In this document: positions 1 to 52,644 of the stretch, piece after piece
How the letters are laid out: every line of letters begins with the position of its first letter
Numbering within the stretch: the stretch's first letter is position 1
Assembly (NCBI GenBank): GCA_003427395.1
Contig: BFEA01000042.1
Coordinates: forward strand, 4,018,439-4,071,082
Origin: Chara braunii
Lineage: Eukaryota > Plantae > Charophyceae
DNA length: 52,644 nt
Direction of reading: 5' to 3'
Program-made: the position numbers and the translations under genes
The notes under the pieces: generated by a model
Database searches by the model: none
Told to the model about the DNA's origin: nothing
What the model saw: only the letters and a program-made list of their open reading frames with translations

Positions 1-100
1 TTTCTTTGGTGTGATTTTCGTTACAGTAACTTTCTTTCTTTGGTGTGATTTTCACTACAGTAACTTTTCTTTGGTGTTTTTTTTTTTTTTCCACTACAGT
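1..100. repeat. Short imperfect tandem repeat (TTTCTTTGGTGTGATTTTC..TACAGTAAC, ~3 units)
   Basis: The unit recurs three times at the start of the window. Confidence 0.6.
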
Positions 101-208
101 TTCTTTGTGTTTTGTATTGGTGGTGTCTAGGGTGGGGTGTCTGGGGTTGGTTAGGGGACTCTCCGCAGACTGTAGAGGGTTCAGTCCCTTCACGAGTGGG
201 TTAAAACT

Positions 209-230
209 CTGATGAAAAGGTCTGTCACAG
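209..230 (+). ncRNA. Internally deleted copy of the hammerhead-like motif
   Basis: CTGATGA-AAAG-GTCTGTCACAGCCCC keeps both ends of the motif found at 12923, 13051, 16241 and 41171 but lacks stem II. Confidence 0.35.
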
Positions 231-669
231 CCCCCCCGTTCTTAGTCTGCAGAGTCCCCTAGCCAACAAATATGTCACACATGTATGATCTAAACCACGC
301 ACTTCACGACATAGAGAACTGCCTACTGTAGTGAACCGTAGACAGAAAAGAAGAAAAGGACAAAAAATTGGGGGCTGCGACAGACTCGTCAAGAAGAGGC
401 TGAGGCCTCTACATACAGTCTGCATAGTCCCCTAACCAACAAATATTGTGAGTAATGGTCGACCTTAACCCCTGTTGGAGGTTAAGCATCAACCTAACCC
501 CTGTCGGGGCTAAGCATCAACCATTGCCTCACAACTGATACCCTCCTGAGATGGGGACCGCCAACCACTGCCAGACTATCACTCACCCACACGAGATGGA
601 GAACTCTGCAGACTGCAGATTCACTTCCCTCGAAAACAGAAAGATCTGTCATAGGAATATCACAAGCTA

Positions 670-774
670 CCGTCTTCACCCAAATAGAACGCCCAGTCAT
701 TATAGCTGTATTTCGTGTAACTTTCGGTCTAGATACAGCTATAATGAGCGGGCGTTCTATTCGGGTAAAGAAGG
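670..774. mobile_element. Hairpin MITE, Tc1/mariner-pogo-like, with TA TSD (copy 1)
   Basis: TA|CCGTCTTCACCCAAATAGAACGCCCAGTCATTATAGCTGTAT ... ATACAGCTATAATGAGCGGGCGTTCTATTCGGGTAAAGAAGG|TA. Long TIRs; homologous to 42670-42773. Confidence 0.8.
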
Positions 775-904
775 TAGTTGGCTGTGGCGGCTCTGCCGAC
801 CGCATAGGAAGTGGGCACAGGGGACCACAGAACACAAGAGAATGAAAGGCCAAATGCGGCTGTGATTGGTATACGCATTCCCTATGTGTAACCGGCTGGC
901 TTGT

Positions 905-1050
905 ACTAGGCAGAGCTGTCTGCTATATAGAGCTAAGATGCTATGTAGATAGAACTATGCAGGCTGCTATATATAGCAGCTATACATAGAGCTAAGCTGA
1001 TATGTGGATAGAGCTAAGATGCTATATATATAGAACTAAGCTGCTATGGA
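905..1050. repeat. Minisatellite (~22-bp AGAGCTAAGATGCTATATRTAT-like unit)
   Basis: Repeated AGAGCTAAG(A/C)TGCTAT motifs. Confidence 0.65.
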
Positions 1051-1065
1051 GAGGTAAACTGCCAA

Positions 1066-1920
1066 GTGCCCTGGCTGGGACTATGTGCGGTGACTGACAC
1101 TGTGCGACTCTGGCTGTTATGCGTAGTCCATGTCTGCGGTGGCGACTGGTACTATGTGGGCTGGAGGGGTTGTGTGCAGTGGGCAATGCTATGTGGGCCA
1201 GGTGCCCTGTGCAGTGGGCGGTACTACCTGGGGCTGGGTGCAGTCTGTGGTGCTATATATGCTAGGTTCTCCCTGCAGTCAGAATACTATGTGAGCTGGG
1301 TGCTATTGGTTGTGCGGAGCACTACGTGGGCCAGGAGTGATTTGCGGTGGGCAGCACTACCTAGGCTGAGTGCTATGTGGAGTAGGCGGTACTATGCAGG
1401 CTGGGTGCTATGTGCAGCAGGTAGTATACTATGCAGGGTGCATGCTATGTGCAGGGGGTGGTACAATGGCAGGTGTGTGCTGTGTGCAGGGATTGCCGTC
1501 TTCCCCTGAATAGAACGCCTTGTAATTATAGCTGTATTTAGACTGGAAGTTGCCTCAAAAGATATGCCTATAATGATGACCTGGCACTCTATCCAGGTGA
1601 AGACGGCAGTGCCATGCGTGCACAATGAATACAGCTATATGCTTGGTGGTGGTACTATGTGCAGAAGGCGGTACTATGCAGGCTGGGTGCTATGGTTCAG
1701 CGGGGGTAGTACTGTGCGTCCGGCATGCTATGTGCAGTGGGTAGTACTATAAGGGCTGTGTGCTATGTGCTGCGGGTAGTACTCTGCAGGTTCTGTGCTA
1801 TGTGCAGCAGGTACAATGCAGGGTCTGTGCTATGTGCGGCAGGTACTATGCAGCATGCGTGCTATGCCCAGCAGGTAGCACTGCGCCGGTGGGTGCTATG
1901 TGCAGGGGGGTAGTACAGGC
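1066..1920. repeat. Degenerate ~31-bp minisatellite (GTACTATGCAGGCTGGGTGCTATGTGCAGCAG-like)
   Basis: Many imperfect copies; the array is interrupted by the MITE at 1496-1606. Confidence 0.75.
1496..1606. mobile_element. Hairpin MITE (copy 2, degenerate)
   Basis: CCGTCTTCCCCTGAATAGAACGCC...TATAGCTGTAT ... CTCTATCCAGGTGAAGACGG; homologous to 670-774. Confidence 0.7.
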
Positions 1921-2283
1921 ATGTGCTCCACAGACGATCTGGGGAAAAAGTTCAAATCAAATTAAGTGCCCCGTCTTTGCCGTAACAATTCTTCGTGAGG
2001 CTCCCGAGGCCTCACAAATTTCATGTGTCTTTTTTTTGGACATGTAGCTGCACAAGTGCCGTCATCTCAGAGGCACTACAAATCGAATGGCTGAGTCGGG
2101 CTGCTTCTGCACGGAATGCCCGAACGAAATATGTGCCAGAAGAGTAGGGTGTTTGGGGCGGTCGGTTTAGGGAACAAATGAAGTGGGTCCCCCCTATAGC
2201 GCTCAGCCACTTGTGGGTGGCTCTTCTCAATTCTTTGCCAAACTCTTTGAAAAAATGAAAAAATAACACCTCCTCTTTTTTAC

Positions 2284-2430
2284 AAGGGCGACGGCCTTGA
2301 TATCTCATCCTTGAACTGACCTGCCCCAGGTAATTCAGAATTGTCTTGCTCTGTTCATCTGATTGCATCTGGACTCGAGCTCGAGTCGTCTGCATTTCAA
2401 TAGTTGATGGGGTACCAACTGAGCTAGGTC
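2284..2430 (-). mobile_element. tRNA-derived SINE, family A
   Basis: Minus strand reads CCTAGCTCAGTTGGTACCCC (A box) ... TTGAAATGCAGAC ... GAGCTCGAGTCC (B-box-like), then a body ending GATATCAAGGCCGTCGCCCTT. Homologous to copies at 11606, 40156 and 44191. Confidence 0.7.
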
Positions 2431-2471
2431 CTCTTTTGCTGTGGAGCCCCGATTTCTTTTTGAGGAAAACG

Positions 2472-2575
2472 CGATACAGAGAAGAATAGCAGCATGGCCC
2501 CTGCGCAAGGATGACACACATAAATCGAGAAATGGTCCAAATAAATTAAAAAAAAAAAAAAAACAAAAAAAAAAA
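2472..2575 (+). pseudogene. U6: U6 snRNA retrocopy, 5'-truncated, with poly(A) tail
   Basis: CGATACAGAGAAGAATAGCAGCATGGCCCCTGCGCAAGGATGACACACATAAATCGAGAAATGGTCCAAAT matches the plant U6 3' two-thirds (ACAGAGA box, ISL) and is followed by an A-run. Confidence 0.9.
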
Positions 2576-2914
2576 CACTTGCTGTAGACTGTGAAGAAGG
2601 GGATTTATCTTGTAAAGCTCTTATTGTTAATAGAAACTTGATACATTATATCAATATTTTAAACCACCACTACCTTTCGCAGTGTAGTCCGATTTGGGAA
2701 ACTGACCTCATCCGAAAAAATCGCCGCCGCGCGGCCACTGATATTTTTCATCAGCGGCTACCAGCCTCCTCTGAAATGAGTGGGACCCACCCCGCGGCCC
2801 GCATATGAGAAAGGTAGTGGCGGTTCAAGAACAAAAGTCTGATCAAAAAAAAAATGATAGTTGTCCAATCTCCGTAACAAATTTTCGTCCCCCTTGACTA
2901 GGCATCCATCCCGG

Positions 2915-3115
2915 TCAAATAGCCTTTTTTCGTGGGCCAAATGGGCCCGCCGATCAAAAATAGCCTTCTGGGCCCAAAAAATGGGCCTACTGCTCAAATA
3001 GTATCCTGGGCCCAGACGGGCCCACTGCAGAAATGGGTCTGCTACTCAAATAGCCTTCTTGGTGCAAATGGGCTCACCCACTCAAATAGCGTCCTGAGCC
3101 CAAATGGGTCCCACC
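2915..3115. repeat. ~40-bp tandem repeat (AAATAGCCTTCTGGGCCCAAATGGGCCC-like)
   Basis: About five imperfect units. Confidence 0.65.
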
Positions 3116-3879
3116 ACCCCGGGCTTCTGGTCTCACTACTCGTGAACGGACAACGGATGGTTAACAAAAGTCTCGAATGTTGGCAGTCAAAACATAATCA
3201 TGTTGAAGGCTGAAGGCATTTGGTAAAGGTCCCTAGCTTTTTTTCTTCTGAGCTTGGGGTTAGATAAAACAATTTAAACAATTAAAAAAAAAGAAGATAA
3301 AACAAGTGCTTTTTGGCAGCATCTCCGCTCATGGTGAATCGCAGGAGGCAGTGTAGTCTATGTTGGCTTGTCTGTCTGTTAACCATCCAACCTGTGTCTT
3401 CTTCTGGCTCTGCTGGGATCATAGGCCTGTCTCGTCTTACGACTGACACGCCCAGACTGATCCGTTTGTCAGTGTCTCAATCTGTCTGCCATATTCTGGC
3501 CGCCATCTTCTGTCTGTGTCAGTGTCTCAATCTCAGTTTTTCACATTCTATTAAAATCAATCTGCTTGTGTGTCCATCTGTATGATCTTCCCGTCTCCTT
3601 ATCGCCTTGTCTGTTTATCTCTATGTCTGTATAGTTGTCGGTCAGTCTGCCTGGTCGTCTATCCGTCAGTCAGTCTGCCTGGTTGCCTATCCGTCAGTCA
3701 GTCTGTCGCTTTGCCTGCCTGTACTTACATCTGTCAGTCTGTCTCCCTGTCAGTCTGGATGCGCATGTATGGAGGTCTGTTAGTCAGTCTGTCTGCTTGC
3801 TTGTTTATCAGTATGCCTGTCAGTCTGAGTCTCCCTGTCTTCTGTCCCTTGACATTTCTCGTTCTGTCGGCCAGGTCTT

Positions 3880-4915
3880 TGGGTTCCTCTGTCCGTCTGT
3901 CTCCGTTTTTCGTTGTTCGTCTTCGTTTGTCTCCGTTTATCTCTGTCTGCCCCGGTTTGTCTCCGTTTGTCTCTGTTTGTCTCTGTATGCCTCAGTTTGT
4001 CTCAGTTTGTCTCCACTTGTCACTGTTCGTCTCCACTTGTCACTGTTCGTCTCCACTTGTCACTGTTTATCTCCACTTGTCACTGTTTGTCTCCATTTGC
4101 CTCCGTTTGTATCTGTTTACCTCTGTTTATGTCGCTGTTTGTCTCGGTTTATCTCTGACTGCCCTGGTTTGTCTCCGTTTTGTCTCCGTTTTGTCTCCGT
4201 TTTGTCTCCGTTCGTCTCCGTTCGTCTCCGTTCGTCTCCGTTCGTCTCCGTTTGTCTCCGTTTGTCTCCGTTTGTCTCCGTTTGCCTCCATTTGTCTCCA
4301 TTTCTCTGTTTGTCTCTGTTTACCTCTGTTTATGTCTCTGTTTGTCTCTGTCTGCCTCTGTTTATGTCTCTGTTTATGTCTCTGTTTATGTCTCTGTTTA
4401 TGTCTCTGTTTATGTCTCTGTTTATGTCTCTGTTTGTCTCTGTTTGTCTCTGTTTGTCTCTTTTTATGTCTCTGTTTGTCTCTGTTTGTCTCTGTTTGTC
4501 TCTGTTTGTCTCTGTTTGTCTCTGTTTATGTCTCTGTTTGTCTCTGTTTGTCTCTGTTTGTCTCTGTTTGTCTCTGTTTGTCTCTGTTTGTCTCTGTTTG
4601 TCTCTGTTTGTCTCTGTTTGTCTGTGTTTGTCTCTGTTTCTCTGTTTCATTTAGTCGATTGTCTCTGTTTATCTCTGTTTACCTCTGTTTATGTCTCTGA
4701 TTGTTTCTGTCTGCCTCTGTTTATGTCTCTGTTTGCCTCTGTTTATGTCTCTGTTTGCCTCTGTTCATGTCTCTGTTTGTCTCTGTTTGTCTCTGTTTCA
4801 TTTAGTCGATTGTCTCTGTTTGTCTCAGTTTATGTCTCTGTTAAGTCTGTTTCATTTAGTTGATTGTCTCTGTTTGTCTCTGTTTGTCTCTGTTTATGTC
4901 TCTGTTTCATTTAGT
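3880..4915. repeat. 10-bp satellite (TGTCTCTGTT and variants TGTCTCCGTT, CGTCTCCGTT, and 12-bp TATGTCTCTGTT)
   Basis: About 1 kb array. It generates the spurious long CLCL/SLFV ORFs at 3570-5173. Confidence 0.95.
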
Positions 4916-5480
4916 CGCTCTGTCTGCTGCTGTTGGTCTATACTGCTCTATAGTCTTGCTGCTTTCTCTCTGCATTCTCAGTCTATCAGTCTGTCAGTCA
5001 GTGGGACAATCTGTTGGCTTGCCAGTCTGTCGTGCACCCATCTGTCAGTCGGTCGGTTTTTCGGTTCCCTTCTTTATACCGTCTTTCCCCAAGGCGTGTG
5101 TGTGTGCGTTTACATGTGTGTGTGTCTCTCTCTCTGCCAGTTTCACTTTTCATATCTGTTGATCGCTGTGTGATGGGTTATCTGTCTCTCTCTGCGAGTC
5201 TGTCTGTCTCCTACTGTTTATATCTGTCTATGTGTTCTACAGTGTTCCGTCTTTTTATCTGTGTACGTACCTCCTTGCCAGCCTGTTCTGCTGTGTCTGC
5301 CAACCTGGTATACGACTCAATGGATCCCCCTTTATGCATTCCACAGTGAGGGACTTAACTTGCTCCCTTATGATAAGACATGACTGCACATTGTGTAGGT
5401 TGATGTTTTGCCTAGAATGATTCTTTTTTGGCCAAAGGCAACACCTTTGGCCCGTATGTTCATCCTACTAGTTTCCTAGT

Positions 5481-5599
5481 TTTTTTGTTCTTTTTGTTGA
5501 AATGTGGACCATTTCTCGATTCATGCATGTCATCCTTGTGCAGGTGCCATGCCAATCTTCTCTGTATCGTTCCAATTTTAACGGATGTCTCGAAGGAGA
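5481..5599 (-). pseudogene. U6: Near full-length U6 snRNA processed pseudogene with A-rich tail and ~10-bp TSD
   Basis: Reverse complement reads TCTCCTTCGAGACATCCGTTAAAATTGGAACGATACAGAGAAGATTGGCATGGCACCTGCACAAGGATGACATGCATGAATCGAGAAATGGTCCACATTT plus an A-rich tail. Flanked by GTTTCCTAGT (5471-5480) and GTTGCCTAGT (5600-5609). Confidence 0.92.
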
Positions 5600-5822
5600 G
5601 TTGCCTAGTATTTCTGGCCTATCCCCCTTTCCTTTTTGCTTTCTTTTCTGAAACAGGGTATTATGGCTCTGGCCTGTCCCCGTCTTTATTCAATTTGCCC
5701 TCCATCTTTCTTTTGGTTCATGGGTATATAGATTTCAATGTGTGTTCTGAGTATGAAGAGGCGTGTTGCATGTGTGTGTGGTGTTAGGTGGGTAGGTGGG
5801 GCGCCGCCGAAGGGGCAAGGGG

Positions 5823-5835
5823 GGAGAGAGGGAGG

Positions 5836-5916
<81 letters not shown>

Positions 5917-6021
5917 NNNNNNNNNNNNNNNNNNNNNNNNNNNNNNNNNNNNNNNNNNNNNNNNNNNNNNNNNNNNNNNNNNNNNNNNNNNNNNNNNNNN
6001 NNNNNNNNNNNNNNNNNNNNN

Positions 6022-6070
<49 letters not shown>
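5823..6070. repeat. (GA)n microsatellite spanning an assembly gap
   Basis: Seen directly. Confidence 0.95.
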
Positions 6071-6076
<6 letters not shown>

Positions 6077-6358
6077 ACGGTGGGACTGTATTTGATGTAT
6101 TGATTGATATCTATGCATTCCTTTGTGGATCATTTGTTGATAGATTGACCGGTGTGTTGATGGACTGATCGATTGTGTGATTCATGATTGGGGATTGCAG
6201 GAAGTGACCCAGAAGTGGAGGGGTGGGAGGAAAGCCATGAGCAATTGTAGGAGACGGAGGGCGTGAGGAAGTGTACGAACAAGAGGGGAAAGTGAAAACA
6301 AGAGGGCGATTGAGCGAAAGAAGGGAAACATACCCTTGCATGGTTGGGTTATGAGATA

Positions 6359-9300
6359 ATGCGACCTCAGGTGCCCATGACAGGGTGGGGAGCACCTGAA
6401 GCGGCTCCTCAAGGGCCAGGGGTATCCTTCGGGGCTCCACCAACACAACAGCAGATGCCAACATACGGGACTCTGCCATCGCAACAGCAACAGTTACCTC
6501 TGGGTCCATCCTATCAGCATCAAGGACCACCGGGGCCGTCACCAGTGGTTGCCCATCAAACCTCTACGGGCCAGCAAATGATAGGATCAAGCACTGGCCC
6601 ACAGCAAGGCTTCAGGCCAACTGGCAGTCCTATGCAGCGTCCCGGCCCTCCGCCGATGATGGGTGCACCGCTGGTGGGCCCCAGGGATTTTCAGCGTGGC
6701 CCACCTCCGAGTTCCACCGCCTCTGCGACGCTGACACCAGGACCTATGGGACAAATGCGCCCCCCGTCAATGCGTCCTATGGGTGGAGGTGACATGGTGG
6801 GCCTGCAACATCGTCAGTCTACCCCGCAGCAGCATCTGACCTCGGGAGTGGGAGGAGAGTTGATGGGGAATGGCCCCCCGGTCCCGCGTTCGGGAACAAT
6901 GGGGATGGGTTATCCACCGGGACCACCACCACCTTCTGGTACAGCTGGGCTGGGCCCTGGGTTCAGGGGTCCTCCTGCTCCTGCAGGTGCAGGGGCAGCG
7001 CTGTGGAGCCAGCCAGGTGATGGGCCGTTACGTCCTCCTCTTCCCCCTTCGGCTTCGTCATTGCCGCAATCAGAGAGCATGCGGGAGGGTTCTGCGCCTG
7101 CAACAGCGAACTCCTTTTTCACATCCCCATCTCCAATGAGTCCCCCTGGTCTGACAGGCCCGTCCGGACCACAAGCGATGGCAGTCGGACCACCACCTCA
7201 TGGCCCTCGTCCATCGTCTTCACCCTTGCCGTATGGTCTCGGTGATCCTCAGCCAGGTGGCAGGGGTGGTGTCTCTGCCCCTCCAATGTCTCGGTCGCTG
7301 CCCCCCACAAATGCCGCTCCTCCCACATCACATCCACCCTACATGTCAGCCTACACACCGTCGCCACCACAGCCTCCAATGATGCAGATGAGGCAGATGT
7401 CACTGGGTGCTCCTGCATCCGCCTCTGTGCCTCCTGTCCAATCAATGGGGCTGCCTTCACAGGGATCTTTTGCGCCTATGGGACCGCCATCTCAACCGCC
7501 GACCATGATGCACCCTTCCATTGGGGCCCCGGGACTTGGACAACAGCAACACGTGTATTCAGATCCATACGGTTCGAGGATGCCTGGAGGAGCTCGCCCT
7601 TTGCATGGTTCTCTTGGGGTCTCAAATGCGCAAGTTGCTCATGGGTCTGTCAGCAGCCCCCCGCCGCCTATGTCTCGTATTGACCCCCACTCTATCCCCC
7701 ACCCAATAGAGGGGGAATCGGTAGATGAGGTGTTTCAGACACGCGCAGGCGGGATGGGAACCCCTCCCCCCCCAGCCACATCTCATTTTGTGGCGAAAGA
7801 CACCGGAAATTGTAACCCTAGGTTCATGAGATGCACGATGAGTCAGATACCAGTGAATGACGACTTGCTGACAAAGTCGGCGATGCCGTTGGCACTCATG
7901 GTCCAGCCACTTGCATTGCCGGATCCAGAGGAAGAACAGATCCAGGTAGTGGATTTCGGCGAGTCGGGACCTGTACGATGTGCACGATGCAAGGCATACA
8001 TCAACCCTTTCATGAGGTTTCTGGACGCGGGGCGGCGATTTCAATGTAACCTCTGTGGTAACATGAATGAGACGCCAAGGTCATATTTCTGCAATTTGGG
8101 GCCCGACATGAGACGAAGGGACGCGGATGAGCGCCCAGAATTGTGCAAAGGCACTGTGGAATTTGTGGCAACGCCGGAGTTCATGATCCGACCGCCGATG
8201 TCGCGAACGTACTTCTTCTTGATCGATGTGTCGATGACCGCCGTCTCCAGTGGCATGACAGCTTGCGTATGCAATGCTATCTGCAGGTGCCTGAGCGGGT
8301 TGCCCGAAAGCTCAAGGACCATGATTGGGATTGCGACATTCGATGCGACAATTCATTTCTACAACTTGAGTCCTTCTCTGTCCCAACCTGCAATGCTGGT
8401 GGTCCCCGATGTGGATGACGTCTATGCACCTCAACCGTTGGATTTGGTTGTCCCTCTTCGGAGGAGTTTCGACCATATCGTGGCCCTCCTGGAGAACATT
8501 CCAAGCATGTTCCAAAACACACGCATTGCCGACTCCTCGTTCGGTGCAGCAGTTCAGGGTGCCTATCTTGCGCTGAAGCCCACAGGAGGCCGGTTACTAG
8601 TGTTTCAGTCCGTGTTGCCAACCATCGGTGTTGGCGCGTTGCGTGGGCGAGAAAGCGAGGCAAAGTCGTCGTCTGTGGCAACAGCGACAGGAGACAAAAA
8701 GGAAACACACAAGCTTCTTCTCCCAGCAGATCCAACTTTCAAGAAACTCGCAACGGAATTTGCAGAGTTTCAAGTTTCTGTCGATTTGTTTCTCACTTCT
8801 CTTGCGTACGTCGACGTCGCATCCTTGTCTGTCCTTCCTAAAACTACTGGCGGCCAGGTGTATTATTACTCCCCTTTCGCTGCAGCCGTCGATTCTTCGA
8901 AGATTTATAACGATCTCCGATGGAACTTAACAAGACCGCAAGGTTTCGAAGCAGTACTGAGAGTGAGGTGCAGTCGGGGGCTCTCGGTTCAGGATTACAG
9001 AGGAAACTTCTGCAAGCGCATTCCCACGGACGTAGACCTGCCGTCGATCGATTGCGACAAATCAATCATGGTGACATTCAAGCATGATGATAAGCTTCAG
9101 GATGGCGAAGAGGTATGCTTCCAGTGCGGGCTGCTCTACACGACGGCAGAAGGGCAGAGACGGATCAGAGTGCACACACTTTCTTTGCCTTGCACGTCTG
9201 CTCTGGGCAACCTTTTCCGGTGCGCGGACCTGTATACACAGTTCGCCTACTTCTTGAAGCAAGCGGCGGAGCAGGTTCCGTCGACTCCTCTAGGAACAAT

Positions 9301-10021
9301 CAGAGAAAGTATCGTGAATCATTGCGTGAACATTCTGCATTCTTACCGCAAGAATTGTGCAACGTCGACGGCCCCCGCACAGCTCGTTCTGCCAGAAGCC
9401 CTCAAGCTGCTGCCTCTATACACTCTGGCGTTGCAGAAAAGCGTCGGGCTCAGGTCTGACGTGTTCGTGGATGAGAGAGCGTATTGGCTTGCGCGGGTGT
9501 CATCGTTGTCGACCGCTTTGTCCATTCCTCTGGTCTATCCACGGATGTTCGCTTTGCACAATCTCCCATCTACGGGAGATGCCAACGCCAACGGTTCTTC
9601 AGCTGGTGGAATATTGCCTCTTCCCGTTCATCTCTCAAGCGAGAGGCTGGACCACGAGGGCGTATTTTTGCTCGAAAATGGCGAGGATGCTTATATTTGG
9701 GTCGGGAAGGGAGCGAGCACCGATCTGCTCTACCAGTTGTTCGGTGTCCGGTCCGTCGATGAAATAATGCCGCCAGGCCAGTTCGTGCTGCAGGAGTACG
9801 ACAACGAGCACTCGAAGCGGCTGCATGAAATCCTGAACCACATCCGACGGCAGCGATGCTCTTACCTTCGCTTGCGAGTTATTCGGCGAGGTGATCCCTT
9901 GGAGAATGCTTTCTTCTGGAACCTCGTGGAGGACAAGACGCCCGGGAACGCGTCGTACACGGAGTTTCTTTGTCACGTCCACCAGCAGATACAGAATAAG
10001 CTAGCAGGGTCAGTAAACTGA
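6359..10021 (+). CDS. SEC24: Protein transport protein Sec24 (COPII cargo adaptor, Sec24C/CEF-like), intronless
   Basis: Pro/Gly/Gln-rich N-terminus; GNCNPRFMRCT motif; zinc finger RCARC-x18-CNLC; trunk/vWA domain (YFFLIDVS, IATFDATIHFY); beta-sandwich (GFEAVLRVRCSRG, GQRRIRVHT); helical domain (LPEALKLLPLYTLAL); gelsolin-like domain (LLENGEDAYIWVG). First in-frame ATG is at 6359; the ORF track starts at an upstream TTG. Confidence 0.96.
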   Translation: MRPQVPMTGWGAPEAAPQGPGVSFGAPPTQQQMPTYGTLPSQQQQLPLGPSYQHQGPPGPSPVVAHQTSTGQQMIGSSTGPQQGFRPTGSPMQRPGPPPMMGAPLVGPRDFQRGPPPSSTASATLTPGPMGQMRPPSMRPMGGGDMVGLQHRQSTPQQHLTSGVGGELMGNGPPVPRSGTMGMGYPPGPPPPSGTAGLGPGFRGPPAPAGAGAALWSQPGDGPLRPPLPPSASSLPQSESMREGSAPATANSFFTSPSPMSPPGLTGPSGPQAMAVGPPPHGPRPSSSPLPYGLGDPQPGGRGGVSAPPMSRSLPPTNAAPPTSHPPYMSAYTPSPPQPPMMQMRQMSLGAPASASVPPVQSMGLPSQGSFAPMGPPSQPPTMMHPSIGAPGLGQQQHVYSDPYGSRMPGGARPLHGSLGVSNAQVAHGSVSSPPPPMSRIDPHSIPHPIEGESVDEVFQTRAGGMGTPPPPATSHFVAKDTGNCNPRFMRCTMSQIPVNDDLLTKSAMPLALMVQPLALPDPEEEQIQVVDFGESGPVRCARCKAYINPFMRFLDAGRRFQCNLCGNMNETPRSYFCNLGPDMRRRDADERPELCKGTVEFVATPEFMIRPPMSRTYFFLIDVSMTAVSSGMTACVCNAICRCLSGLPESSRTMIGIATFDATIHFYNLSPSLSQPAMLVVPDVDDVYAPQPLDLVVPLRRSFDHIVALLENIPSMFQNTRIADSSFGAAVQGAYLALKPTGGRLLVFQSVLPTIGVGALRGRESEAKSSSVATATGDKKETHKLLLPADPTFKKLATEFAEFQVSVDLFLTSLAYVDVASLSVLPKTTGGQVYYYSPFAAAVDSSKIYNDLRWNLTRPQGFEAVLRVRCSRGLSVQDYRGNFCKRIPTDVDLPSIDCDKSIMVTFKHDDKLQDGEEVCFQCGLLYTTAEGQRRIRVHTLSLPCTSALGNLFRCADLYTQFAYFLKQAAEQVPSTPLGTIRESIVNHCVNILHSYRKNCATSTAPAQLVLPEALKLLPLYTLALQKSVGLRSDVFVDERAYWLARVSSLSTALSIPLVYPRMFALHNLPSTGDANANGSSAGGILPLPVHLSSERLDHEGVFLLENGEDAYIWVGKGASTDLLYQLFGVRSVDEIMPPGQFVLQEYDNEHSKRLHEILNHIRRQRCSYLRLRVIRRGDPLENAFFWNLVEDKTPGNASYTEFLCHVHQQIQNKLAGSVN

Positions 10022-10698
10022 CTCCTGGTTTGAGCAACAGATGTGTACCTGCTGTTTTGTTGACAACGGAGATACAATAGTGACATCGAACACGACATGC
10101 TGGGCGGTTTACCTCTCACGGAATCGCACGAAGCGTCCGCCGAACCACAGGCGAAAATGCCCATCCAATACTCTCTTTCTTCCCGAGTCAAGCGCTCAGA
10201 AATGGAGAATCCTTTCCGTCGAAACCGCCCTGCATTGCGAGGACGGCCGATTTGAGTAAGATGGGGTTGCTGGAAGTTTAATCCACCAGTACCTCAGGGG
10301 GTCTTAGGCCCCCTCTCACACGAATGAATACAGACCCGCGCGGCACACCGATTCATTCACCGCGTCAGCGCCTAAAAACGAGGTAGGATCTGGTGGCTTA
10401 AGGCACTTGCGATGTTTCGCATCTTGGCATCGACTTGGTGTGTCTTTTCTGAAGGGATGTCGTTGCTACAGAACGAGGCTCGAAGAGATCTCCGACCCTT
10501 CGCATTTTTTTACGTGTTCTTATGTCGTTTGTCTACGTGACACGATGGGTTGATTATTTCCTTTGTTCGTAGGAAGTAAGTGTAGTCGCTGCATCCATGT
10601 CCGCATGTGAGCATGGCTGGATCGGTGTGAGCATGGCGGTAGAAGAGAATACGTGTTTGACACAGAGATTGTAGGCGCCCTGTGCGGACGATTGATAT

Positions 10699-10765
10699 GG
10701 TGAATAAATTGTGGTGATTGTTACAGGTGAATAAATTGTGGTGATTGTTAAAGGTGAATAAATTA
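10699..10765. repeat. 27-bp tandem repeat (GGTGAATAAATTGTGGTGATTGTTA(C/A)A), ~2.5 copies
   Basis: Seen directly, downstream of Sec24. Confidence 0.7.
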
Positions 10766-11605
10766 TGTGGAGCCAGTGAGTCACTGTGGACAGCATTGTT
10801 TTTGTTTAAAAAAAAAAAAAAATTGCTTTGTTTTTGTGGACAGCGTTGTTTTTCAGGCAGGAAACAGGATTTGGTAATTGAACTCTGTTGTAGAAGCCTA
10901 GAAGGACAGTTCGTTTTTTTTTTTTTTAATTGCTTTTTTCAACTATCGAGTTTTGTTTGTAAACTTTTTAAGACCTTTCTAAGTTTTTTTTTTTTTTTTG
11001 GTAATTTATTTTAATAATGAAAAGCCAGTGAGTTGGTTTTGAACTTTGTTTAAGTTGGTTTTCAGAATTTTTCTAGGCTACCAGATATCCGGGCGATGGA
11101 CGGACATCAAGCCCGGACGTCGACCGTGGACAGATAGGACGGGGCTCAGCTATCCGAAAAATTCCCGACAGCTATATTTAGGAAACGAAGTGGAAAAAAA
11201 AAAAAAAAAAAAAAAAAAGTTATTTGGTGTCTCGAAATTTACTACGAGTTTGGAGATCGTTCTGAGGCAAAAGTTGTTTGCTTTGCAGTCCTCTATATAA
11301 CGTATGTTTTTTTTTTTTCAGGTTTTTTTTTTTTTGTCAGGATTTAGTAATTTACTACTTCGTTATTTTGCGTTAGGCCGGACAGAGCTGGACAAATCCA
11401 TCCGTCGGGACAGATGTCGATACGAATCGGACATCTCGGACACCCAGGAGGGGCCCGTACGTCAGGGCTGGAAGCCTAGTTTTTTTTTTCCTTATTTAAC
11501 GGCAAGGCTCCTGGCTTTGTCCTACAAAACAAGTGGGGTAGTTGCTGCTTTGTTGAAGGGGTTTACAAGCTTCCATCACATGTAATACTTTATCTCTGCC
11601 GTCTT

Positions 11606-11778
11606 CTTTTTTTTTTTTTTTTCTAAAAGTAAAAGGGCGGCGGCCTTCGGATATCATCATTGAACTGACCGGCCCGGTGTAATTCAGAAGGATTATCCTG
11701 GTCACTTTGGTTCCATCTGGATTCCAACTCAGGTCTATATTTCAACAGGTTATTGGTGTACCAACTTAGCTAGGCCCG
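11606..11778 (-). mobile_element. tRNA-derived SINE, family A, with poly(A) tail
   Basis: Minus strand GGGCCTAGCTAAGTTGGTACACC...CTGTTGAAATATAGACCTGAGTTGGAATCC...GATATCCGAAGGCCGCCGCCCTTTT, then an A-run. Confidence 0.75.
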
Positions 11779-12674
11779 CTGCCATTCTCTATTCTGCACA
11801 CTCTTAGAAAGCTGCCGGAAAAGTCCAGGCCATAAGGACCCGTTTCAAAAAAAAAAAAAAAAAAAAAAAAAAAANNNNNNNNNNNNNNNTTCGGGGGAAC
11901 AAAATAGTGAAGGCCGCCCTTACCAAGAGCCCTAAGACGGGAGGGGAAAAAAAAAAAAAAAAAAAGAGCTGCCGGAATGCAGCTGCAGAGAGGTTCAAAC
12001 AGAGAAAATGAGGAATATAAAAGGGGTTTTGCAGCCCATTGTACCTCCCTGGACCCTCGTTGCCAAATTGTGCGTGCTCATCTAACTGTCGACGAACAGA
12101 TCGTGTGTTCGAATCTTGTGGAGAATCAACCATTTGAGGACTACCGAGCTTCTATACCCGCTTTTTCAAGGACCCAGTACGTCCGTGCCTCTTTTTGTAT
12201 GAGGCTCATTTTGTCCCACTGTCCGCCACGCTTCGCCGAAACGCCAGCGCAACGTTTTTGTTTAGTTTTCGCTGGTGCGGCCAGCCATTTTGGTGCGGAT
12301 GCCCCGAGCGCCCGGTTTTCGGAGCGCGGCTCAATTGTGACTCTCAAGTTGGCTGGGGCCATGTGCTGGTGGCGTAAGGGAAAAAAAAAGGGTGGCTCTG
12401 CAGCATTAGCAGCAATCACCAGTTGAAGTTGAAGTTGAAGTTAAAGGGAGGGTCCTTTCATGTGTGTGTTGATGCGCGGAAGTGGTAGAATTTGAATTCG
12501 GAAACCGTGCATATTTATTTTTATTTTTTTATTATTATTTTTTGTTTTGAAACCGTGCGTTGCAATCGTGGAACTTTAAAGTCTTCAGATTGAGAATCAG
12601 GCAGGCTTTTTGTTTTTTTCTCGCCTCTTTCTTTGTTGCATTATCTTGTTTGTGACTGAGCTTAAGATCCGAAA

Positions 12675-12727
<53 letters not shown>

Positions 12728-12922
12728 CGGAGAGAGGAGTGAGGAGACGGTTCTTCCTTCCTAGTAGGGGTGAACTTTGTGTGCTGCGCTCTTTAATAAA
12801 AAGGGACGGCGTCTCCGAAGGAAAAAAAAAAAAGAAAAAAAGAAGGAAATCTCTGCGTTCATCTGACCTGCCCGTCTTTCATTTTCGCTTTTGTGTCACA
12901 CAGTCTGTGTTCAGCCTCTTGA

Positions 12923-12969
12923 TGCTTGATGAATAGGTGAAACTCCGACGGAACAGTCTGTCACAGGCA
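12923..12969 (+). ncRNA. Hammerhead-ribozyme-like motif (degenerate)
   Basis: TGC-TTGATGA-ATAGG-TGAAACT-CCGAC-GGAAC-AGTCT-GTC-ACAGGCA. Confidence 0.5.
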
Positions 12970-13050
12970 CTCGTTCGTTGTGTCCTCGTCTCCCACTCTG
13001 CCTACGGTTCACTGGAAAGTTCTCTGTGGCAATATATAGCGCTCAGCCGC

Positions 13051-13095
13051 CTGATGAGTCAGTGGAACTCCAACAAAACAGTTGGTTACAGCCCC
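13051..13095 (+). ncRNA. Hammerhead-ribozyme-like motif (degenerate, CpG-decayed)
   Basis: CTGATGA-GTCAG-TGGAACT-CCAAC-AAAAC-AGTTG-GTT-ACAGCCCC. Confidence 0.5.
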
Positions 13096-13140
13096 TGCTG
13101 TTTTCTTGTCTTTTTTTGAAGTTCTTCACTTTTTCTTTTT

Positions 13141-13196
13141 TCATCCTTGTGTGGGGGCCATGCTAATCTTCTCTGTATCGGTCCAATTTTAACGGT
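13141..13196 (-). pseudogene. U6: U6 snRNA fragment (central part, truncated at both ends)
   Basis: Reverse complement CCGTTAAAATTGGACCGATACAGAGAAGATTAGCATGGCCCCCACACAAGGATGA, followed by A-rich sequence. Confidence 0.85.
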
Positions 13197-13979
13197 TGTC
13201 CGGACCCAAAAAAAAAAAAAAAAGTTAAAAAAACAGAATTCCAAAAAAATCTGAAAGCAATATATGTTATGCAGAAGAATAAACTAAACAACATTTGCCT
13301 CAACAATACATCCAAATTCTTTACCAAATTTGAAATAAAAATCAAATACTAAAAATAAATAATAATAATGAAAATTAGAAAAAATAAAACGAGCGAGCAC
13401 GTTTTTGACACTGCCATCTTTGGCGACTTTTCATTTTGTTTTGGCTGTGACAAATGCCATGAAAACTTATATATGTGTATCTTACATAATGGAGAATCTA
13501 CAAATAAAAGTTTGAAAAAATAATATTTTTTTTCATGCCCCGAAATAAAGGAAAAACAAACAAAAAATGGAAAGAGAAAAAAAAACAAATTAGTGAGTGG
13601 GCAAGCAAGTTTTGACACCACCATCTTTGATGATTTTTCTTTTTTTTTTGGCTGAACAGAATGGCTTCAAAAATTAAGAGGGAGATACTTACATCACAAA
13701 GAACTCACCAAAAAAAATCAAATATAGCTTGTTTTATAGCCTGAAAAATCCTGAAAATCCTGATGCATGAAAAAAAGTTAAAAAAACACTTTTGCCTTGC
13801 TGTTTTATATCTTTTGAAGGTTGGTTTTTCAACTTTGTTTTTGTACATAGTTAGTATGGTCTTCACTCTCTGAATGGGTGCCAAGTTTGGTTAAAATGAC
13901 CCTTGGGGTTTTCTTATAAATGGCCTGACAAGTGGTCTGAAAATTGAGGCCTCCGGTAACCGTCTCTCGAAATCCTTAA
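13192..13979. mobile_element. AT-rich putative non-autonomous DNA transposon with short imperfect TIRs
   Basis: ACGGTTGTCCGGA at the left end versus TCCGGTAACCGT near the right end; TTAA near both ends; internal duplication of GAGC..GTTTTGACAC.(G/A)CCATCTTTG. Confidence 0.35.
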
Positions 13980-14663
13980 AAAAAAGTGTGTTACACTCCT
14001 CTACCCTTTTTTTTTTTTTTTTTTTTTTTAATCAGAATGGTTGAACATCGCCCTTCTACCCTTTGGGGGACAAATTAGTAATTACGATTTGGGATCTGGA
14101 AAGCAAAGCAATGAACCTGGCCAGAGGGCCGTCATGATGCAGACAGAAATCATTCCAAAAAATCCATCAGAGCAAGTTGTTGCCACATTTTGGTAATTCT
14201 GCTGATAGGGCCCGGAAGTTTCATCCTGTTTTTCTGTTTGTTTGTTTTTTTGTTTTTTGAAGGTTTCATCATGTGAATGCTAAAGAAAAAGGAAATAAAA
14301 AAATTATTAAAATTCTGAAGATTCAGTGAAGAAGTTAAAAGAACACAAAAATAGTTCTTGGAACAACAGAGGCTCAATTTGCTAGATAGTATATCTTGTT
14401 GTGCCAGTAAAAAAGAAAACTTGCAGGTTGCAAAACTTGCAATCATAGCTGTGTGAGTGGGTGGATGACAGATCCAGGAGACATGGTGTGTTTCCTAGCT
14501 GTCCATTCAAACTCTGTGTCTTTCCCTTCCTTCCTTTTTCCTTTCCCTTTCTCTTCGTCTCGTTGATTTTTTGGGTCGTTGATGCCTGCGATTCGCATGG
14601 TCGTTGCCAGAGAAACCCTCTTTCCATTGTTTTCAAGTCGTTGGAGAATACCTGGGGAAGTAA

Positions 14664-14667
<4 letters not shown>

Positions 14668-14725
<58 letters not shown>

Positions 14726-14726
14726 N

Positions 14727-14788
<62 letters not shown>

Positions 14789-14790
14789 CG
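14668..14790. repeat. (CT)n/(GT)n microsatellite
   Basis: Seen directly. Confidence 0.95.
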
Positions 14791-15118
14791 TGAGTGCCAC
14801 CGCTGCACTTTGCATGCAGTTGTTTCTATGGCCTTTCCTTGTGTGTCAGTGTCCTGATCTCTTGCGCCCTACCTCCTCGGGAACCCAATGTATGGATGCC
14901 CAAGTAATTAGAGGAAGTCTGATGGCCTTGATTTTCTTGTTTTGCTTGAAGGTTTCAGCATATAGCCAGATCTTTTTTTTTTCCTTCGAACTCCATGGAT
15001 GATCGTGCATTTGCTTGCTTTGGATATAATTGCACATTGATTGATGGATTTTTCACGTAAAGCAGACCCCGGACGAGGTATATTCGGATTCGTTGTTCGA
15101 TGTTCATCAGGGTAATTG

Positions 15119-15128
15119 GTGTGTGTGC

Positions 15129-15209
<81 letters not shown>
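15119..15209. repeat. (GT)n microsatellite
   Basis: Seen directly. Confidence 0.95.
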
Positions 15210-15211
<2 letters not shown>

Positions 15212-15786
15212 GGGTTGTGTGCATGTATGCATGCCATGGCACACACTCTCTTCCAGGCAGGGCTCAGGTGAGAAGACCGGCATGGCAAGAGCCATGCTGC
15301 AGGAGGGGATACCTTATGATGATACGGGAACACTACTTTGAGAGGGCGTGGCCAAAACGTCCTGTGTGGAATACTTTGTAGGCGCGGGACAGACACATGC
15401 AATAGCTGAAGGCAGCAAAAACTATGCTGGAGCATCTATGGCGTGAATGCCGCTGCGGTATGACCCAGAATATAGACAATCAGTACATCACAGACAAACA
15501 CACAAGAAGGGGGAACGAAACAACAACGAAGCCAGGGGCAGGGAGGCAATGCGGTGAGCCTGTCAAATGGCAAGCCTCAACAAGGCACATAGACTGGAGG
15601 GCATGGAGGGAAGGGGGGAAGCAAATGCAAATAAAGGTTAGGACAGCACATAGACTGGAGGGAAAGGGGGAGATGGGAGGGTAGGCAACACACAAGAACA
15701 CAGGTCAGGGAAGAGACCACCACCAACAACAAAGAAAAAAAAGTACGACCAAGCCGGGAAACAAAAGAGCAAAAAAAATAAAAACT

Positions 15787-15824
15787 GACGACACACAGAA
15801 ATCGAGAAATGGTCCAAATGTTTT
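15787..15824 (+). pseudogene. U6: U6 snRNA 3'-end fragment
   Basis: GACGACACACAGAAATCGAGAAATGGTCCAAATGTTTT matches the plant U6 3' end. Confidence 0.75.
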
Positions 15825-16134
15825 AGCAAGGATTGTCAGATTGAGAGCTCTTTCTTGATTCCATGGGTGGTGGTGCATCTCCGTTCTTTATTTATTTACT
15901 TATTATTTATTTATTTATTTGTTTATTTTGCATGGTCGTTCTTACTACATCGNNNNNNNNNNNNNNNNNNNNNNNNNNNNNNNNNNNNNNNNNNNNNNNN
16001 NNNNNNNNNNNNNNNNNNNNNNNNNNNNNNNNNNNNNNNNNNNNNNNNNNNNNNNNNNNNNNNNNNNNNNNNNNNNNNNNNNNNNNNNNNNNNNNNNNNN
16101 NNNNNNNNNNNNNNNNNNNNNNNNNNNNNNNNNN

Positions 16135-16165
<31 letters not shown>

Positions 16166-16240
16166 GCAATCCCTTTAATACTTTTGTCTTCCAACTTTGT
16201 TGGTGGAGTAAGTTGTTTGGTTAATTCCATTTAAGAAAAA

Positions 16241-16285
16241 CTGATGATGAAAGATTGTTTCATCGGAGTTGCACCGACTCGTCAG
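16241..16285 (-). ncRNA. Hammerhead-ribozyme-like motif (best-preserved core)
   Basis: Reverse complement CTGACGA-GTCGG-TGCAACT-CCGAT-GAAAC-AATCT-TTC-ATCATCAG contains CUGANGA, stem II and GAAA. Confidence 0.55.
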
Positions 16286-17012
16286 AAACCCTCAACAATT
16301 TACCGAATCCTCGCCTTAATGGTTTCGGTTATGAACCCCTTTGATCCTTGTTGAAGGCAGACTGTCCATAAACGGAACACGACAGCGGGCTGCAGCTCAC
16401 TGAGCTCAATGAAGCACCAGGCAACGTGGCCGGAGAAACACGACTGCAGAATGCCCAAGCGGGCGAGCAGCACAGCGACAGTGCAGCGAAGCACAAGGCA
16501 ACACCAACAAAGCAGGCATGCTGCATGGCACCCAAGCAAAGAATGTGGAAGGCACGACATGCGGATGGGTGGCAACTTGGCAAGGCAGTAGAGCAGAGAA
16601 GCACAAGGCAACACCAACAACACAGCCACACCACACAGTGAACCCAGAGGCTGCACAGAACAACGTGCAAACCAAGCGGGCACGCAGCAAGTCAGCGGCG
16701 GAGCACAGACAAGGCAGTCTTCACATCCAACATAGACCAAAGAGGCACATGTTGGTTCCCACCACCTGCCGAGCCAGGAAGGCACTCCGACATCCCTGTA
16801 GGTCACACAGAGATCCCGAACTGAACAACCTGCCTAAGAGTGCTGCATGCACTCCACACGAGGAATGACAGACTATTTGGCACTGCTTAAGCTGCTCAGC
16901 TAGGTACACAAAAAGTAAGAAAAGTAGAAGGAAAACAGAACAGACAAAACAGGAAGATAGGCAGACATATAAAGATGTGTGTGCCTCTGCATGTGGACAT
17001 ACATTAAAAAAT

Positions 17013-17067
<55 letters not shown>

Positions 17068-17729
17068 CACACCATGTCGCTAATGTTGGTTTTGGCTGAG
17101 CACGGACGTTGAGGACGGCACACTGTGGAATCCAGGCAGGGATGGCGTATTTACAGACAATGCGGGTATCGTCCTTCTTCGGGGTTGGCTTGCTGCGAGC
17201 ATTACGGAGGATGAATCTACGCCATCTTTTTTCAACCGCAAGTACTTGGCCGGTACATCGGCCGCAGGCCCCTCATTTTAATGTGCCGCAACTTTTGGGG
17301 CCGGGCGACTGTTGATAAATCTTATCAATGGCCTTTGTCGCATTTACGGCATCCAAAAGTCACGGTGAGGTATGGACCAGGTACTGGTGAATGAAGGATG
17401 GTTGTTTCAAAGATTATGTCATAGATGGGATAGAAGCGTTCAGGGCCGTGGTCCCACTAGCGAAGGGGATAGGATAGAAATCCTGAATCTGGCTATGTTT
17501 TATGCATAGATACAGAAAAGCAGTTCTATCTCAATTTCCTGCTCCTGTCCTCAAACATGTCCAGATTCAGGCATTCAATCCGATCCTCTTTGCTAATGGG
17601 ACCACGGCCCAGGGGTAGCCATTACTGAGGCACAGGCGACGCTTTTGGATTTGAGAAAAAGGGGATTTACAAAGAATATCAAATAATTTTGGAATACCGT
17701 AGATATAGCCTTTTCCTGAGATGTTCTGA

Positions 17730-19376
17730 TTACAATCTGTATATGGGACGCTGGACCCGTTTTCCAGCAGGTGATGCTCCCCACCAATAGATCGAGCCTC
17801 TCCCCGGGTGGTAGCCGTGTCTGCTCTTATCAGATCAAAAAAATCAAAAAAAAAAAAAAAAAGACGTAGATGATTCAGCCGCCCAGTAATCCGTAAAAAT
17901 TATATGCCATTCTCATGGCGTATGGGAATTATCCCCTACTTACGCTAGCGTGGCGCAGGGAAACAAAGGCACATCGCATATAACATCCAACGTATTTGTG
18001 CGGCTTAGAGAAACCGTTTAAAAAATTCGGCAGTCAACATCATTTATGCAGATGCGAGCCCTCAAAATTATATATCCTTTGTTTTTTTTTTTGACAAACA
18101 ATGCATGAGCAGACCCCGTCGTGTACCTGATAGACCTCCCCAGATCCAGGTATTATAGTTGTATGTATATGTGTGCCCGGAAGCTATGTATATGTGTGAG
18201 CCCGTAGGCTGTCTGTATGTTCACAAGCCATGTTTTTGTGTATGCCCGAAGGCTACGGATGCTCTGTGTAACTCTATAGGGAGATGTATGCGCCCGAAGG
18301 CCAGATATGTGCAGTACTATGTAGAGGGAACCATGTGTTCTTTTGAAGAGATGACAGGCCAAGTTGGACACGAATCCCCCTGAAGTCCCAAGCCAGACTC
18401 GAACCCATGATCTATGACATGTACCCGGAAGACTCCACCGTATGAGCAACAATTGCAAATGGCACCTATGTGACACATACCAGACTGGGGAGATCAACAG
18501 AACAACGACGACCAACTGCGACAAGCACCCCGCGCAGCATCGAGACCCGACATACAACACCTTGGACAACCCTTGGGTGGTGCGCAGGCAGTGTCTGTAA
18601 TAGCTATCCTGCATCAGCGCAAAGGGTTACGCAAGTGACCGTGCGTTATGTAAACACCCTCCGGTGTCTTTGCGAGAAGGTGTCTGGAGATTTGAACCCA
18701 CACCCTCAAACCGCAATGCGCAGTGACAACCGGTGCCCTAACCACTGAGCCACGGGCCTAATATCTCATCCATCATCGTTCTGCTACTCCATCAGTAAGC
18801 TTTACCCGAGTGCTAAACGAAGCGTCACCCACACAAACTAGACCTTTTTTTTCTTTAAAAACAAAAACAAAAACACCCGAGGGTACGCTAGGGGTGCTGA
18901 TAAAAGCAGACACCCCTAGCATTCCCGGGTGGCTCCATCTATTGGTGGGGAGCCGCACCTGCTGGAAACCGGGTCCAGCGTCCCTTTGAACATTGTCTTT
19001 TTGCAGTAATTGCCTGCCAGCATTGATTACCCTGAACCCAGGGGATTAACTGAGCACGCAAAATAGACCTACTTTTACGCTGATCGGAGCAAATTGTCCC
19101 AAAAAAAAAAAAAAAAAAAAAAAAAAGACCTACTTTTACGCTGGCGCAAGTAAGAGGCAAACAAAGGTACAGCGTATAACATCCACTGTCATCCAACGTA
19201 TTCGTGCAGCTAAGGGATTTTTTGATGTGCCTAGAGAAAATGAGACAGTCAACATATATGCAAATGTGGACCTTAAAATTCTTCTTTTTTTTTTTGACAG
19301 ACAATGCTCCAATCTATTTGTGGGGAGCAACATGTGATGAGAACTGGGCCCAGCATCCCATATGAACAGATTACAG
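17730..19376. repeat. Cluster of direct and inverted dispersed-repeat fragments
   Basis: 17730-17833 (+) matches 18890-18985 (-) and 19305-19376 (-); 17935-18103 matches 19128-19306 (direct). A further copy of GTGTCTGCTCTTATCAGCACCCCTA lies at ~21012. Confidence 0.6.
18680..18758 (-). mobile_element. tRNA-derived SINE head, family B (body probably extends left toward ~18100)
   Basis: Reverse complement GGCCCGTGGCTCAGTGGTTAGGGCACCGG...GTGGGTTCAAATCTCC contains an A box and a B box. Confidence 0.6.
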
Positions 19377-20709
19377 AATAATTGGAGGTACCGGGGCCAT
19401 CACCCGGCTTTGGCTGAGACGATCGACCAGATCNNNNNNNNNNNNNNNNNNNNNNNNNNNNNNNNNNNNNNNNNNNNNNNNNNNNNNNNNNNNNNNNNNN
19501 NNNNNNNNNNNNNNNNNNNNNNNNNNNNNNNNNNNNNNNNNNNNNNNNNNNNNNNNNNNNNNNNNNNNNNNNNNNNNNNNNNNNNNNNNNNNNNNNNNNN
19601 NNNNNNNNNNNNNNNNNNNNNNNNNNNNCACAGCATATGAAGAATACCGATCCTACCCAGACATCTCTGCTCTTGCCACAGCCGAAGAGGAAGGGGAGAG
19701 GAATCCAACCTCTTCCCCTGTGGAGGTGGACCAACCTCTTGCCACTATCTGCCTCCTGATCAAAACACCCAAAACGAAGAGAATGCAATACACGGCGGCC
19801 ACCGAGATCACCCCCTTCCCCCTGAGGAAAAACCATCCCCCTTGCTCTAAAAACTGCCGTCGCTGAGAGGATTCCCCCTTCTCCTCCTGGCCCCAGTTCA
19901 GGGCCAGACTCGCAAAAACGATCACCCCCACTCTCTCCAGCGCGTACAGTTCCCACCTAAAGTATGCCCCCACAGAACGCAAGTTCCCCCCAAAGCCTCC
20001 ATTCCACCCTCTCCAATTGAGACGGACCCCCAAACACCCCCCGGAACACCCCTCCCTGCTGAAAACAGCACCCCTCGTTCCTATCTGCCACCGCCGGAAC
20101 CAGATCAGAATTGTTACTCGATTAGAAAGCTTCACCCAACTGCTAAAAGAAGCTTCACCCGTGCAAAACAGAGTTTGGAATTTCTGCTTAAATCACCAGT
20201 ACCTTTCCCATATGTCAGCCGCGGGCACTGCGCGCCAGGCCGAAAATCAAGACTGGCCATCGATTCAATTTATCAGCGGCCGCCCTTCCGTTTCAGGCCA
20301 GCGCGTTACCCGGCGGGCCTCTGAAAAATTGACTCGGAAAGAGTCGGAAAGGTAGCGGTGGTTTAACGAGAAAAAATGCCTGCGAACCGAATGTCCCATC
20401 TGGAACCGACTGTCCGGGTCTCTCTGGAGTCCAGTTACGAATGTCCGGTTTCAGGCCCCTTCACGAAAAATTAAAGAAAAATTGGTGGCCGCCTGGGAGC
20501 CTGAGGGTTGTTTTGGTCCCAGGCACCCCCCCCCAAAAAAATGTTCGTTGATTTTCTGGGCTTGTTTCGGCGGTGGAAGGGTCAAAGAGAGCTCATTGGA
20601 GGGCAGATTCGAAATTCATTTTCGCCCGCCAAGTAACTACCAAAGCCACCGCGTCCACAACCATTCGGAGGAACTGTTGGTGTAACTGTCTATGAACAGC
20701 CCGGGTTGT

Positions 20710-20766
<57 letters not shown>

Positions 20767-21089
20767 AGAAGAAGAAGAACAGGCCGTGAGCTCAAAACCC
20801 AATGGATGTAATAGTGTTCGGGGCTGTGGCCTATCCCCCTTAGTGAAAACAAAGCAAAAGTAGGGCACACGTGTGTATGTAAACAACATAAACTTGAATT
20901 TTTACGAGCTGTATAAGGCTTTGTGAGGACCAGGCCGCACTGGTGCTATGTCTGTGCTTAGGAGGAATGTGGCCTTAGACATTGGGGGATGAAGAAAAGG
21001 GAGTGATAGCGGTGTCTGCTCTTATCAGCACCCCTACCACCACCTCGGGTTGTTCTGGTTAAAAAAAAAAAAGAAGCTATGGATTTTAC

Positions 21090-21611
21090 AGGCACGAGGA
21101 CGATGAGTGCGCGGCTTACCAGGAAGCTTGCGTCCAGCGTCTGGTGCGGGATTTTACAAGCGCAGTTGAGGCAGAAGCTATGGACGGCGGTCGAGTGTCG
21201 TACGAGCGTCTGAAGGGGATGGCAGAGGCGACGAGGTATTTGCTCGCCGCCACGATGTGGATTATGCGAATGGCGGGGGACGATCCGAGATCGCATTACG
21301 ATGCTTGGGTTTTCGTTCAACTGATGGCAAAGACGACGCTGCTGGCGTCCATGAGCCGGCAGTTCGACGCCCGCGGACACATCACGCAATCCGCGCAGGT
21401 CATGACGGACAAGTTGGGGAGACCGCCTCTGACCTTCGCCCCCCCACCTGCGTACATCCCCAATTGGGCGTCTAAGTGTGGGGTCACTTTCTCGCACGAC
21501 GCCACGTTGGCCTCCCCGATGGAGGCGAAACGGTTGGATTGGCTGGGGACTGGTCCCCCCGAGGACGACGACGACGACGCTGAAGGCGATGACAAAGGCG
21601 AGGGGGGGTGA
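21090..21611 (+). pseudogene. 3' fragment of the probable second ORF (Myb/SANT-type accessory protein) of the Harbinger element
   Basis: Open, GC-rich, coding-like segment (ATRYLLAATMWIMRMAGDDPRSHYDA...PPPAYIPNW), convergent with the transposase and truncated at its 5' end by unrelated repeats. The Myb domain itself is not visible. Confidence 0.5.
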
Positions 21612-23063
21612 CGCGTAGACGACGGTGATGGCGAAGGCAAGGAGGGGATGATGCGCAGGCCCTGTTGAGATGGCAGGTACAAGAGGATGGGGGGAGGGGG
21701 GGGGTTGGGGGGGTTGCTTCGGGGGGCGGGACGTGGGAGGGCTCACGGGGGAGAAAAGGGTTTGTGGCATCGTTTATGACTGTGTTCGGGGCAGGACGCC
21801 ATGAGCGTGCGGGGTTTGTTTGAGTACCATGGGAGCGATCGTCGTACAAGTGTTGTTTTCTGGTCGTTGATGACTGTGTTCGGGGCAGGACGCCAGGTGG
21901 AAGTGTTATTGGCAACTTTTTTTTTTTTCGCTGGATTTCGGCATGCCACTGTTCAGAGGTGGCATGCGTAGTAGAAGGTGTGCATTGGTAGCGCAGCGAA
22001 ATTTCTTAATGGGTGATGTTCTTTTTTATCTTCGCAATGATGCGTGGTCTTCTTTTTTCATTTCATCCATCACTTTTTTTTTGTTTTTTTGGAAAACGCA
22101 TGCACGGTGGGTACGGTTTCATCTCTCATTGTCTGTTGAATGTTCGTGGCAACAAAGTTATGCGTCATGGTCCGTGCGTATCGAACGTCCAATCCATCCT
22201 TCCGCCTCGTTTCGTAATTAAAAAAAAACAAAAAACAAAATTTAAAATACACAAAAATAAAACAAAAATACAAAATAAAAAAATACAACACACCACATTG
22301 GAGCGAGAGCGGTAAACGAACAGGAAACGCAAAGGTCGATGCAGGCAAAGCGGTGAACAATCTTCGAAACGAAGAACCAAAACAACTGTGTTGCAAACCC
22401 ATGCAATAGCAGCTCCCTTCAACATAACAACAAGAGAAATGCGGAATGAACTGTTTTTTGCATACACGTTGTGAGCAAAGAAAACTCAAATCTCAAAAAG
22501 GGATTCCCCTCAGAATGCGAAACCATTTCCAGGTACCAGCAACATTGCATTGTTTGGAATCAAACCCCTCACCCCACCCTCCCCCCGCCCCCCTCTCGAC
22601 CGTCGTCCCCCGTCATCACAAGTACTGCACGCTGCACGCATGGCACGGGCAACCCCGCCACGCGCACCCGCCTAACGGCAATATACGCAACCACCAACTA
22701 CACTACCTGAGCGAACAATAACGCTAACCAGCCCGTAGTCCCTGTCCATGGACAAGGCAAAAAAAAAAAAAAANNNNNNNNNNAAAAAAAACTAAAAACC
22801 AAGCGACAGCGTACATAAGCCAGTCATCGCCACTCAACACTGGACAACTAACCGCACCGACCACGCGAGACACGCCGGCCACATCTCGCTCGAACGACGC
22901 TACCACGACCGGACTGCCATCGTCGACCGCCTCTTGCTGTGGGACGGCCACCTCCCCTTCCTCCCGCCACCGGATCTCCTCCGTGCTCCCCCGCTTCTCA
23001 CAGCTTCGTCCCTCAGACTCGTTCCATTCATGGCGGGGTCTCCAACTGTGAACACGGCCAACC

Positions 23064-24484
23064 TCACTGTGCAATCATCCACTCCGCCAACGCGTCCCTC
23101 AGTATCAGCGCATCCCCCATCGAAGACTCCATGCATACTGGCCTCAATGGTTGATGCATCCCCAGATCCACTCTACGACGCACGCCGTCTGGACCCACCT
23201 CCCACAACAGATTGTCGTCAAACGGGACGCCGGCGTCGATGAGTATGTTGTGGATGATGCAGACGGCGACGAATTGTTGCGGCAAGCTGTGCATGTTGCA
23301 CTTGTGGGTGCGGAGGAACAACCTCCACATTCCCTTCAGTCTGCCATACGCCCTCTCCACTGCTCCCCTGGCCGTCTTCTGTTTGTTGTCGAAGCGTGCC
23401 TCCGTCGGGTGTTGCGCGAGACCGCCGTAAGGGACGACTACCATTCCGACTGCGGATAACCGTTGTCACCGAGCAAGTAGCCATTAGTCCGCACACCGAA
23501 AGGCAACATCACATGCGGCCCAGTGAAAAGTTGTCCTGACTCCGCGCGCACCCACAAACTCGACAGGTTCAGCATCCTCATGTCATGCACACTCCCCGGA
23601 TAACCGACGAAGACGTCCAGCACACGCAAGTTCATGTCGACCACCACTTGCGCCTGCACGGAGAATCGACGTCTCCTGTCGTAGTAGTCCTCACCGTTGG
23701 CGTTCGCGGGTTTGTCGATGTAGGTATGTGTGCATTCGATGCACCCATAGCAGTTCGGAAACCCCTTGTCAGCGAAGGCGCGCAACACGACCGCCTTCTG
23801 CAAACCTGTGGGCCATGATATCTTGTCGGGGTAAGCAGTCAGCAAAGTTGCCGTGACGTCACGCACCGTCGTGATGCCGGAAGCCCTCCCGATGCCGAAG
23901 CTACACGTCCCGCTGTCGTACATCTCCCCCGTGGCCCACCTGTACAGTGCATAGGCAATGATGTGGTCTGGCTGCAAAGGCACCCTGTAGAACGTCACAC
24001 GGCGTTGAAGGAGTGGGGAAAGAGTCTCCGCGATCTCGCAGAAAACACGAGGCGACATTCGAAGCTTCTCCTTGAAGTAATCATCCGTTCCGTCATCACA
24101 TTGCCGCAGATCCTCCCAAGTGCCGCCCGTTCGCCGCTTCACCCACCACCGTGGAGTCGCCCTTGGAAACCCCTCGCACCCCATCGCGTAGCAGACCTCC
24201 AGCACCTCATCGGGAATGGCAGCCACATCCAAGCACTGCCCAGTCGTCGGAAGCGCCAACAGCTTGCGCCGTGCACGAACATCCGCTTTGAAGTTCGCGT
24301 CATTGCTCGCCATCTGGCAGCGGAAGAGGACGACATTAACCCCCGCAGCAATAGCCATCCTCTCCGCCGTCGTCAAACCGCCGCGCCCTGCCCCGCCGTC
24401 AACGTCCATCCCAGACGCCGCTTCCGATGACATCACGTCAATCAAACCACTGGACTCCATAAACACGGCCACGCGGAAGATCAC
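23064..24484 (-). pseudogene. PIF/Harbinger (DDE_Tnp_4, HARBI1-like) transposase, frameshifted
   Basis: Motifs LRMSPRVF, GCIECTH (canonical GxIDxTH with D>E), GYPGSVHD, LLGDNGYP, R..VERAYGRLKGMWR. Frameshift at ~23440 joins ORFs 23438-24484 and 23064-23444. Confidence 0.92.
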
Positions 24485-24914
24485 AATGTCGGTGGCTGTG
24501 CAATATCTTGGGAGCCACGTACTGATGATGGTCGTCTTCCTTTCCCAATGCTCACGTATCGATGTCGTCTCCCCTTGCCACCAACGCGTACACGATTGTG
24601 CTCATCGACGACAACCACAGGGGACAATCGTCACTTACGCGAACTCCACGAACGCCAGCCGCAGACGCAACCAGGCGTGAAACGTACGTCCTCCACGCGC
24701 CGCCGATCGCAAAGCCTGATTTCAAATTTCAAATTTTGAACAGGAGCGCTGCGCGCCATTTCCAAGGGCCCTGGTTTTGTTTTTTTCTCGTTTCCCGCCC
24801 TCCTTCGAATTCGCGACGGCCAACAAAGGTGGACCACCGCCGTCCGCACGGACACAACTCGGTGGACCACCGTCAGCCCCACCCCCGCGTCTGCTTGTGC
24901 ATATATAAATAGGG

Positions 24915-25045
24915 GCCGCGGGAGCCCCGAGGAATCGTCATCGGGGGTCGACTCCGAGGATGAGTGGAACGAAGGCGACAATTTCCTCGGGCGACTCCGA
25001 GGAATCGTCCTCGGGGCCCGAGGACGCCCCGAGGAGTGTCGAACG
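24915..25045. repeat. GC-rich short repeats and hairpins (CCGAGGAATCGTC.TCGGGG)
   Basis: Recurrent CCGAGGA / TCCTCGG units. Confidence 0.5.
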
Positions 25046-25249
25046 AGCCCCTGATTCACACCTGATGGAACTGATCGAGGGCTTACTCCTTCGGTCTTTG
25101 ATATGGAGATGCTGCGGGGTTATCCTGTCTATGAGCAATTGTAGGCGGCCTGCGGCGAAAATTTGCCAGAGCTGCATGACGATAGAGTGCCGCGGTGCGA
25201 TGGAGCTGACCGCACGAGTTATGCTGCTTTGTTGATTTTTTTGTGCTAC

Positions 25250-25920
25250 AGAAACTAGCAGCTGTTATTGTGATAGAAATAGTAATTTGTCAAGTGTTTT
25301 GTTGTTTAAACTAGGGCTTGCTCTACGTCTGCTGCCTTTTCTGTTCTTCGCAGACAATAGGGATTATGTATTGAACCCTTGTTGCTTTTGTTGGCTAATA
25401 GAAACTAGCTGTAGTTATCGAACCTGCCGTGTGTTGAAACAGTATTAGGGTTGGACGATCGGGGTTTGTAGCTATCTGTTAGTTTGTAGGTTTGGCCATA
25501 GAAATAGTAAATAGCTAGTACTTCGTTGTTGAAATTAGGGTTCGGTCTACATATGCCGCCTTCTGTATTCTTTGCAGATAATAGGAATTATGTTTCCAAC
25601 GATTGTAGAAATTGTAGTAGCTTTGGACGAGGAATGCTGTTATGTGAAGAATAGTTAGATCGTGGGATTGATATTTTGTAGGTGATTGTCTGTTTATGGT
25701 TGGTGGAAACTAGGGTTGGACACCTGACTTTCGCAGTTATGGGGACTGAGGTTTTTGGGATTGCAGGTAGTAATGAGAATAGGTTTATGTTGGCTCGTTG
25801 GTTTTGTTGGTCCATAGAAACTAGCTGTTGTTATCAAACCTGCTGTGTGCTGAAACAGTATTAGGCTTGGATGATCGGGGTTCGCAGCTAGTTGTTAGTA
25901 TTTTTTCGGATCTTAGGGTT
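25250..25920. repeat. Degenerate internal duplications (AGAAACTAGCTGT.GTTATC.AACCTGC.GTGTG.TGAAACAGTATTAGG)
   Basis: 25398-25474 matches 25815-25890; 25308-25369 matches 25531-25593. Confidence 0.55.
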
Positions 25921-26689
25921 TGCAGTGACACTGTGGTCCGATCTTAGGGCTTGACCGGTGATGTCTCGCCCTTCGATGGGGCCACCTTCCTTTTGTGAGG
26001 GATGCCAGGCCCGTTTCCTGGCTTATTGAAATATAAGGGACGCCGGACCCCGTTCCTGGCTGCCTTTTTCAAAAAAAAAANNNNNNNNNNNNNNNNNNNN
26101 NNNNNNNNNNNNNNNNNNNNNNNNNNNNNNNNNNNNNNNNNNNNNNNNNNNNNNNNNNNNNNNNNNNNNNNNNNNNNNNNNNNNNNNNNNNNNNNNNNNN
26201 NNNNNNNNNNNNNNNNNNNNNNNNNNNNNNNNNNNNNNNNNNNNNNNNNNNNNNNNNNNNNNNNNNNNNNNNNNNNNNNNNNNNNNNNNNNNNNNNNNNN
26301 NNNNNNNNNNNNNNNNNNNNNNNNNNNNNNNNNNNNNNNNNNNNNNNNNNNNNNNTTTTTTTTTTTTTTTTTTTTTTTTTTTTGAAAGGCTAATTCTTTT
26401 ATGCCCAACTAATTCAAATTCAATTACCTGTCAAATCTGGACAGGACGGCCTTTCCGGCCTGAAGAGTAGTCTTTCAGATGTTGCTTTTCTTTGTGGAAT
26501 CGTTGAAATGCCCCTAAAAGTTTTCGTATTTCGTTAGATACCCCTAACACGCAGGGGTACGCTGAAGTGCCCCAAATTTCTGCATGTGCCCCCTTCCCGC
26601 TCATCGGCAACTTCACCATATGCCCCTGGCCCTGGGCTGCAGGGGCCTGTGCATTTCTTTTGCCATCTGCAGGGTCCAACAGCCAGAAC

Positions 26690-27030
26690 TACAGGGGCAT
26701 ATAGACAAGTTGCTGAGGGCCCCGTAGAGGTGTGCAAGAGATGACAGGTCCAGTTGGTGAGTGGGGCATTTTGCAAAGTTTCACTACTGCCGTAGGGGCA
26801 TGTTGCCACACACATGCATTTTAGGGGTACCAGGGGCATCAGGGGCATTTCAACAATTTCCCCCTTTTTTTTCTGTAGTCTTTTGGATAGCAAAAGATGA
26901 CAGGTCCAATTGGCAGGTGGGGTATTTTGCAAAGTTTCATTACTCTCATAGGGGCATTTCGCCATATACATGCATTTGAGCGGTATCTGACAAAATAGAC
27001 CAACTTTAAGGGGCATTGCAACAAATTTCC
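26690..27030. repeat. Imperfect ~155-bp tandem duplication
   Basis: AGATGACAGGTCCA.TTGG...GTGGGG.ATTTTGCAAAGTTTCA occurs twice. Confidence 0.6.
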
Positions 27031-27854
27031 CCTCTTTGTTCGTTTTTTTCTTCTTCAGTCTTTCTGATCGGGCCATTCCCGTATTTTGCTTCATTTCTGG
27101 TAGAATATCATATTCAGAAAGCCAAATCTGAGAACACATACATGACGCCCACCTTTGGCCCACCTTGTGATGCGGGAAAGCTATAAATTCCCACGCAAGT
27201 ACAAAGGGGTTGCCAAGGGGGACAGTCCCAACTTTTCCCTTGCGGTAGTGCGTGGGTTCATTGTGGCATAACTGGCCCCCACATGGACAGTGGAGCTCTC
27301 CTCTAAGAGAGGAATGGGCGTATCTCAGTTGGTGCACCAATGAACTGTTGAAACTGGGACGTGAGTTCAAATCCGGCAAGAAAAATACGTCAGAGTGCCC
27401 ATGCCACCCTGTCAGCAGCTCCGGTTGGGCCCAAAGTGGTGGGTGGTGGGTATTGGGCAACATCAATTTGCGTTGGCCAAAACGGTCCCGGGCCGAGGTA
27501 CCACACGGGAGGCTGAAATCGTGCTGACTGCCCGAAATGGCAGGGGCTAAGGCCAGAGTGAATCGCGCTGACTGCCCGAAATGGCACGGGCCAAGGTACC
27601 GTGTGACCGGTAGGTAGGCCAGTTTGAAATCCGGGTGAGAGCCTGAAACGGCCACGTGCCAAGGTAACATACCGGATGGGCTAGGCCCAAATCGTGCCGA
27701 CTGGCCGAAATGCCCACGGGCCAAGGGGCCATGGTACCGGAGGCCAAGTCCCACTACCAGTAGTGGAGGTCTCGTTCCTGCTGCCGGTGCCTGTGTGACA
27801 GTGCGCGATGCAGCACGGCAGATGAGTGACAGCAGGCGGAGGAAAAAGGAAACA

Positions 27855-27865
27855 AGAGAGAGAGA

Positions 27866-27943
<78 letters not shown>

Positions 27944-27984
27944 NNNNNNNNNNNNNNNNNNNNNNNNNNNNNNNNNNNNNNNNN

Positions 27985-28042
<58 letters not shown>
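27855..28042. repeat. (GA)n microsatellite with gap
   Basis: Seen directly. Confidence 0.95.
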
Positions 28043-28043
<1 letters not shown>

Positions 28044-28298
28044 ACTCCGAATCCGTAATGATGGGACAGACTGAAAATGGGCCAATGTCAGTGGCTGGGA
28101 ACCAGTAGGCCGCTCGGACCTTGTATAGCTACTGCAGGAAATGAGCTTACCACAGCCTTGCGTAAGAGCAGCTATGGAAAATCAGACTGGTGGTCAATTG
28201 AAAATCAGCCTCTGTAGCCCTATTTGGGTCGGGCTACAGGTGAGGACCTCTCTACTACACCTGTGAGCAAAAAATGTGGCCAATGGAAAATCACCTTG

Positions 28299-28394
28299 CA
28301 CAGGTCTTGTCCAAATAAAAAGGGAAAATGGCGTACCATAGATGATGCCAGATTGAATAGGAGAGTCTTGGAGTTGGGGGCCGCAGGCCCACAC
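28299..28394 (-). repeat. Split direct repeat B2
   Basis: CACAGGTCTTGTCC...ATGCCAGATTGAATAGGAG...GGCCGCAGGCCCACAC, repeated at 29043-29128. Confidence 0.9.
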
Positions 28395-28418
28395 TCAGCG
28401 GGAAAATCGAGGGCGGGC

Positions 28419-29041
28419 AGGACTGCTTCGCCAAAATTGGCGAAGGAGAAATGACTCTCCTCAGACCGGCTGACGAAGTGACTTGACTGGTCTGCAGGTT
28501 TGCTTACGCGCTGAGTGCTGCTGGAGGGCGCGCGAGCGAGGGAGGATCCAGAGAGATCCAGTAGATCCAGCAGGTCCAACAACCTGCCTCAACTGCTGCG
28601 CTGCCGGTGACTTATACTGTCACGGGCAGTGGGAGCAGTGTCGTCCGGGCAGGCGACGTCCAAATGCATCCCGGGTGAGTTCCGCGAACCTGGTCCTATT
28701 TCAGACCCGACTGAATGTCCTTCGTCCTGCTGGCGGTCCCATGCCCGAGTCCAATGCCCTGTAACTGTAGGAGGTCGGTGTCGTGGTCCAACCGCTGAAA
28801 TTGTAGTCTTCCGAGGAATGCGCGTCGTAGATGTCCTGAATCCAAGGCCGAGAGTGTCGGTCGTAGGCGAGCCAATGGTGCCAATGGAATGCAAGTCGTA
28901 GATGTCCGAAATTCAGGGCAGCGAAGAAATGACGAAGACCGAGGGAATGGTTGACGTGTCTAAACTGTGGGCAACCGTTGGAATGCAGTGATGGTGACCT
29001 AAGGTAAGTGTAGTAATCGAAAAGGCCGTAGGACAGTTGCT
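28419..29041 (-). repeat. Split direct repeat A2
   Basis: About 620 bp, colinear with 39377-40001. Confidence 0.93.
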
Positions 29042-29042
29042 C

Positions 29043-29128
29043 CACAGGTCTTGTCCGAATAGAAAAGAAAAATGTCATACCATAGAGGATGCCAGATTGA
29101 ATAGGAGTTGGAGGCCGCAGGCCCACAC
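29043..29128 (-). repeat. Split direct repeat B1
   Basis: Copy of 28299-28394 that directly abuts A2. Confidence 0.9.
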
Positions 29129-29205
29129 ACCTCCTAACCGTCCCATATCCCCCCATGGTCCCGCAAGTGACATAGTCGTCTTGCAGGGAATGATGGAATG
29201 AGCGG

Positions 29206-30248
29206 ATGAGCGATGGAAGCTGGCGGCAGAAGAGGGACACTCCCGAGCACGGAGGAGATTACGAGAGTGGATTGGAATGGTGCAGCAAAGTGATAGATGA
29301 ATATGGTTGTGGAGAGCCATGGCGGAATGGAATGCGGAGGTTGCTACTTGGATTGAATGAATGGTTGGAGAGAAATAATGTTGGTCGTGATTGCATGGGG
29401 TGCATCGATCTGGATATCATGTCATTTATGAGTAGTCAATGGTTGATTGAGGTGGAGGGTCATTGTCGAACAGCTGATAATGAGAGGACTCCTATTGTAT
29501 CGCCATCCACTGTTGATGCAGCAATAGATTGTTTGAGTAATAGTTTCCGATTGCTGGGGAGGGAGAACGATGATCCTTGCCAGAGCAGTCGAGCGAAAGT
29601 TTTCCGCAAGGGGTATCGTGAGTATGCATTACAAAGGGGAGTAATAGAGCGCATCCCTTGCGATGGGAGAAATTGGGAATTGTTATAAGTTATAAAAGGA
29701 GTAAGGTTCGGGTACTGAAGGGAGTTACGGAGGCTGAAGCTTATAGGGATGCTGCAATCTTTCTATATCTATGGGAGAGTTGGCAACGTTGTGGTGAAGG
29801 TTTGCGGTTGCAATTTTTGAAAATTAATGTGGAGGAGAGAACAGTGTGTCCTGGATACACGAAGACCGATCGACAAGGCGGAAGATTTCTGATAAGGTTG
29901 TGTGAGCCCGAAGAGGGGGAAGAGACATTTTTAGGTATTCCAAGTGAGTTAATAGTAGTGTATGAGGGGGTAGGACAGGATATCAGAGTGTGGTACTTAT
30001 TTCGTGGTCGACGTGGTGACGGGCCATTAGGTGGGAGTGGATTTAACAAGCGGATTGAAAAGTGGTTTGGGGAGGCTGGAGTGTATGAAGGGGAAACCGG
30101 ACATAGTTTTCGGATAGGTGGGGTTCAGGCCGGTATTGAGGAAGGATGGAGTCTGGGGGAGATGATGCGTCAAGGGACTAAGAAGAGTGTGGAGACGTTT
30201 ATGTGATATGGTTATGGGATGAAACGAGGTTGGAAAAGGAAGGGTGAT
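29206..30248 (+). pseudogene. Tyrosine recombinase of the YR retrotransposon (frameshift and premature stop)
   Basis: N-terminal domain in ORF 29206-29688. Catalytic domain in ORF 29658-30206 with RDAAIF...WQRCGE (R), TKTDR (K), GHSFRIGG (HxxR) and ETFM*YG, where a TGA stop sits immediately before the catalytic Tyr. Confidence 0.9.
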
Positions 30249-30273
30249 AGTTAGGTTTTGAAGAAAAAAACTC

Positions 30274-32162
30274 TTAGACCGAAGACCGCTGGGTTGGGGC
30301 AGGAGGTGAGGACTCTTGGGCTAGGGATGCAAGAGAAAGGGGATTGGGGAATCTTAAAAGTCCAGAGGATGCGCTGCTGCGAAAGTCTTGGAAACCAAGT
30401 GGGTTTGGGTGAGTCAGGTAAGATGAGGAGGTAGTGGGCAGGGGAAAGCTCTGCACGGGAGATGATTGAGTTGATGAGGGATGTCGGGGGGAAGATCCAT
30501 CTGTAGGGGTTTTTCGGTAGTAAGTCCCAACTAGAGAGAGTGCTTCGATATTAAATGCGTGACTAGACCAAGTTCTGGAGATTAATAGCGAGCAAACGTG
30601 GTGGTAGTCAGAGGCAAAGAGATCGATTGTTGGGACGTCCAAGATGTCAAAGATAGATTTCAGGACATGCGAAGCAATGCCCCAATCCGAGTTATCTTCA
30701 GATTTAGAGACGAGGTCCTCGTGTTGGTTGAGTTCGCGTGGTATCCAGATGCGGTAGAGGAGGGTATCGCATGTGATTAGTATTGAGGCAATATTTCTAA
30801 GCCAAGGGTTGAAGAGTGGGTCTGAGGAGCGCATGTTGGTAAGCAAAAAGGAGACAGCCTGACTATCGAGGTGTAGTCTGATTGATGTGGAAAACAAGAG
30901 GTTCTTGTGATTATTAAAAAGGAAGGTTAATGATTGGAGGACTGCGAAGAGTTCGCGGTGGGTGGAGGAGGTGGTTAGGATTGAAGGGGGAAGACATTCA
31001 TTGAAGATAATCTCATCCTTTTGAAGGGGTTTGGTGATTACTGCAATTTGAGAGGAAGAAGCATCTGATGCAATAAGGAGAGTAGTTTTCCTGGTTATCC
31101 AGAGGCGACCTGGTAAAGAGGGTAGGTGGTGAAGCCACCTGGTTAGGTCAAAGATGAGGGTGTCAGAGGTGGGTATGATGGAGTCCCAATTGGCGGGTGA
31201 GATTGAGTCATAGAGAGAAGATAAATAGAGGGGGACAGGGAGGAAAGCTTTAGAGAGGGAAGTCAGTTTTCCTGCTAGTCTGGCCAATGATCTACTCGTA
31301 ACTGGGGTAGAGGAGACTTCGTTTATAAGATTCAAAATTTTATGAGCCTTGTCATCTGACACTTTTATACTTTTGTCATGGGAGTCGAAGATGAATCCGA
31401 GAAACTTAATGGATTGTGAGTGTAAAAAAAAACATTTATTGATGCTGAGGAAAAAAACAAGGTTGTGAAGAAGCGCGACATAATTGAATGTTTGCCATAT
31501 GAGAGAGAGGATGGATGAATTTGCTAGTGCGGAGTCATCTATGTAGGAAGAGATAAGGATATTTTTAATTCTAAGTTTTGTCATGATTTCTTGCATTACG
31601 ATGATGAAAATCCAACAAGCGGAAGAGACGCCAAGTAGAGTGTGTTGAAGTGATAGTTGATGTCATTCCATTTGAAAGCAAAATAGGGGCGGTGTTCAGG
31701 ACGAATGAGAATGTGGTAGTAATCATTCTTTATGTCGAAGCAAGTGAGAATGTCTTGAAAGGAAGAACCGAGGAGGGGGGATATGAAGTCATCAAAGAAT
31801 TCATAGTGAAAATTAGAAAAGGAAAGTAAGAGATTGACTAATCTAACGTCAAGAATGAATCTTGTCTTAGAAGAACTTTCAATAGCGAATAAAGGGTTTG
31901 TAACGACTGGGGAGGGGGAATACTCTATGATCTTTCAGTCGAATAGTTTGGAGACTGAGGAGGATATAAAGTTTTCATGGTGGGGAAGGAGGTTGTGATT
32001 GGGGATAGAGGTTTTCAGAGGGAATTGAAGTTTGAGGATTCTTTTGAATTGGGAGGCGGAGTAAACACCCTTGACCATTCGTCTAACTTCCATAATCTTT
32101 GCGGGTGGAATGTAGTTGGTTCCTACGAAGTTTAATCTGACCCCGTGCTTGATCCATTGCAA
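30274..32162 (-). pseudogene. pol of the YR retrotransposon: RT, RNase H and methyltransferase-like domain, frameshifted
   Basis: RT: FDIKNDYYHILI..YFAFKWNDINYHFNT (~31640-31745), YIDD, IKFLGF. RNase H: IASDAS, STHRELFAV, HLDSQAV, WIPRELNQHEDLVSK. MT-like: SDWGI...PTIDLFAS. Confidence 0.9.
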
Positions 32163-32382
32163 GACTGAGTGAGAGAAACGTCTGGAGGAAGAAGAGAGTA
32201 GGAGGTTTCAATTAGAGAAGGATGAAGTGGTGGATGCTGCGAAGAAGTCATCTGGTGATCTAAGCCAGGAGGAGGGTTCCTGGAGTGCAAAGATTGTTGT
32301 GCGAAGATCAGTGATTGAAGGGGGGTTGGAAAGATTTTGAAGCATTTGAGGTACAGAAGAGATGCAGAAGGGAGGGGAATTG

Positions 32383-33451
32383 CTAAGAGGGGGTGCTGAA
32401 GTTATCCTTGGTATCGTTAACTGGCTTTGAATTGTTGGAGTCAAGGCGGAATTTTTTTGAAGCCATGTTGTAATCGTAACCCTTGTTGTCATCATCATGA
32501 TGCTTGCGAGTTGTGGAGCGTTTGTCTTCCGTCTTTGAGCTTTCGCCCTTCTTCTGGTAGGTGGTTTTGCCCTTCGAATCGTCCTTGGTCGCCCTGCAAG
32601 ATATAAGACGATAAGTGAGAATGCCCGTATACGCAAAAGGCGTTGACTTTTTAGCAGTCAAGGGCGAGTAGGGAAGTCATCGGGCACAGCCTTTGCTTAC
32701 CTGGCTTCCATCTGCGGTGCTTGGTTAAAACAGTAATTGAATTCCGCTTCGATAAGTGGCATGACTTCCTCCATTCCTTCACGAGCGGCCTTGATTAGTA
32801 GTGTCTTGGTCTCTTTGGGGATGCGTTTCTCCATTGAGTCCTTGGCTATATAGGCAACACGAGAGACAAAGTCGAGGGCGAAGGTCTTTCCATAAGGATA
32901 GCAGGAATAGTTGAGGTCTACTGCTTTAAATCTGATGAAGGATAGGATTTACCAGAAATAGCAAGGGTTGAAGAAGAGTTTTTTCCAAGCTTTGAGTTCG
33001 TAGTAGGAAGATGGGGATTTGGGGAGCATCTTTTGAGAAATCTCGTGCATGTCTGATGTGAGGTTATAGTAGAGTTCACTAAGGGCTTGACTTTCCTCTT
33101 CTCGTCTAAGTAACTCGTTGTGACCGTATTCATATTTTTTGATGAGTTGCCAGAGTTGGGTTCTAAGTTGATCAAATAGGGTCATAAGATCTGGTGGCGG
33201 GGAAGAGGAGGAGGAATTTGATTTGCAGGTAAGTCCTGAGGGCTGAAGATTGGCCGAAGGAGATGAGGAGCAGGGGAGTGTGGTGGGGGAGGAGGTGGTG
33301 GTGGTGGTGGGAGTTTGATGCTGAAGATGTGGACTCTTTGGACTTGTGAAAACTCCCTTAGTTGCACTGAAAAAATGAGTTCGTCAAATGCGGCTTGAGG
33401 ATTGAGGAATGGAATGATCTTGGTTGGGTTGAAAGTGAAAGGTGGAACCAA
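32383..33451 (-). pseudogene. Putative gag-like ORF remnants of the YR retrotransposon
   Basis: Broken coding-like frames (33182-33451, 32949-33185, 32383-32661) immediately upstream of pol. The call is positional only. Confidence 0.4.
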
Positions 33452-36034
33452 GAAGAGGGCGAGTATGTCCGCGTCGTTGAGGGTTTGAGGGTCATCACAA
33501 AAAAAATACGAGATAATGATTAGGGGAATTGCAAAACATGATCAAAAAATGAGGAGAATCATAAATGCAAAAAATCTCATTGGGAAACAATTTTTGAAAA
33601 GAGGGTTAAGAGAAAAGGCTAAGGTGAATCGTAATATGAAACAGAAGGGGGCAAGTAAAAGTTTATCAAGAACATTGTCCAGAAAATCCATTTTGCAAAT
33701 CCTGCAAACAAAGAGGAACAACAATATGGTTCGTGGTGAAAGTTTTACAAATTGTTGATTTCTTCCACTGGCCGTTCCTTGTTTTCTCTGCTCTCATCAC
33801 CTTTGTTGTCCTTGAATGCTTCTCCTTATTTGCTCTCTTTGTTTTTTTTTTTTTTTTTTGGGGGGGGGATTTGATAGATGAAGGAAAAGAAAGAAGGGCG
33901 AAGTAGTTGTAGAATTGTTTTGCTGCAAGATGAACAAAATATCGGGAACTCTGACTATAGATCCTTTTGCCTTGTGTTTTGCCGTTTTATTTTTTATTTT
34001 TAAGGGGGTGTGTCCTTGTTCTTTACCAGTTTATTGGATATGCATAATTCACTTTTTCCCTTCCTTTTTCCTGCCCTTCTCGTTTCCTTTCGTTGGGTCT
34101 ACATGCTGTGTTTTTGTGCGTTTCTTTTTCTTTGCTCCTTCCTCCTCCCTTTTTTTATTTTTTTTATTTTTTTTTTATTTTTTATTTTTTTTTATCCTTC
34201 GGTATTTTCTGATCCCGCTTTCTCTTCCTTTCTTATTTCTTGTGTTTTTTTTTTTTTTTTTTAAGTGGTTGGATGATATAGTTTGGTGATGATAATGCTG
34301 GGAAGGGTTAGTGAATGCAGATAACGATGCGGTTAGCTCTAGAATGAATGAGTGATAGTAAAACAAAATGTGGGTTAGTTTAGATTCGATTCAGCACAGT
34401 TGTTGGTCGAGCTTTGATAGGAGAGGGAAGGAGTCATCTTATCCTTATCCACTTGCTCCATATCTCCTTTTTTTTTTTTTTTTTTAAATAAGACTTTGCT
34501 GGATTTATTGGTTGGTCTCATCTAGTACTGATAGTTAGTTGGTTAGGTTTGTTGATCCGCCGATTGAAAAGGGGGTTGTAGGTGATTNNNNNNNNNNNNN
34601 NNNNNNNNNNNNNNNNNNNNNNNNNNNNNNNNNNNNNNNNNNNNNNNNNNNNNNNNNNNNNNNNNNNNNNNNNNNNNNNNNNNNNNNNNNNNNNNNNNNN
34701 NNNNNNNNNNNNNNNNNNNNNNNNNNNNNNNNNNNNNNNNNNNNNNNNNNNNNNNNNNNNNNNNNNNNNNNNNNNNNNNNNNNNNNNNNNNNNNNNNNNN
34801 NNNNNNNNNNNNNNNNNNNNNNNNNNNNNNNNNNNNNNNNNNNNNNNNNNNNNNNNNNNNNNNNNNNNNNNNNNNNNNNNNNNNNNNNNNNNNNNNNNNN
34901 NNNNNNNNNNNNNNNNNNNNNNNNNNNNNNNNNNNNNNNNNNNNNNNNNNNNNNNNNNNNNNNNNNNNNNNNNNNNNNNNNNNNNNNNNNNNNNNNNNNN
35001 NNNNNNNNNNNNNNNNNNNNNNNNNNNNNNNNNNNNNNNNNNNNNNNNNNNNNNNNNNNNNNNNNNNNNNNNNNNNNNNNNNNNNNNNNNNNNNNNNNNN
35101 NNNNNNNNNNNNNNNNNNNNNNNNNNNNNNNNNNNNNNNNNNNNNNNNNNNNNNNNNNNNNNNNNNNNNNNNNNNNNNNNNNNNNNNNNNNNNNNNNNNN
35201 NNNNNNNNNNNNNNNNNNNNNNNNNNNNNNNNNNNNNNNNNNNNNNNNNNNNNNNNNNNNNNNNNNNNNNNNNNNNNNNNNNNNNNNNNNNNNNNNNNNN
35301 NNNNNNNNNNNNNNNNNNNNNNNNNNNNNNNNNNNNNNNNNNNNNNNNNNNNNNNNNNNNNNNNNNNNNNNNNNNNNNNNNNNNNNNNNNNNNNNNNNNN
35401 NNNNNNNNNNNNNNNNNNNNNNNNNNNNNNNNNNNNNNNNNNNNNNNNNNNNNNNNNNNNNNNNNNNNNNNNNNNNNNNNNNNNNNNNNNNNNNNNNNNN
35501 NNNNNNNNNNNNNNNNNNNNNNNNNNNNNNNNNNNNNNNNNNNNNNNNNNNNNNNNGCTTGCTGTTTTTTCGTGCGTTTCTTGTTTGCGGCCCCCCCCCG
35601 CTTTCCTCCTCTCTCCCTTTTTTTTTTTTTATAGAGAAAAATTATTGAAATTTTCCTGCCTCTGTTCTTCTGAGTGTCACTGAGGGTGGTAATAGGGTGC
35701 TTCAGGAACAAACCTAAGTACATGTTTGTTTTATATTTAGTTCGACTGAATGTAACGTGTACATGCAGGTAGATTGTCGTGAAGAATCAATGTCGGACAT
35801 TACTTTTGATGTTCTCCTATCCTCCTTCTTTCCCTTTTTTTTTTTTTTTAAGTAATGATTGTGATTACTATTTAGAGATCGGTGATGAATATTCGTCGTC
35901 CTTTTGCGTGAGGAGGGAATGACAAATTAGTTCTTCCTCGATTCGTTAAAGAGTTTGAACGCTCACTTGGGTGTGTTTTGCATATATATGAAGATAACTC
36001 TGACGGCGAAAAATGAGGTAGGAAAGCAAAAATG

Positions 36035-37125
36035 ATAGTTTCGTCAAGGTTGAAGGGTGATCGACTAATCGATAAAAAAAGTGGTGAAGGTTCTTCAAAC
36101 ATCGGATTATGATGAAGGAAGTGATTGGTTGCGCGATCAGACGCAAGCGGTAAATGAATAATCGTAGTAGCAGTTTAGACCTTCGCCGCTTGCGGTGATC
36201 GACCTTTCTTAGCCGTGGTATCCCCTCTGTTCTCTTATTTCCCCCCCCCCCTTTTTTTTTTTGAAGGCAAAGCAAACAAGATGGGGAGTGGTTTTGGTCA
36301 AAAATTGAGGGGTGATCGACTAATCGATTATAAAGGGGTGAAGGTTCCTCATACATCTGATTAAGATGAGGGGAATGATTGGTTGCGTGATCAGACGCAA
36401 GCGGTGAAGGAATAATCGTACTAGCGATTTAGACCTTCGTCGTTTGCGGTGATCGACATTTCTTCAATGGTGGTATCCTCCCTAAGGCTTTTTTTTTTTT
36501 TTTGTTTTTTTTTTTTGTTTAAGGCAATGCAAACAAGATGGGGAGTGGTGAGTGACAGTTTCGTCAAGGATTGAGGGGAGATTGAGTAATCGACTTTAAA
36601 GGGGGTGAAGGTTCTTTACACATCAGATTATCATGAAGGGAGTGATTGATTTGCAATCGACAGACCCAAACGGTGAAGAAATAATCCTACCAGTGAATTA
36701 GACCTTTGCCGTTTGCGGTGATCGACCTTCTTTCAAGAGTGGTATCTTTTTTTTTTTTTTTTTTTTTTAAGGAAATGCAAAGAAGGTAGGAAGTGGTGGG
36801 TGAAGCTTAAAGACGAAGCCGATTAAGTAGGTGTATTATGTCATAGTCTGATTAAGGATATTGGATGCATGCAAATCCATAGTTTTTCAAAGAATAAGGA
36901 AATGATGAATTAAGCGACTATTAAAGAGATAAAAGTGCTTGATACTTGAAACTATCATGAGGAGAGTGATTGGTAGCGCGATCATCAGACGGAAGCAGCG
37001 AGGGAGTAGTTGACTTAGCAATTAGTCCTTCGCCGGTTTCGCTGATCAATTTATTTCTTGTGTGGGGTGTTTTTTTTTTTTTTTTTTATTTTATGGAATT
37101 GCAACAGAGGTAGGGAAGTGGTTGT
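36035..37125. repeat. ~260-bp tandem repeat (3 clear units plus 1 degenerate) inside the YR element
   Basis: GTGATTGGTTGCG.GATCAGACGCAAGCGGT...TAGACCTTCG.CG.TTGCGGTGATCGAC recurs at ~36121, ~36376, ~36642 and ~36966. Confidence 0.85.
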
Positions 37126-38262
37126 AGAGACTTGGAGGGCAAAATTGATTAAGTAGTTGCATGATTATGGCGTAAACTGTCTCTTGAGAGGGAGGATTAA
37201 GGAGATTGAATTCATTGCAAGATGAGGTAGTTGATGAACAACTGATGAATTAATCCTTCATCCTTTCCGTTTACTATGTACCTCCCCACTTTTTTTTTTT
37301 TTTTTTTTTTTTTAACGATTACAAAGATGGAAGAGTAAATTTGTCGTGTGACAAAAGGCAAAGTCGATTATCCTACAAGTTATGACATAACTTGGTTCCT
37401 CAGAGGAAGGGTGAGAGAGATTTTATACATGCAAAATAATCAGAGTTGTTTGGTATTTCAATGTTCGAATGGAAGAATGGAGGAAGGACTGATGGTGCTC
37501 CTTTATTACATTAGGTTTTTTTTTTTTTTTTTTTTTTTTTAAGGTAATTGCAACGAGAAGGAATGGGATAACAATACGTCATGCAACAGAGGAATCAATT
37601 GACTTAAGCTTCCATTAGCTTTCAGACGAGAATGGATTCATGCCGTACAATTATTATTATTCTCGTCGTAACAGTTGTAAAAGCAATTGAAGATCAGACG
37701 GAAAGCCTCCTTGTCCAAGAGGAAGGAATGACTAATGGGATGGTAGGAAGAGGGAATAAGAAGGAGTCTTGAAGAGAAGAAGATAGAAGGTGAGAAGATG
37801 AAGCAGGAGGAGTAGAATTAGAAAAAAGAGGAAGAAAATGTCGAAGGTTCGAAATATGTTTGGTTTCTTTCTACTTCTTGTGGTTTTGGGAGTGGTCGCG
37901 AGTTGAGGATTGGGAGGTGGGGGGTTTAAATGGGGGAGTGCGAAAGGAGGGGTGGGGAATGAGAAGCATGGGTTGCATGGGTGCATGAGCTTCAGGAAGG
38001 GGCGAATCGGGGTCGGAGGCGTAGTCGGAGGTCCTGACTGATCTTCTTCTTCTAGAGGAAGAAGGATTGGAAGATCTTTTGGGCGCCATGGCTATCAATC
38101 TGCTAGTTCCTCGAGGAGGGGGAAGGAGAAGGTTCCCTCCGTGGTCCTAAGGAGAAGCTTGCCGAGCGATTGCGAGGAAGGAAATGTGGCTTGACGTGGG
38201 TCCTGCGGAATTGGATAGAAGTCCGGAAGCTTGTCGCAGATTGCGTTCTTGACGAGCCTAAA

Positions 38263-39192
38263 CTAAGGCCCAGGTCCGGTGGAGATAAGCGCGTGGAGGA
38301 CGAGCTGATTGGAGTCCGTCTTGGTAAGCTTCGTGAAAAAACCTTTGAAGAAGAAGGCGAGTGACAACAAGAATCTCGAGGAGGGCGCCTGAGAGGAGAG
38401 GTGCTCTGCGATGCTCTGTAGTCCTGAAGTGACCCAAAATTTGACAGGTGGCCTTCGCGTGGAGGCTAAGCAGAGGACGAAGCAGTAGAAGGGAATTCGA
38501 AGATCATGCGCATATTCCTCCTTGAAGATATCGAGGTCCAGCCTCGCGCTGTCCCCCTCTGCATCGGTAAGGAAAGAAAGATTTATTGTTCCCACGTAAA
38601 TGAGAGAAGTGATGAGGTTGAAGAAGAAAAAGTGTGAAAGGAGTTCGATTGCTTTCTTCCTTTTTAGGAAGAAGAAAGAACGATCTCCGTTGTGGAAGGT
38701 GGTGAAGGTGGCGCTCTTTGCAAACGCTAGGAGATCATTTATTGTAGCGGTGGAGCTGAATCTCTCGTGGACCGGTCCGTTCTGCAAAGAAATGAAGGAG
38801 GTGGGCAGTACTGGCGGAAGAGCGAAGAGGTGAAGAGGAAGGAGGGAGGCAGTGGGATGATCCAAGACGAAGATGCGGAAGAGACAGTCATCTGCGTGAA
38901 TGAAAGACGGGTTAGTGTGGGTGGACATGGGAGTGATTAGAGCGTTGAATTCGATCGTTAAGGCTTCGTCAGATATTACGGTATCATTCTTGGCTACACG
39001 TGTGGAGGAAAAGAAGGAGTTTAGAAAGAGTTCGTAGATGGGAGGGTTGTCGTGGGCGGGATGGAAGAGAGGAGGATCGGAGTCTAAACAGGAACATTCT
39101 GATATAGGTATGGAGCGGGTGGAGTAGTTGGGAACAACAAAGAGAGGGGAGATTGAGGGCCTGTCGCCAGGACGAGCAGTCGACGCGTTCAT
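38263..39192 (-). CDS. Hypothetical 309-aa ORF at the 5' end of the YR retrotransposon, function unknown
   Basis: Uninterrupted non-repetitive ORF starting ~185 bp downstream of repeat A1, same strand as pol. No domain recognised. Confidence 0.55.
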   Translation of the reverse strand: MNASTARPGDRPSISPLFVVPNYSTRSIPISECSCLDSDPPLFHPAHDNPPIYELFLNSFFSSTRVAKNDTVISDEALTIEFNALITPMSTHTNPSFIHADDCLFRIFVLDHPTASLLPLHLFALPPVLPTSFISLQNGPVHERFSSTATINDLLAFAKSATFTTFHNGDRSFFFLKRKKAIELLSHFFFFNLITSLIYVGTINLSFLTDAEGDSARLDLDIFKEEYAHDLRIPFYCFVLCLASTRRPPVKFWVTSGLQSIAEHLSSQAPSSRFLLSLAFFFKGFFTKLTKTDSNQLVLHALISTGPGP

Positions 39193-39376
39193 TGCTGATT
39201 TCTTCAGGGGGAAGAAGACGAAGGACTGACCTTTGACGGATGACCGACACAGACGCTGAGAATGACACGAACTGACCGTGGGACGACCTGCTGAAAGACC
39301 GGTTCCTGTGGCTGATTGCTGGGTTAACTGAAGGAGGACCTGATGAGAGGACAGAGGTCCCGAAGGCTGTAAGTTG

Positions 39377-40001
39377 AGGACAGCCCTACGCCAAAATTGG
39401 CGAAGGAGAAATCACTCTCCTCAGATCGGCTGGCAAAGTGACTTGATTGGTCTGCAGGCTTGCTTACGCGCTGGGTGCTGCTGGAGGGCGCGTGAGCGAG
39501 GGAGGATCCAGAGAGATCCAGCAGATCTAGTAGGTCCAACAACCTGCCTCGACTGCTGCACTGCCGGTGACTTATACTGTCGCGGGCAGTGGGAGCAGTG
39601 CCGTCCGGGCCGGCGACGTCCAGATGCATTCCGGGTGAGTTCCGCGAACCTGGTCCTATTTCAGACCCGACTGAATGTCCTTCGTCCCGCTGGTGGTCCC
39701 ATGTCGGAGTCCAATGCCCTGTAGCTGTAGGAGGTCAGTGTCGTGGTCCAACCGCTGAAATTGTAGTCTTCTGAGGAACACGCGTCGTAGATGTCCTGAA
39801 TCCAAGGCCGAGAGTGTCGGTCGTAGGCGAGCCAATGGTGTCAATGGAATGCAAGTCGTAGATGTCCGAAATCCAGGGCAGCGAAGAAATGACGAAGACC
39901 GAGGGAACGGTTGACGTATCTAAACTGTGGGCAACCGTTGGAATGCAGTGATCGTGACCTAAGGTAAGTGTAGTAATCGAAAAGGCCGTAGGACAGTTGC
40001 T
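39377..40001 (-). repeat. Split direct repeat A1 (5' terminus of the YR element)
   Basis: Colinear copy of 28419-29041; homology stops after GGACAGTTGCT. Confidence 0.93.
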
Positions 40002-40155
40002 ATGGGCGCCCTTACCTCAGATTTTTGCTTCACGAAAAGACCTGCCAGCCTACCTATGCACCCTACGATTTCTCTTCATCAGCGGTGAGAAACACATGTA
40101 GCACACAACGGAGAGCTCCCCTACCCCAGAACAAAATCTGGGCTGCAGACCCAAG

Positions 40156-40301
40156 AGCCAAGCTCAGTGGGTACACCCATGAGCTGTTGAAAATACAGAC
40201 CCGTGTTCTAATCCAGATGATGGAACTTGATGAGTAATACCAACTATTTCTGAATTGCATGGGCCCGGTCAGCTCAAAGATGATATCTCAAGGCCTGGCC
40301 T
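40156..40301 (+). mobile_element. tRNA-derived SINE, family A
   Basis: GCCAAGCTCAGTGGGTACACCC...CTGTTGAAAATACAGACCCGTGTTCTAATCCAGATG...GATATCTCAAGGCC. Confidence 0.7.
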
Positions 40302-40471
40302 GCTGGGACTTGGCCCCGTCCACTACGGTAATCCCTATCCCTTTCAGACCGGTGGTGCAGATTCCCAGTTCTTTTCTTCTTTCCTTTTTCTTTTTCTTTT
40401 TTTTCCTTTTTTTTTTAATTCCCAGGTCTTGTCGACCGCCAGTAAGCTCTGCGACAAGCACTGCGCTCCCG

Positions 40472-40545
40472 ACCGGTAGCTCAGTTGGTAAAACACCCCT
40501 GAACTGAATGAAGTGTTGAAATACAGACCCACTGAGTTCGACCCC
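40472..40545 (+). mobile_element. tRNA-derived SINE family A, head only
   Basis: TAGCTCAGTTGGTAAAACACCCC...TGTTGAAATACAGACCC..GAGTTCGACCC. Confidence 0.6.
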
Positions 40546-41082
40546 CCCCCCACTGGTGGAAGCTGTCGTCAATGAAACACTACACCATATCTCACTTTAG
40601 GGCAAGGCCCCACTTGCACGGATTAAGAGATATTCTGGCCGTCGATCTTTGCTATCTACGGTCAGTATCGCTTTATTCGTGTAAGTGGGACCTAGCCCCC
40701 GGTCAGGTCCGTGATCATATTTTAAGGCCGTCACCATTTTAAGAAAGAAAGGAAAGGACGCGCTGCGACGGGAGCCAAGCCCCACCCCACCCCACAGCAC
40801 ACCACACCGCTGTGTTTTATTTACGGCTTGGACAACTCTCTGCAAAACAGTCGTATGGTGTTGTGTTTGCATGGGCAGCGCCGCTTTCGCGCTCTTGCTT
40901 GGACTTGGACGTGGTCTTGGATGGGGCAGTTTTAATCAAACTACAACTGATTTGGTTCTCTTCGAAGCGGGGGGTAAGGCTGAGAGTAATTGTGTAGGAG
41001 TCACAAAAGCGCATCGGAATCGGATTAGTCGCGTGGCTGTTGATCTCTGCCAGTCGACAAGAAATCCGCTGCTCTACCGGTA

Positions 41083-41121
<39 letters not shown>

Positions 41122-41170
41122 CACGCACACACATACAGACAGATGTGAGTCGCAAACATACAGACAGATG

Positions 41171-41210
41171 TGAGTCGGTGAAAGTGCGACGAAACAGTCT
41201 GGCACAGGCA
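41171..41210 (+). ncRNA. Hammerhead-ribozyme-like motif (5'-eroded)
   Basis: TGA-GTCGG-TGAAAGT-GCGAC-GAAAC-AGTCT-GGC-ACAGGCA. Confidence 0.5.
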
Positions 41211-41340
41211 TGCGTATTTTGATTGTATAGCGGATATGGCACAACACGCACGCACACACACATACACACTCATGCTTTTTTTTTCTGGAGGTGTGTATAA
41301 CGAACATGACAACACACACTTCCCGCTGCTCTGCCGCTAC

Positions 41341-41395
<55 letters not shown>

Positions 41396-41505
41396 ACCCA
41401 CACACCCACATATGATTTTTTTTGTAGAGTTGTCTACAGCGAGCATGAGAACTCTCTTTCTCTCTCTCTCTCTCGCCCTCCCTGTCTCCGTCTCTCCCTC
41501 TCTCC

Positions 41506-41540
<35 letters not shown>

Positions 41541-41822
41541 CCCCCCCCTCCCCCCTCTTCCCCCTCGATCGTAATATTGCCTGCACTCCTTGACTTCTTC
41601 CCGCGCTCCGCTGATATCTGCAAAGATCCAGGCCTACTGCTTTGCGACCCTCCACGTCCCTCTTCGCACTAGATCAAACGAGGGTTTTTTACTCCCCCCC
41701 CCCGATCGCGATGCTCCATCATCCCTTTCTCTCTGCTGGACGAAAGGAAAGAAAGAAAAACGCAAAACGCAAATGCTTTCCTTCTCGTCTGCCTCCCCTC
41801 CACAAAAGGAAAGAAAGAAAAA

Positions 41823-41935
41823 CGCAAATGCTTTTCTCTATCACTCTCCACTTCCCACCCTGCTGATTAACTCCTCCTCCTCCTCCTCCTCCTCCTCAAT
41901 CCGCACCCCCCCATTGGTTCCCGACTCTCTCTCTT

Positions 41936-42004
<69 letters not shown>

Positions 42005-42170
42005 TGCCCACGCTCTCTCTCGCAAATGCTTTTCTCTATCACTCTCCACTTCCCACCCTGCTGATTAACTCCTCCTCCTCCTCCTCAATCCGCACCCCCC
42101 CATTGGTTCCCGACTCTCTCTCTTTCTTTCTCTCTCTCTCTCTCTCTCTTGCCCACGCTCTCTCTCTCTC
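41823..42170. repeat. ~200-bp tandem duplication rich in CT microsatellite
   Basis: CGCAAATGCTTTTCTCTATCACTCTCCACTTCCCACCCTGCTGATTAAC occurs twice. Confidence 0.85.
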
Positions 42171-42193
42171 TCTCCTCCTTTCTTTCGCAGGAG

Positions 42194-42235
<42 letters not shown>

Positions 42236-42669
42236 CATCTCCCTCTCTCTCGTCTCTCCTCCCCATCTCCTTCCCTCTCTCTCCCTCTCTGCCTCGATTC
42301 GGATCCTCATGTGGTGTACCCTCCGTATATCCACATCCCATTTTCTACTTCTGGCCTTAAAAAAAAAAAATTAAAAGTTTAAAACAAAGAAAAGTGGAAT
42401 TCCATTTTCGTTGTACCCTGTTCCTCGTTCGACATTTGCCCTTACTGAAGCGTAGTTATTACTTTACTGTGTTATTAATAACTAAAAGCCGTAATTAACC
42501 TACGTACCTACCTTCCTTTCTTCCTTCTTCTCCTCCTCGTGTGAAGCCTAAATTCCCTTTTTTTTTTTTTTTTTTTTTTTTTCCTTGCGCTCTTTCATAA
42601 TAGAAAGGGAGGACCGAAGGAAGGACGAAAATTTTGAACCTTCGTAGTCGTATATGGAAAGCCTACCTA

Positions 42670-42773
42670 CCGGCTTTATCCGAATAGAACGCCCGGTCAT
42701 TATAGCTGTATTGGGGTAACTGTGAGTCTGAATACAGCGATAATGACCGGGCGTTCTATTCGGATAAAGCCGG
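42670..42773. mobile_element. Hairpin MITE with TA TSD (copy 3, near-perfect TIRs)
   Basis: TA|CCGGCTTTATCCGAATAGAACGCCCGGTCATTATAGCTGTATT ... AATACAGCGATAATGACCGGGCGTTCTATTCGGATAAAGCCGG|TA. Confidence 0.88.
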
Positions 42774-42819
42774 TAGGGGAAATCGCTTTGTACGAAGAAG
42801 GAGAAGTTTTCATCCTCCT

Positions 42820-43630
42820 CGTCTATAGCTTGTCTCTACGAGTAAGAAGTTTGCCCCTATATGCGAAGTTTGCCATAGCTGGAAGCTTACTATAGAAAAG
42901 CATAGTCCGAGGAGGAAGCTTACCTATAGAAACGCTTGTCTATAGCAGCAAGAGGAAGCTTGTCTATAGCAGCAAGAGGAAGCTTATCTATACCAGCAAG
43001 AGGAAGGTTGTCTATACGAGGAAGAAGAGAGCTTGTCTATAGACCAGTAAGAAGGATCTTGTCTATACGAGAAGAAGCTTGTCTATACACCAGGAAGAAG
43101 AAGAAGCCTGTCTATACGAGGATGAAGCTTCTCTATATACCAGGAAGCAGAAGTTTCTCTATACCAGGAAGCAGAAGCTTGCCTATACCCCAGGAAGCAG
43201 AAGCTTGTCTATAGACCAGTAAGGAGGATCTTGTCTATACGAGGAAGAAGCTTGTCTATATACCAGGAAGAAGAAGCTTTTGTCTATACCAAGAAAAACA
43301 CGCTTGTCTATAGACTCTATACCTTGAAGCAGAAGCTGCTTGTCTGTACCAGGAAGGAGACGCTTGTCTATAGCTAGAGGAAGAAGCGTTTGAATAGGAG
43401 GAAGAAGCTTTGTCTATACGAGGAGGAAGCTTTGTCTATACGAGGAGAGAACTTGTATATGCTACCGTCCTCCCCCCCCCCCCCCCCTCCTCGAATGTAA
43501 CGCACCCGGATCACGAATGTATGCAGTCTACTTTTCCGGTCTGATACGGTCATGATCAGGGTGCGTTGTATTCGGGCGAGGACGGGAGGAAGAAGCTTGT
43601 CTATACGAGGAAGAAGCCTTTGTATAGACA
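42820..43630. repeat. ~24-bp minisatellite (AGAAGCTTGTCTATAC...AGG)
   Basis: More than 20 imperfect units. Confidence 0.85.
43465..43585. mobile_element. Related hairpin MITE (copy 4, divergent subfamily)
   Basis: TA|CCGTCCTC...CGAATGTAACGCACCCGGATCACGA ... TCATGATCAGGGTGCGTTGTATTCGGGCGAGGACGG. Confidence 0.6.
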
Positions 43631-43747
43631 CGCTTATATCACATAACGGAAAGGAATAGGGGGAGGAAGATAGCTTATAGTACTTAATCATAGTCTAGTG
43701 TATATCTAGTGTATAGTACTTAATCATGAATATGATTAAGTACTTTA

Positions 43748-43781
<34 letters not shown>

Positions 43782-44190
43782 GTTATAATAAACCTTCCAA
43801 ACTTGGAAAGTATAATTCAAGTGCTAGCCCCTCTTCCCTCCTCCCCCTCTTCCCTCCCCCCCCACCCGCACCCCCCCTCCCTCCCTTTTCCGACTCCTCT
43901 ACCCGAGAAAGATCCCTATGAGCTCGCCGATCCTTTTTTTTTTTTTTTTTTTTTTTGAGAGGGAAAGATGGCGAGTACTGCCCACGGAGCTCGCTGCGCA
44001 GTACTCTTTCCAGCGAAAAGAGGGAAAAAAAATAGAGTTCAAAAGTCTTTAAATCCGTTCTGTTTCATCACTGTTTTCCAGTCCGGATTCTTTCCTTCCA
44101 CCTGCACTTTTCTTTTCCATTTTTTACAAAACCGCACCTTTTTATTTTTTTTTATTTTTTCCCCTTCTTCTGCTTCTTCTTCTTTAAAAA

Positions 44191-44279
44191 AAGGGCGGCG
44201 GCCTTAAGATATCATCAAAAAATAAATAAATTAATAATAGTAATAATAATAATAAATAATAAATAATAATGATGATAAC

Positions 44280-44334
<55 letters not shown>

Positions 44335-44452
44335 TAAAAAATAAAAAATCATTGAAGCTGACCGGTCCAGACCCAGGTGGTCTCGAACTTGAGTCTGATT
44401 CGGAGTCTGATTCGGATTTCAACAGTCCAGGGTGGGTGTACCAACTGAAGGC
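44191..44452 (-). mobile_element. tRNA-derived SINE, family A, interrupted by an (AAT)n array
   Basis: AAGGGCGGCGGCCTTAAGATATCATCA|[AAT]n|TTGAAGCTGACCGG...TTTCAACAG...GGGTGTACCAACTGA. Confidence 0.65.
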
Positions 44453-44724
44453 ATACTCACGCGAATACCTTTTTTTTTCTACTGAGCTCTAGGCGTCATT
44501 GCGGTCAGGTGCATGCCGCCGTGGGCGTGATTCCAGTCAGATTCATTTAGAAAAGTGCTAGTGTGAGTATGCCCTGAGCTAGTCTCATTGGCAACCCGCA
44601 CTTGTGTCGCCCTCCCTCATCTTGGAAACGTACCCACCGCTTGAAAAAAATAAATTGGGGGAAAAAAAAAAATCGGACGTAACTACCACCGCTTTGTATT
44701 CTCTTGAAATGTCAGCGGAGTGTT

Positions 44725-45110
44725 TGCCTCCCTCTCCCTCTCCCTCTTCCTCTCTCTCTCTCTCCCCCTCCCTCTCTCCTCTCTCTCTTTCTCTCTCTCC
44801 TCTCGCTCTCCCTCTCGCTCTCCCTCTCTCCCTCTCCCCCTCTCCCTCTTCCTTTCCCTCTCTCTCTCTCACCTCTTGCCCTCCCTCTCTCCTCTCGCTC
44901 TCCCTCTCTCCTCTCGCTCTCCCTCTCTCCTCTCGCTCTCCCTCTCTCTCCTTGTCATTTCGTTCTCCCCACTCAACTCACGCCGTGAGCGGCATATTCC
45001 CTTCAAGTGAGGAGAACGAAGTGGGGAGAGCGAGAGGAGAGAGAGGGCGAGCGAGAGGAGAGAGAGAGGGAAAGCGAGAGGAGAGAGAGAGGGAGAACGA
45101 GAGGAGAGAC
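44725..45110. repeat. Inverted CT-rich and GA-rich simple-repeat arms
   Basis: TCTCCTCTCGCTCTCCCTC array followed by its complement GAGCGAGAGGAGAGAG. Confidence 0.7.
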
Positions 45111-45297
45111 GGATAAGATGAGTGATCTGGATAAGATGAGTGATCTGGAGGAATAGTCGTTGAGGAAAATTTTCATTTTCTAAATGATTTTGAAAATTTT
45201 CTGAAGGTACGAGAGAACGAAATTTTTTTTTTAATTAGTAAAGAAAAAAAAAGGTCCATCGCGAGCCAGAGGAAGTACGAACGGACCTCAGAGGACG

Positions 45298-45329
<32 letters not shown>

Positions 45330-45901
45330 GACGCCTCCTCCTCCTTGACCCACACCTGTAAATCGCCGGCAGGCAGGTTTTCCTCTCTCCCTCTCTCCCT
45401 CCCCTTGCCCTCTAGCGGAGCTGCAGCAGGCAACCATTTGTAAATCTAACGGATCAAGTCTTCTTCTTCTTCTCCTCCTCTTCTCCTCTTCTTCTTCTCT
45501 TCTTCTTCTCTTCTTCGTATTCTTCGGCTTCGTCTTCGTCGTCTTCTTCTTCTTTTTCTTCTTCTTCTTGATCGACTTTTCTTCCTCTTTTTAGTTTTTC
45601 GGTACCCTTCGTCTTGTTCGGCAAACTTTGAAGCGTACCCTCCTTTCTTTCTCGGAGTGGGAACTCTCAGCAAGAAGGGCAACATCGCAACGTGCCTTTC
45701 TACGTCGTGTGCGCTCCGCCCGAATCACTGCTGTTCGCGAGTGAGCGGTGGAAGTACTGGACGCACCTGGCTACAAATACAGCCAAATTCAGTTAAGAAA
45801 GTGCGGGTGCACCTGACCTTTGAATCTGGAAGAAGACCAATGGAGTATAGGTGTCGCATATATTTAAATAGGCCTGTCTTTTTTTGTATTTGTCTGCGCA
45901 G

Positions 45902-45935
<34 letters not shown>

Positions 45936-46888
45936 NNNNNNNNNNNNNNNNNNNNNNNNNNNNNNNNNNNNNNNNNNNNNNNNNNNNNNNNNNNNNNNNN
46001 NNNNNNNNNNNNNNNNNNNNNNNNNNNNNNNNNNNNNNNNNNNNNNNNNNNNNNNNNNNNNNNNNNNNNNNNNNNNNNNNNNNNNNNNNNNNNNNNNNNN
46101 NNNNNNNNNNNNNNNNNNNNNNNNNNNNNNNNNNNNNNNNNNNNNNNNNNNNNNNNNNNNNNNNNNNNNNNNNNNNNNNNNNNNNNNNNNNNNNNNNNNN
46201 NNNNNNNNNNNNNNNNNNNNNNNNNNNNNNNNNNNNNNNNNNNNNNNNNNNNNNNNNNNNNNNNNNNNNNNNNNNNNNNNNNNNNNNNNNNNNNNNNNNN
46301 NNNNNNNNNNNNNNNNNNNNNNNNNNNNNNNNNNNNNNNNNNNNNNNNNNNNNNNNNNNNNNNNNNNNNNNNNNNNNNNNNNNNNNNNNNNNNNNNNNNN
46401 NNNNNNNNNNNNNNNNNNNNNNNNNNNNNNNNNNNNNNNNNNNNNNNNNNNNNNNNNNNNNNNNNNNNNNNNNNNNNNNNNNNNNNNNNNNNNNNNNNNN
46501 NNNNNNNNNNNNNNNNNNNNNNNNNNNNNNNNNNNNNNNNNNNNNNNNNNNNNNNNNNNNNNNNNNNNNNNNNNNNNNNNNNNNNNNNNNNNNNNNNNNN
46601 NNNNNNNNNNNNNNNNNNNNNNNNNNNNNNNNNNNNNNNNNNNNNNNNNNNNNNNNNNNNNNNNNNNNNNNNNNNNNNNNNNNNNNNNNNNNNNNNNNNN
46701 NNNNNNNNNNNNNNNNNNNNNNNNNNNNNNNNNNNNNNNNNNNNNNNNNNNNNNNNNNNNNNNNNNNNNNNNNNNNNNNNNNNNNNNNNNNNNNNNNNNN
46801 NNNNNCTTTAATTGAGAAAAGGAAAGGAAAAAAAGAAGAACAAAAGAAGAAAAAAAGAAAAAAAAAAAAAAAGAAAAAAAAAAAGAAA

Positions 46889-47724
46889 CACAAAACAACA
46901 TAGAGAGATGGCACACCACATCTGGTGGGAACAGGACAGGTCAAGTCAGGTCAGAACAGTACTTATATACTGTTATAGATCTGTACATCTGCACCTAAGA
47001 CCCTCCTCTGTGCACCTGCACGGATTCGAACCGGCGTCCTCTGGCTTCAAGAAGAGAGGCAAGTCTCGTATTAACCACTACAGCCGGGTCAGGTCAGGCT
47101 GGGCCAGGGTCTCTTATAACCAGTACAGCCGTGTCAGGTCAGAACAGGTCAGGCTGGGTCAGGTCAGAACAGGTCAGGTCAGGTCAGGTCAGGTCAGGTC
47201 AGGAAAAAAGAACAAAAGAAGAACAAAAGAAAAGGAAAGGAAAGAAGAAGAACAAAAGAAAAAACTCGAAAAAAGAACCACAAAACAACATACAGCGATG
47301 GCACACCACATCTGATGGGAACAGGACAGGTCAAGTCAGGTCAGAACAGATCTGGTCAGAACAGTACTATATACTGTTATAGATCTGTACATCTGTGCCT
47401 AAGGCCCTCATCCGTGAACCTGCACGGATTCGAACAGGCGTCCTTGGCCTGCGCCTAAGGCCATCCTCCGTGCACCTGCACGGATTCGAACCGACGTCCT
47501 CGGCCTCAGGAAGAGAGGCAAGTCTCGTATAACCACTACAGCCGGGTCGGGTCAGGCTGGGTCAGGGTCTCTTATAACCAGTACAGCCGTGTCAGGCCAG
47601 AGAACAGGTCAGGCCGTGTCAGGTCGGAACAGGTCAGGTCAGGTCAGGTCAGGTCAGGTCAGGTCAGATCAGGTCAGGTCAGGTCAGATCAGGTCAGGCT
47701 GGGTCAGGTCAGAACAGGTCAGGC
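46889..47724. repeat. ~400-bp tandem duplication with (GGTCA)n arrays and embedded tRNA-like heads on the minus strand
   Basis: The unit starting CACAAAACAACATA..G.GATGGCACACCACATCTG.TGGGAACAGG occurs twice. Minus strand shows GGCTGTAGTGGTTA...GGTTCGAATCC. Confidence 0.75.
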
Positions 47725-48084
47725 TGTCGGATAAGAGCAGGACCAGAATGGTGGGAACAAATGACCTGATCATGATATAGAGAAAGGAAGGGAAGGCGTA
47801 CTATATCCAATCTAACAATCAAATTGTTTCAGTCTGTGCTTTCTACCTTGTGAAAAAGAAGAAGATTAGATCAGTAGAAGCAATCAGTAGTGCATGTTAA
47901 CAGCACGGAGCGGGAGATGATGCTGTGTCCATGAACATATCGGTTTTGCCACACTGGTAATAGTACAGAAGCAAATGTAGCATGTACTCAACAACAGCAA
48001 ATTCAATCATCTGCAGATTTAATAATCATCAGCAAATGTAATGATCATTGATTGGCAAATTTAGTCGCCTGTCATTGTCATGAA

Positions 48085-48515
48085 GATGATTAGATTAGAT
48101 GGAGATGATTAGATTGGATTACACTTAGACTAGATTTAGATTAAATTAGATTAGATTAGATTAGACTTAAGACTCGATTTAGATTAGATTAGATTAGATT
48201 ACATTAGAGTAGATTAGATTAGATTAGATTAGATTTGACGAGAGCAAACGTAGCACAGATCAGCAGGTTATAGTCTGTTTTAGATAGATTAGATTAGATT
48301 AGATTTTAGATTAGATGAGATTAGATTAGATTAGATTAGATTAGATTAGATTTGACGAGAGCAAACGTAGCACAGATCAGCAGGTTATAGTCTGTTTTAG
48401 ATAGATTAGATTAGATTAGATTTTAGATTAGATGAGATTAGATTAGATTAGATTAGATTAGATTAGATTTGACGAGAGCAAACGTAGCACAGAGCAGCAG
48501 GTTATAGTCTGATTT
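48085..48515. repeat. (TTAGA)n array with ~118-bp higher-order unit (x3)
   Basis: GATTTGACGAGAGCAAACGTAGCACAGA.CAGCAGGTTATAGTCTG occurs three times, separated by TTAGA runs. Confidence 0.85.
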
Positions 48516-49091
48516 TGACATGATCAGCAAGCAGATGATGCTATTTTTGGAAGCAGATTAGATTAGTGAAAAGCAATTAGAAACACTCCGCCTACAGTGT
48601 TCGTGGGACTTGAATGTATACAACAGTCCCAATGCTCACCGAGGCTGAGAGGAAATATAATATATTTAAATGATGGTCTTTCACTGATTAATAAGTTTTA
48701 TTATAACTTTTTTCCAAGAGGGGTAAAAGCACAGGCTATCTGACAGTTAATCCTCCACCACCTCCTCATGGGAGCGATCAATATTGGTCAGGGGTCCTTC
48801 TGTCTAAGTCGAAGCTGAAGGAAGCTTGATGGACTGGGTGTGTTAATGTTTCGCTCTCTTTTTTAATGTGCTGGTGGGCTGGAACGGGACTGATGCTCCC
48901 CACAGTGGATAGGGAGTCAGGGGGGGGGGACCACACGGACCTGTTTCAACAACGAGAACAAGGAGAATGGATTAGATTTTGCTATTTGTAAGTGATACTA
49001 TTTTTAGCATGATCTGAGAATGAGATTGCTATAGTTAACATGATCAGAGAACCTGATGCTATGTTTCGCATGGTTGGCGAATGAGATTGCT

Positions 49092-49551
49092 TTTTTTTTC
49101 TTTTAAACAACACTATGCTTCCTACCACTACTCCTAAGACTATATAGAGGGGACCCCTGCAAGCATAGGGCCTCGCAAACGAGGTAATTCATGTTGCCCC
49201 CCGCCCCAACAGTGGTAGTCAGAGATGGGGTGGGGCCGCCGGTGGGGGTCCGGCTAATGCAAAGACCGAGCATTTTGCCAGTAGCTGCGCCTCCTATTCT
49301 AATCATCCCTCACCCCTCATCGAGTAGCAGCAGAGGCTATGGCCAACACTCTCCCACACACCACACACAATCCACTCGCGCTGACACTCACACTTGTGTT
49401 GGTCATAGAGCCCACTAATACCGATCAAGGGTACCCAGAGGACTATCACAGTCCGTTGGCACTAAGTGCACCGCAGGCGGCCATGGGGCTTGAACCCACA
49501 ACCGCCTGAATGCCACTTGCGTGCCTAACCAACTGAGCTAGGCCGCTGGAT
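49092..49551 (-). mobile_element. tRNA-derived SINE, family C (~460 bp), with A-tail and 8-bp TSD
   Basis: Reverse complement GCGGCCTAGCTCAGTTGGTTAGGCAC...GGGTTCAAGCCCC; T-run at 49091-49104; AGATTGCT at 49084-49091 and 49552-49559. Confidence 0.72.
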
Positions 49552-49912
49552 AGATTGCTATTTTAGGATGGTGGATAGAATGAGGATTGCTATTTTTAGG
49601 ATAGTTTGAGAATGAGATTGCTATTTCAAACATGATCTCAGAATCTGATGATATTTTTTTAGCATGATCATATTGCTGAGGCCTCAACAACCTTATCGGA
49701 TGGGTTTTTCGGTGGCAGCAGCAACAGATTGCTATTTTTTTAAAACATGATCTGAAAACCTGATGCTATTTTTAACTTGATATGAGAAGCTGATGCTATT
49801 TTTAGCATGATTCTATTGCTGATGCTATTTTTATCCTGATTAGATTGTTGATGCTATTCTTAGCAATGATTAGTTGTTGATGCTACTTTTAGCATGATTA
49901 GATTCTTGATGC

Positions 49913-50769
49913 TGCAATCAGACTCGTTCTCAAACACACTTTTCATGCATGTAAACAGCAATGCAGTATACTGGCGACATGCGCCTACTCAAAACTCAGA
50001 GATATGACTTTCAGATACGAGTTCACTCTCAATTGGCTATGGCGACTTCAGCGCCCAAACATCTCACTGTTCACATACACTGGATCACCCTGGATATCCC
50101 ACATGCATCACTCTAACACTCGAGCACACACACACACTCACTACTAACTACAGCTATGGCAACTATGGCTGCCTCTAACCTATTGCTATGCTAACTCCTC
50201 CTCTCTTGCCCACTGCGTCCTCCGGGCTCATCCGCAGACCTCCGTGCACAAGTCGCTGTGGCAGCGCTTCCGCATGGCTCACGCCGGAATGAATGCATGG
50301 CTGGGCGCTGCCTCTTGATTTATACTTCAGAAACTCGTTGGTCTGCCCTTTGCCATCGGCCCTTGGTGCTCACAGTCCCCCTGTGGTACTTGCTGGACTG
50401 GACTGGGACTGACTGGACCTTCCGCTGACTGACTGTGGACTCACCGCTATCCCACCGACGTTGTATTGCTGTTGCACTGCGATTTAGTTCACCACTTGCC
50501 TCACCACTTGACCACTTGCCCGCTTGCCTACCTTCTAGAAGGTCTACAGCTAAGCTTCCGAAACTCACTAAGACTCCTACGCTATAGACCTACAGATCGA
50601 ACCCCTGCTGCCTATGGACCTACAACAGGCCGACCAACTGCCTACGAATACACAGGTCACAGGTTCAATTCTCGGGTTCTATACAGATACTGTACATGGG
50701 TAGGGTGAGGTCTAGAGATCGAACCCTGGGTACTGCATCCNCNACTGCNAAAANGTGAAAACCGTTTCA
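49913..50769 (-). repeat. Putative 3' LTR of the Gypsy element
   Basis: Minus strand shows a purine-rich AGGACGGCGNGAG, then TGAAAC at 50769, and TATAAA at ~50320. Composition changes near 49913 (…ATTGCA). The distal boundary is uncertain. Confidence 0.4.
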
Positions 50770-50807
50770 CTCNCGCCGTCCTAAATTCGAGGTCCTCCGA
50801 GAAAATT

Positions 50808-52644
50808 TCAGTCCAAGGCGGGACCTTTACCTTTCTTGTCACGCTCATAGGCTCTAACTATGTCGGGAGCAGTCTCTAGAAGTTCTGCTTTCGTGAACCA
50901 GCGGTCGTCTTCCGGTTCCTGATAGGCAAACCGGACTTTATATTGTTTCTGGGGACGACCTCTACCTCCTGTCCTAAACACATCCTCTTCTACAATGCCC
51001 TCGATGTCATAGCTCCCATCCATATCCGGTGGGATCATGGATCTCCTGGAAGGGAACTGTTGACTAGTGACACACGGTAGTAGCTTCGAAGCATGGAACA
51101 CAGGGTATGTGTGGAGGTGTGCTGGAATCTCAATGCTGTAGGACGGTCCATCCTCTCCGCCCTTGACTTCTAGAACCGGCCACGGTCCTCTATATGCAGG
51201 CAGTAACTTCTGCGAGATGTTTTCTTCCGGTGCAAACTCTTTTGCCTTGACCCAGACTAAGTCGCCTACTTGAAACTGTGATGGGCGACGGTGCTTGTTA
51301 GCCTGCTCTATCATTCTGTGCTGGGCCTTCCGAAGGTTCTCAGTGGCTAACTCCTTTTCGTGCTGTAGTCCAAACTCCCTGGTACCGGGCGGTAATCTGT
51401 GAATCCGATCCCGGTTCAGTCCTTCGAACGGTCCGCGCGGTTTAAAGGACTTGTGCTATTCATTGGGAGTGCGGCAGGTGGATAGATGCATGCTGTTGTT
51501 GTACGGAGTAGCGACCTTGGGCAACATCTCATCCCAGTTGATCTGATCTGGTATAATATACATGCGCAAAACTTGTTGTAGGATCTTGTTCATCTGTTCT
51601 GTCTGACCGTTAGTCTCTGGGTGACGGCCGGACGACATTAACAACTTAGATCCGTAGACTCTCATGAGTTCTTGCCAGTTCTGGCTGGTGAAACGACTAT
51701 CTCTATCACTAACTATTGACAATGGGATTCCATTCTCACTAACCCAAAACTCAAAGAACTTTTGTATTACTAAATTTGTACGTGCCTCTGCAGGCAAAGA
51801 AACAAAAATTGCATACTTACTAAAACGGTCGACTATGACCATGACTTGGCTCTTACCATATCTGCTCTTGACTTGTGTGTCCATGAAGTCTATGGACACT
51901 GAGTCTCCCGGCTGATCCGGAATAGGCAAGGGTCTGAGAAGACCTAGGGGCGCGCGTGTAGTAGATTTGTTTCGCTGGCATACTTTACAACTGCGGACAT
52001 ACTCTATGCAGTCGTTCTTCATCCCTGGCCATGTGTACGCACGCATCAGATTGGTTAACGTCTTTTGCCAACCGAAGTGTCCCTCAGTATCGTGACATTC
52101 CCCTAGAATTAGACTACGAATCTCTTCGCTATTGGAAACACACAGGCGGTCAATCACATTAGTCTTCTCAAACAGCAACCCGTCTGTAGTGCGGTAATCT
52201 GGTTCGGTCTCTGGGGCCTCTCTAACTCTCTTTAGGAGGTCGCTATAGATAGGGTCCTGCGTATACGCTTGTTTCACTTTCTCCTGCAGGTCTCATCCTA
52301 TATCCAGATAATGTACTACGGCTCCAAAGTAGTCTGATCTCCTACTTAGGGCATCCGCCACTACATTGTACTTGCCCTTCACTAGCTTGAGCTCAAAGTC
52401 GAAACGGTCTATCTCTGCGGCCCACCTGGTCAACTTAGGTGTCATCTTGGCCTGGGTCTTCAACCATCTAAGTGTTTCATGGTCGGAGTAGACTTTGAAG
52501 TGCCTCCCAAGCAGGTAGTGCTTCCAATGGTCTAAAGCCTGCATGAGGGCGTAGAGTTCTCTTTCGTACGTGGAGGTAGCGACTTTCTCACAAGGCATCC
52601 TCGCGGACATGAACTCTACGGGTCTATAGCCATTGCCGTCATCT
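50808..52644 (-). mobile_element. Ty3/Gypsy (chromovirus-type) pol 3' part: RNase H, integrase, chromodomain; two in-frame stops
   Basis: RNase H: TYERELYAL, YSDHETL, NVVADALSR. Integrase: H-H-C-C zinc finger, SIDF, VSDRDSRF, HPETNGQTE, and the GPY/F-like YRGPW. Chromodomain: YDIEGIV...YKVRFAYQEPEDDRW. All three ORFs share one frame, split by stops at 52293 and 51456. Confidence 0.95.

Follow-up and report, generated by a model that had tools for sequence, protein, structure and literature searches.

The window, that is the whole 52,644-nt stretch of DNA analysed here, comes from a charophyte, as the sequence-only reading had supposed conditionally: a Sec24 gene within it has a named paralog in Chara braunii that is 82% identical. 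The segment 28299-40001 holds a pol gene and a tyrosine recombinase (YR) gene, and it is bounded by two sets of direct repeats, A and B. Read in the direction of pol, its features are as follows.

39386..40001, minus strand: A1, the 5' terminal repeat, 616 bp, 94.6% identical to 28426-29041; the similarity ends at 40001, where the flank starts
38263..39192, minus strand: intact 309-aa ORF in first-ORF position, of no recognisable family (ORF list)
35557..37575, minus strand: array of some 8 units (220-420 bp), each closing with a sense-strand poly(A) of 10-25 nt
34588..35556, no strand: assembly gap (run of 969 N); no homology-supported ORF extends to either edge
33816..34587, minus strand: A-rich (sense) segment left of the gap, with three further poly(A)-ended units
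32200..33450, minus strand: broken reading frames upstream of the reverse transcriptase (RT), candidate remains of a gag-like ORF to judge from position only
30274..32174, minus strand: pol, encoding RT, RNase H (RH) and a Dam-like methyltransferase (MT); broken, colinear with relatives over all domains
29206..30206, plus strand: tyrosine recombinase, inverted and convergent with pol (Pfam Phage_integrase, E 1.8e-4; alignment with relatives)
29043..29129, minus strand: B1, internal copy of the 3' repeat, adjoining A2 (repeat search, self-BLAST, MAFFT)
28426..29041, minus strand: A2, internal copy of the 5' repeat (self-BLAST, alignment)
28299..28395, minus strand: B2, the 3' terminal repeat (MAFFT), with a 30-bp spacer to A2 (28396-28425)

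The two A repeats align over their full length without indels (self-BLAST, E = 0). For B, self-BLAST and a repeat search delimit a core of 65 bp (28299-28363 / 29043-29107; 89% identity, E 1e-16), which MAFFT extends to 28299-28395 / 29043-29129, about 90 bp with a 10-bp indel. Self-BLAST thus confirms both repeats proposed from the sequence, with coordinates shifted by 1-9 bases, and the proposed order A1-ORFs-B1-A2-B2 holds on the minus strand: A1 (40001>39386), the internal part, B1 (29129>29043), base 29042, A2 (29041>28426), the spacer and B2 (28395>28299). Since a single base parts B1 from A2, the two adjoin as a split-direct-repeat layout requires, and the arrangement A1 ... B1-A2-B2 is that of the PAT-like group. 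The flanks of 40001 and 28299 have no repeat in common and thus show no target-site duplication, which is weak evidence because it comes from one copy.

Analysis of pol revealed the RT motif YIDD at 31551-31534 together with motif A, an RNase H DAS motif at 31074-31057 with DEDD residues that align with those of relatives, and the methyltransferase motif DLFAS at 30627-30610, likewise aligning with relatives; a second conserved MT motif reads FPLP in the Chara copy versus FPP in relatives. The window ORF alone scores only E 0.06 against Pfam RVT_1, and its MT sequence has no Pfam match. Its 1878 homologs (best E 7e-38) include relatives carrying Pfam RVT_1, RVT_3/RT_RNaseH and Dam, and in two of them (P0001 and P0114) the Dam domain falls within the stretch aligned to the Chara MT. 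Motifs, homologs and the Pfam matches of relatives together identify an RT and RNase H of DIRS type, followed by a Dam-like MT as in PAT-like elements. No pol relative above 31% identity was found in protein databases.

The recombinase carries its HxxR motif at 30102-30122, and its R, K and HxxR are conserved in an alignment with the intact recombinases of five relatives (L001, L002, L003, L004 and L005). Its start codon at 29206 is also conserved and lies 77 bp from B1, while at the other end 68 bp separate the two stop codons (pol end 30274, YR stop 30206). With YR on the plus strand and pol on the minus strand, the recombinase is inverted, as in kangaroo. No ORF of the element has a Pfam match to rve or a protease, so that, as in the DIRS order, a tyrosine recombinase stands in place of a DDE integrase and a protease is lacking. 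The sequence-only reading had described a split-direct-repeat YR retrotransposon enclosing RT (YIDD), RNase H, an MT-like domain and a tyrosine recombinase. Repeats and all four domains are indeed present, and this account of the content stands; it left out that the recombinase runs opposite to RT and that both genes are broken.

Outside the element, the window holds a Gypsy-type integrase ORF at 51456-52277. That ORF and the long direct repeats are what could be cited to argue that the element is an LTR retrotransposon whose LTRs are solo or rearranged, a reading to which we give next to no chance and which is already contradicted: protease and DDE integrase are absent inside the element, the order A ... 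B-A-B is unlike that of LTRs, a Dam-like MT follows RT-RH, and the homologs are DIRS-type.

The five relatives comprise two Klebsormidium-like Logan contigs (L001, L002), a K. nitens locus (L003), a Pleodorina starrii element (L004) and a metagenome sequence (L005), and in all five RT-RH-MT is followed by an inverted recombinase. Because recombinase and RT occupy opposite strands as separate genes, one might suspect chance neighbours, i.e. a Crypton-type DNA transposon (recombinase alone) beside an unrelated retroelement, with the repeats belonging to one of them only. This is very improbable: the tail-to-tail pair recurs in 5/5 relatives from at least three algal genera, a conserved synteny that contradicts it, both genes are enclosed by the A and B repeats, and an inverted YR has been described for kangaroo and for a Daphnia PAT form (PMC4157794). 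In the Pleodorina element the split direct repeats are perfect, 138 bp for A and 130 bp for B, with B1 at 13152-13281, A2 at 13282-13419 and YR at 13547-14563, and a tandem array of 2 kb separates A1 from the ORFs. In the metagenome sequence A1 and A2 are both present and the recombinase lies between pol and A2, the same as in the Chara element. For the Klebsormidium copies no termini were delimited; the two Logan contigs stop about 120-130 bp past the recombinase start, and no split repeats were found at the K. nitens locus.

The RT tree places the window within a 45-row clade (SH-aLRT 100) with Klebsormidium, Pleodorina (Volvocaceae) and Monoraphidium-cluster rows; few rows carry an organism name, and curated kangaroo, TOC3 and PAT references are not among them. 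The RT groups with DIRS-type elements of green algae and not with LTR elements or LINEs, the grouping that would have told against the original proposal. In the best tree it is sister to Klebsormidium with weak support (78), and the AU test does not reject its joining the clade that contains chlorophytes (p-AU 0.32); its exact place is unsure, as its branch is long and its amino-acid composition odd. The positions of the internal repeats in the Chara and Pleodorina elements show that two B1-A2 junction positions occur within one green-lineage RT clade.

We accordingly regard 28299-40001 as an insertion, old and now inactivated, of a DIRS-order retrotransposon of the PAT-like (split-direct-repeat) group in C. 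braunii or a very close relative, with a probability of about 0.85. It had been called complete, a claim that fails: pol is interrupted by an in-frame stop (31937-31935) and, near 31638, by a frameshift; in the recombinase the reading frame shifts near 29652, and a stop at 30204-30206 immediately precedes the catalytic Tyr codon (30207-30209); and there are an assembly gap and about 6 kb of unexplained 5' sequence. Two runs of oligo-dT RNA yielded 1 and 8 partly fitting reads only. The copy thus lacks both the intact pol and recombinase frames and the transcription of an active element; it is dead and silent, its own activity no longer possible unaided, and so carries no functional weight of its own.

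The family is multi-copy: some 600 DNA contigs align to 6 kb of the element with at least 88% identity. Most contigs are 90-95% identical between copies, and one paralog is about 90% identical over 29780-31758. The sole pointer to other copies sharing the same termini is a step in summed contig depth (run X1) from 41 at 28100-28299 to 1156 at 28300-28499, which supports this at the 200-bp resolution of the bins.

The 5' half is less readily explained. The 309-aa ORF has no Pfam match, no usable Atlas match and a low recognition score, an exact-protein look-up of this ORF and of a 440-aa ORF gave no match, and neither it nor other ORFs of the 5' half match ORFs of the relatives by BLASTP. The frames at 32200-33450 show no Pfam match, no CCHC motif and no significant match to relatives' ORFs. 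A CCHC-like pattern is also absent from the sense frames of 32100-39400, which are degenerate and partly in the gap, so that agreement with kangaroo in having no zinc finger in Gag is weak. Within the array, units U3-U7 are clearly homologous by unit alignment (repeat families D3 and D5-D8), and TRF reports a period of 254 with 2.7 copies and 78% matches; the units at 33816-34587 are only weakly similar to those right of the gap, apart from their A runs. Long T runs, 11 in total, occur on the plus strand only. An Rfam search of 27000-41500, read up to E 0.1, matched no RNA family and so revealed no hammerhead.

The stretch of roughly 6 kb that parts A1 from the pol region, having no counterpart in relatives, may be inserted foreign DNA. 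The locus would then be composite, a PAT-like core of about 5.8 kb (A1 + 28299-33450) that later received one or more unrelated repeat insertions (33450-39385), and neither the 11.7-kb length nor the 'cargo' would be a property of the family. This is a possibility we take seriously but do not favour. Consistent with it, 33450-39385 has neither homology to relatives nor Pfam matches and is made up of degenerate tandem units that end in poly(A); yet its strand composition is biased in the same unusual way as that of the element (G 15-16% on the sense strand throughout, same sign of GC skew), all its A runs are oriented like pol, a 2-kb tandem array likewise follows A1 in the Pleodorina relative, ahead of the ORFs, and neither a duplicated target site nor a second set of termini is seen.

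Continuity across the 969-N gap is assumed, so A1, the 309-aa ORF and the array on one side and the 3' part on the other could derive from two family copies joined in scaffolding, leaving no single 11.7-kb element here. We consider such an artefact distinctly unlikely, although the gap sits within a repeat array, a typical site of assembly breaks, the family is multi-copy, and A1 and A2 diverge by 5.4%, no less than copies do from one another. Against it, orientation, order and strand skew fit the prediction for a single element, scaffold linkage information joined the two sides, and there is no positive sign of a misjoin.

Taking the locus as one PAT-like insertion, we compared it with known systems. 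It resembles kangaroo of Volvox carteri and the Pleodorina element in belonging to the PAT group of the DIRS order, with split direct repeats in a green-lineage host (PMC4157794), and in having RT-RH-MT followed by an inverted tyrosine recombinase without a zinc-finger Gag. The suggested likeness to kangaroo is nevertheless partial: the inverted YR is shared, whereas B1-A2 (29129-28426) lies beyond the YR start, distal to a pol-YR pair only 68 bp apart, instead of between MT and YR as in kangaroo (PMC4157794) and the Pleodorina element. The latter also shares the 45-row RT clade and the tandem array behind A1, but its RT is only about 30% identical. The layout of the Chara element and the metagenome relative is that of the 'novel' PAT form of Daphnia pulex, compared by description only, in which YR is inverted and the internal repeats, instead of separating MT from YR, closely precede the 3' terminal repeat (Szitenberg et al., 2014, Fig. 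1G, PMC4157794). That host is an animal, and such layouts arose repeatedly according to the same study, so that a common layout need not mean kinship. The best-scoring pol relatives are DIRS-type elements of Klebsormidium nitens (GAQ84615.1, L001-L003; E 7e-38 to 1e-26), which share a streptophyte algal host and a tail-to-tail pol/YR pair (125-297 bp apart), but are only 29-31% identical and lack the strand G depletion. PAT (Panagrellus) and TOC3 (Chlamydomonas) have split direct repeats and the RT-RH-MT plus YR gene set (PMC4157794); they differ in a recombinase oriented like pol and, in Pat1-like elements, a zinc-finger Gag. DIRS-1 (Dictyostelium) is of the same order with the same enzyme set, but has inverted terminal repeats and an internal complementary region instead of split direct repeats. 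Ngaro shares split direct repeats and a tyrosine recombinase but lacks the methyltransferase domain, whereas the Chara pol keeps DLFAS and aligns with Dam-positive relatives.

A replication model for DIRS and PAT elements reportedly goes back to Duncan et al. (2002). Following the established model (Malicki et al., 2020, PMC7192593), transcription of an active family member would run from A1 into B2, and the RNA would be reverse-transcribed. The internal B1-A2 junction would then serve as the template on which incomplete ends are restored and joined; in DIRS-1, an internal region complementary to both ends has been shown experimentally to be required for end rebuilding (PMC7192593). The recombinase would finally insert the product at the B|A junction without target-site duplication. 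Its own expression would need a separate antisense transcript, starting in or beside B1/A2.

DIRS and Ngaro elements have already been reported for C. braunii and K. nitens (10.1101/835561), which weakens the suggestion that the family may be undescribed; given these reports, the Chara copy is a catalogue entry and no surprise. The published papers searched yielded no description at family level. The premise that YR retrotransposons are absent from seed plants agrees with the literature, which has them absent from land plants altogether (10.1101/835561) and missing also from Zygnematophyceae (Penium). At the level of anatomy, the locus records that, among streptophytes, split-direct-repeat elements whose recombinase is antisense were retained at least as far as Charophyceae, and the two B1-A2 positions should help element classification and charophyte repeat libraries.

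Iyer and Aravind (2012) are said to have proposed a DIRS element as the source of the ALOG transcription factors, a 'complete' streptophyte one not being known. [quoted passage not shown] That the Chara and Klebsormidium elements form a streptophyte-specific PAT-like lineage, undescribed at family level, and supply the 'complete' element behind ALOG is in our view unlikely. The marks of such a lineage would be the tightly convergent antisense recombinase and the distal B1-A2 junction.

The element also stands out in composition, as GC skew keeps a single sign over the whole of 28299-40001 and changes sign at both ends. APOBEC-like hypermutation was considered as the origin of the G-poor sense strand and rejected, since the amino-acid changes do not follow a simple G-to-A pattern and the differences between family copies run symmetrically in both directions (G>A 80, A>G 73, C>T 60, T>C 49).

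Comparison of 27000-41500 with the window returned two non-trivial repeat pairs, A and B, the other repeats of this neighbourhood being microsatellite or internal array. Together with the reading frames between them, these pairs delimit the following features.

28426-29041 (A2, internal) and 39386-40001 (A1, 5' terminal): repeat A, 616 bp, 94.6% identity, no indels
28299-28363 and 29043-29107: repeat B core, 65 bp, 89%
28299-28395 (B2, 3' terminal) and 29043-29129 (B1, internal): repeat B as extended with MAFFT, 10-bp indel
32174-31938, 31934 to about 31638, and about 31638 to 30274, minus strand: pol, in three pieces
31551-31534, minus strand: YIDD, reverse transcriptase motif
30627-30610, minus strand: DLFAS, start of the pol C-terminal domain
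29206-29688 and 29658-30206, plus strand: tyrosine recombinase, two overlapping frames, Phage_integrase E 1.8e-4
38263-39192, minus strand: intact 309-aa ORF

On the minus strand, which is the sense of pol, the order is A1 (40001 to 39386), an internal part of about 10.2 kb, B1 (29129 to 29043), one base, A2 (29041 to 28426), a 30-bp spacer and B2 (28395 to 28299). As B1 adjoins A2, the internal B|A junction is the junction that is made by joining the two ends of the element, and it is this equality that defines a split direct repeat. The A1-B1-A2-B2 arrangement proposed in the sequence-only reading is thus borne out by self-comparison and MAFFT, with repeat coordinates that were correct to within 1-9 bases. 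Outside the element, (GA)n lies about 260 bp to the left (27855-28042) and (CT)n/(CA)n about 1.1 kb to the right (41066-41540), in inverted orientation; apart from simple repeats, no similarity was found between these two flanking segments.

The element had been described as complete, a view that its two genes contradict. Pol is split by an in-frame stop (31937-31935) and a frameshift near 31638, and alignment places all three pieces colinear with full-length relatives through reverse transcriptase motif A, YIDD, the RNase H DEDD residues and the C-terminal domain. With the 440-aa ORF as query, exhaustive HMMER searching gave 1878 homologs (best E 7e-38, 29-31% identity), and the pol relatives score with Pfam RVT_1, RVT_3/RT_RNaseH and, in two cases, Dam. 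The recombinase, when aligned with the intact recombinases of relatives, retains the first Arg, the Lys and the HxxR motif; it carries a frameshift near 29652, and a stop (30204-30206) replaces the residue before the catalytic Tyr, the codon of which comes next (30207-30209). With the recombinase on the plus strand and pol on the minus strand, the former is inverted and convergent with the latter, 68 bp separating the two stop codons. Its conserved start codon at 29206 is 77 bp from B1, in a stretch that is repeated more than any other of the element. Searches of the ORFs and frames of the element brought up no protease, DDE integrase or CCHC knuckle. The N-terminal domain of the recombinase is of the general kind seen in ALOG-type DIRS elements, complete examples of which are unknown from streptophytes according to Iyer and Aravind (2012) (PMC3537659). 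We treat this link as a lead and not as a result: Pfam ALOG_dom reached E 0.027 in one relative only and had no match in the window copy of the recombinase.

The gene pair itself is conserved, since all five loci with pol relatives encode reverse transcriptase-RNase H-methyltransferase (RT-RH-MT) and then, in opposite orientation, a recombinase. These loci are two Logan contigs (L001 and L002), one locus of K. nitens (GAQ84615.1), one of Pleodorina starrii (L004, BRXT01000178.1) and a metagenome contig (L005). A protein among the pol relatives of the Logan contigs (P0006) is 74% identical to the Klebsormidium nitens protein P0183, and a Monoraphidium protein sits in the protein cluster of the metagenome locus. 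Pol and recombinase are only 68-297 bp apart in the streptophyte loci. Two loci allow the complete order to be compared.

Pleodorina starrii locus: A1 4870-5007, pol 9899-12367, B1 13152-13281, A2 13282-13419, inverted recombinase 13547-14563, B2 15164-15293
Metagenome locus (4828-11918): A1 4828-4953, pol, inverted recombinase 9467-11554, A2 11733-11858

Judged by its sequence, the Pleodorina locus is a textbook kangaroo-type element, and apparently a young one (4870-15293), its split repeats being 100% and 98% identical; its layout fits kangaroo as published, with an inverted recombinase (YR) and internal repeats between MT and YR (PMC4157794). In both of these B1-A2 lies between MT and YR, whereas in the window element it lies beyond the recombinase. 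The metagenome locus has the order of the window element (pol, inverted recombinase, then A2); it is a chlorophyte-like element whose recombinase bears a long low-complexity N-terminal extension (695 aa). An inverted YR with B1-A2 beyond it has been described as the 'novel' PAT form of Daphnia pulex by Szitenberg et al. (PMC4157794), and this order, too, matches that of the window element. This makes the element PAT-like, and kangaroo-like in its workings, yet it lacks one defining kangaroo-type feature, so that the earlier comparison with kangaroo holds for the inverted YR but not for the position of B1-A2.

A tree of 58 RT-RH-MT rows (IQ-TREE, LG+C20), four of which bear an organism name and which were assembled without curated kangaroo, TOC3, PAT, DIRS-1 or Ngaro references, placed the window copy inside a 45-row clade (SH-aLRT 100) as opposed to 13 other DIRS-type rows. 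Grouping with LTR elements or LINEs, named beforehand as the outcome that would speak against a DIRS-order element, did not occur among these rows. The clade contains a 14-row Klebsormidium group, one Pleodorina row and the row of the Monoraphidium cluster. In the best tree the window copy is sister to the Klebsormidium group with a support of only 78, and forcing it into the chlorophyte-containing clade was not rejected (p-AU 0.32); its row, of all rows the one with the longest branch, also deviates in amino-acid composition, which qualifies this placement.

The 5' half, about 6 kb between A1 and the pol region, contains the 969-N assembly gap (34588-35556). No homology-supported ORF reaches either edge, and hence the question of a reading frame across the gap does not arise. 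At least 11 short tandem units occupy 33816-37575, each with a terminal poly(A) of 10-25 nt on the pol-sense strand; there is clear homology among U3-U7 of this array (36252-37289 and part of U7), which repeat at intervals of about 254 bp and which the units left of the gap resemble only weakly. A join of two copies across the gap during scaffolding appears improbable, and a nested insertion in the 5' half, although less so, is also unlikely: both gap edges carry A-rich sequence on the sense strand, as do the ends of the units, all 11 long T runs of 33842-37540 are on the plus strand, and GC skew keeps one sign across 28-40 kb and flips at both ends. Over 29129-39385 the pol-sense strand has 12-16% G against 21-34% C, and this holds even where the other strand codes for the recombinase; strand bias is smaller in the A repeats (G 23-24%), and the Klebsormidium, Pleodorina and metagenome relatives are without such bias (G 24-35%). 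Taken together, the A-rich edges, same-strand T runs, constant skew and low G favour one co-evolved unit. The Pleodorina element likewise has a tandem array behind A1 (22-bp units, 5487-7456, about 2 kb). Recent hypermutation was considered as the source of the strand bias and ruled out, as copies of the family differ from each other in a symmetric way. Several units of 33816-37575, when read on the plus strand, present a look-alike of a polypyrimidine tract, AG, a 25-nt mini-exon with ATG, and then GT. For the 309-aa ORF, no relatives were detected in Pfam, the Atlas or the ORFs of pol relatives.

Termini and transcription were tested by mapping reads and contigs, from DNA runs and two oligo-dT RNA runs, over 28100-34099. 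In each run, about 600 DNA contigs match this segment at ≥88% identity, most being 90-95% alike, and for window-identical contigs the word depth is about 10-12. In the gene region the depths sum to 20-50, equal to two to four copy-equivalents, among them a paralog with about 90% identity over 29780-31758. The sums are 50-300 in repeat A and 700-2400 in repeat B with its inner flank (28300-28440, 29130-29232), which indicates that the B module occurs in a far larger set of elements or fragments than the coding part does. Depth rises from 41 to 1156 between the bin ending at 28299 and that starting at 28300, in agreement with the proposed 3' end at 28299, though only at the 200-bp resolution of these bins. 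Contigs joining B2-like sequence to 29150 onward are simply the B1 contexts of other copies. Only 1 and 8 partly fitting reads were recovered from the two RNA runs (9 and 17 million reads sampled), and thus the window copy and its close kin show no sign of expression.

The anatomy, the conservation of the gene pair and the mutations that disable both genes are directly observed; the replication cycle we infer from the DIRS/PAT model. In an active member of the family, reverse transcription of an RNA that runs from A1 to within B2 would yield cDNA, with the B1-A2 junction serving as template for restoring and joining the ends; the recombinase, which would require a separate antisense transcript, would then insert this product at the B|A junction, leaving no target duplication. 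In DIRS-1, the internal complementary region is essential and intermediates are mainly linear single-stranded cDNA (PMC7192593).

The host, a charophyte as earlier supposed, is accepted as Chara braunii or a very close relative from an uninterrupted Sec24 ORF (6344-10021, plus strand, 1225 aa; Sec23/24 zinc finger, trunk, helical and gelsolin domains), the best named relative of which is Chara braunii CBR_g26046 (82% identity), followed by land-plant Sec24 (61-67%). DIRS and Ngaro families have been reported from some chlorophytes, C. braunii and K. nitens, and as absent from Penium and land plants (10.1101/835561); their presence in Chara is consequently not new, and the suggestion that the family may be undescribed is weakened. 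The literature searched yielded no structural description of the Chara or Klebsormidium elements. The sequence-only reading was accordingly right in kind, a PAT-like DIRS-order element in a charophyte, and wrong in degree, the element being neither complete nor strictly kangaroo-type nor the first report from its host. Being intronless in a genome rich in introns, the Sec24 paralog may have arisen as a retrocopy. The window also contains a PIF/Harbinger-type DDE transposase (23438-24484, minus strand; DDE_Tnp_4 E 2e-14) and a Gypsy-type integrase fragment (51456-52277, minus strand; Integrase_H2C2 and rve).
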